Shown: piece after piece, positions 1 to 64,000 of the stretch
How the letters are laid out: each line of letters starts with the position of its first letter
How positions within the stretch are numbered: the first letter of the stretch is position 1
From: Rhodothermales bacterium
Lineage (GTDB): Bacteria > Bacteroidota > Rhodothermia > Rhodothermales > Bin80
Direction: 5' to 3'
NCBI GenBank assembly: GCA_951812585.1
Contig: OX638318.1
Span: 88,819-152,818, forward strand
Length of the DNA: 64,000 nucleotides
Translations under genes and position numbers: made by a program
Notes under the pieces: generated by a model
Seen by the model: the letters and a program-made list of their open reading frames with translations, nothing else
What the model was told of the DNA's origin: nothing
Databases searched by the model: none

Positions 1-585
1 GTGGTAAAGGAGCGCTGCTGCCAGAGAGCGAACAAGTCAATCCGCACCAATACGATGCTCATCCGACACCTAGGTGCTTCAAGGCCGGGGGCTGCGCGTC
101 ATGTTCGACAGGCTGGTCTCACCGGCATGCACCCCCGCCTTGCCGGGCAGCTGGGTACGCAGTCAGCCCAGGACCATGCGGGCGCAGGTGCCTTGGAGCA
201 CGCAATCAGCCGAGCCACAATGGGCCGTGCCGCAGTCCACTGGGTTGTGAGTCGCACCACTGAGGTGCTTCCAAATCGGGCGGATTGCCTCTGTCACTAC
301 AGGCATTGGGCAGTCGTCGCGTTGCCGCAAAAGAGCGGCGCAGAACCGCCTGGAAGCAGCCCGCCCAGAGCTTAGGCGTGGGCCTTGCACGCCAAATTGC
401 CTGCGGTGGCGGCCCGGACGCGCCATGGCGGGCTGTCGGCGCGGTGACAGGGCAGCTGGGTACGCAGCATACAGGCATTGCCCGTATACTCTCGAGACTT
501 TCCTAGCCGAAACTGCAGGCATGGAGCACCCATGGGGATGATGCAGTCCCTACCTTAACCTTAGCCAGAACCCTATGCGGCAGTC

Positions 586-1386
586 GTGCGTCCACTAATA
601 ACGCTAACGACAGACTTTGGCAGCAGCGATGGCTACGTGGCTGCCATGAAAGGCACAATACTGTCCTTTTGCCCCCGTGCCCAGCTGATTGACATCACGC
701 ACGACATTGCAGCGTTTGATGTCATGGAGGCCGCCTTCGTTTTGCGCCAGGCCGTCCCGCATTACCCGGACAACACCGTCCACCTGGTGGTGGTTGACCC
801 TGGTGTGGGCTCAAAGCGGTACTCCGTGGCCCTGCGGTACCAGGGACACACCTTGGTCGGACCAGACAATGGGCTCTTTTCATTACTGCTTGGTGACCAT
901 GAGCCAGACGCGCTGATCACGCTGGATCGCCCTGATGCGTACCGGCTGCCGAGGCCCAGCGCAACGTTCCACGGACGTGACATCTTTGCACCCGTGGCTG
1001 CGCTGCTGGCCTGTGGACGTACGCTGGACAGCCTAGGAACCCCTTTGGCAGAACTCCGCCCGCTGCACTGGGCGCTTCCTATTGACGACGATCGCGGCAT
1101 TCGGGGATGGATCGTGCACATTGACCGCTTCGGCAATGCCATCACAAACATTCCCCGCAGCCTCGTTGACACGCGAAAAGGCAAACGCACGCTCAAATGC
1201 TATGTGGGCAATGCCATCATCTCGGGCATCACCGAGATTTATAGCGCCGTGGATGTCGGGGAGCCACTATTACTCTTTGGAAGCGATCAGTACCTGGAGG
1301 TGGCTGTGAATCGGGGCAATGCGGCCGAGCTATTCCACATCCGTCGCGGCACGCCAATCCACATGGTGTTTGCCGACGAGCGCTAA
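586..1386 (+). CDS. SAM hydroxide adenosyltransferase family protein (DUF62; chlorinase/fluorinase-like)
   Basis: 266-aa ORF with a GTG start. The N-terminal LITLTTDFG...DGYVAAMKG and VVVDPGVGS motifs match what I recognise from the DUF62 family. Confidence 0.75.
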   Translation: MRPLITLTTDFGSSDGYVAAMKGTILSFCPRAQLIDITHDIAAFDVMEAAFVLRQAVPHYPDNTVHLVVVDPGVGSKRYSVALRYQGHTLVGPDNGLFSLLLGDHEPDALITLDRPDAYRLPRPSATFHGRDIFAPVAALLACGRTLDSLGTPLAELRPLHWALPIDDDRGIRGWIVHIDRFGNAITNIPRSLVDTRKGKRTLKCYVGNAIISGITEIYSAVDVGEPLLLFGSDQYLEVAVNRGNAAELFHIRRGTPIHMVFADER

Positions 1387-2684
1387 GCGGCGGGCAGCTC
1401 GATCCGGAAGGTGGCTCCCTGACCAGATGCCCCGTGAAGCAGCGTGAGGGTGCCTCCGTGATAGTCCTGGATGATGCGCTTGGCCAGGCTTAGGCCGAGG
1501 CCCCAGCCGCGCTTCTTGGTGCTGTATCCCGGCCGGAAGATCTCCTTGCGCAGGTGGCGCTCAATCCCCTTGCCGCTATCTGCACAGTCCACATAGATGT
1601 GCCCGCCTTCCGCAAAAGCGGTAATGCTGATGCGCCCTTCATCGTTCTGGATGGCGTCCAGTGCGTTCTTGAGCAAATTTTCGATGACCCACCCAAAGAG
1701 CTGCGCGTTGAGCGGCGCGGTGAGCGCGGGGGGCACATCCAGGCTGAGCGTCACACCGTGGCGCGGCATGCGGCGGCGGATATAGTCGGCGGTGCCCTCT
1801 ATGGCCGGAGCCAAAGGCTGTACCACAAGGCGTGGCAAGGATCCAATATCGTTGAACCGATGGGCAACCCTGCTTAGGCGCTGGAGGTCGCGTGACATCT
1901 CGTCCAGCGTGGCGACATCGGCCCCATCGCGCTGGCGCATAAGCTCGTTCCATCCCATGAGGCTGGACAGCGGCGTGCCGAGCTGGTGTGCCGCCTCCCG
2001 GGCCATGCCCACCCAGAGCCTGCTCTGCTCGTTGCGCCGGACGTACGAAAACCCCATGTAGCCTACTATGACCAGAAGCCCCACAAAGAGCAGCTGCACA
2101 TAGGGAAAGATGCGCAGCTCCCGAATCAGCCCGGACTCGCCATAGTAGACATGCTGCATCAAACCATCATAGCCTTCCCCCGGCGGGACCTCAATGGTAA
2201 GGGGTTCATATACGGCCGCCATCTTCGGCAGGCGCGCACGCACCTTCGCAGCATCTCTTGCGCTGAGCGACTCGCCTTCCGGCACGCCCAGGTTACGCCA
2301 GGTTACCGGCGCGCCCAAGCTGTCGGTGATGATGGCCGGCACGTCCTGGTAATACTCGCTGATAAGTTCAAAAAAGAAGTTCGTATGCTGACCTGAAGGT
2401 TGACGTAAAGCCCATGCCAGCGCTTCCCTGTAGCGCTGGGAATCGGTGAGATCGCCTTCTTCCAGGGCGCTCGCCAAGCCATCCAGCTCGATCCGGTAGG
2501 GGTTGCTGATCGCGCCGCGTGCGACCTCCTCCCGGGCTCCCGCCCAGATCTCCATCCCGGCGCGCTCACGCTCGCGGAGCCGGTTCACCAGGCCGTTGCC
2601 ATACAGGAGGGATGCCAGTGCAATGATTACGGCAAAGACAATCAATCCGAGCTTCAGATTGACCGCGGTGGGGTAGGATTTCAT
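1383..2684 (-). CDS. Membrane sensor histidine kinase (orphan, no adjacent response regulator)
   Basis: 433 aa with two hydrophobic segments. It has an H-box (AAHQLGTPLSSL), an N-box (LLKNALDA), G1 (DSGKGI) and G2 (GWGLGLSL). Confidence 0.85.
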   Translation of the reverse strand: MKSYPTAVNLKLGLIVFAVIIALASLLYGNGLVNRLRERERAGMEIWAGAREEVARGAISNPYRIELDGLASALEEGDLTDSQRYREALAWALRQPSGQHTNFFFELISEYYQDVPAIITDSLGAPVTWRNLGVPEGESLSARDAAKVRARLPKMAAVYEPLTIEVPPGEGYDGLMQHVYYGESGLIRELRIFPYVQLLFVGLLVIVGYMGFSYVRRNEQSRLWVGMAREAAHQLGTPLSSLMGWNELMRQRDGADVATLDEMSRDLQRLSRVAHRFNDIGSLPRLVVQPLAPAIEGTADYIRRRMPRHGVTLSLDVPPALTAPLNAQLFGWVIENLLKNALDAIQNDEGRISITAFAEGGHIYVDCADSGKGIERHLRKEIFRPGYSTKKRGWGLGLSLAKRIIQDYHGGTLTLLHGASGQGATFRIELPAA

Positions 2685-2699
2685 GGCAGTTCCCCTGGG

Positions 2700-3986
2700 T
2701 CAGGGATTGATGCGGACACGGATCGTCTCGGAGCGCCTGGGGCCCGTGGAAATCATGCCTACCGGCTTTCCGGTGCCGCGGGCTATAAACGCCACAAGGT
2801 CGCGGGCGGTTTGCGGAAGCGCCCCGTAGGTTCGTATGCCGCGGATGTCTTCGTTCCAGCCTGCCAAGGTCGTATAGATCGGTGCCGCGTCCCGAAGCGC
2901 CTGGGCGTCCGTCGGAAATTGATCCGTGCGCTCAGCGCCGATGCGATACCCCGTGCACACCCGAACAAGGTCCAGGCCCGAAAGCACATCGAGCTTGGTC
3001 ACCGCCAGCTCCGTCACGCCATTGATGGCGTTGGCATAGCGCAGCGCAACGAGGTCCAGCCAGCCGCACCGGCGCGGCCGCCCCGTGGTGGCACCGTACT
3101 CTTGGCCATGGCTACGGAGGTGGTCGCCGATCATCCCGCTAAGCTCCGTCGGAAACGGTCCGTTGCCAACGCGCGTGCAGTAGGCTTTGGCGATCCCTAT
3201 GACCTCGCTGATTGCACTTGGCGGGATACCCAGCCCCGTGCAGGCACCGCCGACCGTTGGATGGCTGGACGTGACATAGGGGTAGGTGCCAAAATCCACA
3301 TCGAGCAGCGCGCCCTGTGCACCCTCGGCCAGTATATGCCGGTCGGCGGCAAGTGCGCGCAGGAGCAAGGCGGTGGTGTCGGTTGCCAGCGGCGCGAAGG
3401 CAGCCCTCACCTTGATGACTTCTGACAGGATCGCTTCTGCGTCCAGCTCAGTGCTGCTATGCACATGCCGCAACAGGGCGTTCTTCTCCTTGACGTTGGC
3501 GCGCACCTTGGCTGACAGCGTGTCAGCGCACAGCAGGTCCACGACTCTGATGCCTGTGCGCGCTGCCTTGTCTACGTAAGCCGGTCCGATGCCGCGCCCG
3601 GTGGTGCCAATCGCACGCTGCGCACGCGCCGCTTCGCGGGCCTTTTCCAGTGCTTTATGGTAGGGCAGGATCAGATGGGCACCGAGGGAGATGTGCAAAC
3701 GTCCTTTGACGTGGTAGCCCAGACGCTCTACGGCAGCAATCTCCCGCGAAAGGGCTGCAGGGTCGATTACCACGCCATTGCCGATGACGCAGGTGGTATC
3801 AGCCGTGAATATGCCGCTGGGAATCAGATGCAGAACGAAAGACCGATTGCCCCAGACGATGGTGTGCCCTGCATTGGCTCCACCCTGGTAGCGTGCCACC
3901 ACATCGGCGCGTTGACCCAAAAGGTCAACAACCTTGCCCTTGCCCTCGTCACCCCACTGGCAGCCGAGGATGACTGTTACAGGCAT
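2700..3986 (-). CDS. purA: Adenylosuccinate synthetase
   Basis: 428 aa. The N-terminal GCQWGDEGKGK P-loop and the overall length are typical of PurA. Confidence 0.95.
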   Translation of the reverse strand: MPVTVILGCQWGDEGKGKVVDLLGQRADVVARYQGGANAGHTIVWGNRSFVLHLIPSGIFTADTTCVIGNGVVIDPAALSREIAAVERLGYHVKGRLHISLGAHLILPYHKALEKAREAARAQRAIGTTGRGIGPAYVDKAARTGIRVVDLLCADTLSAKVRANVKEKNALLRHVHSSTELDAEAILSEVIKVRAAFAPLATDTTALLLRALAADRHILAEGAQGALLDVDFGTYPYVTSSHPTVGGACTGLGIPPSAISEVIGIAKAYCTRVGNGPFPTELSGMIGDHLRSHGQEYGATTGRPRRCGWLDLVALRYANAINGVTELAVTKLDVLSGLDLVRVCTGYRIGAERTDQFPTDAQALRDAAPIYTTLAGWNEDIRGIRTYGALPQTARDLVAFIARGTGKPVGMISTGPRRSETIRVRINP

Positions 3987-4071
3987 TGATGATGGCGCGG
4001 AGTATGGGTGCGGATTCCCGCTTTTGCTGCCGTCACGAGCGCCACAAGACGTTTACGGGTGGCAGAAATGC

Positions 4072-4419
4072 TTAGGTGTCTTCCGAATAACTGGCTGCGG
4101 CCTCTTCTACGGTGCCGTAGTGCTTGAAGACGGTGATGAGCTTGGTTACCATGAGCAGAGACTGGATACGTCCGGCCGCCTTGGCCAGACGCAGATCGCC
4201 TCCCGCATTGCGCATGGTCGTCATGCCGCTGATCAGCATGCCCAGACCGCTGGAGTTGAGAAACTTCACACGCCCTAGGTCGACCACGACATTGAGTTTC
4301 TGCTCTTCCTTGAGCTTGTGCAGCCGATCGTGGAGCTTCGCGCCGTCTGGCCCCCCCATAACGTCGCCGGTCAGCTTGATGACTACGGTATTGTAACGTT
4401 CGTTAACAGTGAATTTCAT
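4072..4419 (-). CDS. STAS-domain protein (anti-sigma-factor antagonist, SpoIIAA-like)
   Basis: 115 aa. The pattern VVDLGRVKFLNSSGLGMLI...GGDLRLA is typical of STAS/SpoIIAA proteins. Confidence 0.8.
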   Translation of the reverse strand: MKFTVNERYNTVVIKLTGDVMGGPDGAKLHDRLHKLKEEQKLNVVVDLGRVKFLNSSGLGMLISGMTTMRNAGGDLRLAKAAGRIQSLLMVTKLITVFKHYGTVEEAAASYSEDT

Positions 4420-4452
4420 GATTGCATTATGATTGAGTCCAGGGCTTGCGGC

Positions 4453-5406
4453 CTAGCGCCTGCGCCGCTGCGAGCGGGCAGCCGCACGGGCGAGCCTCCG
4501 TTGGTGTAGCTCCACCACGACGGGCGTGGCTACGAAGACAGACGAGTAGGTCCCGATGAGTATTCCGACGATAAGCGCAAAGGCGAATCCACGCAGCACC
4601 TCGCCGCCAAAGATAAAAAGTGTCAGCACCACAAGCAATGTGGTGCTGGAGGTGATGATCGTGCGGCTCAGGGTGGTGTTAACGGACCGGTTTACGACCC
4701 GATTGTACGGCTCCGTCTTGTACAGGTTGGTGAATTCGCGGATGCGGTCAAAGATGACCACGGTATCATTCAGCGAGTACCCAACGATGGTGAGGAAGGC
4801 CGCAATGATGGCCTGGTCGATCTGAAGCGAAAATGGCATCAGGCCCCGCAGCAGCGAAAAGAGACCGAGCGTGATCGCCACATCGTGAAAGAGTGCAGCC
4901 ACCGCGCCTAGTCCGAAGCGCCATTCAAAGCGGATCATCACATACACGAAGATGACAAAGAGCGAACCGAAGACCGCGTAGATCGAGCCACGCTTGAGGT
5001 CGTCCGCAAAGCGCGGTCCCACGACATCGGTCTTGACCACGCGCGGCGCGGACCCTGGAAAGGCATCGGCAATGCCTTGAACGATGGTATTCTGGATCTC
5101 CGTGGTTTCGCCTTCGCCTGCGCTCCGTACCAGGAGCGCTACGGCGCTACCGGCAGACACATCCGCATAGGTCTTCACCTCGGGAGCCTGGCCGAGCACA
5201 TCGGTCAGTGCGATGCGGGCGTCAGTGGAACTCACCTCCAGCGCCGTCTCCACGACAAACTCCCTGCCTCCCTTGAAGTCAATACCGAGTTCCAGCCCCC
5301 GTAACGCGAACGAGCCCAGGCTGATAAATAGCAGCACGCCGGAGAAGACATAGGCCTTCTGCCGGCTCCCTACAATATTGAAGTTGGCCTTCTCAAATAT
5401 GCGCAT
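4453..5406 (-). CDS. secF: Protein translocase subunit SecF
   Basis: 317 aa, multi-pass membrane protein lying directly downstream of secD. The motif GYSLNDTVVIFDRIRE is typical of SecF. Confidence 0.9.
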   Translation of the reverse strand: MRIFEKANFNIVGSRQKAYVFSGVLLFISLGSFALRGLELGIDFKGGREFVVETALEVSSTDARIALTDVLGQAPEVKTYADVSAGSAVALLVRSAGEGETTEIQNTIVQGIADAFPGSAPRVVKTDVVGPRFADDLKRGSIYAVFGSLFVIFVYVMIRFEWRFGLGAVAALFHDVAITLGLFSLLRGLMPFSLQIDQAIIAAFLTIVGYSLNDTVVIFDRIREFTNLYKTEPYNRVVNRSVNTTLSRTIITSSTTLLVVLTLFIFGGEVLRGFAFALIVGILIGTYSSVFVATPVVVELHQRRLARAAARSQRRRR

Positions 5407-5430
5407 ACGAACGCGTAACAGTTGTTGCGA

Positions 5431-7368
5431 TCAGCCGAAGCTGACTGCGCGGTGCCGCTCGATAACGGCGTAGTCAAAGATGATGCGCGTGAACACGATT
5501 GCGCTGAAGAGCGAGGCCAGAATGCCCGCCATCAGTGTGACGGCGAAGCCCTTGATCGGCCCCACGCCAAAGGAATACAGGATCACGCCCACAAAAAACG
5601 TAGTGATGTTGGCATCTATGATGGCGCTCAGTGCTTTGCTGTATCCGCCGTCAATGGATGCCTTCAGCGTCTTGCCGCTGCTTTCTTCTTCGCGGACGCG
5701 CTCAAAGATGAGCACATTGGCGTCTACGGCCATGCCGATCGTGAGCACGATGCCCGCAATTCCTGGGAGCGTCAGCGTCGCCTGAAAGCCCGCCAGGATG
5801 CCGAGGATGAAGATGATATTGATGAGGAGCGCCAGATCGGCCACGCCACCCGCCCCGCGGTAGTAGAAGATCATGAAGACCGCCACGATGAACAGCCCCA
5901 CCATGATGGAGGTAAAGCCCGCCTGGCGCGACACCATGCCGAGGCTGGGGCCTACCGTGCGCTCTTCCACGATGTTGACCGGAGCAGGCAGCGCGCCGCT
6001 TTTGAGTACGGTTACGATATCCTCCGCTTCCTCGCGAGAGCCGAGTCCCGTAATCTGCGAGTTGCCCCCGGTAATCTTGCCGATGACCGTCGGATACGAG
6101 TACACGACTCCGTCCAGCACGATGGCGATGTTCTTGTCTATGTTGGCGCCCGTCAGGCGTGACCATATGCGTGCGCCTTCGGAATTCATCGTCATGGCCA
6201 CAAGCGGCTGGTTCGTCGTCTGGTCAAAGTCCACGCGGGCATCGGTGATCGTTTCGCCCGAAAGTTCTTCGTTGACGTTGACGCCCAGAACCGTGAAGAA
6301 TTCCTGGCTGGCGTTGGGATCAACGGGTCGCGAGTGGTACAACAGTTCGATATCACGGGGCAAGAGCGCCTGTACATCAGGATCAAGCATGAGCGCATTA
6401 AAGGCCGCCGTGTCTTGCGCCATGACATCGCCGAAGAGGACGCTACCCTGCTGCCTTGGCCGCATCACGTCCAGGAGCGCATTGCCGGCCAGTCCATACT
6501 CGTCGTCTTCCTGCGCCAGCAGCTCGCTCACGTCCAGCGCATCGTTATCTGCTGCAGTGGTTTCTGCTTCTTCGACCTCTGCCACTTGCGGCAGGACTTC
6601 CGGGACATCGCCGGTCATCGTGGTGTCGGCGACCGTCGTATCGGGTGCCGCTATGTCAACCTCAAAGTGCTGAATGATGCGCTGGATCGAATTGTTCAGC
6701 TCACCGGGATCGGCCATCAGCCTGAATTCCAGGCGTGCCGTGCCCTTGAGCAGTCGGCGAACGCGTTCGGGGTCATCCACGCCGGGAAGCTCTACCACGA
6801 TGCGCATACCCCCCTGGGTCTGTATGGATGGCTCGGTGACGCCGAAGCGGTCTACTCTGTTGCGGATAATCTCAATGGCGCGCGTGATGGCATCCGCCCC
6901 CTGCGTGCGCAGGTATGCCATAACCTCGCTGTTACTGGAGCGACGCGTGATTTCGTCGCTGCGGAAATACCGCGACAGCGAGGCATTCGGATCACGGCTT
7001 GCAAACTCCTCTTCGAACGCATCGATCAGTGGTGTCCCTTCGGCGAGCGTTCGCTCCGTGGCCGCCGCCAGTACCTCGTCAAAGAACTCGTCGCGCCGCT
7101 CTCCGGCCAGTCGCTGCACCAGTTCGGACAAGTCGACTTCCAGCGTGATGTGGATACCGCCTTGCAAGTCCAAGCCGAGGTTGAGGGCTTTCTCCTTGTT
7201 GCGCTGCAGCCGGGCGTAGTTATCGTTTTCGTACTCGATACGTTCGATCTCGGAGAGGTTTTCCAGCTTATTGTTGTAGTACAACCTCATCAGGGAGGGG
7301 TACAGGTACCAGCCCGACAGAAGTAGAAAAAAGATGACGGCCGAGACCTTCGTCAGGTTACCTTTCAT
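5431..7368 (-). CDS. secD: Protein translocase subunit SecD (with an acidic periplasmic insertion)
   Basis: 645 aa. The C-terminal membrane domain contains IAGIVLTIGMAVDANVLIFERVREE. It is adjacent to secF. Confidence 0.9.
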   Translation of the reverse strand: MKGNLTKVSAVIFFLLLSGWYLYPSLMRLYYNNKLENLSEIERIEYENDNYARLQRNKEKALNLGLDLQGGIHITLEVDLSELVQRLAGERRDEFFDEVLAAATERTLAEGTPLIDAFEEEFASRDPNASLSRYFRSDEITRRSSNSEVMAYLRTQGADAITRAIEIIRNRVDRFGVTEPSIQTQGGMRIVVELPGVDDPERVRRLLKGTARLEFRLMADPGELNNSIQRIIQHFEVDIAAPDTTVADTTMTGDVPEVLPQVAEVEEAETTAADNDALDVSELLAQEDDEYGLAGNALLDVMRPRQQGSVLFGDVMAQDTAAFNALMLDPDVQALLPRDIELLYHSRPVDPNASQEFFTVLGVNVNEELSGETITDARVDFDQTTNQPLVAMTMNSEGARIWSRLTGANIDKNIAIVLDGVVYSYPTVIGKITGGNSQITGLGSREEAEDIVTVLKSGALPAPVNIVEERTVGPSLGMVSRQAGFTSIMVGLFIVAVFMIFYYRGAGGVADLALLINIIFILGILAGFQATLTLPGIAGIVLTIGMAVDANVLIFERVREEESSGKTLKASIDGGYSKALSAIIDANITTFFVGVILYSFGVGPIKGFAVTLMAGILASLFSAIVFTRIIFDYAVIERHRAVSFG

Positions 7369-7629
7369 GTTTGTGTCGCCTGTTGCGGATCACCTCCTAG
7401 CGTGTACATTCGCCAAGAGCCACGTTTCAACGCTTGTCCGCGCATTCCGTGCCCTCGCGCGCCCTCATTGGCAGCAGCCCCGTAAACGCACAGTAGCGCA
7501 GCGTTGTTGCGATGGCCGTGGCCCCGCGTCGCCGGCAGGAGCCAGGGATGGACCAGAGTGCCCACGCCTGGCGCATCCGGTTGGCTTGGCATGCGCTGCG
7601 ATCAGGCAAGCGCCGCTCGTTCGCGCCGC

Positions 7630-7740
7630 GTCTGTCCTGATGCCGGCGAACTGGGCCGGCCGACCAGACTTCGGGTTCAGGCCGAACGCTTCCAGGTCGT
7701 ACCAGAAGAAATGGGCAGGCGGCCTTTTTACATTATGCAT
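7630..7740 (-). pseudogene. Relic of the N-terminus of exodeoxyribonuclease I (sbcB-like)
   Basis: MHNVKRPPAHFFWYDLEAFGLNPKSGRPAQFAGIRTD resembles the ExoI N-terminus (FLFHDYETFG...DRPAQFAAIRTD, DxE exonuclease motif). Similarity is lost after about 37 codons. Only about 370 bp lie before secD, far too little for a roughly 480-aa ExoI. Confidence 0.45.
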
Positions 7741-7926
7741 CCGGCGTGCAGGCATCGGTGATACACAGACGGTGTTAGCCAGGTTGGCCGGCAAAGCGCC
7801 TCGCGCCCAGCACGCGAATGCCAGAGTGATTCACCGTCGAAGACGCCCGGTCACTTCTCCATAGGTCAAGACACCAATGCTTCATGTAATCTTAACTTGA
7901 CATAGGGTCCTACTATGCCAGGCATG

Positions 7927-9354
7927 CTACTTTGGCTTGCGGACAATGCCACCGGTGTAGGGTTGAAAGTCGAACAGCGCGCCCGCGCCCAATACGCGTG
8001 GATCACCCGACGCGTGCAATTCGCCGAAAAGCTGATTCCAGAGTGCGCGCTTAGCATCAGCGTAGGCTGGGCTTTGGGCTATGTTCACCAGCTGGTCGGG
8101 ATCTGCCCGAAGGTCGTAGAGCTCTTCGCCGGGGCGCTTGTCGAACGCAAGGGCGAACAGCGCGGCATGGTGCTCCGCATGATCCACCATGAAATGCTTG
8201 GTCGGACTGCCATCGATGTCGCTATACCACGCTCCGTGCATGAATGACTGTTCGTCGTTGGGCGTTCCTGCCGGCCACCGGTCCGGCGCAAAATTGTAAA
8301 CGTAGAGATAGTCGTCCGTGCGCAAGGCGCGCATCGGATATCCGCCGCCGAGCGGAGTCTCCTGCGCGGGGGTATGACGCTCCCTTCCAAAATAGACCGC
8401 GTTCCGCGTGGAATCGACGCGGCCTGATCGGTCGGTGGTGAGCTGCGGCATCAGGCTGGCACCGGTCATGGCGTCCGGTACTGGCGCACCAGCCAGTTCC
8501 AGAAACGTAGGAGCCAAATCTGTCAGGCTCACCAGGTCCGTTACGCGGCGGCCGCCGGGGATCTTGCCTGGCAGGCGCGCAATAAGCGGCACGCGCACGC
8601 CCAGATCGTACAGGTTGCCCTTGGCGCGCGGAAAAGGCATGCCGTTATCGCTGGTGATGACAATCAGCGTCTGATCCAGCTCGCCAGCCTCAGCCAAGAG
8701 ATTAACTAGCACCCCCAGGTCCTGATCGATTCGCTGCACTTCGTAGTAGTAGTCTGCGATGTCGCTCCGCACGGTGGGCGCATCAGGAAACGCGGACGGC
8801 ACCGCGATGCTGTCGAGTGCGATGCCGCTACGCACTCCGGACTCAGGGTCGTATCCCCGGTGCGGATCGTACGTGCCGAACCAGAAGTTGAAAGGCTGGT
8901 CTTCATCACGCGTTTCGAGGAAAGCGGCAAAGGATTCATACCGGTCCCCAGCGGGATTGCGCTCGCGATCCCCCAGCCTGCCGGGGCCCCACCCTTTACG
9001 GGTATAGCCTACGCGGTACCCCGCCGCTTCCAGGAGGTCCGGGTATGCGGCATGGTGGGTGGCAAGCGACCCGTAGAGATTGCCGCCCGCGCGCAGTCGC
9101 CAAAACGACTGTCCTGTCAGCAGAGAGGCACGTGAAGGTGTACAAGAAGGCGATGACACAAAAGCGTGCTCAAACACCACACCTTCGCGCGCGATGCGAT
9201 CTATGTTGGGCGTAGCCACAGCGCGGTCGCCGTAGGCGCCCGCATGCAGCCAGCTCCAGTCGTCTGCGATGACCAATAGAATGTTGGGCTGCGCTGTGTG
9301 CGGTGCACCGGCAAAAACCAACGGCAGTATGGCCAGCGGAATAAAATACCTCAT
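7927..9354 (-). CDS. Secreted formylglycine-dependent sulfatase
   Basis: 475 aa with a signal peptide. It has the motifs LLVIADDW and SSPSCTPSRASLLTG (C-x-P-x-R sulfatase signature). Confidence 0.85.
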   Translation of the reverse strand: MRYFIPLAILPLVFAGAPHTAQPNILLVIADDWSWLHAGAYGDRAVATPNIDRIAREGVVFEHAFVSSPSCTPSRASLLTGQSFWRLRAGGNLYGSLATHHAAYPDLLEAAGYRVGYTRKGWGPGRLGDRERNPAGDRYESFAAFLETRDEDQPFNFWFGTYDPHRGYDPESGVRSGIALDSIAVPSAFPDAPTVRSDIADYYYEVQRIDQDLGVLVNLLAEAGELDQTLIVITSDNGMPFPRAKGNLYDLGVRVPLIARLPGKIPGGRRVTDLVSLTDLAPTFLELAGAPVPDAMTGASLMPQLTTDRSGRVDSTRNAVYFGRERHTPAQETPLGGGYPMRALRTDDYLYVYNFAPDRWPAGTPNDEQSFMHGAWYSDIDGSPTKHFMVDHAEHHAALFALAFDKRPGEELYDLRADPDQLVNIAQSPAYADAKRALWNQLFGELHASGDPRVLGAGALFDFQPYTGGIVRKPK

Positions 9355-9413
9355 TATCGTAGGCTTTAGTGGATTCTGATGCCATGCAAGTAAGGCTGAC
9401 GGCTCATTAAATT

Positions 9414-9442
9414 ACTGTCAAACACACTGTGATCGTCACTGT
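9414..9442. promoter_or_regulatory. Three ACTGT direct repeats at an exact 12-bp period in the sulfatase/glnN divergent promoter region
   Basis: ACTGT occurs at 9414, 9426 and 9438, about 70-100 bp upstream of the glnN ATG. The function is unknown. Confidence 0.25.
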
Positions 9443-9512
9443 ACGGACCGAATTTGGCTAACTTGAGGCCCACCTTACTTCCCGTCACTTATACGATTTA
9501 CACGCCATTATC

Positions 9513-11687
9513 ATGAGCAGCATGACTTTTGCCCATCACGTTGCAGCAGCCACGAAGGCCAGCGGGGGTATGCCGCCGCCACTGGAGCCACCGGACCTGG
9601 AGTTCTGCTTTGGCGAACGAACCTTCGGGCCGGTGGAGATGCGGAAGCGTCTGCCCAAGCAGGTATTTCAATCCATGGTGGCTGCCATGGAGAAGGGTGC
9701 AGCGTGGGATTCCAGCGTGGCCGACATCGTAGCACAAGCCATGAAGGAGTGGGCACTGGAGCACGGCGCCACGCACTTTGCGCATTGGTTTCAACCGCTG
9801 ACCGGCGCGACGGCCGCCAAGCACGACAGCTTTCTGAGCCCTTCTATCGGCGGAAAGATCGTCACGAAACTTTCGGGAGCTGATCTGATCCAAGGTGAGC
9901 CGGATGCTTCCAGTTTCCCTGGCGGCGGGTTGCGTGCCACGCATGAGGCGCGCGGGTACACCGCCTGGGATCCGACCTCGCCGGCGTTTCTGGTCAAGAA
10001 CCGCAACGGATGCTACCTGGCCATACCGACGGCGTTTGTATCCTGGACGGGCGAAGCACTAGACCACAAGACGCCACTCTTGCGCTCTATTGATACGTTG
10101 GACCGGCAGGCCCGCCGTGTGCTGAAGCTCTTCGGCATCAATGTCGAGCGGGTATATTCCACCGTGGGGACTGAGCAGGAGTACTTTCTGATTGATGAGG
10201 AGTACTTCTATCGGCGTCCTGACCTGGTCAACTGCGGTCGAACGCTTATTGGCGCCAAACCGCCGAAGGGGCAGCAGCTGGACGATCATTACTTCGGGGA
10301 TATCGAAGAGCGCATGATGGCCTTCATGCTGGCTGCTGAAAAGGAGCTTTACCTGCTTGGCATTCCGGCCAAGACGCGCCACAACGAGGTGGCCCCGGGC
10401 CAGTACGAGATCGCACCGGTCTTTGAAGATTCCAACCGCGCCACCGACCATCAGCACCTGATCATGCGCACGTTAGCGCGCGCCGCACGTCAGTACGGAC
10501 TGGTGTGTCTCTTGCACGAAAAACCCTTTGCGGGTATCAACGGGTCTGGCAAGCACAACAACTGGTCTGTCTCGACGGATACTGGCCTCAATCTGCTTGA
10601 TCCGGGCCCAACGCCGCATTCCAATCCGCTGTTCATGTTCTTCTGCACAGCTGTGATCCGCTCGGTGTTCAAGCATCAGGATCTGCTCAGAATCTCTGTG
10701 GCTTCTGCGGCCAACGATCACCGCCTCGGTGCCAACGAAGCGCCTCCGGCGATCATGAGCGTCTTTCTGGGCGAGCAGCTCAGCAATATCTACGAGCAGC
10801 TCAAGGACGGACCGGCCACCAGCAGCATGCGCGGGTCCAAGATGTTCCTGGGGGTTACGGGCCTGCCCACTTTACCGAAGCACGCCGGTGATCGCAACCG
10901 CACCTCGCCGTTTGCCTTTACGGGCAACAAGTTCGAGTTCCGTGCGGTTGGCTCCAGTCAGTCTGTGTCGTTTCCGAACGTCGTGCTGAATGTGGCGATG
11001 GCCGAGTCGCTCGATGTGATGGGCCAGGCGCTGGCGACCGCACTCGGTGATGGCGACCCTGCCGACGAGTCGGTGCTTTCAGACGCTGTTACGCGGGTGG
11101 TTCGGGAGGTGATGGACGAGGCGCGGCCCATCCTGTTTGAGGGCGACAACTACGACGAGGCATGGCACCAGGAGGCAGAGCGGCGTGGCCTGTTGAATCT
11201 GCGCACCACGGTGGACGCGCTTGAACGGATGACAGACCGGAAGAACATCGACATCTTTGAGTACTACGATGTGCTGAGCGAGCGCGAGTTTCTGGCGCGC
11301 CAGGAGGTATGGCTGGAACAGTACGAGATGAACATCGACATTGAGGCCGAGACGCTGGATGCCATCGCACGCACGCAGGTGATGCCTGCTGCTGTGGCCT
11401 ACCTGAACGCGCTGATCAGCGCGTCGGCGGGCAGTGGATCTCACGGCATCGGCATAGCGAAGAGCGAGGTGGCATCAGGCATCGACGATCTGCAGGCCGG
11501 CCTTGCTGCACTGTCCAAAGCGATGGCCGCCCATGGCGGCGACACGCAGGCCAATGCACGGCACCGCTGCGACCATGTTGTGCCTGCCATGGGCCAGGTG
11601 CGTGCAGCCTGCGATGCCTTGGAGCGCCTTGTACCTGCCCACTTGTGGCCGCTCCCGACGTATCAGGACATGCTGTTTGTGCATTAG
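9513..11687 (+). CDS. glnN: Glutamine synthetase, type III
   Basis: 724 aa, the length class of GSIII. It contains [12 protein letters not shown] (the GS NGSG-H motif) and APGQYEIAP. Confidence 0.85.
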
Positions 11688-12484
11688 TCCGCATCGGTCA
11701 CCAAGGTTTGAATCGCCATACACGCGAGGCGTTTGAAGACATTGGTTCACGGTGTGGGAGCGCAAAGGCTGATTCCCGCCTTCTGGAGCATTTAGCCGGC
11801 GGCAGCAAGCGGTGGTTTGGATACGTTTCGAGCATAACCCCTTCGTGCACCGGTGCTTCTTGGACACACGTATCCAAGAGCCACCCTGTGGCCACCGATC
11901 AATCTGTTCAATCTGTGGAGCAAGTCGGGTCTGGAAGCGCCTATGAAGGCGAGGCGCGCGCACTGGCCGTGGTGGCGTGCAGAGCGTTCCCGTACCACTG
12001 AGGGTCGTACGCAGTCTCCCCCGTAGCGGAGCACTTCGCACTACATTGGGTGACCGTTACAGGCCAGATTGCCTTCCAACGTCCGCCATGTAGTACTCAA
12101 GAGCGGCCAGCCATCCTGGCTTCGCACAGTCAGTTTTCGGCTTACGGGAAGGATGGTGCATCGCGCAGTATTGGTGGCATTGGAATGGTTACGAGTCGTG
12201 CTTCACACCTTGGCTACCCTGCCTTCGCAACGTTGAACGGTGCGCTATGACGCGGAGCATTTCATTTTCCCAAGGCTTCCAGCGCGACCCGCGGCGTTGG
12301 ATGGCCATCAATAGTCCCATGGGATCGCAAGCGGCACGCACACGCATAATGGGTGAAACTTGCCTTTCTTTTCCGACATCTGCAATCGTTCTGCTCTGGC
12401 CGCAGGTTGCAAAAGGATTCGCTTTGCGCAACGTTTCACTTGCCCAATCCCAATGCAACTCACGCAGTCTAGGCGCTCTGGGTG

Positions 12485-13189
12485 CTACGCCGACTCGTGC
12501 CAGGCGGAAATGTCGCAAAGCGGCTTACGGTGAATGTCGGGGACGGTAGCATCCGTGCTTGGGTAACCAACGGGAAACAGCACGTAGGCCCGCTCATTCG
12601 AAGGACGTCCGAGGATGTCGCGCAGAAAGCGCATGGGACTCGGCGTATGCGTCAGCGTAACCAAGCCCATGTGGTGCAGCGCGGCAATGAAGAGGCCGCA
12701 TGCCATGCCACAGCTTTCCTGGACGTAGTAATTCTTGCGGTTTTTGCCATCCGGGCCAAGGCCGTAAAACTCGGCGAAGCAGACAACGATCCAAGGGGCC
12801 GTTTCCAGATATGGCTTGTGCCAATCAGTACCGAGCGGTGCCAATGCCTTCAGCCATTCCGGTGGCATGCGGCGATGGTAACTTTCGTACTCTTCCGCTT
12901 CGGCGGCAATGCGGATCTTGCGCTTTAGTGCCGGATCGCTCACTGCCACGAACCGCCAAGGCTGGCGATGTGCCCCGCTGGGCGCCGTTCCCGCCGTCCT
13001 GATGGCATCTTCAATGAGCTCCTTCGGCACGGCTCGGTCGCTGAATGCACGTACAGATCGCCGCGCCGCCATCAGCCGGTAGAACTGCCGTGCACGCGTA
13101 CGCATCTCCTTTTGCGAGCGCTCCGCGAACTGCAGCGACACATGAGAATACTTGGCCATGAAGTTCGCACCAGTGGATGCAAGGTGCAC
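12485..13189 (-). CDS. Iodotyrosine deiodinase-like nitroreductase-family flavoprotein
   Basis: RRSVRAF...IRTAGTAPSGAHRQPWRFVAVSDPALKRKIR and the C-terminal VGYPSTDATVPDIHRKPL are collinear with animal IYD as I remember it. An alternative start lies at 13159 (MAKYSH). Confidence 0.75.
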   Translation of the reverse strand: MHLASTGANFMAKYSHVSLQFAERSQKEMRTRARQFYRLMAARRSVRAFSDRAVPKELIEDAIRTAGTAPSGAHRQPWRFVAVSDPALKRKIRIAAEAEEYESYHRRMPPEWLKALAPLGTDWHKPYLETAPWIVVCFAEFYGLGPDGKNRKNYYVQESCGMACGLFIAALHHMGLVTLTHTPSPMRFLRDILGRPSNERAYVLFPVGYPSTDATVPDIHRKPLCDISAWHESA

Positions 13190-13261
13190 GCAAGTGGTAA
13201 TAGCTGCAGAAGACTGATTATACCATCGACTGCACGATGCGTCGACAACTAGTCATCAGCC

Positions 13262-14767
13262 CTACGGAGACAGGCGGCCCAACATGCGCGGAAACGGTAT
13301 GGTTTCGCGTATGTGCTCCAAGTGACCGATCCAACCCACCGTACGCTCCAATCCAAGCCCAAAGCCCGCGTGCGGCACCGAGCCGTAGCGGCGCAGATCG
13401 AAATACCATTCGAAGGCTTCTCGCGGGAGCCCATGCTCATCCACCTGTCGCTGCAGGAAGAAAAGATCGGTGGCCCGCTCTCCCCCGCCAATAATTTCTC
13501 CATAGCCTTCGGGAGCCAGGACATCCATGCCCAGCGCCAGCCGGTCGTCCTCAGGGTCACGCTTCATGTAGAACGCCTTGACAGCCGCCGGATACCGGTG
13601 GATAATAATCGGGCGATCAAAGTGCCATGTGAGGAGCGTTTCGTCGCTGCCCCCAAAGTCCTTGCCCCACACAAAGTCGCGTGCAGATTCTGCCCATTGT
13701 GGAAGGTTGCGCTGCGCTTCTTCGATCTCGCCTATGCGCTGATTGATCACAATCCTGCGTGCATCCATCTGGCGCCGCTTCCACTGCTTGACCTGACCGT
13801 ACCGCTTCCCTATTTGAGCCTGCTCCGCTTCAAGTGCTGACCGCTCCGTGTGCAGATTCTCAGCGTGCTGCTGCAGCAGCTCTTGCGTCTTGGGGCTAGT
13901 CAGCAGTTCTACCGCCTCCGAATACGAAATTCGAGGAAAGGGTGCTTGGACACGCGCCAACGGAGCGGTATCGCGCTTCAGCATTGTGAGTTCTGCTTGG
14001 CAGTCACGCAACACATCCTGCACCAGGCGCACGATGAAGTCCTCGGCGAGATCCATGTTCATATCCAGATCATAGAATGCCATCTCCGGCTCTATCATCC
14101 AGAACTCGGTCAGGTGGCGGCGGGTTTTGGACTTTTCTGCGCGAAACGTTGGTCCGAACGTATAGATCTTGCCAAAGGCCATCGCCATCACTTCACCGTG
14201 CAGCTGCCCGCTCTGGGTCAAGTACGCGGGTGACCCGAAGTAGTCAATTTCAAACAGCGTGCTCGTTCCCTCTACTGCGCTGCCGGTGAGTATCGGCGCG
14301 TCCATCTGCACGAAGCCGCGCTCCTGGTAGAACTCGTGGATCGACATGATCACGCGATTGCGAATCCGCAGGGCCGCCCACTGCCGCCGGCTTCGGAGCC
14401 ACAGGTGGCGCCGATCCATCAGAAAGTCGACGCCATGCGCCTTTGGCGTGATTGGATACTCCTCCGCAAGGCTGATCAGCTCCACGCCACTGGCCTGCAG
14501 CTCCACGCCTCCGATCTGGCGTTCATGCGCCACGACCTGGCCTCGGAGCACCAGCGCGCTTTCCTGGGTTGCCTGCGCGGCTGCGGACCAGGACGCGTCG
14601 TCTACTTCACGTTTGGCAACCACGCACTGCACGACGCCACTCCCGTCTCTAAGCTCAATGAAGTAGAGATTCTTCGAGGCCCGCTTGTTCTGGAGCCAGC
14701 CCTGCAGGACAACGGCTTTACCTACATGGGTCGCTAGCGCCTCAACAGCAACTGCCGACTTGTCCAC
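13262..14767 (-). CDS. asnS: Asparagine--tRNA ligase (with a coiled-coil insertion)
   Basis: 501 aa with a GTG start. Class II motifs present: KIYTFGPTFRAEKS, EFWMIEPEMAF, GEIIGGGER and RRYGSVPHAGFGLGLER. Confidence 0.85.
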   Translation of the reverse strand: MDKSAVAVEALATHVGKAVVLQGWLQNKRASKNLYFIELRDGSGVVQCVVAKREVDDASWSAAAQATQESALVLRGQVVAHERQIGGVELQASGVELISLAEEYPITPKAHGVDFLMDRRHLWLRSRRQWAALRIRNRVIMSIHEFYQERGFVQMDAPILTGSAVEGTSTLFEIDYFGSPAYLTQSGQLHGEVMAMAFGKIYTFGPTFRAEKSKTRRHLTEFWMIEPEMAFYDLDMNMDLAEDFIVRLVQDVLRDCQAELTMLKRDTAPLARVQAPFPRISYSEAVELLTSPKTQELLQQHAENLHTERSALEAEQAQIGKRYGQVKQWKRRQMDARRIVINQRIGEIEEAQRNLPQWAESARDFVWGKDFGGSDETLLTWHFDRPIIIHRYPAAVKAFYMKRDPEDDRLALGMDVLAPEGYGEIIGGGERATDLFFLQRQVDEHGLPREAFEWYFDLRRYGSVPHAGFGLGLERTVGWIGHLEHIRETIPFPRMLGRLSP

Positions 14768-16185
14768 TAGAACCTTGTGCTTTGCAGTTCTGTCTCCCAG
14801 TCTGCCAACTTGCGCTCGCCGGACACGGTCGAATGTATCAGCTCGAAGACACCGAAACCGTCCAGGTCTGCGAAGATGAATTCGGCCTGCCCTTCGCCCG
14901 CGATGGTGTTGTAGGACCAGACTTCATAGGGTTTGTATCCCGTTTCGTAGAGGTGCGGATCAATCGATGATGGCTGCCCATACTTGATCAGTATGCGTCC
15001 GCGGTCAGAACGCCATCCTTCCTCGCTGCGTGTCGAATAGCGTTCATTGGCATAGCCCAGAAGCGTGTAGAACGTCTCGCGGTACTCGTTGGCCGGCGTG
15101 CCTGGCTCCGGGTCCCGCTTCAGCCAAAAATCCATCAGAAAACGGCGACGCTCGTTCAGGTCTTGAATGCGCTCCAGTCGCTGGACTTCGGCTTCAGTGG
15201 CCACAATTAGAATATGCTCCAGGCCCGCTGCAAGCTCCTCTGCAGGCATGGTGGCATATTCGCTGGTTTCGAAGGTTTGCGCCACAGGGGCTTCCGGCTG
15301 CTCCGTGATGACCGACGGATTGAATACAAAGAATTTTTGGCTCTGCTCTGCTTGGGACTCGTTGGATTCATCGAGCAAGACGAGCCGCAGGAAGTACGAT
15401 CCTGACGGCAAAGCGTCCAAGCTAAAGGAGCCAGCCAGAACATCCACGGAGCGCACCTGGCGAACCGTTCGTCGCTGCAGCGCTCCAATCGGCATGGGCG
15501 CGTTGGCCTCTGACACAAACGCCAACAGCGTGTAGGAATCATTGGCCGAGGCCGCACAATCAGGATCGTACGCCTCCGCATAGTACCAGAGCCGCGACAT
15601 ACCCTCGCCAAACAGGAGATTGGCATTGGGCTGGATCATGAGCCCGTTCTTGAAGAACGGGCTATCACGATCATCGGTGCGTGCGATGCTGGTGGCCAGC
15701 GTGATGTCGGAGAAGGTGCATCCACCACTGGTGAAGTATGCGGGTACGATGATGTCGCGCCTGACTTCCACGATCTGGCCTGTGGCGGCCTGCGCTGCCA
15801 CGCGCAGTTCGTACTCTCCTGGCGGCGCGGTGATGCGCAGCTGGCGCATGTGGTACTGCCCCTCGGCCAACCTAGTGGTGTCATCGGTGGTGAATTCCAG
15901 CGTGGTGGCGGTACTCCATACCGCGTCCTCGGGTGTCCCCTCCAGGGTTGCATCGCTTGCGCGCCACAGCCCGAACCCTGCTTCCACGGTCGCTGCAAAT
16001 CCCTCTCCCTGCGCGGCATAGTCCAGCGATGCCGCGCCAATGGCCAGGTAGAGTTCCACCATCGACTCGGACTTGTCATACATAAACGTTGCGTACTCGA
16101 CGTTGATGTCAATAGGGAGTTGTGCGACGCATGGAAGCGTGCTGGTGCACAGAATCCAGGTCGAAAATCGGAGTAGGCACTTCAT
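14767..16185 (-). CDS. GWxTD domain-containing secreted protein
   Basis: The C-terminal EEGWRSDRGRILIKYGQP motif marks the family. I place the start at ATG 16185 (MKCLLRFSTWILCTSTLPCVAQ, signal-peptide-like). The ORF-track start at 16539 adds an Arg-rich, non-protein-like extension. Confidence 0.7.
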   Translation of the reverse strand: MKCLLRFSTWILCTSTLPCVAQLPIDINVEYATFMYDKSESMVELYLAIGAASLDYAAQGEGFAATVEAGFGLWRASDATLEGTPEDAVWSTATTLEFTTDDTTRLAEGQYHMRQLRITAPPGEYELRVAAQAATGQIVEVRRDIIVPAYFTSGGCTFSDITLATSIARTDDRDSPFFKNGLMIQPNANLLFGEGMSRLWYYAEAYDPDCAASANDSYTLLAFVSEANAPMPIGALQRRTVRQVRSVDVLAGSFSLDALPSGSYFLRLVLLDESNESQAEQSQKFFVFNPSVITEQPEAPVAQTFETSEYATMPAEELAAGLEHILIVATEAEVQRLERIQDLNERRRFLMDFWLKRDPEPGTPANEYRETFYTLLGYANERYSTRSEEGWRSDRGRILIKYGQPSSIDPHLYETGYKPYEVWSYNTIAGEGQAEFIFADLDGFGVFELIHSTVSGERKLADWETELQSTRF

Positions 16186-16914
16186 TGCTGGCTGTAGCTT
16201 GCTGTAGCTTGGGGTTGAAGTCCGGCTGCTGCCGCCGAGGCGCACGACACGCCCACTACTAAAGTTACGATGCCTAACGCAAAAACTTGTTGTCATTTGC
16301 ACGTTCGATGCACGGTTTCCGGTCCAACGCACCGGTCGCGCGCGCAAGACAAGGTGCTGCCCGGCCCACTGCGCGGCAAGAGAACGCAGCAATGCAGACA
16401 TCGGCGACCCCCAGCGTGACCGGCATCTAACGAGCCGCCACCGCGGGCGTTTTGGCATCGGCACGCGCAGCGCGCAGGCGTTCCTGCCACTCATTACAAT
16501 CAGATGCTTGCTGCCGCGCCAGTAACAGGAGCCATGCACGGCGCAATGAAGAAGCAGTTTCGGCTCACGTCTGGGCGTGCCCGCGGCACTTGGGACGCCG
16601 CCGCTCAGGTGGTTTCTTTAACGGCATTGAAAATGCGCCGCTGCCGTGCATATCAGGACAGACTTTCTGCAAAGCGACTGCAAACCCACGCATCTATCAG
16701 CGGCCATCCCAACCGGTTACGATCCATCCGCGTCCCAGCCTAGCTAATTTTGATACCATGTCTCACGCCTCTTCATTTAGCCTGCGGTAAATCCTTGTGT
16801 ATCCAGATCTTGCTCTCTGCGCGGTATGCGCGCATTTGCCGGTGCCGGTGGTGTAATAGCCACGAGAGACTGTGGCCATGCCATGCTTGCGCCCGGCGGT
16901 GTGCACTGCGCTAA

Positions 16915-16951
16915 ACGAACAAGGCTGCCTGTGCACTGCACAGGCAGCCTT
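16915..16951 (-). terminator. Candidate rho-independent terminator of the autotransporter gene
   Basis: A 13-bp perfect stem (aaggctgcctgtg / cacaggcagcctt, 16921-16951) lies 28 nt after the stop. It is followed on the minus strand by GTTCGTTTAG, a weak T tract. Confidence 0.45.
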
Positions 16952-16978
16952 GCCGCTTGATAGCCGTATGGGGGTTGG

Positions 16979-19900
16979 CTACTTCAGCTTGACGCTGCCG
17001 CGAAGCCCTACCCTGGTGCTGGCTCCCGCATGGCCGCTCACATTCTGCTCGGTAAATACATCAACTGTTACCATCGGCTGGGAACCACCCTGCTGGCCCA
17101 GCACAGCTATGCTCGTACCAGCTTGCACGTTGTATCCGGAGTAGGCGTTGTTGGTCCAACGCCCGAACGGCGCCATGCGCGTGCGCGCGCTGACCGGCAT
17201 CTTGTACCCTATCTGGACGCCGACTCGGTCGGGGCGGGCCTTGACTTCCGAAGAACCTGCCATCGACATCACCTGCCCTAATGTCCCTTCCTGGCGGAAG
17301 AGCGCATCAGCACCGCCATACGCGTTGCCCCAACTGGGCTCTACTGATATCGCCAAGCCCTCGTCGCCGCCTGGCGTCAGGCGCAATGTCAAGCTTGCAC
17401 CCCAGTCACTGTAGCCCTCAGCTTGGTGCACTAGGAGTGTGCGCGCACGGAAGTCCATGCTCAATCCTGAACCGGCATGGGCGTACCCACCGGATACGGC
17501 CGCCTCTGCGCCAACACCATTATCGGCATCGCCGCCATCCACCCGGAGGCCCATCTCAACGCTGCCGCTATACGATGAGGTGGCATTAGACCGCCGCACA
17601 CCCAGTTCAGGGGCAATGCGCAAACGCTGCGCGCGCGCGGTTACCTCTTCTAAATCTGCAGCGAGGTCCGAATCAATCTGGACTGTGAAAACATCGGCCT
17701 TCAAGGCAAATGTACTTCCAATGGCCTGACGCAGGCCGGCTGCTGCCATCGTCATGCTGAGATCCGTTGAGAGATCGTCACCCAAATCCTCGCTAATGTC
17801 AGCAGAGCCGCTGCCGCCACCCAAGACGCCCCACAGGCTGAGACCTGCGGAGGGCGCGTACCGTACGTATGGATGGATGCCCGTCAGGGACGTTTCTATA
17901 CTGCCATCGCCATTAAGGCTGCTCGAAAAATCAACCTCACCCGAGGTTGCAGAGATGGCGACACCTGCCAGGAATTTGCTACCGAACTGGTAGTCGCCGC
18001 CAAAGTAGATCGAAGAGGTGCTCCCTTCCATGGAGAAACCATCATCGGGCGAACCTTCGAATGAGCCTATGTTGCCGCGACCCCATAAGGTTAAGTCCCC
18101 CTTGGCAGCCTGGAAGGAAGAGTGGGACAGCAGCGACTGGTGTTGCAATCCGATTGGGCTGCGTGCGCTGCCAAGCGTCGACATGCCGGCGAGCGCCGCT
18201 GGCGTAAGCATGCTGTGCATGCCACCCTGGGGTCGCGATGCGCGCAGGCCTAGAAGGCTTGCCGCGGTGCCCGCGAAGGTCTGGAGCGAACAGGATTGGC
18301 CGGCGCTGAATACGCCACACGAAAGCGACTGGCCCATCAGCTGGCCATGGCTCCTGGAAGCGTTCATGCGCGATCCAATGACATCGACGGTTTCCGTACC
18401 TATGGTTCGAGCCACGGCCGCCAGCGTGAACTTCAGGGTGCGTGCCCGCTCAGCTACTGATACTTGAATGGTCACGGTAAACTCCTGCGATGCCGACAGC
18501 CCATCGGGGTCCTCCGCCATGACCGTAACGCTGGTGACGCCGATCGCGATTGGGGTCACCATGAGCTGCGTGCCGCTTACGGAAACATCCGCGACACCTT
18601 GGGTGGCAGCACTGGCCGAGTAGTTAAGCGGATCGCTGTCTGGATCACTGAAGTTGGCCTCCACATCCATGGACAACGTGCTTGCATCTACCTGCATGAA
18701 TACGTCATCGAACGTGCCTACCGCCATGGGAGACTCGTTTTCGTCCAGGATTGTGACCGTAGCCTGCGCCGAAGCCGAAAGGCCATCCCCGTCGGTCGCA
18801 TTCACGGTGAACGCGTAGCTGCTGGGACCACCTTCAAAGTCTTCACCTGATCCCACATAGCGAATATTGCCAGCACCATCCACGCTAAACAGCGCTGCTG
18901 TAGCGCCGGAGAGCGAGAGCGCCAGCGCATCATTGTCTGGATCCGACGCATTCACCCTGCCAACCGTGGTTGGGCCGGGAAGGTTTTCTGAAAGGGTGAA
19001 GAAGTACTCCGCTGCATCAAAGGAGGGTGACTCGTTCACATCCGTAACGGTGACCGTGATTTCCGCTGTAGCCGAAAGGTTACCCGTGTCTGTGACGATG
19101 GCAGAGAATACGAACGGTGGCGTACCATCCTCAAAATTTTCTCCGCTTCCAGAGTAAATGATGTCCCCGTCGTCGATGTTGAAGTGCGCGGATCCAGCGC
19201 CCGTCAAGGAGAAGGTCAGATTGTCGCCATCGGGATCAGACGATTCCGTGGACCCAACCACGACTGGACCTGCGTCGTTTTCCTTCAGCTGGAATGTATA
19301 CGATGTCATCGAAAACGTGGGCGCCTCGTTGACATCCATGATGGTGACCTCGACCGCGGTTCGACCTTCCAGTCCGCCCTGGTCGATGGCCAGGGCATTG
19401 AACTCGTAGCGCTGGGGACCGCCTTCGTAGTCTTCGCCCGGCCCTGTATAGGAAACGACCCCGTTGCTTCTTCCAATCCTGAACTGCAACGCGCCACTGC
19501 CTTCCAGGCTATAGCTGATAGCATCTGATTCTGGATCTGTCGCCATCAGCTCTCCGATCTGCACGGGGCCCGCGTCATTTTCGTCCAGCATCAGGTCATA
19601 CTGGCGCTGCGAGAATACGGGCGCTTCCTCCACGTTTACAACGGTTACGGTGACCTCTGCTTCCGTGTACAGGTTGCGGTTGTCAGTCGCCCGCACCTTG
19701 AACATGAAGGCGCGCATTTCAGACTCGTAGTTCTCTCCGCTCCCGGTATAGGACAAAGCGCCAGTGGCGGCAATGCTGAACGACCCTGCATCGGCACCGA
19801 GGAGCTGATACGTGAAGGGTCTGTCTTCATCGTGCGTCGCCGTGGTGTTGCCTAGGAGCAGAGGACCAGCCTTGTTTTCCATGAGATCAAACGCATAGGA

Positions 19901-22291
19901 GCTCTGCTCAAAGCGCGGCAGTTCCACCACATCGGTGATCGTCACCGTGACAGCAGCCGTAGACCTCAGGTTGGCTTGGTCTCTCGCGGTTAGCGTCAGC
20001 GCATAACTGTTGGGTGGCGTTTCGAAGTCTTCCCCGGCACCCGCGTAGGTGATCAAGCCCATTGATGATACGGCAAACCTGTTCGCACCTGTCCCCGAGA
20101 GGCTGTAGGTGATCATGTCGCCGGCATCCGGGTCCATGGCCATCGCCGATCCTACGGTGTCGGCGGCGGCGACACTTTCTGGAATGCTGAAGGCGAAGGT
20201 CGTCTCCGCAAACGTCGGTGCTTCGTTGACGTTCACCACGGTCACGGAGACCGGCACATCCGTATACACCTCATCCGAGGTGCGGGCGCGTACCATGAAG
20301 TTGTACACGTTTGGCAGCGTTTCAAAGTCTTCCCCGTCGCCAACGTAGTCCAAATCCCCTGTGGTGAGGTCGATGCTGAACTTGTCCTCGGGCGCACCCT
20401 CCAGGCTATAGGCTATGGCCACTGGCAACTCGACCGTTGCGGCCACAGTACCCAGCGGTACCGCTGTTCCTTCCGGTGTTGCTTCCTTCAGGTTAAAGGC
20501 GTAGCTCTCAAATGAGAACTTGGGCACATCCGAGCCGCCGCCATCCCCTTCTATCGTCACGGTGACCGTTGTGCTTGCTTGCCGTCTGCCGGGGTCAGTG
20601 GCTACTACTGTCAGGGTGTAGCTTGGGGGATCGCCCGTTTCGCCTGGGCCGATGTAGGATATGGCACCACCGGTGGCTGAAACCGTGAAGCGATCACTGC
20701 CGATCAGGCTATAGGTCAACGCATCGCCATCGGGATCTGTCGCAGATACGGTGCCGACGCTGACGGCCGTATCGTCCCCCGACTGGCCGGGAGCCAAGGT
20801 GAACGCATAATTCAGCGCAGCAAACACCGGCGGCAGGTTGCCACCGCCACCGCCACCGCCACCGCCACCACCACCGCCGCCGCCGCCGCCACCACCACCA
20901 CCACCACCACCGGTGGTGTCGCTGTGCTTGATGGTTACTCCAGCAGTGGACGTTTCCGCTGTGCCCACCTCCGTAGCAGTCACGGTTAGTAAGAGATCCG
21001 GAATTCGCGTTGCGGCTTGAAACAACGGCACAGGAACCGTTCCCGTGTATGTCAAGATGCCGGTGTTGATGCCGACGTCGATGGAGTCTATATAGTGGCA
21101 TAGATCGAGATCTGTAGTACAGCCAGCGTTGCGATCCCCTATAGCCGGCAAACTGTATTCTACCGCTTGCCTCGTTAAGCTTGTTGCAGTGACCTTGCCA
21201 ATCTGGGCACCGGTCGTCCACAGCTGAACAAGATTGAATATGTAACTCTCCTGCTCTGCCGGTACGTCGAATTTGGGGTAATCCACAAAATCGATGGTGA
21301 CTGTCGCATCGAGGCTCTCCTGTCCATCGGTGGCTGTAATTGTAACTTCATGTTTATCATTCATGCCCGTAAAATCCACCCCCGTACCCGTATAAAGCAG
21401 CTCGTCCTCACTACTCTTGATCTCGTACGAGCTTGCATCAGTACCACTCAACGTAAGCTGAAAGTCGGCGCCTTCTGGGTCCTTAACAGTGAACCTTCCA
21501 ACAGACCACGGCACGTCCGCGCCGGAGACAGCTTCAGGCAACGAAAACGTGTACGTAGGAAGAGCAGCAGTACCTCCGGCATCTGTAAATACGGGTGCCT
21601 CGTTTGCGTTCGTCACCTTGACCGTGACGGGGACGGTATCTGACCCTGTGGTACCATTCGGACCTCCAGAGTACGTAGCCCGTAACACCAGGCTGTACGC
21701 ACTGCTGGGATTGGAAAACGACTCGAAGTCTTCGCCATCGCCGGCATAGGTCAGAGCTCCGCCGTCGGCGTTGTATGGGTCAGTACCCGTTGGAGTATCA
21801 GTTGTCCCGCCAAAAGTCACTTCGAATCCCTTGTACTCCTGCTGTCCACTGGCGTTGGTGAAATCCCACCGGACCTGCGATCCACTCGCTGCTCCGCAGG
21901 TTGCAAAATCTGGATTAGTCTCGTCATTGTTATTGAGGGTGTAAGCCAAGCCACCGTCAGCTTCATTTTCCTCTAACGTAACCGTCAGGCTGACCACTCC
22001 AATTAATGCAGGGTCGGTCGCCTGGTCAGCCGGATCCCCGTCACAGTCCGTGTCCGGGTTCGTGCTGGGTCCGAGGACGATCCTGAAACCACTAGTCTGG
22101 GCCTGCGCGGAATTCACAGCGCTTACCGCCAAGAGCGCGAACGTCAAGAGCATGCACAAACCTAAAGGAAGCCAGGTCCCGGACTGGCTGAGGCCCCGCC
22201 TAAGCCGCGGAGCACCAGCAGGTCGCAGGGCAAACGCACGTGACGAAAGAGGTGAAGAAAACAGCGTGGAAGTCGACATATCTGCCACCAA
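16979..22291 (-). CDS. Giant cadherin-repeat adhesin with a C-terminal autotransporter (type V) beta-barrel domain
   Basis: 1,770 aa with a signal peptide (LLTFALLAVSAVNSAQA). It has at least 10 repeats of about 100 aa ending in cadherin-like V(T/V)D/NVNEAP(T/V)F junctions. The C-terminal ~450 aa (LTLWGRGNIGSFEG...YFGGDYQF...GVAIS...) has the alternating pattern of an autotransporter barrel. Confidence 0.75.
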   Translation of the reverse strand: MVADMSTSTLFSSPLSSRAFALRPAGAPRLRRGLSQSGTWLPLGLCMLLTFALLAVSAVNSAQAQTSGFRIVLGPSTNPDTDCDGDPADQATDPALIGVVSLTVTLEENEADGGLAYTLNNNDETNPDFATCGAASGSQVRWDFTNASGQQEYKGFEVTFGGTTDTPTGTDPYNADGGALTYAGDGEDFESFSNPSSAYSLVLRATYSGGPNGTTGSDTVPVTVKVTNANEAPVFTDAGGTAALPTYTFSLPEAVSGADVPWSVGRFTVKDPEGADFQLTLSGTDASSYEIKSSEDELLYTGTGVDFTGMNDKHEVTITATDGQESLDATVTIDFVDYPKFDVPAEQESYIFNLVQLWTTGAQIGKVTATSLTRQAVEYSLPAIGDRNAGCTTDLDLCHYIDSIDVGINTGILTYTGTVPVPLFQAATRIPDLLLTVTATEVGTAETSTAGVTIKHSDTTGGGGGGGGGGGGGGGGGGGGGGGGNLPPVFAALNYAFTLAPGQSGDDTAVSVGTVSATDPDGDALTYSLIGSDRFTVSATGGAISYIGPGETGDPPSYTLTVVATDPGRRQASTTVTVTIEGDGGGSDVPKFSFESYAFNLKEATPEGTAVPLGTVAATVELPVAIAYSLEGAPEDKFSIDLTTGDLDYVGDGEDFETLPNVYNFMVRARTSDEVYTDVPVSVTVVNVNEAPTFAETTFAFSIPESVAAADTVGSAMAMDPDAGDMITYSLSGTGANRFAVSSMGLITYAGAGEDFETPPNSYALTLTARDQANLRSTAAVTVTITDVVELPRFEQSSYAFDLMENKAGPLLLGNTTATHDEDRPFTYQLLGADAGSFSIAATGALSYTGSGENYESEMRAFMFKVRATDNRNLYTEAEVTVTVVNVEEAPVFSQRQYDLMLDENDAGPVQIGELMATDPESDAISYSLEGSGALQFRIGRSNGVVSYTGPGEDYEGGPQRYEFNALAIDQGGLEGRTAVEVTIMDVNEAPTFSMTSYTFQLKENDAGPVVVGSTESSDPDGDNLTFSLTGAGSAHFNIDDGDIIYSGSGENFEDGTPPFVFSAIVTDTGNLSATAEITVTVTDVNESPSFDAAEYFFTLSENLPGPTTVGRVNASDPDNDALALSLSGATAALFSVDGAGNIRYVGSGEDFEGGPSSYAFTVNATDGDGLSASAQATVTILDENESPMAVGTFDDVFMQVDASTLSMDVEANFSDPDSDPLNYSASAATQGVADVSVSGTQLMVTPIAIGVTSVTVMAEDPDGLSASQEFTVTIQVSVAERARTLKFTLAAVARTIGTETVDVIGSRMNASRSHGQLMGQSLSCGVFSAGQSCSLQTFAGTAASLLGLRASRPQGGMHSMLTPAALAGMSTLGSARSPIGLQHQSLLSHSSFQAAKGDLTLWGRGNIGSFEGSPDDGFSMEGSTSSIYFGGDYQFGSKFLAGVAISATSGEVDFSSSLNGDGSIETSLTGIHPYVRYAPSAGLSLWGVLGGGSGSADISEDLGDDLSTDLSMTMAAAGLRQAIGSTFALKADVFTVQIDSDLAADLEEVTARAQRLRIAPELGVRRSNATSSYSGSVEMGLRVDGGDADNGVGAEAAVSGGYAHAGSGLSMDFRARTLLVHQAEGYSDWGASLTLRLTPGGDEGLAISVEPSWGNAYGGADALFRQEGTLGQVMSMAGSSEVKARPDRVGVQIGYKMPVSARTRMAPFGRWTNNAYSGYNVQAGTSIAVLGQQGGSQPMVTVDVFTEQNVSGHAGASTRVGLRGSVKLK
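20841..20912 (-). repeat. 72-bp trinucleotide (CCR on the plus strand = GGY/GGN codons) tract encoding 24 consecutive glycines
   Basis: The run ccaccgccaccgcc...ccaccaccg translates as ...HSDTT-G24-NLPPVF inside the autotransporter gene. Confidence 0.95.
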
Positions 22292-22718
22292 TTGGCTAGT
22301 GAGTAATGAGTAGGTGTACGGACCACCCTGAAAGGCCGCCCGAAGCGGGTAATTTAACGGTCATAAAGCTACCGTGCGCCCGGATTCTGCCAGAATATAT
22401 CGCTGCGCGCTCTCCCGCTGCACGCGCGGCCACACCAATGCCGAGGCAATCCGCGTCTGCTGCTGCGCAGCGCGTTCAGCAAGTTGGCACGGGCACCCCC
22501 GCACGGAAATGGCGCCCTACAAGCCAAGGCCGCGCCTTTTGCCTTCCTAAGCGCCTTCGTGCCCGCAGTTTGGGCTGCATAATGCCCATGCATCAGCGCA
22601 GATTGCACCTTGGCTTGCGCCCCATCCGCGGGCGAATAGCCAGCTTGTTCGCAGTATGACCGTTCAGCTCTGTACATAGCACGTCTTGAGGACCACTGCG
22701 TGTGCGCCCTCTCCCTCT

Positions 22719-22736
22719 GGTACACTATAGTGTACC
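22719..22736. promoter_or_regulatory. Perfect 18-bp palindrome ggtacactatagtgtacc
   Basis: Read directly from the sequence. It is AT-rich for this genome and lies about 430 bp upstream of the autotransporter start, in non-coding DNA. Confidence 0.35.
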
Positions 22737-23400
22737 TAAAGATGCAACCGGCCCGCCGAAGCACTCCGTTTTGGCCCATTTAACGGGCATTACAACTTGC
22801 CTCCATCCGCTTTGATCCCGTAGCTTGCGTTGCCATCCTCGGTATTCAGCTCTTTTTTTTTCACACCGGAATCCTCTGCGCTACCGTCTTGGTGCAGTAA
22901 CGCAGCGGGGCCGCCGGCTACGCCGCCTAAAGACCCTGCGAGCACCCTTCACACAGCCTTCTGCGGCTCACGGCTGCCACGAGGCCTTCCGAATAGCATG
23001 CAATGTGCATAAACGCATCTGCGCAGCCTTCCGCCGTGCTGAGCGGACAATGCCAGGATTCGTGCCCTCCGGCTTTAGCGTATCGCCAGGCAACACGCTG
23101 CGGGTCATGGCACTGCAAGCATGGCAGGTGCCGGTTCGCCGCGCGTCCGCAGCTCAAGGGCCCGCATCCAAATTGTAATCCAATCCACCTGCGCCCCTGA
23201 GCTCTTGCGCCGTCCACGGTGCACGCAAATCTATTGCCTGCCGCATATTATGCGCTGCACAGCGCGAACTGCGCGGCAGGCGGAAACAGCGGGCCGTGCA
23301 CGGACCCGTTGTTAGGTCGTTCTTATGAGTAACAGGCATGGATAGCCGGAATTTCCAACCACGATTTTTGGATGACAGGTTGGCATACTTCTGCGTGTGA

Positions 23401-24170
23401 TCAACGGTATTCGATGACGCGTTGGCGGTCGTGCCTCCAAGGGATTCGGCCTTGGGGTCCAAGGTAGCCTGCGGCGCGCAGCGCGTTGTTGTGCGCTCGG
23501 CGGGCGAGCCGGATTATGACTGGATCTTCACGGGTGATGACCGTGGCGGGGGCGCGGACGAAATGATTGAACAGGATCCGGCTTTTGGCGACCGGATAGC
23601 GTGCGCCCAGACGCTTCGCCAGCCCCTGGTACAGCGTGCTGGCAATCAGCGTAAGCTGCAGCAGGTTCCGATCGATACGCAAAGGCACGGTACTGGAGAG
23701 GCGTCCATAGGGAAGCAGTTGATGGCATCTTCAATGGCGTTTTCGATGAGCATGCGTCTAGCGGTCCATCAGTCCTGCGGGGTGTTCATCCTGTTCATCC
23801 ATGCGATTGATGATCAGGAGCGTCGGTTTGCCTGGGCCAAGCCCCTGGATGGCAAGATGGCGCAGCGGACGCGGAACGTTGCGCAGAGTAAAGACGTCGT
23901 CCAACACGCGGGACGTGGCGTCCTTGCGCCCGATGTTGTACAGTCGGACTTTCTTCCAGCGGTCCAGGGACCGTTGAAGATGCCTGCACTCTTTGACAAG
24001 CTGCTGGCCCTCCATGTGGCGCGCGATCATGGGCAGCATCATTGGATACTTGGCACAGCCGGGCAGTGAACGGGGCCACCAAGCGCTGGTTGGATCGCAA
24101 CAGTGGTCTGAACACGTTTGTGGGCGATTCCTGTGAAGCGATGGGGTCCCTGCACCTTTATCGGGCAAGC
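23401..24170 (-). pseudogene. Decayed DDE transposase (C-terminal two thirds, multiple frameshifts)
   Basis: Fragments in different frames read ...LRHLAIQGLGPGKPTLLIINRMDE..., ...RMLIENAIEDAINCF... and ...VIIRLARRAHNNALRAAGYLGPQGRIPW. These resemble a transposase family I recognise only loosely. Confidence 0.45.
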
Positions 24171-24239
24171 GACCTGCCCGTTGGGATCAGCAAGTCACAG
24201 AATAACACCTCTTACGCAGGCACTGGATCTGCCCGCTGC

Positions 24240-24420
24240 GCGTCCTGCGATCACGTTTTACGATCTGACCCATATCTGGAGGGTACCGGGACCGGCTTAA
24301 AGCAAAGCGTGGTCATTCGAAGGAGCGCCGCCATGAGTGTCCCTTGTTGACCTTGGCTTAGACGGGAGCGGCTTTGTACGCAAGAGCAAGGCGGGTAAGG
24401 TGCACCACACGCTGGAGGAG
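24240..24420 (+). pseudogene. Decayed N-terminal fragment of an IS1634/IS4-like transposase
   Basis: Across three frames: ITFYDLTH-YLEGTGTGL-KAKRGHSKERRHECPLLTLAL. This resembles the DvTxxYFEG...GxSKDxRxD..Q motif block. It needs at least two frameshifts within 60 bp. Confidence 0.35.
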
Positions 24421-24931
24421 ATGCTGGCGGCCCGGCAGGCGAAGGGCGCACCTCCAGTTTGGACGACGCTTCGAAGCATTCTCCAGCGACAGACGCGCAC
24501 GACCCGTGTGTTTCCGTACCGCGTACGCTCCATATGCACACAACCGCACAACCCGATCCCGAGCCCCGGTCGATCTATGACGCCTTGGATATAGATTGTA
24601 AGTTTATCTCTACGAAGAAGACCGTCGTCTGATCGGCGGTGTCCAACGTCCTTCTGCAGTCCATTGCAATGCCAGAACAGGTATTTGGGTGATCTATATC
24701 CTTGAATATCAATGACTTGGAAAATGGGATAGTGAATTTGGGATAAGGGAGCAGCGGCAGTCGCGCCCCGTGCGTCGTAAACCCCCGAGGCGGAAATGCA
24801 GCGGAGCCGTGTGCAACCCTTCTCTGTCCGCGCGGCATAGCGCAACCGCCATTGCGGTTAGCGTAATTGCGCTATCATTGGAGCTGTTCGGACACGCAGA
24901 CAACAGAATCACGCTGGTCTGGCCTCTGCTT

Positions 24932-27664
24932 ATGCAACCGCCGCCCATTCATTTCCTGCTGGTTCCAGACGCTGATGCGGCCCGGCGCGTGCGCCGGCAC
25001 CTGGCTACAAGGCATGCACGCTCCGGTGTGATCGTCGGCATGCTGGATCAGCTGTGGGAAAGCGCCGCGTCCAGGTATTTCGTTGCAGCAGAAGGCGCCG
25101 TTGCCGACGATCAGTTTGTGGAAGCGCTAGGAAGCCTGGAAGACGCGTTCTGGAGCAAGAGCTTCGAGGTCGCACCCACCGAAACCGCCGATGCCATAAA
25201 GTCTGCACTGCGCAACCTGGTTGCCGCGTCAGATCCCTACAGGCTCCTCCGCTTGCAGGACCACACCGCCCAGGCAACGCGTTTCCACAAGCGTGTGCAA
25301 GACCTGCTTCGGCTGCGCCGGGCCCTAAACGGAAGACTCCCGGGCAAATTGGATCTGGTACGCCGCCTGCTGCGCGCTCGCGCGCCTGCTGCAGCGACAC
25401 GGATCCTCGTGTACCATGTCAGGGGACTGCCGTCAACCGCGCGCTGGCATGGAGCGCTTATCCGCAAACTCAATTTGGACGCGGACGGCGCGCATGACGC
25501 TGCACTGCAGCGGGAACTGGAAGCATGCCTCCATGCACCGCCCCGTGCGCCTGCGCGAACCGCACTCCATGCGCTGCAGACGCAGCTCTTCAGCGACAAT
25601 GCCAAGTCACAAGCCATTGCGGATGCCTCGACGCAGTGGATACGTGTGCGGGACTACTACCAGGAAGCCGAAGTGGCCGCAGGCATGGCGCAGCAGCTTC
25701 TCAGCGCCCACCCGGACTGGACACCCGCCGACATAGGGATACTCCTTCCGGATAGCCCTGAATACGCGCTGGCAGTTCGTGACGCCTTCGGGCGCGCCGG
25801 CTTTGCGCTGTCCGGGCTGCCGGGCGTGAATCAATCGCGCGATGTCGGTGCCGAGTTGGTTTTTCACTTCCTGTACTGCCGGCAGCCCTTCAGTCCGGCC
25901 ATGGCCAAGGCTGCCGTGCTGACGTCGCCCCTGATGACCAAGTCATTGGAGGCTGGTGCCTTCATGGCCCAACAGATCATGGATGGAGAAAACCTGGCGA
26001 AGGTGACCGAGAAAATGGACCCTTTGACGCAGGAGCTGGCGGCGCTGCTTGAAGGTAAAGATGTGAAGCGCGCCTCGCTGGGGACCGCCCTGGACTCCCT
26101 TGACGCGCTGCTGGATGGCCTGCACAGCAATGGCCTGCCCCAGCACCTTTTGAAGCACCGGACGCACGCACATCGGACCGTCGAGGAGGTGAAACGAGAG
26201 CTGGAATCAATGCAGGAACTGGACTGGGCTCTTTTGCAGCGAGTTGCAGCACCATCGCCTGACGCAGTTGGCCGAGAGGATTCCCCAGTGCATACCCTCG
26301 AAGGCATCACCATTTGGCGCGAAACCCATGAGCCATGGCGCGACGTAAGGCACCTGTTGGCGCTGGGCTTTGACGAATCACGCTATCCGAAAGCTGCGGG
26401 GACATCTTCCGTGTTTTTCGAGGAAGAGCTGCTCGCCATTAGGCGGCTGCATAGGCTGGCCATGCCGACGCCATCAGAACGCATCGCGCGCGCGCGTGAA
26501 CGGCTCCGCAGGCAGCTGGGCGCTGTGCATGATGCAGTTACCTTCTTTGTTCCGTACAGGAATCCTATCGGCGACCCGGCGGGGCAGTCAGAGAGCCTGG
26601 CCTTCATGCAGCGCCTCATCACGGGGCCGCGCGACGCTGAGCTCGTCGTAGACCTGGACAACACGGACACGCGCCACCGCATCCAGTACCTGGCTACGGC
26701 CGATGCCACAAAACCCTCACCGCCGCGCGTACTAACCCCCGCAGCGCCTCGTATTGAACTGGGGCGCAATCTCTTGTATCGGTTCGATGACCCAAGGACG
26801 TTGCGCAGAGAATCGCCGTCCAGCCTGGAGCGCATGCTGGTTTCGCCCTTGGCATGGCTCCTGCACCGGCTCAACGCCTTGCCGCAGGAATGGGAGCCGG
26901 AATCCGTGGGGCCACTCCTTGCGGGATCGCTGGTCCACAGCGTACTGCAAGACCTGGTCGATGAGGAGTTTCTGCATCGCAGCCCAGACGAATTAGCGTC
27001 AGATGTGAAAAGGATCCTCGAGCAAGCAGCCCGAAAGCAGGGTCAGCACCTACTAGGCCCACTCTGGCGCATTGAGCGGCTGAATCTGACGAAGCAGCTG
27101 GTAGACGCAGTCCAGGAATGGCAAAAAATCCTGATTGCGCTCCGAGCACATTCATTCAAAAGCGAATACACGCTGCGCTCGCCTCCAGGTACTTTCTGGG
27201 AAGGCATCCCTGTGGGCGGTCGTGCAGACGTAATCTTTGACGTTGGCCGTGGTCAGCGCTTTGTGGTAGACTACAAATGGACCAAGTCCAGCCGACGGCT
27301 GGAGCAGATGAAGCAGGGATATGAGCTCCAGGCTAGCATCTATCGCGCTTTGGCCCGGATGCATTTTGGCGACAGCACCCAGCGCACCCACATTGCCTAC
27401 TTCACCATGCGAGATCAGGAATATCTGACCGATGCCCCCGCCCCCAGCGCCAAAGGCATCCCGAATTGGCATGCGCTGGAAGACGATGTCAGTGCGCAGG
27501 CCACGCTCCATGTGCGCGGTCACCTCGATGCGCTGCGCACCGGCACCGTGCCGCTCAATACCGATGCAGATAGGACGCTCTTCGAAAAGCTCAGCATCAG
27601 CCTGTTCGCACTGAATGCCAGTCCTCTGATCGAGTTGTTTGCGTTCAAGAATGGAGACGGATGA
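24932..27664 (+). CDS. AddB-type PD-(D/E)XK nuclease subunit of a helicase-nuclease complex
   Basis: About 910 aa from ATG 24932 (MQPPPIHFLLVPD). There is no Walker A motif. The C-terminal RecB-family nuclease motif is GRADVIFD...FVVDYKWTKS...QASIY. It overlaps the downstream helicase gene by ATGA. I saw no Fe-S cysteine cluster. Confidence 0.7.
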   Translation: MQPPPIHFLLVPDADAARRVRRHLATRHARSGVIVGMLDQLWESAASRYFVAAEGAVADDQFVEALGSLEDAFWSKSFEVAPTETADAIKSALRNLVAASDPYRLLRLQDHTAQATRFHKRVQDLLRLRRALNGRLPGKLDLVRRLLRARAPAAATRILVYHVRGLPSTARWHGALIRKLNLDADGAHDAALQRELEACLHAPPRAPARTALHALQTQLFSDNAKSQAIADASTQWIRVRDYYQEAEVAAGMAQQLLSAHPDWTPADIGILLPDSPEYALAVRDAFGRAGFALSGLPGVNQSRDVGAELVFHFLYCRQPFSPAMAKAAVLTSPLMTKSLEAGAFMAQQIMDGENLAKVTEKMDPLTQELAALLEGKDVKRASLGTALDSLDALLDGLHSNGLPQHLLKHRTHAHRTVEEVKRELESMQELDWALLQRVAAPSPDAVGREDSPVHTLEGITIWRETHEPWRDVRHLLALGFDESRYPKAAGTSSVFFEEELLAIRRLHRLAMPTPSERIARARERLRRQLGAVHDAVTFFVPYRNPIGDPAGQSESLAFMQRLITGPRDAELVVDLDNTDTRHRIQYLATADATKPSPPRVLTPAAPRIELGRNLLYRFDDPRTLRRESPSSLERMLVSPLAWLLHRLNALPQEWEPESVGPLLAGSLVHSVLQDLVDEEFLHRSPDELASDVKRILEQAARKQGQHLLGPLWRIERLNLTKQLVDAVQEWQKILIALRAHSFKSEYTLRSPPGTFWEGIPVGGRADVIFDVGRGQRFVVDYKWTKSSRRLEQMKQGYELQASIYRALARMHFGDSTQRTHIAYFTMRDQEYLTDAPAPSAKGIPNWHALEDDVSAQATLHVRGHLDALRTGTVPLNTDADRTLFEKLSISLFALNASPLIELFAFKNGDG

Positions 27665-30600
27665 ACCGGGAAGAGCACACCATATACCGTGCGGGTGCCG
27701 GGTCCGGCAAGACGTACACTGTTCAGCAAAAGCTAGGCGAATGGATTGCGGAGGGCACAGTCAGACCAGACCGCGTGTTGGCCGTCACCTTTACGGAAGC
27801 GGCAGCTTTGGAGCTGCGCGAACGAATCACGGCCAGGCTTCTGGAGGACGGTCGGCTAGCAGACGCCTTGAAGCTGTCCCAAGCGTACATCTCTACAATC
27901 CACGCCTTTGGGCTCCGCTTGCTCACGGAGTTTGCATTTGAGGCGGGCATCTCTCCGCGTCCGCGCCTGCTGAGTGACGACGAGAAAGGCGCACTGATAC
28001 GCCGCGCACTTGCGCAGTCAACTGCAGCGGACGATGTGGCGCACGACCTGGCAGGCTATGGCTACACCTTCCAGTGGATCACCAAACGTACCGCTGCCGA
28101 CCAGTTCCGGGATCACCTGTTGCGCGCGCTTCGACTGCTTAGGCAGATCGGAATAGCGGACGAGGTGCGTGTTCGGCAATTGGTCGCGGCCATGGAACAG
28201 CGTTTATCCAAGGACTATGGAGACACCAAAAAAACTGCCGCGTTGGAGCAGGCGCTTTTGGGCAGCATTCGCACGTTGCTGCAAGTGTTTCCGCGTTCCT
28301 GGATTGATTTTTTTGACGCGACGAGTCTCGGCAAGGAGCCTGCTAAAGCATTCAGACGGGACTATAGCAACCTCAAAAAGGCGCTTGGCAAGGATGCCTT
28401 GAAGCGCGACTGGACGCTTTGGAACAACCTTCAGAAGCTCCGGACGACATCTACCAAGAAGCTGCCGTTGCCGGCGGAGTACACTGCCTTGGCTGACCGC
28501 GTCAAGGACGCGGCCCACGGCTTGGACGTGCATCCTGGCCCCTTAGAGCAGGCAATAGCGCTTGGGCGCATATTGCTAACCACTGCACACGACATCAAGG
28601 GAGGCTACCAGAAACTGAAGGCTGCCGCAGGACTGGTGGACTACATGGACATGAATGCACGGGCAGAATACCTCTTGCGCACACAAGAAGATGTTCGCAA
28701 GACATTGGCCGCGCGCATCGACTGTCTGGTGGTGGATGAGTTTCAGGACACGAACCCGCTGCAGTTCGCTCTGCTTTGGGCGCTCAAGGAGGCCGGTATT
28801 CCGAAGACTCTGGTGGTCGGTGATCTGAAGCAGGCCATCATGGGCTTTCAGGGGGCGGATCCGCGGCTTTTCCAAGCGTTGGCTACGCAGCATCAAGCGA
28901 AGTCGCTCCCCAGCAACTGGCGCTCGCAGCGCGATCTGATGGCCATCATCAACGCGTTCGGCAGCGTGCTCTTTGGAAAGGAATACGACAAGCTCTCCCC
29001 CGAGGCGAAACCCGGTCGGTTGCCGCCGCTGGAAATCGCTCACTTCCCAACGCGCCCCAGGAAAGATCGGTGCCGGGTTCGCGCGTGGACAATTGGCAAT
29101 CGTATCAAGGCGTTGCTTGCAGACGAGACGCTTCGTATCAAGGACCGCAGCACCAAGAAGTCCCGTGGCCTGCGAGGAAGCGATATCGCCGTGCTCTGTC
29201 CGACGAACTTCATGCTGAAAGAGTATGCCGCCATCTTCCGACAGCTTGGCTTGCACGTTAAGTACAGGGAAGACGGCTGGCTTGCTTCGCGCCCGGTGCA
29301 GATTGTGCTGCAGGCGCTGACTTACCTGGTCAACCCCGCGGACCGGCACGCGGCGCTCTATCTGGCGGCTACGGAGCTTGGCGAACACACGCTGCCCGAC
29401 GCGCTGGCGCACCTGATCGAAAGCCACGAGAAGCCGCCTCGCATCGATGACGCCATCTTGGAAAATCTGGACGACTTGCGCAAAAAAAGCCGTCAAAGCG
29501 ATGGCCGTAACAATGGCGCCGGGGTTGGTGTTGCGTCGCTATCGGTCCACACGCTGGTCGCCCGCGTGCTGCAACGACTGAAGCTGTTTGACCGGGTCAT
29601 GGAATGGCCTGACAGCGAGCAGCATCGGGCCAATCTGATCCACCTCTTGTCGGCCGCTCGCGAGTTCACCAATGCTGAACCCGTGGCTATGGCACATGGG
29701 GGACTTCATGGATCCGGTGTGCCCACATTCCTGTCCTGGCTGCGTGCGCGCACTAAGGATGAGGATCAGCAGCCGGAGAAGAAAGTGCTCGAGCAGGATG
29801 CCATCGTGCTGTCCACATGGCACAGTGCCAAGGGGCTCGAATGGCCCGTTGTCGTAGCCGCGGGGCTTCATAAAACGGTGGAAGGGAGACTACCAGATCT
29901 GGGCTTCGAGTACGCTTCGTTTGATGATCTGTCGCAAATTCTGAGCGCAGCGGAGATTCAGTTTAGTCCCTTGTACGTTTCGCCAACGAAGAACGAAACA
30001 GCTCGGGCGCATCTTGATGCTGCCGCACGTGAGACGGCGCTGCGTCTTTTGTACGTAGTGCTGAGCCGCCCCCGCAACAAGCTGATCATTGAGTGGCCCG
30101 ACTATCTCGCTACGCGCAGTTCCAAGGCGCAAACGTACTGGTCGCTCTTGCGAACCCACCAGTGTTCATTCGATGCCGTACAGCAAGCGTTAAGCATCGC
30201 TGACGTGCCGTACGCATGCCATGTTATCGAGGGCGATGCAGCGCTGCCGGACGAGGACCTGGCCGCCCAAGGTGCGCCCACTCGTCTGCTTTCCGACGTT
30301 GGCCGCCGCGCCATTAGGCCGGGGAACGCGCCTAGGGACTTGACCCTTGAAGCGCTCTATCCGTCCGACCTGGACCAAGTGGCCGGTGCAGAAGCCGATG
30401 AGGACACAACGACCGATGCGCAAACCCACATAGACAAAGCATACGCCGATCTACCTGTCCGCACCATCCGATACGGGCAAGGGGTACAGCTTCCCGAGCA
30501 CGACGTTGCCGCACTCAGGGAGGTGGGACCGAACGCGCTTGGCGTGTTTTTGCATCGCTGCTTCGAGGTGCTGGGGCAACGTCCCGACCTGGCCGATACG

Positions 30601-30999
30601 ATGGAGACCTGGTCCAACCACCTTGCAAGTGGAGCTGGACGGGCCATCCTCAAGGAGGCGGTGGTGCGTTTTGAGGACTGGATGGCTTCGCGGCTCAGTC
30701 CCGCAAATGTGCTGCGCGAGTGGCCACTCCTTGGCGCGATGGACAACGGAACCATTGTATCCGGTGTCGCGGATATGATTGTTGAAACCACGCATGGCGT
30801 CTGGATTCTGGATCACAAGTCGGAGAAAGTCAGAAATATCGAGGATTCCTTCAGGAAGCATGGTGCCCAGCTTGATGCCTATATCCATGTGCTTTCGTCT
30901 CAGGGCAAGACCGTACTAGGCGCAGGCATCCACTGGCTGCGCACCGGCCAGATCACCTGGGGGCAGTTCGCCTCGCATATGGTACTCCCCACCCGCTGA
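27661..30999 (+). CDS. AddA/UvrD-type helicase with a C-terminal PD-(D/E)XK nuclease domain
   Basis: 1,112 aa. SF1 motifs present: AGAGSGKTY, VDEFQDTNPLQ, NWRSQ, TWHSAKGLEWPVV and LLYVVLSRPRNKL. The C-terminal nuclease motif is GVADMIVE...WILDHKSEK...QLDAY. Confidence 0.8.
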   Translation: MNREEHTIYRAGAGSGKTYTVQQKLGEWIAEGTVRPDRVLAVTFTEAAALELRERITARLLEDGRLADALKLSQAYISTIHAFGLRLLTEFAFEAGISPRPRLLSDDEKGALIRRALAQSTAADDVAHDLAGYGYTFQWITKRTAADQFRDHLLRALRLLRQIGIADEVRVRQLVAAMEQRLSKDYGDTKKTAALEQALLGSIRTLLQVFPRSWIDFFDATSLGKEPAKAFRRDYSNLKKALGKDALKRDWTLWNNLQKLRTTSTKKLPLPAEYTALADRVKDAAHGLDVHPGPLEQAIALGRILLTTAHDIKGGYQKLKAAAGLVDYMDMNARAEYLLRTQEDVRKTLAARIDCLVVDEFQDTNPLQFALLWALKEAGIPKTLVVGDLKQAIMGFQGADPRLFQALATQHQAKSLPSNWRSQRDLMAIINAFGSVLFGKEYDKLSPEAKPGRLPPLEIAHFPTRPRKDRCRVRAWTIGNRIKALLADETLRIKDRSTKKSRGLRGSDIAVLCPTNFMLKEYAAIFRQLGLHVKYREDGWLASRPVQIVLQALTYLVNPADRHAALYLAATELGEHTLPDALAHLIESHEKPPRIDDAILENLDDLRKKSRQSDGRNNGAGVGVASLSVHTLVARVLQRLKLFDRVMEWPDSEQHRANLIHLLSAAREFTNAEPVAMAHGGLHGSGVPTFLSWLRARTKDEDQQPEKKVLEQDAIVLSTWHSAKGLEWPVVVAAGLHKTVEGRLPDLGFEYASFDDLSQILSAAEIQFSPLYVSPTKNETARAHLDAAARETALRLLYVVLSRPRNKLIIEWPDYLATRSSKAQTYWSLLRTHQCSFDAVQQALSIADVPYACHVIEGDAALPDEDLAAQGAPTRLLSDVGRRAIRPGNAPRDLTLEALYPSDLDQVAGAEADEDTTTDAQTHIDKAYADLPVRTIRYGQGVQLPEHDVAALREVGPNALGVFLHRCFEVLGQRPDLADTMETWSNHLASGAGRAILKEAVVRFEDWMASRLSPANVLREWPLLGAMDNGTIVSGVADMIVETTHGVWILDHKSEKVRNIEDSFRKHGAQLDAYIHVLSSQGKTVLGAGIHWLRTGQITWGQFASHMVLPTR

Positions 31000-31023
31000 C
31001 GCCGACCATCCCTTCCAGCTTGG

Positions 31024-31108
31024 TGCCTATGCCCATGTGCTTGCTTCTCAGGGCAATTGGGTCTTGGGCACGGGCATCCACTGGATCGCACGGGACCAGT
31101 TACCGTTG
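31024..31108 (+). pseudogene. Degenerate second copy of the last ~28 codons of the helicase gene
   Basis: AYAHVLASQGNWVLGTGIHWIARDQLPL aligns collinearly with AYIHVLSSQGKTVLGAGIHWLRTGQITW (30877-30960). Confidence 0.6.
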
Positions 31109-31252
31109 AGGACGTTGCACCTTGAAGTGCGCTGCTGTACGCAGGTCTGCGGGGGTCAGTCCCTGAGCCAAGGACGCCGGCGCAACTGCGTGATTCCAAA
31201 GTGCCAAAACGTATATTGGCTGGCAACCTCGTGCAACACACACCAATCCGAA

Positions 31253-33094
31253 ATGCAGCAGTCCATGCCCATGCGCAGCGCAGTAAGCCTTATGATGCTT
31301 GGATTGGGACTGTCCTGGGGCACAGCACCAGCGGCAGCGCAGGTATGGGACCTGGTGTGGGCTGATGAATTCGATTACCAAGGCCTCCCGGACGGGACGC
31401 GCTGGAGCTACGACGTAGGCGGGCACGGATGGGGGAACAACGAAGCGCAATACTATACCAGCGCCCGCGAAAAGAATGCCCGCGTGGATGGCAGTGCGCT
31501 CATCATCGAAGCGCACAAGGAATCGTACCAAGGCAAGGAGTACACCTCGGCACGCCTGGTCACCAAGGCCAAGGGAGACTGGGCTTATGGACGCATCCTG
31601 GTGCGGGCCAAACTGCCCTCGGGTCGGGGAACCTGGCCGGCTATATGGATGCTGCCGACCAACAATCCGTACGGCAATGGGAGTTGGCCCGACAACGGCG
31701 AAATAGACATCATGGAGCATGTGGGATATGATGCGGGCCGGATTCACGCCGCCGTGCACACGAACAAGTACAACCACCAGCGAGCCAACGCCCGGGGCGA
31801 CAGTCGGTATGTGGGCGACGCCGAAACAGCCTTCCATGAATACAGCGTGGACTGGACGCCTACGCGGATGGATTTTGCTGTTGATGGCAACGTCTACTTT
31901 ACGTATCACAACGAAGGCGATGGCTGGGTGTCCTGGCCGTTTGATCGCGAATTCCACCTGCTGCTCAACATCGCTATTGGCGGCCGCTGGGGCGGTGCGC
32001 AAGGGATAGACGACTCCATCTTCCCGCAGCAATTCGTCATCGACTATGTCCGGGTGTATCGATACATCGCGCAGCCGTATCTCACATTTATGCCTCCAAA
32101 CGCCTTGGCGGCCGGCGACACACTGCGCTTGGCTGCTGATGCGACAGACGCAGATGGCGTCGTGCATCGCGTGGAGTTCAGACAAGGCGATGCAATCCTG
32201 AGTCAGCACACCTCGCCTCCGTACGAGCACACCATCCAAGGAGTGCACCCAGGCTGCTACAAGCTGACCGCCTTGGCGATAGACGACCTTGGATGGACTA
32301 CCGCTGCCGACACAACGGTGCTTACTGTTGGCCAAAGCTGCGACAAGGCTCCGTACCTTGTCGCTCCGCACGCAGTGCCCGGCAGGATAGAAGCTGAATA
32401 CTTTGATCTTGGCGGTCCGAACATCGGCTACTTTGACCTTAATCCATCCAACTTTGGAGACGGGATCCGGCAGTCCGAAGGCGTGGAAGTCTACCGTACT
32501 ACCGACGGCAGCGGGTACCATGTGCAGAGCGTGCGCCACGAGTGGCTTGCGTACACCGTCCGTGTGGTGGACCCCGGCCTGTATACGTTCTTCGTGCGCC
32601 TATCTACGTATGGTGCCAGAGCAGCGTTCACCTTATCGGTCGATGGCGTCGACCAGGTCCTGTACGATGATGTGGTGACACCCAACCAGTGGGGCATAGT
32701 ATTTGCCACCGATGTAGCACTCGACGAGGGCGTGCGCGACTTGCGGCTGACTGTGCACGAAAACAATACCAGCATCAATTGGCTGCGGTTCATCTATTCG
32801 GGGCCGTTGTCCACAGAGGAAGAGCCAGGCTGGGAGCGCACCATGCTGCACGAAAACTACCCGAATCCGTTTCGTGACGCAACCACCCTCGCCTACACTG
32901 TTACGCACCCGGGCCCTGTGCAGATCGAAGTGTTCAATGCGCTAGGGCAAAGGGTCACGCGGCTGGCTGATCATCATCACAGCGTGGGTCGGCACCGGAT
33001 CCGTTACGATGCAAGCGGACTGGGAGCTGGGCTTTACTTCTATCGGCTCACAAGCGGCGCGACGCAGCAGAATCGCATCATGGTCAAACTGTGA
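31253..33094 (+). CDS. GH16 beta-glucanase (laminarinase-like) with Ig-like and CBM6-like modules and a T9SS C-terminal sorting domain
   Basis: Start at ATG 31253 (signal peptide MQQSMPMRSAVSLMMLGLGLSWGTAPAAAQ). The GH16 catalytic motif is GEIDIMEH. The CBM6-like segment is GRIEAEYFD...WLAYTV. The C-terminal NYPNPFRDATTL...GLYFYRL...MVKL is the T9SS tail. Confidence 0.8.
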   Translation: MQQSMPMRSAVSLMMLGLGLSWGTAPAAAQVWDLVWADEFDYQGLPDGTRWSYDVGGHGWGNNEAQYYTSAREKNARVDGSALIIEAHKESYQGKEYTSARLVTKAKGDWAYGRILVRAKLPSGRGTWPAIWMLPTNNPYGNGSWPDNGEIDIMEHVGYDAGRIHAAVHTNKYNHQRANARGDSRYVGDAETAFHEYSVDWTPTRMDFAVDGNVYFTYHNEGDGWVSWPFDREFHLLLNIAIGGRWGGAQGIDDSIFPQQFVIDYVRVYRYIAQPYLTFMPPNALAAGDTLRLAADATDADGVVHRVEFRQGDAILSQHTSPPYEHTIQGVHPGCYKLTALAIDDLGWTTAADTTVLTVGQSCDKAPYLVAPHAVPGRIEAEYFDLGGPNIGYFDLNPSNFGDGIRQSEGVEVYRTTDGSGYHVQSVRHEWLAYTVRVVDPGLYTFFVRLSTYGARAAFTLSVDGVDQVLYDDVVTPNQWGIVFATDVALDEGVRDLRLTVHENNTSINWLRFIYSGPLSTEEEPGWERTMLHENYPNPFRDATTLAYTVTHPGPVQIEVFNALGQRVTRLADHHHSVGRHRIRYDASGLGAGLYFYRLTSGATQQNRIMVKL

Positions 33095-33676
33095 CTGCGA
33101 AATCGCAACCGCCCTGCACCTGCAAATACAGCCATTCCTGAACGCGCGCAATCGGAGCGGCGTCAAGCGCTTCTGAACGCTGACGCAAGGCCTGTCGCCC
33201 CAAGTCGCCATTCATTTGCCATAGTATGGAACCGCCCGGATGCATCCGCACAGCAGGTGCCATTCAGGTCAGCGAGTCGGAGGCTGATGTACGGCGTGTT
33301 TTCTGGCATTGGAATGCCTACGCCGGGCAGGAATGGCCATCGCAGTGCGCACAGGCACAGTGGCACATCGCTCCGTATGGAGCGGAGGCGGCAAGGTCGG
33401 CGCTTGGGCTAGGCCCGCGGTGCCAAGCGGCACGCCGAGCACTCCTACAACTGAGCTGTAAGGCCTTGCCTGGTGCTACCGTGACCCATAAAGCCATGTT
33501 GACGTTCGCATTTGCGGGCCAATATGCGCCCAGCGTATTCAACGTTATGAGCTTGGCCAGAGGAAGATGTTTGCCTCTTGCATGGTGAATGGGATGGCTG
33601 GGGAAACACAGCGTTGGTCAGTGTAATCTCCGCACAGCGTGCGCACAAGGGGCGTACACAGGATGCTTTCTAAGTA

Positions 33677-33720
33677 GTGATTGACCGACCCCCTCTTTGC
33701 AGGGGTTTTCGGTCAATCAC
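33677..33720. repeat. Strong hairpin (12-bp perfect outer stem plus 5-bp inner stem) at the left edge of the tandem array
   Basis: gtgattgaccga ... tcggtcaatcac, with inner cccct/agggg. It ends exactly where homology between array units begins (33721). Confidence 0.6.
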
Positions 33721-33904
33721 TAAATAAAGCCGGCGCTCAGCGCCGCACATGCCGGGCGCATGGACACGCGCCGCCATGCACCAAGTTGGCCGCAGCTGCA
33801 GCGTGCTCGAATCACTGGCGGCAGAAGCAGAGCTTGCGTGCGGTGGGCGTGGCGTGCGCTTTGAATCCGCAGTCACCAGTCGGATGATATCGACCACTGC
33901 GCCT

Positions 33905-33947
33905 AAAAAGCAAGACGCCCCGGCACCGATTACGGCACCGGGGCGTC
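33905..33947 (-). terminator. Rho-independent terminator of giant gene copy 1
   Basis: A 10-bp GC stem (gacgccccgg/ccggggcgtc) is followed on the minus strand by TTGCTTTTT, about 30 nt after the stop. Confidence 0.7.
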
Positions 33948-33977
33948 TCCCCTATACTCGCTTTGCGAGACGAACCA

Positions 33978-36900
33978 CTACTTGATCAGAACCATCCGAC
34001 CAGTCTCAATGTGCTTGCCGGAGGCACCCGTAGCGACTACTCGGTAGAAGTAGTTGCCCGAAGCCAGGCTTGTTGCATTGAGCTCGACCGTACGGCTGTG
34101 TCCAGCCTCCAGCTCCTGTGCTGGCAGCGTCATCACATTCCGCCCAAGCATGTCAAACACCGTGATGCTCACCTGTGCCGTCTCAGGCAGATCAAATTCA
34201 ATCCGCGTAGACGGGTTGAACGGATTCGGATAGTTGCCCAAGAGCGTAAACTCTGTCGGCAACTCCTCGGTCGCCGCAGCCGTGATGACCTGCGGGAAGA
34301 ACGTGCTACCGTCCATCCCCACGCCCATCATTGTGAGGCCCTCAGCAGCAGATTTGCCAACGCCAGACATGTTAAGCACCAGCGCCTTGTCCGCGTAGCC
34401 ATCCAACTCGAAACGGAAGACCTCGATCTGCGTGGCACCATCAGAGGTTAACACCTCGATGTTGTAGCCGCCCGGATCCAGCGACTTGTACTCGCCCACA
34501 TCGTCAAACGCAAAGTTGTTGATGAACAAGTCGTTGGTCACGCGCGTGTTGTCCACCGGATCCAGCGTGCGGATGTCAATCTCTCCCAATGCGCTCGCAC
34601 CGTGCACCACGTAAAAGTCCACCATGTTGCTGACGCTAGACGCCGTGCGCACATCCTCCCGGATGACCAGACTCACCACGCCGGCCGCCGCGTTACCATG
34701 CGCAATCACATGGTAGTGCTTGTTCCGGTCGAAGCGAACTGGCAGACTCAGTAGCGGCGCGGAGTTGTCCGGCGCAGCAGCAGCGACGATGTCCAGCGTG
34801 TGATTGCCTGCAGCAACGACCCCAAAGGCAAGCGCCGACTGGAACATGAAGTCGTCCGCGACCTTGTTGTCGTCGAGGTAAACATCCACCGTAGCTCCGG
34901 CTACGTTGTGAACGAACTGCACACGCGCCGTGCCTCCAAGGATCGGATCCGCACTGATCGGATTCTGCAGCATGTTCGAAGCAACACCTAGAATGCTGCA
35001 CATACCCAGTTCCAACCCCTCCTGGGTCAGGTTTGGAACGCCGTTGATGAAATCGTTCCCCCGGTTCGAGTCGTCATCCGTCGGGTCGTCGCTAACATCA
35101 TACACGCCAGCCAGACGTGGATTCGTTCCATCGCAGTCCCACTGAACAATACGAAGGCCAGTGATGTCAAAAACGTTCGGCAAATCGTCAGCAACAAGGC
35201 GTACGTTCGGGTCGTGTGCCGGCACAGCATCCAACTCCACCTTCCAGAACATGTCCGCCGCATTATCCAACAACAGATCCGTGCTGTTGCCATTGGCATC
35301 TACATGCCCCACTTCAAGGTTTATCCATTCCATCGAATCCGCCATTGCATCGTGCAGATAGCTCACCGATGCCGTGCCCGTGTTGCCCAGATCGTCAGGG
35401 AACTGCATGATCAGCGGGCGGAAGGAGTCTGGACCATCGCCCTTCGGACTGCCAACAGGGAAGATGTAGCCTGACGTTACTACGCCCCCGGTGGCATCGC
35501 CCTCCTCAATCGCGCGGCTCAGCGTCCCACTGAAGTAGCTGTTACGCGAACCCAACTGGATGACCGCATTGCCACTGCCCGCCGTGATGCGCCCCTCCAG
35601 GGAACTCTCGGGCGACGATTGCGTGATCATCCACCTGTACATTGGATCACCGCCGATGACGCCGTTCTTCAGCATAAGCCTGCCTTCTATGTTCTGACTG
35701 ACATCGCTCATCAGATTCAGCATGCCCGTATCACCGCCTGGATCAGAGGCTACCTCCACATTGCAGAACTGCGACATCGGGCCGCCCATCGATACGTTCG
35801 ACATGCCATTCGTGACAAACCGAACCGTGCCGTTCATGCCCAGCTCATTGGCCGGCATGCTCGCTTCGTCATTCCAGTCACTCGCAGCATCGAAAGCATA
35901 ATCCCCGTACACCGTCAATCCGATCGGTACTGTGTAGCCGTTAATTTCGGTCGATCCGGCGCAATCTCCGGCACTAAACTCGTAGGTAATCATGCTGTCG
36001 GTAGCAACGTGCATTCCGCCCACATGAAAATCGCCCATCGCCATATGAGATCCACCACCCAATGCCACCAGCGAATTGCTTGGCGTCGTCATCGAACCCT
36101 GCATGTAGTCACCAACCACCGACAAGACGTCCCCTGATACGTCCACTTGGCCATCTCCATCCAGCATCATGTCCCCGCCAATCATCAGCGTAACCTGCGG
36201 ATGGCCTCCGCCGCCTCTTCTTCTGCTGTAGTCGATCTCAGACCCGTTGCCAACGGATACGTCCCCACCAATCATCACGTAGTCCACACCCGGGCCAATC
36301 GCTAAGCTGTTGCTCGGCTTCTCGTCGCTGTTTTCTTCCAGCTCGTCGCTGTTTTCTTCCAGCGTAAGACTCGAAAACATCACCTTATCGGCGTTGTTCG
36401 GCGCAATTGGAGCGCTAGTAGTAGTACGAGTACCGCCGGCCAGCACAGTCAAGTGTCCATTGGAAAGAATCATTCCGGGAGGCCACATCCACTCAAGGGC
36501 TTCTTCGTCCGTTCCTGCATCGAGCGCGACCGAGCCTGCAAAGTGGATCATCCCCGCCGTAGCAGTCTTGGCAGCATTCGCTTTAGACGCCTCGTACTCT
36601 TTACGGGCCTCCGCAAACAGCACACGGTGCTCAGGCGTGTCTTCGTAGCGCATCTTGTCCATCGCATCCGCGAGGTCAAAGAACTCGCGGAAGGCCTCGC
36701 CTTTATCTGCGCAGGACACATCGCCCTCGGAGTCACACAGCACAGCGCCGGATGCAACGTCAATCGTGCCGCCGCGGGCTACAAGATCATTGCCCGCAAG
36801 GTCCACCGCGTTACCCTCGGTAACGTTCAGATTCCTGACAGCCGTATATCCTTCGCGCAGCGACAGGGTGACACTCATGCTGGCGGCGCAACTGTTGACA

Positions 36901-39467
36901 TTAACCGTTGTCGGGGTCCGAGCCGCGTCACTTGTGGCAGCCGCAACGGAGGGATACGTCGGAAGAAGATGCTCCGTCGAGGGGTCCATCGTACCCCTAA
37001 ACGTCAGGCTTCCGGTAGTCGCTTCGAATCCACCCTTCGCATCCACCATAGCGTCGCCTACAATCACGCTGCTTGGTGCGGTAAATGGAAAATCGCTTGT
37101 CACAACCAAGGTGCCCCGCTGCAGATTAAGCCTACCCGTGACATTGATACGGCTAGTCAACTCCACCTCGGTAGCCTTGGTGGCCAGGTAGATGTCAAGG
37201 GTTGACAGCGTGATGCCATTATACACTTCATGCCCCGTATCGAAGGAGCCCAAGCTGCCCGTGTACATTACCCTGCTTGGAGTGCGATACGCCCTGGACC
37301 CACTGTCCGTGGTGTATTCCATGTACGCGTTGATCCCCGACCCCCGGTTGATATCGCCCACAGTTCCTGGTGAGCGGTCGATGAGGAGATAGCCCTCATC
37401 TAGATTGAGCATACCGTTGGTGACGAGCTCGCCGCCCATGATGCTGACACCGTCCACAGACACCTCACTGCCCCCAAATATTAGCTCGTTCCTCGTATTC
37501 TTTTTGACTTCCAGCACCAGATTATCCAATGCCAGTGGCATGGGATTGGCGATGGTTTGCGACGTGGAGCCGCTGAATACGATTGCAGCGCCCGAGATGC
37601 CTGGTGCCCCGCTCGAGCAAACATTGGAATAGTCAGGCGAGACCGTACCGGTCGAACGCACCACCTGCTCTGTTGCATCCGTGAGGTCCAGCATACCCCC
37701 TTGCAACTCAAGTGTGCCATTGACCATGGCATGCACTATGGCCACCCCATAGACACCGCCCTGCACAGTCGTCGTCCCGGTCTTGATCGTCCGCCCGTTC
37801 TCGAGCGTCTTCTCGCTCTCGAAGTACGCGCCTCCGTAGCACTGGGGACTCTCTTCTATCTTGTACGTTCCTCCATCGTCCTCGTATCCATCCCCATCAA
37901 CAACCAACTTGTTGGCCATCATCGGCTTCGAGGCATTATTGAGCTCCACGGAGCCTCCTATCGCACCGCCGTTGAAATACACGCCCGTTGTGAGGCCGCG
38001 ACTCGGCAGAATATGCCCGGGAGTGATCGTGCTGTCGCCGGATACTGCATCCACTGCCACTAAGGCTGGATCCACTGTAGGGAGCCGGTTTCCAGAAAAC
38101 CACTTGTCCTCCATTCCGTAGCACTCCACAACAGGATCCGGCAGACTCCTGGTTGTTGTCGCATTTCCGGTTGACGGATCCGTGTAAACAGCAGTTGCAT
38201 CAACCGTGCCAATACCCGTAAGAACAGCGCCTGGCGCGGGGGCTCCCTGACCTTCAATAAATACGTCCCCGGAAATTGTCGTGCGGTCGAATTTCGTCTG
38301 CGCCATACCGCCGCTTCTGAAACTGCCTGAGACGTTGCTGGAGCTCACCCACAGTACGCCGGCCATATTCGTGGACTGGGCACCCGTGCCAAAGTTGGGA
38401 CTGATGCGCACGCCCGCTTGTGTGTCTTTCATCACATCCAAGGCGATCACTCCGTCCCCATTGATCCTGTATGCATGGGAATACTCATTCTCATTCTGCC
38501 ACCCCGAGTACATTGGATATACGTAGACGTAGTCAGCACCATCTTCTTCTGTCTTTATTTCCGTCAGCATCTCCGCCTCCACGCTGATATACAGAGTGCT
38601 GATTCCGTCCGACGTGACCATACCCGAAACGTTGGCTGACGGAAAACCGTCGGGGCCGCCGTAATCGAACATCTCGGCGTAGGCGCTGTCAGCTTCTCCC
38701 ATGGGCCGGGGCGCGTTGAGGTAGAGACCTTTGTCTCCGCTCAGCTCCAGCGTACCCATGACGTCAAGCTCGCCCCAAACCATGATGCCGTTGTCTGCCG
38801 TCCTAGCGGTATTGATAAACCCACCTGTGCATGTGCCCGTAACTTCGACCGTTTTACCTGAGGGGATCTCCAAGCGTTCAAAGTTTGGGCAGGTGCCGTC
38901 GCCGCCGGAGCCGTCGCTTACATCCATCGTCGTGTTCTGATCAATGACGATGTTGCCGCCAAGCGCCGTACGTGTCATATACTCGTTAAACACGCCATAA
39001 ACAGCCTGATCGGTTTCTGTGCCCGCTGGCGCGGTATCACCAAATGCGATCGTTCCAGACCTCAGGTAGAGCGTAGAGCGCTCATATTCCCGATAGAACG
39101 TCAACGAACCAGCGGTGAAGGTCAGGTTGCCCTGTATCGTCAAATCACCCTCGACCATGTGGTACTTGCTATTAGACGAGGTCTTATAAAGCAGCAGCGT
39201 TGTTTCGTCGTTTACAGTGAGGTGTTCCTGAACGAATACGCTGGAGCTTGTACCGCGGATGCGCACGGCTACGGTATCCTCATCCGCCATGCCTTGAGTT
39301 ATCGTCAAGCACGGCGCATCAAACGTGCAGTCCGCGGCAGTACCGTCCCCGTCGGCCGGATCAACGTAAGCAATGGTTTCTACTTGCCCAAACGCTGTCC
39401 CAGAAAACATCCCGCCAAGCAGCATCAGTGCCGCCACGGCAAGACCGAGAGTTGTAAAGTTCTTCAT
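33978..39467 (-). CDS. Giant T9SS-sorted surface protein, paralogue 1 (1,829 aa)
   Basis: ATG preceded by GGAGGGGG. Signal peptide LAVAALMLLGGMFSGTAFGQ. I recognise no domain in the first ~1,400 aa. Two DUF4397-like modules (ARVQFVHNVAGATVDVYLDD..., VDFYVVHGASALGEIDIR...) precede the T9SS tail (NYPNPFNPSTRIEFDL...GNYFYRV...MVLIK). Confidence 0.85.
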   Translation of the reverse strand: MKNFTTLGLAVAALMLLGGMFSGTAFGQVETIAYVDPADGDGTAADCTFDAPCLTITQGMADEDTVAVRIRGTSSSVFVQEHLTVNDETTLLLYKTSSNSKYHMVEGDLTIQGNLTFTAGSLTFYREYERSTLYLRSGTIAFGDTAPAGTETDQAVYGVFNEYMTRTALGGNIVIDQNTTMDVSDGSGGDGTCPNFERLEIPSGKTVEVTGTCTGGFINTARTADNGIMVWGELDVMGTLELSGDKGLYLNAPRPMGEADSAYAEMFDYGGPDGFPSANVSGMVTSDGISTLYISVEAEMLTEIKTEEDGADYVYVYPMYSGWQNENEYSHAYRINGDGVIALDVMKDTQAGVRISPNFGTGAQSTNMAGVLWVSSSNVSGSFRSGGMAQTKFDRTTISGDVFIEGQGAPAPGAVLTGIGTVDATAVYTDPSTGNATTTRSLPDPVVECYGMEDKWFSGNRLPTVDPALVAVDAVSGDSTITPGHILPSRGLTTGVYFNGGAIGGSVELNNASKPMMANKLVVDGDGYEDDGGTYKIEESPQCYGGAYFESEKTLENGRTIKTGTTTVQGGVYGVAIVHAMVNGTLELQGGMLDLTDATEQVVRSTGTVSPDYSNVCSSGAPGISGAAIVFSGSTSQTIANPMPLALDNLVLEVKKNTRNELIFGGSEVSVDGVSIMGGELVTNGMLNLDEGYLLIDRSPGTVGDINRGSGINAYMEYTTDSGSRAYRTPSRVMYTGSLGSFDTGHEVYNGITLSTLDIYLATKATEVELTSRINVTGRLNLQRGTLVVTSDFPFTAPSSVIVGDAMVDAKGGFEATTGSLTFRGTMDPSTEHLLPTYPSVAAATSDAARTPTTVNVNSCAASMSVTLSLREGYTAVRNLNVTEGNAVDLAGNDLVARGGTIDVASGAVLCDSEGDVSCADKGEAFREFFDLADAMDKMRYEDTPEHRVLFAEARKEYEASKANAAKTATAGMIHFAGSVALDAGTDEEALEWMWPPGMILSNGHLTVLAGGTRTTTSAPIAPNNADKVMFSSLTLEENSDELEENSDEKPSNSLAIGPGVDYVMIGGDVSVGNGSEIDYSRRRGGGGHPQVTLMIGGDMMLDGDGQVDVSGDVLSVVGDYMQGSMTTPSNSLVALGGGSHMAMGDFHVGGMHVATDSMITYEFSAGDCAGSTEINGYTVPIGLTVYGDYAFDAASDWNDEASMPANELGMNGTVRFVTNGMSNVSMGGPMSQFCNVEVASDPGGDTGMLNLMSDVSQNIEGRLMLKNGVIGGDPMYRWMITQSSPESSLEGRITAGSGNAVIQLGSRNSYFSGTLSRAIEEGDATGGVVTSGYIFPVGSPKGDGPDSFRPLIMQFPDDLGNTGTASVSYLHDAMADSMEWINLEVGHVDANGNSTDLLLDNAADMFWKVELDAVPAHDPNVRLVADDLPNVFDITGLRIVQWDCDGTNPRLAGVYDVSDDPTDDDSNRGNDFINGVPNLTQEGLELGMCSILGVASNMLQNPISADPILGGTARVQFVHNVAGATVDVYLDDNKVADDFMFQSALAFGVVAAGNHTLDIVAAAAPDNSAPLLSLPVRFDRNKHYHVIAHGNAAAGVVSLVIREDVRTASSVSNMVDFYVVHGASALGEIDIRTLDPVDNTRVTNDLFINNFAFDDVGEYKSLDPGGYNIEVLTSDGATQIEVFRFELDGYADKALVLNMSGVGKSAAEGLTMMGVGMDGSTFFPQVITAAATEELPTEFTLLGNYPNPFNPSTRIEFDLPETAQVSITVFDMLGRNVMTLPAQELEAGHSRTVELNATSLASGNYFYRVVATGASGKHIETGRMVLIK
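36321..36362 (-). repeat. In-frame 21-bp tandem duplication encoding LEENSDE x2
   Basis: ctcgtcgctgttttcttccag occurs twice. The same duplication is at 44511-44552 and 51723-51764 in copies 2 and 3. It lies at the upstream edge of the second hypervariable patch. Confidence 0.9.
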
Positions 39468-40245
39468 GTGTTCAGCCCCCTCCGGGGCGGTTGGTTAACA
39501 CAAACCAGGGCTGGCACCTCCAGCACACCGGCATTCAGGCGGTAGCAGCCCTGGCATTCGGGTCCTACCGCTACGTGTCTACTACACAGCAGTTCGCATG
39601 CATGCGTAACGTGCGCACGAAAAAAAAACCAGCACCCGAATCCTGCAATTCGGCTACGATTCCGTCACGCTTCGTAGCATCAACCCCGCCAAAACCGTTG
39701 GCGCACCAGCTGCAGGCAAGCCTTCGGCCCGGTCACAATGCTGACGCACTACGCGTAGCGCTACTGCAACAGCTAAATATAGGAATCCGCAACAACAATA
39801 CGCCACAGCGCGGATCATCGCACAAGGTATCAACGCACTGGCAATTCCGTTTCACAAGAAATCAACAATCAACAGTGATTAAGCCGCACGCTGCGCGCGC
39901 CGACGAGCACCTGAACGCTCCGTGTGCTGGGAACATTGGCCATCAGCGCGCAAACAGGGCCACTGCCGCGGGCCTATTGACTCTGCTGCTACTTTTCCGC
40001 ACGCTGCTTGCTGTGATGCGCGAACGTTGAAGCTTGTGCCGAAGAGGTTCCGCGTAGCACACAGGGAATCGCCATTCCCCTTGCGCAGCATTTGTGCCTT
40101 GCACAGATCCAGATAGCGCCACGCAGGCAAACGCGCAAAAAGGTGCGCCTGTGTGTGCGCTACCTTTCCTTCGTGAACCGCCTCAGCGGTGTGTGCCAAC
40201 AAAAATGAGACAAATTCGCCTCGGATTTAGTGTAGCGGATGGAAC

Positions 40246-41370
40246 TCATGTGGGCAGTAACTGGTCGCGTGTGACTACGAAGTTGCGGGACTGGCGGCCA
40301 TTGCTCTTGGCTACGAGCTTCACCGCAGCCTGGGGGTCGTCTGGCGGGTTGATCCACACCTTCCGCGGTGGCATGGGTACCTTGGGCATCCCCCGAATGA
40401 ATCGCTCCGGTTCTCGCGCATAGGCTTCCTGCATGACGCGCTGTCGCGCCTTCCATACCTCGCGCGTCTTGCCGTAGTGGATCGTCGAGGGATGCATCAG
40501 CGCAATCCCCGTGTGGTAGAATTCGTTGTTGTACCAATGGAAGAAGAGCCGCGCCCAGCTCCGGGCGTCCTCCAGGGAGCCGAAGCGCACCTCGTAAGTC
40601 CGGTGGTACTTCGCCGTGCGGAAGTGCGCCTCCGAATAGGGATGGTCGTTCGAGCGATACGGACGGCTGTAGGAGCCTTCCACTCCCAGCTCTGCCAACA
40701 GCTGCACATACGTCTTGCTTGTCATCACCGGGCCGCGATCCGAATGGAGGACCAGCTGGTCTCTTCGGACGTTTTGACGCGCGCATGTGGCCAGGACGAG
40801 ATCCTTGGCCAGCGCGGCAGACTCAAACGAGGCAAGGGTCCATCCCACCACGTAGCGGCTGAAGACATCCCGTAGCACGTAGCGCTTGAAGTGCAGGCCC
40901 TTAACCGGGCCCCGAAGCGTGGTGATGTCCCACGTCCAAAGCTCGTTCGGAGCTTGGGCCAACCACTCCGGCTTCGTGTACGGAGGATGTACGCGCTGAT
41001 TCCTGCGCTCGCGTATCGCCCTGTTTTCACTAAGGATACGATACATGGTGCGCCAGTGGCACAGGTAGGTGCCTTCATCCAGGAGCGTGGCCCAGATCTG
41101 GCGTGGCGGCAGGTCCACAAAACGCCTCGCGTTCAATATCGCCCGAATCTCCGCCCGGCGAGCTTCCGACAACCGTCGGCTGCTCTGGCGACGCCGCTTC
41201 GGCTGCTGCTGCGCCGCACGTTGACTTCTGTAATAGGAGGCGCGAGAGATCCCCACGTGGCGGCAGGCCGCCACCGTACCCAGAATCGGACGCAATGCCT
41301 TGACCCTCTCCCTCATCGCTACCCGGCCTCGCTCTCGCTGCTGATGCCAAAGAGCATGCAGACTTTTTTT
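40246..41370 (-). CDS. IS3 transposase OrfB (DDE integrase core; expressed by -1 frameshift from orfA)
   Basis: The slippery run of 8 A on the coding strand is at 41364-41371 (A AAA AAA G). OrfB contains LWTWDITTL..., HSDRGPVMTS and YSEAHFRTAKY..., a DD(35)E-type core. Confidence 0.8.
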   Translation of the reverse strand, partial: KKSLHALWHQQRERGRVAMRERVKALRPILGTVAACRHVGISRASYYRSQRAAQQQPKRRRQSSRRLSEARRAEIRAILNARRFVDLPPRQIWATLLDEGTYLCHWRTMYRILSENRAIRERRNQRVHPPYTKPEWLAQAPNELWTWDITTLRGPVKGLHFKRYVLRDVFSRYVVGWTLASFESAALAKDLVLATCARQNVRRDQLVLHSDRGPVMTSKTYVQLLAELGVEGSYSRPYRSNDHPYSEAHFRTAKYHRTYEVRFGSLEDARSWARLFFHWYNNEFYHTGIALMHPSTIHYGKTREVWKARQRVMQEAYAREPERFIRGMPKVPMPPRKVWINPPDDPQAAVKLVAKSNGRQSRNFVVTRDQLLPT

Positions 41371-41720
41371 TGAACCTCTATGATGGCCTCGGCCTTCTGA
41401 AGCTGCTGCCGGGACTGACCAAGCGCCTTGCGCAGCCGCCGAATCTCCTCGTCCTTGGCCAACAGTTCCTTCCCAGCCTGGGTCGAACCATAAAGCGCTC
41501 CATATTCGCGCTGCTTGCGCCACTGGGCCAGATGAGACGAGTAAAGGCCTTCCCGACGCAAAAGCGCACCGACCTCTCCAGGCTTGCTGCAGAGCTCGGC
41601 CTCGTCCAGAATGCGCATCTTGTAACTGGCCGTGAACCTGCGGCGCTTGGCCTTGGGAACCACTTCAGTCGGAGGGACCTCTGCCGTACCGGTCGTGTTG
41701 GAAGGGTAATCGGATTCCAT
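41319..41720 (-). CDS. IS3 transposase OrfA (HTH)
   Basis: MESDYPS...KRRRFTASYKMRILDEAE...LLRREGLYSSHLAQWRKQ is typical of IS3 OrfA. It ends just after the QKKV slippery site. Confidence 0.8.
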   Translation of the reverse strand: MESDYPSNTTGTAEVPPTEVVPKAKRRRFTASYKMRILDEAELCSKPGEVGALLRREGLYSSHLAQWRKQREYGALYGSTQAGKELLAKDEEIRRLRKALGQSRQQLQKAEAIIEVQKKVCMLFGISSESEAG

Positions 41721-42097
41721 GATTGAATAGGGGAAAATGATGGATTGGTTAAGCAAAATCGCCAGACCAGCCCTGCCGCTTGAACCCCAACGCGGCTACA
41801 CTATTAATGTATTGAACTGTCTCACTTCTTATTGGCACAGAGGGCAGTGACGACTAAGCGACGTCAAAGCGATATAAGGCAAGTGTAGAATTTATTGCCC
41901 CATCTTTGCTGCGTAAATAAAGCCGGCGCTCAGCGCCGCACATGCCGGGCGCATGGACACGCGCCGCCATGCACCAAGTTGGCCGCAGCTGCAGCGTGCT
42001 CGAATCACTGGCGGCAGAAGCAGAGCTTGCGTGCGGTGGGCGTGGCGTGCGCTTTGAATCCGCAGCCACCAGTCGGATGATATCGACCACTGCGCCT

Positions 42098-42140
42098 AAA
42101 AAGCAAGACGCCCCGGCACCGATTACGGCACCGGGGCGTC
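42098..42140 (-). terminator. Rho-independent terminator of giant gene copy 2
   Basis: Same hairpin and T tract as 33905-33947. Confidence 0.7.
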
Positions 42141-42170
42141 TCCCCTATACTCGCTTTGCGAGACGAATCA

Positions 42171-45100
42171 CTACTTGATCAGAACCATCCGACCAGTCTC
42201 AATGTGTTTGCCGGAGGCACCCGTAGCGACTACTCGGTAGAAGTAGTTGCCCGAAGCCAGGCTTGTTGCATTGAGCTCGACCGTACGGCTGTGTCCAGCC
42301 TCCAGCTCCTGTGCTGGCAGCGTCATCACATTCCGTCCAAGCATGTCAAACACCGTGATGCTCACCTGTGCCGTCTCAGGCAGATCAAATTCAATCCGCG
42401 TAGACGGGTTGAACGGATTCGGATAGTTGCCCAAGAGCGTAAACTCTGTCGGCAACTCCTCGGTCGCCGCAGCCGTGATGACCTGCGGGAAGAACGTGCT
42501 ACCGTCCATCCCCACGCCCATCATTGTGAGGCCCTCAGCAGCAGATTTGCCAACGCCAGACATGTTAAGCACCAGCGCCTTGTCCGCGTAGCCATCCAAC
42601 TCGAAACGGAAGACCTCGATCTGCGTGGCACCATCAGAGGTTAACACCTCGATGTTGTAGCCGCCCGGATCCAGCGACTTGTACTCGCCCACATCGTCAA
42701 ACGCAAAGTTGTTGATGAACAAGTCGTTGGTCACGCGCGTGTTGTCCACCGGATCCAGCGTGCGGATGTCAATCTCTCCCAATGCGCTCGCACCGTGCAC
42801 CACGTAAAAGTCCACCATGTTGCTGACGCTGGACGCCGTGCGCACATCCTCCCGGATGACCAGACTCACCACGCCGGCCGCCGCGTTACCATGCGCAATC
42901 ACATGGTAGTGCTTGTTCCGGTCGAAGCGAACTGGCAGACTCAGTAGCGGCGCGGAGTTGTCCGGCGCAGCAGCAGCGACGATGTCCAGCGTGTGATTGC
43001 CTGCAGCAACGACCCCAAAGGCAAGCGCCGACTGAAACATGAAGTCGTCCGCGACCTTGTTGTCGTCGAGGTAAACATCCACCGTAGCTCCGGCTACGTT
43101 GTGAATGAACTGCACACGCGCCGTGCCTCCAAGGATCGGATCCGCACTGATCGGATTCTGCAGCATGTTCGAAGCAACACCTAGAATGCTGCACATACCC
43201 AGTTCCAACCCCTCCTGGGTCAGGTTTGGAACGCCGTTGATGAAATCGTTCCCCCGGTATGAGTCGTCATCCGTCGGGTCGGCGCTAACATCATACACGC
43301 CAGCCAGACGTGGATTCGTTCCATCGCAGTCCCACTGAACAATACGAAGGCCCGTGATGTCAAAAACGTTCGGCAAATCGTCAGCAACAAGGCGTACGTT
43401 CGGGTCGTGTGCCGGCACAGCATCCAACTCCACCTTCCAGAACATGTCCGCCGCATTATCCAACAACAGATCCGTGCTGTTGCCATTGGCATCTACATGC
43501 CCCACTTCAAGGTTTATCCATTCCATCGAATCCGCTATTGCATCGTGCAGATAGCTCACCGATGCCATGCCCGTGTTGCCCAGATCGTCAGGGAACTGCA
43601 TGATCAGCGGGCGGAAGGAGTCTGGACCATCGCCCTTCGGACTGCCAACAGGGAAGATGTAGCCTGACGTTACTACGCCCCCGGTGGCATCGCCCTCCTC
43701 AATCGCGCGGCTCAGCGTCCCACTGAAGTAGCTGTTACGCGAACCCAACTGGATGACCGCATTGCCACTGCCCGCCGTGATGCGCCCCTCCAGGGAACTC
43801 TCGGGCGACGATTGCGTGATCATCCACCTGTACATTGGATCACCGCCGATGACGCCGTTCTTCAGCATAAGCCTGCCTTCTATGTTCTGACTGACATCGC
43901 TCATCAGATTCAGCATGCCCGTATCACCGCCTGGATCAGAGGCTACCTCCACATTGCAGAACTGCGACATCGGGCCGCCCATCGATACGTTCGACATGCC
44001 ATTCGTGACAAACCGAACCGTGCCGTTCATGCCCAGCTCATTGGCCGGCATGCTCGCTTCGTCATTCCAGTCACTCGCAGCATCGAAAGCATAATCCCCG
44101 TACACCGTCAATCCGATCGGTACTGTGTAGCCGTCAAGTTCGATCGATCCGGCGCAATCTTCGGCACTAAACTCGTAGGTAATCATGCTGTCGGTAGCAA
44201 CGTGCATTCCGCCCACATGAAAATCGCCCATCGCCATATGAGATCCACTAACCAAGTCCACCAACGAATTGCCTGGCGTCGTCATCGAACCCTGCATGTA
44301 GTCACCAGCCACCGACAAGACATCCCCGAATAAGTTCACCCTGCCATCTCCATCCAGCATCATGTCCCCGCCAATCATCAGCGTAGTCTGCGGATGGCCT
44401 CCGCCGCGGCCGCTTCTGACCAAGATCGAAGACCCGTTGCCAACGGATACGTCCCCGCCAATCATCACGTAGTCCACACCCGAGCTAATCGTTAAGACGT
44501 TGCTCGACTCCTCGTCGCTGTTTTCTTCCAGCTCGTCGCTGTTTTCTTCCAGCGTAAGACTCGAAAACATCACCTTATCGGCGTTGTTCGGCGCAATTGG
44601 AGCCGTAGTAGTAGAAAGAGTACCGCCGGCCTGCACAATCAAGTGTCCATTGGAAAGAATCATTCCGGGAGGCCACATCCACTCAAGGGCTTCTTCGTCC
44701 GTTCCTGCATCGAGCGCGACCGAGCCTGCAAAGTGGATCATCCCCGCCGTAGCAGTCTTGGCAGCGTTCGCTTTAGACGCCTCGTACTCTTTACGGGCCT
44801 CCGCAAACAGCACACGGTGCTCAGGCGTGTCTTCGTAGCGCATCTTGTCCATCGCATCCGCGAGGTCAAAGAACTCGCGGAAGGCCTCGCCTTTACCTGC
44901 GCAGGACACATCGCCCTCGGAGTCACACAGCACAGCGCCGGGTGCAACGTCAATCGTGCCGCCGCGGGCTACAAGATCATTGCCCGCAAGGTCCACCGCG
45001 TTACCCTCGGTAACGTTCAGATTCCTGACAGCCGTATATCCTTCGCGCAGCGACAGGGTGACACTCATGCTGGCGGCGCAACTGTTGACATTAACCGTTG

Positions 45101-47675
45101 TCGGGGTCCGAGCCGCGTCACTTGTGGCAGCCGCAACGGAGGGATACGTCGGAAGAAGATGCTCCGTCGAGGGGTCCATCGTACCCCTAAACGTCAGGCT
45201 TCCGGTAGTCGCTTCGAATCCACCCTTCGCATCCACCATAGCGTCGCCTACAATCACGCTGCTTGGTGCGGTAAATGGAAAATCGCTTGTCACAACCAAG
45301 GTGCCCCGCTGCAGATTAAGCCTATCCGTGACATTGATACGGCTAGTCAACTCCACCTCGGTAGCCTTGGTGGCCAGGTAGATGTCAAGGGTTGACAGCG
45401 TGATGCCATTATACACTTCATGCCCCGTATCGAAGGAGCCCAAGCTGCCCGTGTACATTACCCTGCTTGGAGTGCGATACGCCTTGGACCCACTGTCCGT
45501 GGTGTATTCCATGTACGCGTTGATCCCCGACCCCCGGTTGATATCGCCCACAGTTCCTGGTGAGCGGTCGATGAGGAGATAGCCCTCATCTAGATTGAGC
45601 ATACCGTTGGTGACGAGCTCGCCGCCCATGATGCTGACACCGTCCACAGACACCTCACTGCCCCCAAATATTAGCTCGTTCCTCGTATTCTTTTTGACTT
45701 CCAGCACCAGATTATCCAATGCCAGTGGCATGGGATTGGCGATGGTTTGCGACGTGGAGCCGCTGAATACGATTGCAGCGCCCGAGATGCCTGGTGCCCC
45801 GCTCGAGCAAACATTGGAACCGTCAGGCGAGACCGTACCGGTCGAACGCACCACCTGCTCTGTTGCAGCCGTGAGGTCCAGCATACCCCCTTGCAACTCA
45901 AGTGTGCCATTGACCATGGCATGCACTATGGCCACCCCATAGACACCGCCCTGCACAGTCGTCGTCCCGGTCTTGATCGTCCGCCCGTTCTCGAGCGTCT
46001 TCTCGCTCTCGAAGTACGCGCCTCCGTAGCACTGGGGACTCTCTTCTATCTTGTACGTTCCTCCATCGTCCTCGTATCCATCCCCATCAACAACCAACTT
46101 GTTGGCCATCATCGGCTTCGAGGCATTATTGAGCTCCACGGAGCCTCCTATCGCACCGCCGTTGAAATACACGCCCGTTGTGAGGCCGCGACTCGGCAGA
46201 ATATGCCCGGGAGTGATCGTGCTGTCGCCGGATACTGCATCCACTGCCACTAAGGCTGGATCCACTGTAGGGAGCCGGTTTCCAGAAAACCACTTGTCCT
46301 CCATTCCGTAGCACTCCACAACAGGATCCGGCAGACTCCTGGTTGTTGTCGCATTTCCGGTTGACGGATCCGTGTAAACAGCAGTTGCATCAACCGTGCC
46401 AATACCCGTAAGAACAGCGCCTGGCGCGGGGGCTCCCTGACCTTCAATAAATACGTCCCCGGAAATTGTCGTGCGGTCGAATTTCGTCTGCGCCATACCG
46501 CCGCTTCTGAAACTGCCTGAGACGTTGCTGGAGCTCACCCACAGTACGCCGGCCATATTCGTGGACTGGGCACCCGTGCCAAAGTTGGGACTGATGCGCA
46601 CGCCCGCTTGTGTGTCTTTCATCACATCCAAGGCGATCACTCCGTCCCCATTGATCCTGTATGCATGGGAATACTCATTCTCATTCTGCCACCCCGAGTA
46701 CATTGGATATACGTAGACGTAGTCAGCACCATCTTCTTCTGTCTTTATTTCCGTCAGCATCTCCGCCTCCACGCTGATATACAGAGAGCTGATTCCGTCC
46801 GACGTGACCATACCCGAAACGTTGGCTGACGGAAACCCGTTGGGGCCGCCGTAATCGAACATCTTGGCGTAGGCGCTGTCAGCTTCTCCCATGGGCCGGG
46901 GCGCGTTGAGGTAGAGACCTTTGTCTCCGCTCAGCTCCAGCGTACCCATGACGTCAAGCTCGCCCCAAACCATGATGCCGTTGTCTGCCGTCACAGGGGT
47001 GCCATCGCCCGGATTGATAAACCCACCTGTGCATGTGCCCGTAACTTCGACCGTTACACCTGAGGGGATCTCCAAGCGTTCAAAGTTTGGGCAGGTGCCG
47101 TCGCCGCCGGAGCCGTCGCTTACATCCATCGTCGTGTTCTGATCAATGACGATGTTGCCGCCAAGCGCCGTACGTGTCATGTACTCGTTAAACACGCCAT
47201 AATCAGTCTGATCGGAAAGGGTACCTATATCTGTGCCCGCTGGCGCGGTATCACCAAATGCGATCGTTCCAGACCTCAGGTAGAGCGTAGAGCGCTCATA
47301 TTCCCGATAGAACGTCAACGAACCACCGGTGAAGGTCAGGTTGCCCTGTATCGTCAAGTTACCCTCGACCATGTGGTACTCACTATTAGACGAGGTCTTA
47401 TAAAGCAGCAGCGTTATGTCGTCGCTTACAGAGAGGTGTTCCTGAACGAATACGCTGGAGCTTGTACCGCGGATGCGCACGGCTACGGTATCCGCACCCG
47501 AAACCGCCATGCCTTGAGTTATCGTCAAGCACGGCGCATCAAACGTACATGCCGTGGCAGTGCCATCCCCGTCGGCCGGATCAACGTAAGCTTGCCCAAA
47601 CGCTGTCCCAGAAAACATCCCGCCAAGCAGAACCAGCGCCGCCACGGCAAAACCGTGAGTTGTAACGTTCCTCAT
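42171..47675 (-). CDS. Giant T9SS-sorted surface protein, paralogue 2 (1,834 aa)
   Basis: Same architecture as copy 1 and an intact ORF. It differs mainly in two patches. Confidence 0.85.
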   Translation of the reverse strand: MRNVTTHGFAVAALVLLGGMFSGTAFGQAYVDPADGDGTATACTFDAPCLTITQGMAVSGADTVAVRIRGTSSSVFVQEHLSVSDDITLLLYKTSSNSEYHMVEGNLTIQGNLTFTGGSLTFYREYERSTLYLRSGTIAFGDTAPAGTDIGTLSDQTDYGVFNEYMTRTALGGNIVIDQNTTMDVSDGSGGDGTCPNFERLEIPSGVTVEVTGTCTGGFINPGDGTPVTADNGIMVWGELDVMGTLELSGDKGLYLNAPRPMGEADSAYAKMFDYGGPNGFPSANVSGMVTSDGISSLYISVEAEMLTEIKTEEDGADYVYVYPMYSGWQNENEYSHAYRINGDGVIALDVMKDTQAGVRISPNFGTGAQSTNMAGVLWVSSSNVSGSFRSGGMAQTKFDRTTISGDVFIEGQGAPAPGAVLTGIGTVDATAVYTDPSTGNATTTRSLPDPVVECYGMEDKWFSGNRLPTVDPALVAVDAVSGDSTITPGHILPSRGLTTGVYFNGGAIGGSVELNNASKPMMANKLVVDGDGYEDDGGTYKIEESPQCYGGAYFESEKTLENGRTIKTGTTTVQGGVYGVAIVHAMVNGTLELQGGMLDLTAATEQVVRSTGTVSPDGSNVCSSGAPGISGAAIVFSGSTSQTIANPMPLALDNLVLEVKKNTRNELIFGGSEVSVDGVSIMGGELVTNGMLNLDEGYLLIDRSPGTVGDINRGSGINAYMEYTTDSGSKAYRTPSRVMYTGSLGSFDTGHEVYNGITLSTLDIYLATKATEVELTSRINVTDRLNLQRGTLVVTSDFPFTAPSSVIVGDAMVDAKGGFEATTGSLTFRGTMDPSTEHLLPTYPSVAAATSDAARTPTTVNVNSCAASMSVTLSLREGYTAVRNLNVTEGNAVDLAGNDLVARGGTIDVAPGAVLCDSEGDVSCAGKGEAFREFFDLADAMDKMRYEDTPEHRVLFAEARKEYEASKANAAKTATAGMIHFAGSVALDAGTDEEALEWMWPPGMILSNGHLIVQAGGTLSTTTAPIAPNNADKVMFSSLTLEENSDELEENSDEESSNVLTISSGVDYVMIGGDVSVGNGSSILVRSGRGGGHPQTTLMIGGDMMLDGDGRVNLFGDVLSVAGDYMQGSMTTPGNSLVDLVSGSHMAMGDFHVGGMHVATDSMITYEFSAEDCAGSIELDGYTVPIGLTVYGDYAFDAASDWNDEASMPANELGMNGTVRFVTNGMSNVSMGGPMSQFCNVEVASDPGGDTGMLNLMSDVSQNIEGRLMLKNGVIGGDPMYRWMITQSSPESSLEGRITAGSGNAVIQLGSRNSYFSGTLSRAIEEGDATGGVVTSGYIFPVGSPKGDGPDSFRPLIMQFPDDLGNTGMASVSYLHDAIADSMEWINLEVGHVDANGNSTDLLLDNAADMFWKVELDAVPAHDPNVRLVADDLPNVFDITGLRIVQWDCDGTNPRLAGVYDVSADPTDDDSYRGNDFINGVPNLTQEGLELGMCSILGVASNMLQNPISADPILGGTARVQFIHNVAGATVDVYLDDNKVADDFMFQSALAFGVVAAGNHTLDIVAAAAPDNSAPLLSLPVRFDRNKHYHVIAHGNAAAGVVSLVIREDVRTASSVSNMVDFYVVHGASALGEIDIRTLDPVDNTRVTNDLFINNFAFDDVGEYKSLDPGGYNIEVLTSDGATQIEVFRFELDGYADKALVLNMSGVGKSAAEGLTMMGVGMDGSTFFPQVITAAATEELPTEFTLLGNYPNPFNPSTRIEFDLPETAQVSITVFDMLGRNVMTLPAQELEAGHSRTVELNATSLASGNYFYRVVATGASGKHIETGRMVLIK

Positions 47676-48486
47676 GTGTTCAGCCCCCTCCGGGGCGGTT
47701 GGTTAACACAAACCAGGGCTGGCACCTCCAGCATACCGGCATTCAGGCGGTAGCAGCCCTGGCATTCGGGTCCTACCACTACGTGCCTGCTACACAGCAG
47801 TTCGCATGCATGCGTAACGTGCGCACGAAAAAAAACAGCATCCGAATCCTGCAATTCGGCTACGATTCCGTCACGCTTCGTAGCATCAACCCCGCCAAAA
47901 CCGTTGGCGCACCAGCTGTAGGCAAGCCTTCGGCCCGGTCACAATGCTGACGCACTACGCGTGACGCTACTGCAACGGCCAATATAGGAACCTGCAACAA
48001 TAACACGCCACAGCGCGGATCATCGCACAGGTATCAACGCACTGGCAATTCCGTTTCACAAGAAATCAACAGTGGTTAAGCCGCACGCTGCGCGCGCCGA
48101 CGAGCACCTGAACGCTCCGTGTGCTGGGAACATTGGCCATCAGCGCGCAAACAGGGCCACTGCCGCGGGCTTATTGACTCTGCTGCTACTTTTCCGCACG
48201 CTGCTTGCTGTGATGCGCGAACGTTGAAGCTTCTGCCGCAGAGGTTCCGCGTAGCACACAGGCATCGCCATTTCCCTTGCGCAGCATTTGCGCCTCCATG
48301 CCACGCTTAAGCGGTATGGAAGGCTGATGCCCGAGCGCACTCCCCTCGGCGCCAGAATGGCTGCGCGCTTCCTGGCTACAATGCTTTCGCCGCCGCGCCC
48401 TCAGGCGTTCGAAACAGCTAAGGACCGTTGGTCGCTCCGGGAAGCTGTCTCATCGTGACGAGACGCTAAACGAATTGCCATGCTTA

Positions 48487-49062
48487 TACCTTGCATCCGC
48501 TCTTCAGTACACGGAAGAAGTCTTCCATGTGCCCTCGCTTGAGGTAATAATCCAGCATCCGAACCGCGGCTCCTGTCCGGTATGCAGTTCCATACGAGTC
48601 AGCAGCACCCACGCAAGCGGCTGCTGGCCCGCAGGCGGATTCGTCTCGCGCACATGAACGCCGTGCATGCGTATCGGCGCGGCCTGCCTTTCCGGGTCTG
48701 GAAGCAGCATGGACGGCAGCGAACCTCCGCGCGCGCTTGGCGGCGCACCGCCTTCGGACATGCCGTCACGCGTGAGAGTTCTATCTGCACTGTGGGTGGT
48801 TACGGGAACACGCTCCAGCGTCACAAACAGCTTCCGACCAGCGACCATGGTGCGCACGCACGAGCACATCCACCCGCTCCTTGGAGCGCTACAAGTCCAA
48901 GCATGCAAACCGGTCAGCCTCCCGATCCATGACGCACACCACAAGGCACTCGGCAAAAAGCACCGCTTGTGCCTTGCACAGATCCAGATAGCGCACACGC
49001 AGGCAAACGCGCAAAAAGGTGCGCCTGTGTGTGCGCTACCTTTCCTTCGTGAACCGCCTCAG
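48487..49062 (-). pseudogene. Relic of an IS4-family (Tn5-like) transposase at the unit 2/unit 3 junction
   Basis: In shifting frames it reads VVCVMDREADRF (DREAD motif), VHVRETNPPAGQQPLAWVLLT and LDYYLKRGHMEDFFRVLKSGCK (degenerate YxxRxxxE...K block). Stops are in frame, and it is truncated exactly at 48487, where the array leader homology ends. An 87-bp piece of it survives in spacer 1 (40099-40186). Confidence 0.6.
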
Positions 49063-49312
49063 TGACGACTAAGCGACGTCAAAGCGATATAAGGCAAGTG
49101 TAGAATTTATTGCCCCATCTTTGCTGCGTAAATAAAGCCGGCGCTCAGCGCCGCACATGCCGGGCGCATGGACACGCGCCGCCATGCACCAAGTTGGCCG
49201 CAGCTGCAGCGTGCTCGAATCACTGGCGGCAGAAGCAGAGCTTGCGTGCGGTGGGCGTGGCGTGCGCTTTGAATCCGCAGCCACCAGTCGGATGATATCG
49301 ACCACTGCGCCT

Positions 49313-49355
49313 AAAAAGCAAGACGCCCCGGCACCGATTACGGCACCGGGGCGTC
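49313..49355 (-). terminator. Rho-independent terminator of giant gene copy 3
   Basis: Same hairpin and T tract as 33905-33947. Confidence 0.7.
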
Positions 49356-49385
49356 TCCCCTATACTCGCTTTGCGAGACGAATCA

Positions 49386-52300
49386 CTACTTGATCAGAAC
49401 CATCCGACCAGTCTCAATGTGTTTGCCGGAGGCACCCGTAGCGACTACTCGGTAGAAGTAGTTGCCCGAAGCCAGGCTTGTTGCATTGAGCTCGACCGTA
49501 CGGCTGTGTCCAGCCTCCAGCTCCTGTGCTGGCAGCGTCATCACATTCCGTCCAAGCATGTCAAACACCGTGATGCTCACCTGTGCCGTCTCAGGCAGAT
49601 CAAATTCAATCCGCGTAGACGGGTTGAACGGATTCGGATAGTTGCCCAAGAGCGTAAACTCTGTCGGCAACTCCTCGGTCGCCGCAGCCGTGATGACCTG
49701 CGGGAAGAACGTGCTACCGTCCATCCCCACGCCCATCATTGTGAGGCCCTCAGCAGCAGATTTGCCAACGCCAGACATGTTAAGCACCAGCGCCTTGTCC
49801 GCGTAGCCATCCAACTCGAAACGGAAGACCTCGATCTGCGTGGCACCATCAGAGGTTAACACCTCGATGTTGTAGCCGCCCGGATCCAGCGACTTGTACT
49901 CGCCCACATCGTCAAACGCAAAGTTGTTGATGAACAAGTCGTTGGTCACGCGCGTGTTGTCCACCGGATCCAGCGTGCGGATGTCAATCTCTCCCAATGC
50001 GCTCGCACCGTGCACCACGTAAAAGTCCACCATGTTGCTGACGCTGGACGCCGTGCGCACATCCTCCCGGATGACCAGACTCACCACGCCGGCCGCCGCG
50101 TTACCATGCGCAATCACATGGTAGTGCTTGTTCCGGTCGAAGCGAACTGGCAGACTCAGTAGCGGCGCGGAGTTGTCCGGCGCAGCAGCAGCGACGATGT
50201 CCAGCGTGTGATTGCCTGCAGCAACGACCCCAAAGGCAAGCGCCGACTGAAACATGAAGTCGTCCGCGACCTTGTTGTCGTCGAGGTAAACATCCACCGT
50301 AGCTCCGGCTACGTTGTGAATGAACTGCACACGCGCCGTGCCTCCAAGGATCGGATCCGCACTGATCGGATTCTGCAGCATGTTCGAAGCAACACCTAGA
50401 ATGCTGCACATACCCAGTTCCAACCCCTCCTGGGTCAGGTTTGGAACGCCGTTGATGAAATCGTTCCCCCGGTATGAGTCGTCATCCGTCGGGTCGGCGC
50501 TAACATCATACACGCCAGCCAGACGTGGATTCGTTCCATCGCAGTCCCACTGAACAATACGAAGGCCCGTGATGTCAAAAACGTTCGGCAAATCGTCAGC
50601 AACAAGGCGTACGTTCGGGTCGTGTGCCGGCACAGCATCCAACTCCACCTTCCAGAACATGTCCGCCGCATTATCCAACAACAGATCCGTGCTGTTGCCA
50701 TTGGCATCTACATGCCCCACTTCAAGGTTTATCCATTCCATCGAATCCGCTATTGCATCGTGCAGATAGCTCACCGATGCCATGCCCGTGTTGCCCAGAT
50801 CGTCAGGGAACTGCATGATCAGCGGGCGGAAGGAGTCTGGACCATCGCCCTTCGGACTGCCAACAGGGAAGATGTAGCCTGACGTTACTACGCCCCCGGT
50901 GGCATCGCCCTCCTCAATCGCGCGGCTCAGCGTCCCACTGAAGTAGCTGTTACGCGAACCCAGCTGGATGACCGCACTGTCACTGCCCGCCGTGATGCGC
51001 CCCTCCAGGGAATTCTCGGGCGACGGTTGCGTGATCATCCACCTGTACATTGGATCACCGCCGATGACGCCGTTCTTCAGCATAAGCCTGCCTTCTATGT
51101 TCTGACTGACATCGCTCATCAGATTCAGCATGCCCGTATCACCACCTGGATCAGAGGCTACCTCCACATTGCAGAACTGCGACATCGGGCCGCCCATCGA
51201 TACGTTCGACATGCCATTCGTGACAAACCGAACCGTGCCGTCCATGCCCAGCTCATTGGCCGGCATGCTCGCCTTGTCATTCCAGTCACTCGCAGCATCG
51301 AAAGCATAATCCCCGTACACCGTCAATCCGATCGGTACTGTGTAGCCGTTAAGTTCGGTCGATCCGGCGCAATCTCCGGCACCAAACTCGTAGGTAATCA
51401 TGCTGTCGGTAGCAACGTGCATTCCGCCCACATGAAAATCGCCCATCGCCATATGAGATCCACCACCCAATGCCACCAGCGAATTGCCTGGCGTCGTCAT
51501 CGAACCCTGCATGTAGTCACCAGCTACCGACAAGACATGACCGGATACGATCACCCTGCCATCTCCATCCAGCATCATGTCCCCGCCAATCATCAGCGTA
51601 GTCTGCGGATGGCCTCCGGCGCGGCTTCTGACCCAGATCGAAGACCCGTTGCCAACGGATACGTCCCCGCCAATCATCACGTAGTCCACACCCAAGCCAG
51701 TCGTTAAGCTGTTGCTCGGCTTCTCGTCGCTGTTTTCTTCCAGCTCGTCGCTGTTTTCTTCCAGCGTAAGACTCGAAAACATCACCTTATCGGCGTTGTT
51801 CGGCGCAATTGGAGCCGTAGTAGTAGAAAGAGTACCGCCGGCCTGCACAATCAAGTGTCCATTGGAAAGAATCATTCCGGGAGGCCACATCCACTCAAGG
51901 GCTTCTTCGTCCGTTCCTGCATCGAGCGCGACCGAGCCTGCAAAGTGGATCATCCCCGCCGTAGCAGTCTTGGCAGCATTCGCTTTAGACGCCTCGTACT
52001 CTTTACGGGCCTCCGCAAACAGCACACGGTGCTCAGGCGTGTCTTCGTAGCGCATCTTGTCCATCGCATCCGCGAGGTCAAAGAACTCGCGGAAGGCCTC
52101 GCCTTTATCTGCGCAGGACACATCGCCCTCGGAGTCACACAGCACAGCGCCGGATGCAACGTCAATCGTGCCGCCGCGGGCTACAAGATCATTGCCCGCA
52201 AGGTCCACCGCGTTACCCTCGGTAACGTTCAGATTCCTGACAGCCGTATATCCTTCGCGCAGCGACAGGGTGACACTCATGCTGGCGGCGCAACTGTTGA

Positions 52301-54875
52301 CATTAACCGTTGTCGGGGTCCGAGCCGCGTCACTTGTGGCAGCCGCAACGGAGGGATACGTCGGAAGAAGATGCTCCGTCGAGGGGTCCATCGTACCCCT
52401 AAACGTCAGGCTTCCGGTAGTCGCTTCGAATCCACCCTTCGCATCCACCATAGCGTCGCCTACAATCACGCTGCTTGGTGCGGTAAATGGAAAATCGCTT
52501 GTCACAACCAAGGTGCCCCGCTGCAGATTAAGCCTATCCGTGACATTGATACGGCTAGTCAACTCCACCTCGGTAGCCTTGGTGGCCAGGTAGATGTCAA
52601 GGGTTGACAGCGTGATGCCATTATACACTTCATGCCCCGTATCGAAGGAGCCCAAGCTGCCCGTGTACATTACCCTGCTTGGAGTGCGATACGCCTTGGA
52701 CCCACTGTCCGTGGTGTATTCCATGTACGCGTTGATCCCCGACCCCCGGTTGATATCGCCCACAGTTCCTGGTGAGCGGTCGATGAGGAGATAGCCCTCA
52801 TCTAGATTGAGCATACCGTTGGTGACGAGCTCGCCGCCCATGATGCTGACACCGTCCACAGACACCTCACTGCCCCCAAATATTAGCTCGTTCCTCGTAT
52901 TCTTTTTGACTTCCAGCACCAGATTATCCAATGCCAGTGGCATGGGATTGGCGATGGTTTGCGACGTGGAGCCGCTGAATACGATTGCAGCGCCCGAGAT
53001 GCCTGGTGCCCCGCTCGAGCAAACATTGGAATAGTCAGGCGAGACCGTACCGGTCGAACGCACCACCTGCTCTGTTGCAGCCGTGAGGTCCAGCATACCC
53101 CCTTGCAACTCAAGTGTGCCATTGACCATGGCATGCACTATGGCCACCCCATAGACACCGCCCTGCACAGTCGTCGTCCCGGTCTTGATCGTCTGCCCGT
53201 TCTCGAGCGTCTTCTCGCTCTCGAAGTACGCGCCTCCGTAGCACTGGGGACTCTCTTCTATCTTGTACGTTCCTCCATCGTCCTCGTATCCATCCCCATC
53301 AACAACCAACTTGTTGGCCATCATCGGCTTCGAGGCATTATTGAGCTCCACGGAGCCTCCTATCGCACCGCCGTTGAAATACACGCCCGTTGTGAGGCCG
53401 CGACTCGGCAGAATATGCCCGGGAGTGATCGTGCTGTCGCCGGATACTGCATCCACTGCCACTAAGGCTGGATCCACTGTAGGGAGCCGGTTTCCAGAAA
53501 ACCACTTGTCCTCCATTCCGTAGCACTCCACAACAGGATCCGGCAGACTCCTGGTTGTTGTCGCATTTCCGGTTGACGGATCCGTGTAAACAGCAGTTGC
53601 ATCAACCGTGCCAATACCCGTAAGAACAGCGCCTGGCGCGGGGGCTCCCTGACCTTCAATAAATACGTCCCCGGAAATTGTCGTGCGGTCGAATTTCGTC
53701 TGCGCCATACCGCCGCTTCTGAAACTGCCTGAGACGTTGCTGGAGCTCACCCACAGTACGCCGGCCATATTCGTGGACAGGGCACCCGTGCCAAAGTTGG
53801 GACTGATGCGCACGCCCGCTTGTGTGTCTTTCACCACATCCAAGGCGATCACTCCGTCCCCATTGATCCTGTATGCATGGGAATACTCATTCTGCCAACC
53901 CGAGTACATTGGATATACGTAGACGTAGTCATCACCATCTTCTTCCGTCTTTATTTCCGTCAGCATCTCCGCCTCCACGCTGATATACAGAGTGCTGATT
54001 CCGTCCGACGTGATCATACCCGAAACGTTGGCTGACGGAAAACCGTTGGGGCCGCCGTAATCGAACATCTTGGCGTAGGCGCTGTCAACTCCTCCCATGG
54101 GCCGGGGCCCGTTGAGGTGGAGACCTTTGTCTCCGCTCAGCTCCAGCGTACCCATGACGTCAAGCTCGCCCCAAACTATGATGCTGTTGTCTGTCGTCGT
54201 ATCGGTATCGATAAAGTTATCTCCTGTGCATGTACCCGTAACTTCGACCGTTACACCTGAGGGGATCACCAAGCGTTCAAAGTTTGGGCAGGTGCCGTCG
54301 CCGCCGGAGCCGTCGCTTACATCCATCGTCGTGTTCTGATCAATGACGATGTTGCCGCCAAGCGCCGTACGTGTCATGTACTCGTTAAACACGCCATAAT
54401 CAGCCTGAGCGGGACCACCAGCACCTACCGGTGGCACGTTAATACCAAATGTGATCGTTCCAGACCTCAGGTAGAGCGTAGAGCGCTCATATTCCCGATA
54501 GAACGTCAACTCACCACCGATGAAGGTCAGGTTGCCTTGTATCGTCAAGTCACCCTCGACCATGTGGTACTTGCTATTAGACGAGGTCTTATAAAGCAGC
54601 AGCGTTATGCCTTCCCTTACAGTGAGGTGTTCCTGAACGAATACGCTGGAGCTTGTACCGCGGATGCGCACGGCTACTGTATCCGCACCCGAAACCTCCA
54701 TGCCTTGAGTTATCGTCAAGCACGGCGCATCAAACGTGCAGTCCGCGGCAGTACCGTCCCCGTCGGCCGGATCAACGTAAACAATGCTTTCTTGCCCAAA
54801 CGCTGTCCCAGAAAACATCCCGCCAAGCAGAACCAGCGCCGCCACGGCAAGACCGTGAGTTGTAACGTTCCTCAT
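49386..54875 (-). CDS. Giant T9SS-sorted surface protein, paralogue 3 (1,829 aa)
   Basis: Same architecture and an intact ORF. The last ~520 codons translate identically to copy 2. Confidence 0.85.
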   Translation of the reverse strand: MRNVTTHGLAVAALVLLGGMFSGTAFGQESIVYVDPADGDGTAADCTFDAPCLTITQGMEVSGADTVAVRIRGTSSSVFVQEHLTVREGITLLLYKTSSNSKYHMVEGDLTIQGNLTFIGGELTFYREYERSTLYLRSGTITFGINVPPVGAGGPAQADYGVFNEYMTRTALGGNIVIDQNTTMDVSDGSGGDGTCPNFERLVIPSGVTVEVTGTCTGDNFIDTDTTTDNSIIVWGELDVMGTLELSGDKGLHLNGPRPMGGVDSAYAKMFDYGGPNGFPSANVSGMITSDGISTLYISVEAEMLTEIKTEEDGDDYVYVYPMYSGWQNEYSHAYRINGDGVIALDVVKDTQAGVRISPNFGTGALSTNMAGVLWVSSSNVSGSFRSGGMAQTKFDRTTISGDVFIEGQGAPAPGAVLTGIGTVDATAVYTDPSTGNATTTRSLPDPVVECYGMEDKWFSGNRLPTVDPALVAVDAVSGDSTITPGHILPSRGLTTGVYFNGGAIGGSVELNNASKPMMANKLVVDGDGYEDDGGTYKIEESPQCYGGAYFESEKTLENGQTIKTGTTTVQGGVYGVAIVHAMVNGTLELQGGMLDLTAATEQVVRSTGTVSPDYSNVCSSGAPGISGAAIVFSGSTSQTIANPMPLALDNLVLEVKKNTRNELIFGGSEVSVDGVSIMGGELVTNGMLNLDEGYLLIDRSPGTVGDINRGSGINAYMEYTTDSGSKAYRTPSRVMYTGSLGSFDTGHEVYNGITLSTLDIYLATKATEVELTSRINVTDRLNLQRGTLVVTSDFPFTAPSSVIVGDAMVDAKGGFEATTGSLTFRGTMDPSTEHLLPTYPSVAAATSDAARTPTTVNVNSCAASMSVTLSLREGYTAVRNLNVTEGNAVDLAGNDLVARGGTIDVASGAVLCDSEGDVSCADKGEAFREFFDLADAMDKMRYEDTPEHRVLFAEARKEYEASKANAAKTATAGMIHFAGSVALDAGTDEEALEWMWPPGMILSNGHLIVQAGGTLSTTTAPIAPNNADKVMFSSLTLEENSDELEENSDEKPSNSLTTGLGVDYVMIGGDVSVGNGSSIWVRSRAGGHPQTTLMIGGDMMLDGDGRVIVSGHVLSVAGDYMQGSMTTPGNSLVALGGGSHMAMGDFHVGGMHVATDSMITYEFGAGDCAGSTELNGYTVPIGLTVYGDYAFDAASDWNDKASMPANELGMDGTVRFVTNGMSNVSMGGPMSQFCNVEVASDPGGDTGMLNLMSDVSQNIEGRLMLKNGVIGGDPMYRWMITQPSPENSLEGRITAGSDSAVIQLGSRNSYFSGTLSRAIEEGDATGGVVTSGYIFPVGSPKGDGPDSFRPLIMQFPDDLGNTGMASVSYLHDAIADSMEWINLEVGHVDANGNSTDLLLDNAADMFWKVELDAVPAHDPNVRLVADDLPNVFDITGLRIVQWDCDGTNPRLAGVYDVSADPTDDDSYRGNDFINGVPNLTQEGLELGMCSILGVASNMLQNPISADPILGGTARVQFIHNVAGATVDVYLDDNKVADDFMFQSALAFGVVAAGNHTLDIVAAAAPDNSAPLLSLPVRFDRNKHYHVIAHGNAAAGVVSLVIREDVRTASSVSNMVDFYVVHGASALGEIDIRTLDPVDNTRVTNDLFINNFAFDDVGEYKSLDPGGYNIEVLTSDGATQIEVFRFELDGYADKALVLNMSGVGKSAAEGLTMMGVGMDGSTFFPQVITAAATEELPTEFTLLGNYPNPFNPSTRIEFDLPETAQVSITVFDMLGRNVMTLPAQELEAGHSRTVELNATSLASGNYFYRVVATGASGKHIETGRMVLIK

Positions 54876-56035
54876 GTGTTCAGCCCCCTCCGGGGCGGTT
54901 GGTTAACACAAACCAGGGCTGGCACCTCCAGCACACCGGCATTCAGGCGGTAGCAGCCCTGGCATTCGGGTCCTACCACTACGTGCCTGCTACACAGCAG
55001 TTCGCACGCATGGCAGTTCGCATGCATGCGTAACGTGCGCACGAAAAAAAAACCAGCACCCGAATCCTGCAATTCGGCTACGATTCCGTCACGCTTCGTA
55101 GCATCAACCCCGCCAAAACCGTTGGCGCACCAGCTGTAGGCAAGCCTTCGGCCCGGTCACAATGCTGACGCACTACGCGTAGCGCTACTGCAACAGCTAA
55201 ATATAGGAATCTGCAACAACAATACGCCACAGCGCGGATCATCGCACAAGGTATCAACGCACTGGCAATTCCGTTTCACAAGAAATCAACAATCAACAGT
55301 GATTAAGCCGCACGCTGCGCGCGCCGACGAGCACCTGAACGCTCCGTGTGCTGGGAACATTGGCCATCAGCGCGCAAACAGGGCCACTGCCGCGGGCTTA
55401 TTGACTCTGCTGCTACTTTTCCGCACGCTGCTTGCTGTGATGCGCGAACGTTGAAGCTTCTGCCGCAGAGGTTCCGCGTAGCACACAGGGAATCGCCATT
55501 CCCCTTGCGCAGCATTTGTGCCTCCATACCACGCTTAAGCGGTATGGAAGGCTGATGCCCGAGCGCACTCCCCTCGGCGCCAGAATGGCTGCGCGCTTCC
55601 TGGCTACAATGCTTTCGCCGCCGCGCCCTCAGGCGTTCGAAACAGCAAGGACAGCTGGTCGCTCCGGGAAGCTGTCTCACCGTGACGAGACACTAAACGA
55701 ATTGCCATGCTTACAGCAACCAAAAGGCCAGGCTGGCCAAGCCAGAGAACGGCAATTAATGCACACGACACGACGGCTTGTTTCAGATTCATGCGGACGC
55801 TGCTCCGGTGCAGGCCACCGAGCTCACCGGAGAAGTGCAGGCTGACGCATTCCACGCTGCATCCTGGAATCTCGACCACCTTGCGCGAGGCCCATGTGCA
55901 GAGCATGGGCCTTGCGGAGCTTAGATCACCTGCGCCAAGCGATGGTGATGTGCGGTGCTGCTGAGCTGCGACACGTTCAGCGGCGCCGGAGTAGCATAAT
56001 GCTGGGTAGTGGGCCCCGCTAAGCCATTACGCCCG

Positions 56036-57841
56036 CTAAGCCATGACGTAGGGGTTGGAATCAAAACGGCCGGCGAAGAAGGCATCGCGGTAGTAACGGA
56101 CCTTGTCGGCAACAACAGGCTGGTACGGACGCACCAACAGGAGCTGTCGGTCCGGGTGGAGACGGCGCAGCTCCTCAGGCCGAAGAAGCGGCCGGCTGGC
56201 CTCGTCATAATCGCGGAGCAGGTGGCTGCCCTCGCGGCGACTGGCCTTGCGCGTGCGACGCTGCCAGACGGTCGTCTGACCAAGCATCTGCGCAACCTTC
56301 TCCGTTGTAAAGGGATCCTGGATGGCAAAGAGCTGAAGAACATCGCTGTTGGCAACAAAACTCTCCCACTCGTCACGGTACTCGCGCCTAAGCTGCGCCA
56401 TGTCCTGCAAGATCAGCCACATCGTAACGCCATACCCGCCTCCAAGCGAAACCGCCTCCTTGATGTTGGACATGTAACCGAGGTTGGCAAACTCATCCAA
56501 AAGAAACAGTACGCGCTCCTGGGGCCGCTGCCGCTGCAGTACGTCATGCGTGCACATGTAGTAGCTGCACGCAATCATCAGCCGAAGCCACGGCGCAAAC
56601 GCCATAAGATGCTCGCGCGGCAAGATGAGGAACAGGCTCAGATTGTCCTGAAGAAGATCCTCCAGCGCAAAATCGGTCTGCGTAAGCACGCGATGCATGC
56701 GCGGACTGCTCAAAAAATGCGTGTATGACTGCGCCGTGGAAAAGACGCCGCTTCGCTCCCGGTCCGACTTCTGCATGATGCGCCCAGCCCCCTCCCTGAC
56801 CTGCCCCACCTCGCTCATCAGCATGGCGTTCAAAACCGGCTTCATGCCCGCGGGTGTCAGCGTCAAGAGGCGGCGCACCTCGATGAGGTTGCGCCGGGAT
56901 GAGTCTGCGCTGTCGGCCACATGCAGAATAAGGCTGAAAAGCAGCGCCTTCCCCTCCAAAAACCAGTGCGACGCTTCAGCACTGCCCCGGCGGGTGATGA
57001 TCATCTCCGCCATGATCATGGCGGTTTCCACAAAGTCATCGCGCTCGAAGTCAATAAGATCCATCGGATTGAACCCTTGCGGCACGGCCCGCGCGATGCC
57101 GAATGGATCCATCGCAACAACCTCCTGTCCGAGCGTATCGCGGCGGTAACGGCCGCTGACATAGAAGTTCTCCCCCTTGGGGTCCGTAACCACCACACTG
57201 CCAGGATGGTTCAGGAGGTTCGGTATAATTGCACCCACACCCTTGCCGCTCCGCGTGGCCGCAATCGTGAGAAGGTGGCCATCGCCGTCGTAGCGCAGCA
57301 TCTTCGCGCCGACCCTGCCCAGCAAAAAGCCGCCCGGCGCAGCCTTAAGCGCCGCTGCTGTGCCCCAGCGCGTGGACCCACGAACGGCGCTGGTGCGAAG
57401 ACGTACCGCATGCATGAGCTGATGCGCCAGGAGCCCCACCAGCGCCGCGCCCAGCACCAGGCTGGATACCACCGCAGTCATCTCGGCAGCACTGCCTGCG
57501 CGCAGCGCGTGCATAAGCGCCCACATAAACAGGAACGGACTGTAGAGGGGCGCGAACGCAAAAACCAGAAGCACCGCCATCGCGGCACCGGCGCAAAGGC
57601 GCCACCGGCGCTTGGCCAAAAGTCCACTGATGAGCACGAGGCCGACCCCGCTCCATGGACGCGAGATCGCCGGCGATACCAGCGGGCTGCCGGCAGGCGG
57701 ACCCCATAGTAGTGACAGCAGGGCCACGGCCAGGACCAGTGCGACGCCGCTGCCACACAAGAATGTGCCCAACACCCCGTAGCTGCCGACATTCAGCGGT
57801 GCATCAGCGCCGTATAGGGTGCTACCGGTACGGCGCTTCAA
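56036..57841 (-). CDS. traG: Type IV secretion coupling protein TraG/VirD4
   Basis: 601 aa with N-terminal TM segments. Motifs: TIAATRSGKGVGAIIPNLL (Walker A), VVVTDPKGE and VLFLLDEFANLG. Confidence 0.85.
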   Translation of the reverse strand: MKRRTGSTLYGADAPLNVGSYGVLGTFLCGSGVALVLAVALLSLLWGPPAGSPLVSPAISRPWSGVGLVLISGLLAKRRWRLCAGAAMAVLLVFAFAPLYSPFLFMWALMHALRAGSAAEMTAVVSSLVLGAALVGLLAHQLMHAVRLRTSAVRGSTRWGTAAALKAAPGGFLLGRVGAKMLRYDGDGHLLTIAATRSGKGVGAIIPNLLNHPGSVVVTDPKGENFYVSGRYRRDTLGQEVVAMDPFGIARAVPQGFNPMDLIDFERDDFVETAMIMAEMIITRRGSAEASHWFLEGKALLFSLILHVADSADSSRRNLIEVRRLLTLTPAGMKPVLNAMLMSEVGQVREGAGRIMQKSDRERSGVFSTAQSYTHFLSSPRMHRVLTQTDFALEDLLQDNLSLFLILPREHLMAFAPWLRLMIACSYYMCTHDVLQRQRPQERVLFLLDEFANLGYMSNIKEAVSLGGGYGVTMWLILQDMAQLRREYRDEWESFVANSDVLQLFAIQDPFTTEKVAQMLGQTTVWQRRTRKASRREGSHLLRDYDEASRPLLRPEELRRLHPDRQLLLVRPYQPVVADKVRYYRDAFFAGRFDSNPYVMA

Positions 57842-58829
57842 AGTGCAGGTCCTCCGTTACGTAAATCAGAAAGCGATAACCCGCGCGTATCGTAACGGTG
57901 GGCATGCGACTATGCCCCGGCTGCAACGTGCTCGCCGCCGAGCGCGAAAGTTCCATGGCCAGCGACGCGCCGACCAGACCGCTGGCAGCACCTGCCTGCG
58001 CGGAAGCGTACGTAGCAGAACCACCCACGAGTGCCATCAGTGCAGCGCTTCCGAAGTTGCGCGCGCGATGCCGGTTCACCGCGTCGCGCAGACCGTGCTC
58101 TCCAGTCTGCTCCATCGCCGGCAGGGCAGGCAGCGGCATCGTGCGCCCATCCGGAAACTCCATCCCCGTCCAGACGACGACCACCTGCCCACCGCGACTT
58201 GCAACGACCTGCTCAACGTAGCCTTTAAGCTTTGTGCCGGCGGGAATCAACACATGCTGCAGGTGCTGACTGTCCCGCACCGGGCGCACCACACGCGCCA
58301 GAACAGGCCCGGGACGCTCGGAGTGAATCGCCGTGGCCAGCGCAGCCTCGATCACCGACGCCGCCCGCACCGTGTAAACGCCCCGGGCCGCAGCTTCAGC
58401 CCGGGCCCGTCCGGGCGCGTTCAGCGCATTGCCAGCGCGCTGGTCCAGCGGCGGCTCCTTGAGCATAGCACCTATGCTGTGGACCAGCGGCCGGGCCCGG
58501 CGCGCCTCATCGAACCGGGCCTGCCTGCGCTCGTCCCTCACCTGACGAAAGGAAGGCTGCACCGGCGCGCCTGCCCACGCAGGCGATGCCTGGACGGATG
58601 TCTCCGCTTCCAGATCCGGCGCACTGATGGTGATCGGGGCCAGATCGGCGTAGCCTGCGGGGTCGGAAACCGGTTTACTGTACCGCGGCGCCGGGCCGCG
58701 GCGGCTGCTGAAAAACAGCGCCAGAATCACGCCCGTGATGGTCAGCACCAGGGCCAGGATGTTCTTCCGCGAAAGGCGGGCCGAGGATGTCGGGTCTACA
58801 AAGTCCGAAGCGCCAGGCGTTTCGCTCAT
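57822..58829 (-). CDS. trbI: TrbI/VirB10
   Basis: 335 aa with one N-terminal TM segment and a Pro-rich linker. The C-terminal PTVTIRAGYRFLIYVTEDL is typical of the family. Confidence 0.8.
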   Translation of the reverse strand: MSETPGASDFVDPTSSARLSRKNILALVLTITGVILALFFSSRRGPAPRYSKPVSDPAGYADLAPITISAPDLEAETSVQASPAWAGAPVQPSFRQVRDERRQARFDEARRARPLVHSIGAMLKEPPLDQRAGNALNAPGRARAEAAARGVYTVRAASVIEAALATAIHSERPGPVLARVVRPVRDSQHLQHVLIPAGTKLKGYVEQVVASRGGQVVVVWTGMEFPDGRTMPLPALPAMEQTGEHGLRDAVNRHRARNFGSAALMALVGGSATYASAQAGAASGLVGASLAMELSRSAASTLQPGHSRMPTVTIRAGYRFLIYVTEDLHFEAPYR

Positions 58830-59717
58830 CTATTCAGCAGCAAAGATGTGAAGAGACCGCTGCACTTGGCGCGTGCGCCGGAGCAGTCGCCGTGCAGGAT
58901 GGCTGACCACCAGGCGCGCATACGCAAAGAGGCCCTCCACAACAAAGTAGCCGTGCTGCACGGTGTAGTTGACCATGCGCTCCTCGCCTCGCCTGCCAAC
59001 CGCCAGCAGCGGATGATCGGTGTCCTGCGCCGCCTGCGGCGACTTGATGTAGACTCGGTGGCCATCATCAAACACCGCTAGTGGCTCCCACGGAAAGCCC
59101 TTGTCCTTGCGCCACTCGTAGCGGTAGTTGAGCGCGCCCAGCCTGAGGCTGGAGGCAACCGCTTCGTGGCCTTGGTTAGGACCGTCCGTGCTCACCGCGC
59201 GGACACCGGCCTCGGGGTAATAGAACTTGATGTGACGCGTGTAATGACTCAGCGGATTGTAATCGTCCTTCTTGGTGCCCCTCGGGGGACTGTCAAGCGT
59301 GATGTGGTAGACGCGCCGGTCCGTGGAAAGCACCAGGTTCGTGGTGATGTTGTAGCTCGTGGGCTTGACTGACACCAGCGGCGTGTTGCCGCCCGCGCCA
59401 GTGGCGGTCGGATCGATAAGCCAGCGCTGATCGTCGCCCGCGATCATGCTGATCAGTTGCTCGCCGGGCTCCAGCTCCACGACGCAGGCGCGGAGCAGCG
59501 TGCAGCTGAGCACAGGCTGGTAGATACCAAACGGATAGATCAGCATATCCGACAGGCGCAATACCTCCGGCCGGCCGCCATCCTTGAAGACCTGCACCTG
59601 CGCATCGATTGCCTGCTGCACGGGCTCGTTGATCTCTCTGATATGCTCGTCAGGTACCTGCTGTGCATATGCGCGCTGAGCACACAAACAGAACGCAATC
59701 AAGAGTATTCGGCTCAT
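58830..59717 (-). CDS. trbG: TrbG/VirB9
   Basis: Start at ATG 59717 (MSRILLIAFCLCAQRAYAQQ, signal peptide). The motif TTNLVLSTDRRVYHITLDS...IKFYYPE matches the family. The ORF-track start at 59966 is an unlikely extension. Confidence 0.8.
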   Translation of the reverse strand: MSRILLIAFCLCAQRAYAQQVPDEHIREINEPVQQAIDAQVQVFKDGGRPEVLRLSDMLIYPFGIYQPVLSCTLLRACVVELEPGEQLISMIAGDDQRWLIDPTATGAGGNTPLVSVKPTSYNITTNLVLSTDRRVYHITLDSPPRGTKKDDYNPLSHYTRHIKFYYPEAGVRAVSTDGPNQGHEAVASSLRLGALNYRYEWRKDKGFPWEPLAVFDDGHRVYIKSPQAAQDTDHPLLAVGRRGEERMVNYTVQHGYFVVEGLFAYARLVVSHPARRLLRRTRQVQRSLHIFAAE

Positions 59718-59826
59718 GGGACAAACATATTGGCTCCGCTCTGTAGCGTACGCGCACTGCGCACAATAGGAGCCATGTGTTCTCTGACGGTTTGCCCAAG
59801 ATTGGGCTGCAGGCAGCGCACCGGTC

Positions 59827-60549
59827 CTACGGCACGCTGCTGGTGCGCGACAGCGTGTAGTCTGTGACAAAGATGCCAAGCGGATTGTCCAGGAGAAGCG
59901 CCTCGGACTCGGGCGCAAGGATGCGCACCTTGAAATGGCCCTCAAAGCCGTGCGTGGCGTGTCCAAAGTGGGCGGATTCGGACTCGCGCCACGATATGCG
60001 GTAGACTCCGGCCTCGCCCGGCATCTTCAGGACACTGGAGATCTCCTCCACGTACCGCGTCTCGCCGCGGCGAAGCATCTGTTCCAGCGCCTCGCGTTGG
60101 CTGCGAACCTCGCGCGTAAAGACAGCCAGGGCCTGGCCCGACACAAAGGCCTGTGCACGGGCCAACTGCACGTTGAACACGCGCAGATCCGTGGGCACGG
60201 TGCGCAGGTTGTGCACAAAACGGCGCAGCGCGACCTGTACGGCGCGCTCGGGCGGCTCGGCTGCCGACAGCTGCGCCGCTGCGCGGACCTCGCCCAGGGC
60301 ATCCACCTCCACCACGTACGGCACGATGGTATGCGCCCGCACCAGCAAGATGAAGCCAATGGTCAGCGCGCCGTTCGTCGCGAGTGCAACAAGCGCCACG
60401 GCCTGCCAGATGCGACGGCCACGGGCCAGGTCGCCGAACAGGCGTTCAAAGGCATAGCGACCCTCCAGGTACGCATGGCTGCCTTCGGGCCGACCGCTTT
60501 CGTCCACAGCCCTGAACCAATGGCGCCATGACGACAGCAGACGCTTCAC
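59827..60549 (-). CDS. trbF: TrbF/VirB8-like
   Basis: One TM segment (IWQAVALVALATNGALTIGFILLV) followed by a VirB8-like domain. I prefer GTG 60549, which forms a GTGA overlap with the trbL stop; the ORF stays open to 60669. Confidence 0.7.
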   Translation of the reverse strand: MKRLLSSWRHWFRAVDESGRPEGSHAYLEGRYAFERLFGDLARGRRIWQAVALVALATNGALTIGFILLVRAHTIVPYVVEVDALGEVRAAAQLSAAEPPERAVQVALRRFVHNLRTVPTDLRVFNVQLARAQAFVSGQALAVFTREVRSQREALEQMLRRGETRYVEEISSVLKMPGEAGVYRISWRESESAHFGHATHGFEGHFKVRILAPESEALLLDNPLGIFVTDYTLSRTSSVP

Positions 60550-61487
60550 AGCTTTTGGAGCACGCCCTTGAGATTGAAAGACATGTTGCGGCTCATCCGT
60601 TCGGCAATGCGGCTGGGGAGCGTTACGCCGAGCACGGCCAGAAGGATGGACACCGCCGTGATAGACCACAAGAAGCCCAGACGCGAAGTGACGGCCTGCG
60701 TGGCACCCCGCGGATCCAGAGCAAAAAGCCTCTCCAGAACCGCCAGCCAGAGATTGTCGTACTGCTTCAGGAGCGCCACCATGTCGTCTCCAATGCTCGC
60801 GGCGACGCTTGCCACCAGGATCAGGAAGAAAAGCTTCACGCCGACATAAACGATGTATTGCAGGTAGCCTTCACCCAGGGGCGCCGTGCCTCGAAAGGCC
60901 ATGAATCCCACAAAGAAGAGGCCGCCCGTGACCACGACGTAGCTTTCAATAAGGGTGACAAGGAGTTGCGCCGCGAGCACCACGAAGCACAATAGAATGA
61001 TGAGGGCCGGCACGAGCGTCATCACGACGATGATGTCCGCAGTTAGCCCCAGTGCCTTGAGCGTGCTGAGGAAAATGCTGAGCCCCACATTCACCAGGTG
61101 CGTTGGCGAAAGCTGCGTCACCACATCGCCGCCAATATGCATCGCGCCCTCTCCAAAGGCTTTGGGCACAAGCGGCAGCCAGTGGTGGTATGTGGACAAG
61201 AGGTCCAGCACAAATGCGAGGATGCCCAGCTTGAGTGCAAACTGCCCGATGAGGTCCTGCTCCCGGGATCGCCGCGTCCAGTAGATGTACCCGGTCACGA
61301 TGATCTCCAGGAGTGCCAGGCTGACAAAGAGCGTCTGCGCCGCGCCCAGCGCCCGGTCAATCCACCCTTCAGTGGTCAGCCGAAAGACCTCCTGTGCACA
61401 TTCGAAAAGCTGTGTCGGCGCGCAGTTCTGCATGACGTTCTGCGGTGCAGACTGCGGCAGCAGACGGGCGCAAACAAAAAGAAGCAC
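60546..61487 (-). CDS. trbL: TrbL/VirB6
   Basis: 313 aa with a GTG start, polytopic membrane protein, in the canonical position between trbJ and trbF. Confidence 0.7.
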   Translation of the reverse strand: MLLFVCARLLPQSAPQNVMQNCAPTQLFECAQEVFRLTTEGWIDRALGAAQTLFVSLALLEIIVTGYIYWTRRSREQDLIGQFALKLGILAFVLDLLSTYHHWLPLVPKAFGEGAMHIGGDVVTQLSPTHLVNVGLSIFLSTLKALGLTADIIVVMTLVPALIILLCFVVLAAQLLVTLIESYVVVTGGLFFVGFMAFRGTAPLGEGYLQYIVYVGVKLFFLILVASVAASIGDDMVALLKQYDNLWLAVLERLFALDPRGATQAVTSRLGFLWSITAVSILLAVLGVTLPSRIAERMSRNMSFNLKGVLQKL

Positions 61488-61495
61488 GGTGCCAG

Positions 61496-61524
61496 TATAT
61501 AGTTATATAGTTGTTATATATTTG
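61496..61524. repeat. AT-rich tandem motif tatatagt tatatagt tgttatatatttg in the 45-bp trbJ-trbL gap
   Basis: Read directly from the sequence. It is a striking AT island in GC-rich DNA, at the position where trbK lies in classical Trb operons. Confidence 0.6.
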
Positions 61525-61532
61525 TGCGCAGA

Positions 61533-62264
61533 TTACTCGCCGGGCATGCGCAAAAAGGCGGCGACCCGATACCTCGACGGATCGCCGAGCCAATCGGTGT
61601 GGCCCACAAAGGCACCGTAGACTGCGCGGCGCTGCGCTTCCCTGTTGAGGGTATGCGCCGCGCGCACAGCTTCCATGTTTGTCAGCGTCATCAAGGCCTG
61701 CCGCGTAAGGAGCGCTTCGCGCGCGGCCAGCACCTGCAGGCTGGCTTGCACATCCATCATCTGCTGCGGCTCGGGGTTGTTGGAGATTTCGAGCTTGAAA
61801 CGCTCCAGCTCCTGATGCGTCAACCCGATTTGCTGCCCGTGCACCGACAGCGACTGCATGGTGTGCGTGATCGTGTTCATGCCGCGCGCTGCCACCGCTT
61901 TGTCGTACGCCAGTGGATCCTCGGGCATGGCATGGAGCACATAGAGCGCGTCCAGCTCCGCGGGATTGAGGTAGCTGACGGCCCCCGACAAGGCTGTCTC
62001 CACATCATCGGCGGCCGATCCCAGGGGCATGGACTCCACCAGGCCGCGCTTGGTGAGCGCGCGCTGATAGCGGCTAAGATGGCGGGTGGTGACGCCGCGA
62101 ATCTGCTTGGCCACCGCCAGATCCTCCTGAAGGAGCCGCACCTGATTCCGTAGTTCTACCAGCTGCGCCACCGCTTTGGCGATGGCGGCCACGTCGATGA
62201 CCGGCAATTGCGCACGCACCGGCGCCGCAAAAAAGAGGAGCGAGAGAAAGAATGCTGATTTCAT
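61533..62264 (-). CDS. trbJ: TrbJ (VirB5-like)
   Basis: 243 aa. A signal peptide is followed by LPVIDVAAIAKAVAQLVELRNQVRLLQEDL, typical of TrbJ. It shares an ATGA overlap with the trbE stop. Confidence 0.8.
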   Translation of the reverse strand: MKSAFFLSLLFFAAPVRAQLPVIDVAAIAKAVAQLVELRNQVRLLQEDLAVAKQIRGVTTRHLSRYQRALTKRGLVESMPLGSAADDVETALSGAVSYLNPAELDALYVLHAMPEDPLAYDKAVAARGMNTITHTMQSLSVHGQQIGLTHQELERFKLEISNNPEPQQMMDVQASLQVLAAREALLTRQALMTLTNMEAVRAAHTLNREAQRRAVYGAFVGHTDWLGDPSRYRVAAFLRMPGE

Positions 62265-64000
62265 GAGTGCAGCATGTCCAGATGGTCAAGAAAGTCAGGG
62301 CCGCACTGATCCATCAGTGCGGTCATTGCGCGCAGGGATGCCTGCGCACTGCGGCCGGGTAGCGGCATCAGCAGCGCACGCGCCTTGGGTCCGAGGTTAA
62401 GCTCAAAGAGTCGGCTGCCGCTCGGACTCTTGTAGTAGTAGTCCCGGCGGCGCTGCGCCGAGGCGATAATGTCAATCTCTCGCGAGCCCAAGTCCAGAAA
62501 TCGGTATACTTCGGCGTGCTCTGCCACGCGCGCTTCCGGGTTCGGCAGCAGGATGCGCGTGGGGCAGGACTCCGTGATGCAGGAGGCATTGGGCAGGGCG
62601 CGCAGCTGACCTGCCGAGTGCGCCACCAGGACGACGGCCGCGTTGTGCTTGCGCAGCGTCAGGAGCCACTGGCGGATACGCGCGCTGAAGGTAGACCGCA
62701 AAAGCGCCGCCCAGGCTTCTTCTATCACAATGAGCGTGGGCGCACCGTCCAGGGAGCGCTCAATCTGACGAAAGAGCGTCATCAAAAGCGGGACCACAAT
62801 CGTGTCACCGAGCGGCAGCACGCTTTGCAGTTCTATGGTGGTGAGCCGGGACGCAGTGATGTCGCCGGCCGTGCCATCGAGCAGCCTGCCGTAGGCCCCC
62901 TGTACTGTATAGGGTGCCATGGCGTCCTGCAGGTGGTGCGGCAGGCATACGTAAAGCGCCGTGAGCGTGCGCTGATCTGCAACGCGCTCGGCCAGCAGGC
63001 GGAGCGCGTTGCTTACACCCTGCCTGTCCGCAGGCGTCAGTGCAACGCGTGCCAGCGCGAAGATGGTTTCGAGCCAGGACTGCGCCCACATGAGATCCTC
63101 GTCGCTGTCCAGGTGCCTGAGTGGCTGCAGTGCGGGCATGATGCCGGTGCCCAAGGCATGGTGCGTGCCCTGGGCCGCGAAGGTCAGCACCTGGTGCGAA
63201 CCTCCGATGTCAAAGACGAAGGCCCGGCTTTTGGCATAGCGCAGGAAGCTCAGCGTGACAAAGCCTACCAGGACGCTCTTGCCTGCGCCCGTTGCTCCCA
63301 CCACCAGGGTGTGGCCAACGTCGCCCTGGTGAAGGTTCAGGCAGAACGGCGTGGCGCCGCATGCACGCGCATAGAGCAAGGGAACACTGCCCTTGGGGAA
63401 GAGCGCGCTGGGGCAGGTACGCTCGCCGGGCCACGGCGTGGTGACCGGAAAGAGATGTGCAATGTTGCGACTGGAAAGCAGCGGTCGCCGCAGGTTGGCG
63501 TAGCCGTGTCCTGGCAGGCTGCCAATGAAGGCATCGGTGGCGTTGATGTCTTCCTGCATCGCGGTGAGCCCTGGTCGCGGAGCGTCTGCAAAAGCGCCTG
63601 GGCGCGTGCCCGCCCTCGCTGCGCACTGGTATCGCGCAGGATGATGCTGTTGGTAAAATAGCCGAAGCGTGCTTTGCCGCTGGAAGCCTCGGCAAGTGCA
63701 TGAGCGGTTTCGCGCTGCATCTCCACGGCATCCTGATCCTCGATGGCCCCGCTTACTTCGTAGGCTGCAAAGGCGCGCAGCCCGCCGCGCTGGTGAAACC
63801 ATCGGTGCTGAAGCTTGCGTATGCGGCGCAGCGCTTCCGAGCGGCTGAGCGCCACCAGGCGCATGTGCCAGCGCGCTTCCTCGCGCAGGCTGTTGAAGAA
63901 GTCTCCCGCCGCTGCTTCGGTATAGGATCCGAGCGAAGTGATGGTCAGGACGAAGGCATGCTGGTGGCCCATGCGCGGCAGGTAGCCGGTAGCAAAATCC
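62261..64000 (-). pseudogene. trbE: TrbE/VirB4 ATPase, frameshifted; 5' end beyond the window
   Basis: The downstream frame has DAFIGSLPG, GATGAGKSVL (Walker A) and LIVIEEAW (Walker B). The upstream part (ARFGYFTNSIILRD...LLQTLRDQG) is in another frame (63337-64000). The frames meet near 63560-63580. Confidence 0.7.

What the first reader, a model, noticed from the sequence alone, without database searches (positions are those of the whole stretch)
38568..39467. Hypervariable, indel-rich N-terminal ~300 residues in otherwise near-identical paralogues
Differences between the three proteins are concentrated in short patches just after the signal peptide. Examples, in the order copy 1 / copy 2 / copy 3: QVETIAY / QAY / QESIVY; MADEDT / MAVSGADT / MEVSGADT; TVNDETT / SVSDDIT / TVREGIT; GDTAPAGTETDQAVY / GDTAPAGTDIGTLSDQTDY / GINVPPVGAGGPAQADY; GGFINTARTADNG / GGFINPGDGTPVTADNG / GDNFIDTDTTTDNS. 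The flanking blocks (YREYERSTLYLRSGTI, NEYMTRTALGGNIVIDQNTTMDVSDGSGGDGTCPNFERL) are invariant. Equivalent DNA lies at about 46775-47675 and 53975-54875. Loop-like replacement and length variation on a conserved scaffold is the pattern expected for exposed, diversifying epitopes or receptor-binding loops.
Basis: seen in the sequence. Interest (0 to 1): 0.75.

Follow-up and report, generated by a model that had tools for sequence, protein, structure and literature searches.

The report
Three surface-protein genes with variable loops
Three tandem copies of a giant secreted surface protein in a Rhodothermales-like bacterium are almost identical except in two zones where short loop segments differ; this looks like recombination among gene copies, a known way for bacteria to vary surface proteins, and positive selection is not shown.

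Summary
All quoted peptide variants, invariant blocks and coordinates are correct. The genes (33978-39467, 42171-47675, 49386-54875, minus strand) encode 1829-1834 aa proteins with a signal peptide, DUF4397 and a type IX secretion (T9SS) sorting tail. The copies are not "otherwise near-identical". A second zone (aa ~1016-1225) is as divergent (85-90% identity) as the N-terminal zone (84-88%). The signal peptide and upstream non-coding DNA also differ.

The loop reading is supported. Variable positions fall fourfold more often in the insertion/deletion hotspots of 30-40%-identical relatives, avoid predicted strands, and sit in low-confidence loops of a mostly beta-strand model.

The "diversifying selection" reading is not shown. 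dN/dS is about 1 (0.6-2.0). Synonymous divergence in the zone is 20-30 times that of the core. The copy that stands apart changes along the unit (chi-square p=4e-15). A metagenome allele carries the same loop variants in a new combination.

Best explanation: gene conversion homogenises most of the gene, while mosaic short-tract recombination keeps loop variants in the head furthest from the anchor. An adaptive role is inferred only. There is no sign of diversity-generating retroelements or silent cassettes. This is a new member of a known kind.

The parts
33978..39467 (-). Copy 1 gene, 1829 aa: signal peptide, beta-strand-rich N-terminal head, long uncharacterised middle, DUF4397 (aa 1514-1633), T9SS type A sorting tail (aa 1746-1814)
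   Evidence: ORF; translation. Pfam DUF4397 70.2 bits (cut-off 30.6) and Por_Secre_tail 34.4 bits (cut-off 27). TIGR04183 33.3 bits (cut-off 23).
42171..47675 (-). Copy 2 gene, 1834 aa
   Evidence: The repeat unit is 97.2% identical to the copy 1 unit.
49386..54875 (-). Copy 3 gene, 1829 aa (identical to database protein P0001)
38430..39467 (-). N-terminal variable zone of copy 1 (aa 1 to ~345); equivalents are about 46620-47675 (copy 2) and 53832-54875 (copy 3)
   Evidence: About 100 difference events in 1124 aligned bases, or 0.089 per site, against 0.005 per site in the core. Identity 84-88%.
38988..39041 (-). Loop patch 4 of copy 1 (aa 143-160, GDTAPAGTETDQAVY), the most divergent patch, with 6-12 nt indels between copies
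   Evidence: pLDDT is below 50 for residues 147-158. The patch coincides with the most indel-rich columns of family alignment A1.
38784..38825 (-). Loop patch 5 of copy 1 (aa 215-228, GGFINTARTADNG), with a 12-nt insertion in copy 2
   Evidence: pLDDT is below 50 for residues 218-223. The family alignment has large insertions at this position.
35793..36422 (-).
   Evidence: 38 variable columns with indels. 54 events in 600 bases, or 0.090 per site. Identity 85-90%. Metagenome fragment P0013 carries further new variants at the same patches.
39468..40099 (-). Shared upstream non-coding part of the repeat unit for copy 1; copy 2 is 47676-48486 and copy 3 is 54876-55713
   Evidence: Self-BLAST. 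23 difference events in 596 bases. These include changes in T-tract length, in copy number of a 7-bp repeat, and a 16-bp duplication.
40246..41523 (-). Insertion-sequence transposase (rve integrase core) in the spacer between copy 1 and copy 2
   Evidence: Pfam rve at 9.5e-19. The copy 1 / copy 2 spacer is about 1 kb longer than the copy 2 / copy 3 spacer. A 96-bp segment, 40092-40186, matches 48967-49062.

Best explanation
The locus is a tandem three-gene family encoding a giant acidic cell-surface protein exported by the type IX secretion system. It evolves in concert. Gene conversion between the copies keeps about 85% of each 5.5-kb gene, and part of the flanks, nearly identical. Two zones stay diversified: the N-terminal ~340 residues and residues ~1016-1225.

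Within the N-terminal zone, differences sit mainly in loops between strands of a beta-strand-rich, probably beta-solenoid-like, domain. They consist of short multi-base replacements and in-frame indels that behave as exchangeable mini-cassettes. Each copy, and a related environmental allele, carries a different combination.

Shown here: the anatomy, the two zones, the loop location, the raised synonymous divergence, the mosaic relationships, and the lack of signatures of known programmed diversification.

Inferred:
(a) Short-tract recombination, between copies and with diverged alleles in the population, supplies and reshuffles the patches.
(b) Type A sorting tails anchor cargo by the C-terminus, as established for Porphyromonas gingivalis cargo. 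The N-terminal head would then be the end furthest from the cell.
(c) Holding three head variants at once may broaden ligand binding or blunt recognition by phages or predators.
For: Anatomy:
- Three same-strand units are about 97.2% identical, including 630-840 bp upstream and about 260 bp downstream.
- The only sequence-family matches are DUF4397 and the T9SS tail.
- pI is 4.2.

Zones:
- Events per site are 0.089 (N zone), 0.005 (core), 0.090 (mid zone), 0.010 (C-terminal part) and 0.039 (upstream non-coding).
- The zone pattern reflects history, not constraint. Among 30-46%-identical relatives, aa 351-1000 is no better conserved than aa 1-350 (majority fraction 0.41-0.56 in both), yet the paralogues differ at only 9 columns there.
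- dS is 0.04-0.07 in the N zone against 0.002 or less in the core (Fisher p from 2e-4 to 3e-7).

Mosaic:
- The copy that stands apart changes along the unit: chi-square 105, 16 df, p=4e-15; 87 runs observed against 143.5 expected.
- An ungapped 20-nt tract in copy 2 carries three synonymous and three non-synonymous changes.
- Metagenome allele L001/P0010 combines copy 3-type, copy 2-type and copy 1-type patches in blocks and has private indels.

Loops.

No programmed system:
- The substitution spectrum is not adenine-specific, with 71 transitions and 60 transversions.
- There are no extra partial copies in the window.

The triplication is lineage-specific: relatives P0014, P0016 and P0017 show no second copy in the 2-10 kb held on each side.
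Against: - Adaptive value is not shown. dN/dS is about 1 and ranges 0.56-2.0 depending on pair and partition, from small counts.
- Within the zone, synonymous differences do not lie significantly closer to non-synonymous ones than random (p=0.22 and 0.10). The 'imported micro-tract' idea therefore rests on the zone-level dS excess, on a loop-versus-scaffold dS excess significant in two of three pairs, and on single examples.
- The metagenome allele sits on a 5.8-kb scaffold that ends at the repeat borders. It could be an assembly chimera of several copies.
- The fold assignment is weak. Mean pLDDT is 66 from an 8-sequence alignment. No Foldseek match is significant; the best are E=0.38 against PDB and E=0.014 against viral models.
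- Expression of the three genes, surface anchoring and the presence of T9SS machinery were not tested.
Confidence: 0.55

Rival explanations
1. Neutral by-product. The loops are weakly constrained, so they accumulate substitutions and indels. Once diverged, local heterology blocks gene conversion, so these spots stay different while the rest is homogenised. The three-variant state brings no functional benefit.
For: - dN/dS is about 1, with dS and dN raised together.
- The signal peptide and upstream non-coding DNA also differ.
- The variable positions are those that tolerate indels across the family.
Against: - The event density in the coding N zone is 2.3 times that of the adjacent non-coding upstream DNA (0.089 against 0.039 per site, p=7e-5).
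- aa 351-1000 is as free to vary across the family yet is fully homogenised.
- All three 5.5-kb reading frames are intact, and every indel is in frame.
Confidence: 0.3
2. A very recent triplication was followed by new mutations driven by positive selection on exposed epitopes or receptor-binding loops.
For: - Patches lie in loops.
- Non-synonymous differences outnumber synonymous ones 60:18 in the N zone and 43:10 in the mid zone.
- The N zone has more events than the flanking non-coding DNA.
Against: - Synonymous divergence is 20-30 times higher in the zone than in the core.
- The closest pair of copies changes along the unit.
- Identical variants recur in other combinations in the metagenome allele.
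- dN/dS does not exceed 1 significantly.
Confidence: 0.1
3. Programmed hypervariation by a dedicated machine: a diversity-generating retroelement, silent-cassette gene conversion as in pilE/pilS, vlsE or tprK, or a site-specific shufflon.
For: - Variation is sharply localised, with conserved flanks.
- An imperfect inverted repeat flanks about 580 bp upstream of copies 2 and 3.
Against: - There is no adenine bias.
- There is no template repeat or partial cassette in the 64-kb window.
- No reverse transcriptase or site-specific recombinase turned up among the ORFs scanned around the array; the only hit of that kind is an insertion-sequence transposase.
- Differences also occur outside the patches.
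Confidence: 0.03
4. Assembly artefact. The three 'copies' are strain variants of one or two genes wrongly laid out in tandem.
For: Repeats of 6.4-6.7 kb at 97% identity are hard to assemble. The related metagenome scaffold ends at the repeat borders.
Against: - The source record is one 3.2-Mb contig.
- The two spacers differ in structure, with an insertion-sequence insertion and a deletion in one.
- The three units have unique outer junctions.
- All differences keep the reading frame.
Confidence: 0.02

Closest known systems
Neisseria Opa outer-membrane protein multigene family (comparison from my own knowledge, not tested here)
   Same: Several full-length paralogues in one genome share a conserved framework, with hypervariable segments at surface loops. 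Recombination and gene conversion between loci and strains reassort the hypervariable segments into mosaics.
   Different: Opa proteins are small 8-stranded beta-barrels of a host-restricted pathogen, scattered around the genome, and phase-variable through a pentamer repeat. Here the proteins are 1830-aa T9SS cargo in tandem, in an environmental Rhodothermales-like bacterium. No phase-variation repeat has been shown. There is no sequence or fold relationship.
Concerted evolution of surface-protein paralogues by gene conversion, as in Helicobacter pylori babA/babB/sabA and the Treponema pallidum tpr genes (from my own knowledge)
   Same: Near-identical blocks are kept by conversion, discrete divergent regions persist, and which pair is closest changes along the gene.
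   Different: These are different protein families and secretion routes. They act against a vertebrate immune system, which has no counterpart here.
T9SS type A cargo proteins: Porphyromonas gingivalis gingipains, Flavobacterium SprB/RemA-type adhesins
   Same: An N-terminal signal peptide plus a C-terminal Por_Secre_tail above the curated cut-offs, very large size, and a repetitive beta-rich build.
   Different: There is no similarity outside the tail. The rest belongs to a rare family: only 15 representatives with E<=0.001 among 1.84 billion.
Right-handed beta-helix proteins: pectate lyases, phage tailspikes, autotransporter passenger domains
   Same: The model is a long run of short strands, and every weak Foldseek hit is of this class. 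The N-terminal motif 'YVDPADGDG...PCLTITQG' recalls the cap of such domains (my own recollection).
   Different: No match is significant: E is 0.014 or worse and TM-scores are 0.1-0.28. There is no Pfam beta-helix hit at E<=1 and no PDB sequence hit.

Membership tests
T9SS type A cargo | C-terminal sorting domain (Pfam PF18962 / TIGR04183) above the curated cut-off | tested here: met
   PF18962 scores 34.4 bits against a cut-off of 27 at aa 1746-1814. TIGR04183 scores 33.3 bits against 23.
T9SS type A cargo | N-terminal Sec signal peptide | tested here: met
   Read from the sequence: M-K/R-N, a hydrophobic run LAVAALMLLGGMF, then SGTAFG|Q. No predictor was run.
T9SS type A cargo | The host encodes the T9SS machinery (PorU/PorV/SprA and others) and the cargo is found on the surface | not testable with these tools
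   Only the 64-kb window is available. A neighbouring GH16 gene also carries the tail, which suggests the system is in use.
DUF4397-containing proteins | Pfam PF14344 above the gathering score | tested here: met
   70.2 bits against 30.6 at aa 1514-1633. All full-length relatives carry it.
Right-handed parallel beta-helix superfamily | Sequence-profile or significant structural match to a beta-helix domain | tested here: inconclusive
   No Pfam hit and no PDB sequence hit. Foldseek hits are all beta-helix proteins, but E is 0.38 or worse against PDB and 0.014 or worse against viral models. The model has pTM 0.72 and mean pLDDT 66.
Diversity-generating retroelement target | Adenine-specific substitutions relative to a nearby template repeat, plus a reverse transcriptase | tested here: not met
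   Bases involved in substitutions: A 79, G 71, C 60, T 52; 71 transitions and 60 transversions. There is no additional repeat of the variable regions in the window. No reverse transcriptase turned up among the ORFs scanned around the array.
Silent-cassette antigenic variation (pilE/pilS, vlsE, tprK type) | An archive of promoterless partial donor cassettes matching the variable regions | tested here: not met
   tblastn and short-word blastn of both zones and the patches against the window find only the three full genes. The rest of the genome was not available.
Multigene surface-protein family with reassorting hypervariable loops (works like Opa; no homology claimed) | Several intact paralogues, a conserved framework, discrete hypervariable segments at loops, and mosaic combinations of those segments | tested here: met
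   Intact ORFs; loop location; mosaic relationships; a reshuffled allele (with the caveat that it may be an assembly chimera).
Phase-variable invertible promoter (inverton) | Inverted repeats flanking the promoter, plus a nearby site-specific recombinase, with both orientations observed | tested here: inconclusive
   A 25-nt imperfect inverted repeat with perfect 8-nt and 7-nt ends flanks about 580 bp upstream of copies 2 and 3 but not copy 1. No recombinase was found and no alternative orientation is available.

The most novel reading that the evidence does not exclude
A free-living Rhodothermales-like bacterium runs something like antigenic variation with no immune system to evade. It keeps a tandem set of giant T9SS-anchored proteins whose distal head loops, and a second mid-protein zone, are kept diverse. 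Short-tract recombination among copies and strains reshuffles them, under pressure from phages or predators that use the protein as a receptor. A 39%-identical relative on a 255-kb circular, gene-dense, mostly unannotatable contig (possibly a jumbo phage or megaplasmid) would then suggest that mobile elements also trade in this protein.
Probability: 0.2. Interest if true: 0.6.

Novelty: new member of a known kind. Interest (0 to 1): 0.35.

Why it matters
If the loop diversity is maintained by selection, this would be a clear, compact example of surface-protein diversification by paralogue recombination in an environmental T9SS-bearing bacterium. It would also point to the exposed, functionally important end of a rare uncharacterised protein family: only 15 representatives with E<=0.001 among 1.84 billion. 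That would give a concrete target for phage-receptor or adhesion experiments. If the diversity is neutral, the locus is still a tidy case of concerted evolution with conversion-resistant spots, but of limited wider interest.

Tried and rejected
- Word-indexed homology searches were nearly useless for this protein. The full-length query found only its own cluster and tail-only hits. The N-terminal query found nothing, not even the protein itself. The alignment query returned one fragment.
- The exhaustive HMMER search was what revealed the small family.
- No further alleles were found in species-representative genomes, JGI metagenomes or IMG/VR.
- The single-sequence AlphaFold run was uninformative, with mean pLDDT 39.
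- Foldseek gave no significant hit against PDB or viral models, and profile search found no PDB sequence match.
- The diversity-generating retroelement idea was rejected on the substitution spectrum, and the silent-cassette idea on the absence of extra copies.
- The test for synonymous changes clustering with non-synonymous ones inside the zones was not significant.
- There was no Rfam family in or between the genes, no sigma-70-type promoter match upstream, and no terminal inverted repeats for the insertion sequence.
- The literature holds nothing on this family or on DUF4397 in T9SS cargo.
- The intergenic ORFs between copies look spurious.
Full report
**What is there**

The window carries three same-strand (minus) ORFs of 1829, 1834 and 1829 codons at 33978-39467, 42171-47675 and 49386-54875 (translations).

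- Self-BLAST shows the repeated unit is longer than the gene. It spans 33721-40099, 41845-48486 and 49060-55713 at about 97.2% identity. That adds 630-840 bp upstream and about 260 bp downstream of each gene.
- Each protein starts with a typical signal peptide (read from the sequence).
- The only family matches are DUF4397 at aa 1514-1633 and a type IX secretion sorting tail at aa 1746-1814. Both are above the curated cut-offs.
- The proteins are strongly acidic, with pI 4.2.
- An insertion-sequence transposase lies between copies 1 and 2. Conjugative type IV secretion genes start just beyond copy 3. A GH16 enzyme with the same secretion tail lies on the other side.
- Housekeeping genes elsewhere in the window show this is chromosomal DNA. 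The adenylosuccinate synthetase is at best 63% identical to Rhodothermales genomes. The host is therefore a Rhodothermales-like bacterium with no close sequenced representative in that collection.

**Checking the observation**

| Region (aa) | Variable alignment columns | Amino-acid identity between copies |
|---|---|---|
| 1-350 / 1-340 | 68 of 124 | 84-88% |
| 351-1000 / 341-1015 | 9 | 99.1% |
| 1001-1250 / 1016-1225 | 38 | 85-90% |
| 1251-end / 1226-end | 9 | 98.5-99.3% |

Column counts come and identities; the two calls used slightly different bin edges, shown in that order.

- A second zone at aa ~1016-1225 is just as divergent and has its own in-frame indels.
- The signal peptide differs at five positions.
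- The shared upstream non-coding DNA carries 23 differences, including repeat-number changes.

**Are the patches loops?**

- An exhaustive HMMER search of 1.84 billion representatives found only 15 relatives. Several are full-length at 30-40% identity.
- Indel zones were defined from the three full-length distant relatives only. Paralogue-variable columns are enriched fourfold in those zones (Fisher p=9e-7) and depleted at family-conserved columns (p=3e-4).
- AlphaFold with that alignment gave pTM 0.72 and mean pLDDT 66. The model is a long succession of short strands.
- Variable residues are depleted in strands (odds ratio 0.46, p=0.013) and enriched in low-confidence segments (odds ratio 3.0, p=7e-4).
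- Foldseek found nothing significant. Every weak hit in PDB and in viral models is a beta-helix or beta-solenoid protein: polygalacturonases, tailspikes, autotransporter passengers.
I could not test 'one pole', because the tools return no coordinates.

**Is it diversifying selection?**

The evidence does not show it.

- Nei-Gojobori dN/dS is 0.96-1.32 for the mature N zone and 1.07-1.77 for the mid zone.
- In loop columns defined independently from the family, dN/dS is 0.56-1.59. Counts are small.
- Synonymous divergence is itself concentrated in the zones. dS is 0.04-0.07 in the N zone against 0.002 or less in aa 341-1015 (Fisher p from 2e-4 to 3e-7). Selection on amino acids cannot raise dS.
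- The homogeneous core is not under tighter long-term constraint. Among distant relatives, aa 351-1000 is no better conserved than aa 1-350.

The zone pattern is therefore a record of recombination history. Most of the unit has been homogenised recently and the two zones have not, or they have received diverged sequence.

**Evidence for a mosaic**

- With three sequences, every variable site marks one copy as the one that stands apart. That copy changes in blocks along the unit: chi-square 105 on 16 df, p=4e-15; 87 runs observed against 143.5 expected, with none of 10,000 permutations as low.
  - Copy 2 stands apart upstream.
  - Copy 3 stands apart in most of the N zone and in alignment columns 4701-5100.
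  - Copy 1 stands apart in the first half of the mid zone and in the last 1.7 kb.
- At fine scale, one ungapped 20-nt tract in copy 2 has three synonymous and three non-synonymous changes amid identical flanks.
- A metagenome allele (P0010/P0012, scaffold L001) carries the same patch variants in a new order. It has the copy 3-type QESIVY and TVREGIT, the copy 2-type MAVSGADT and GTDIGTLSDQTDY, and the copy 1-type FTAGSLTF and GGFINTARTADNG. It also has private indels.
- A more distant fragment (P0013) shows further new variants at the same mid-zone patches.

Caveats:
- The metagenome scaffold ends at the repeat borders and could be a chimera.
- Inside the zones, synonymous changes do not lie significantly closer to non-synonymous ones than random.
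- dS is higher in loop than in scaffold columns in two of three pairs.

**What it is not**

- The substitution spectrum has no adenine bias, which argues against a diversity-generating retroelement.
- There are no partial donor cassettes in the window.
- There is no Rfam element.
- The only recombinase-like gene found is an insertion-sequence transposase.
- Relatives P0014, P0016 and P0017 show no second copy in the 2-10 kb held on each side of them, in unrelated contexts, so the triplication is lineage-specific.

**Most likely mechanism**

This is a tandem family under concerted evolution. Loop-encoding mini-segments of the N-terminal head and a second mid-protein zone stay diverse and are reshuffled by short-tract recombination. 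Type A sorting tails attach cargo by the C-terminus (established for P. gingivalis cargo; my own knowledge). The variable head would then be the end furthest from the cell.

That makes ligand binding or recognition by phages and predators a plausible target of diversification. The event density in the coding N zone is 2.3 times that of the adjacent non-coding DNA (p=7e-5), which mildly favours this view. It remains an inference. A neutral account fits most of the data, and I give it about 0.3: weakly constrained loops that resist conversion once they have diverged.

**Comparison and novelty**

The behaviour resembles multigene surface-protein families whose hypervariable loops reassort by recombination, such as Neisseria Opa, Helicobacter Bab/Sab and Treponema Tpr. 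There is no homology to any of them.

The protein is a T9SS type A cargo and carries DUF4397. The rest belongs to a rare, unstudied family, and I found no literature on it. This is a new member of a known kind of phenomenon. It is moderately interesting mainly because the setting is environmental rather than host-associated.

Noticed in passing
L085 (ENA ERZ25072076 contig ctg243866_27x_c, 255,036 bp), gene at 10001-14803: A 39%-identical family member (P0015, 1600 aa, with DUF4397 and the T9SS tail) lies on a 255-kb contig whose name suffix suggests it is circular. Dozens of small same-strand ORFs without Pfam hits surround it. One (9077-9400) matches an Acb2/Tad1-like anti-defence hairpin and PHROG 2428 (E=3.5e-20). 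It looks like a jumbo phage or megaplasmid carrying a host-type surface protein.
   Followed up: partly
window 47851-47875 / 48454-48478 and 55069-55093 / 55681-55705: An imperfect 25-nt inverted repeat (GCAATTCG-10 nt-CGTCACG, with perfect 8-nt and 7-nt ends) flanks about 580 bp of the upstream region of copies 2 and 3. The outer arm is missing upstream of copy 1, where homology ends at 40099. It could be an invertible promoter segment or a regulator site. No recombinase was seen.
   Followed up: partly
window 39468-40099, 47676-48300, 54876-55520: The upstream polymorphisms between copies are repeat-like. The T-tract is GG+T9 in two copies and G+T8 in the third. TGTTGAT occurs twice or once. 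Copy 3 has a 16-bp tandem duplication (TGCGAACTGCCATGCG). Copy 2 alone has changes in a TATATTTAG-like box. These might alter expression of individual copies.
   Followed up: no
window 40092-41844: The copy 1 / copy 2 spacer holds an insertion element (rve transposase, 40246-41523). It lacks about 670 bp present in the copy 2 / copy 3 spacer, but keeps that spacer's last 96 bp (40092-40186 matches 48967-49062, 99% identical). No terminal inverted repeats were found.
   Followed up: partly
window 56036-63802: Conjugative type IV secretion genes abut copy 3: a TraG/VirD4 coupling protein, TrbI, CagX/TrbG and a TraG-like P-loop protein. GC is 0.62-0.64 there against 0.56-0.57 in the three genes. 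The array may sit at the edge of an integrative conjugative element.
   Followed up: no
window 16979-22291 (minus strand): A 1770-aa ORF with many cadherin and Big_9 repeats contains a run of 24 consecutive glycines. It is another giant surface-type protein, unrelated to the three paralogues.
   Followed up: no
window 36290-36331 (copy 1 aa 1046-1059) and equivalents: A 7-residue tandem repeat, LEENSDE x2, is present in all three copies but only once in the metagenome allele (a 21-nt deletion). This is a slippage-type length polymorphism at the start of the mid variable zone.
   Followed up: no
window 31037-33094 (plus strand): A GH16 glycoside hydrolase with CBM6/35 modules and its own T9SS sorting tail lies next to copy 1. 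This suggests the host actively uses T9SS.
   Followed up: no
window 47676-49385: About 1.7 kb between copies 2 and 3 has no convincing gene. All its ORFs are Arg/Cys-rich and look spurious, and there is no Pfam hit for the 164-aa ORF at 48504-48998.
   Followed up: partly
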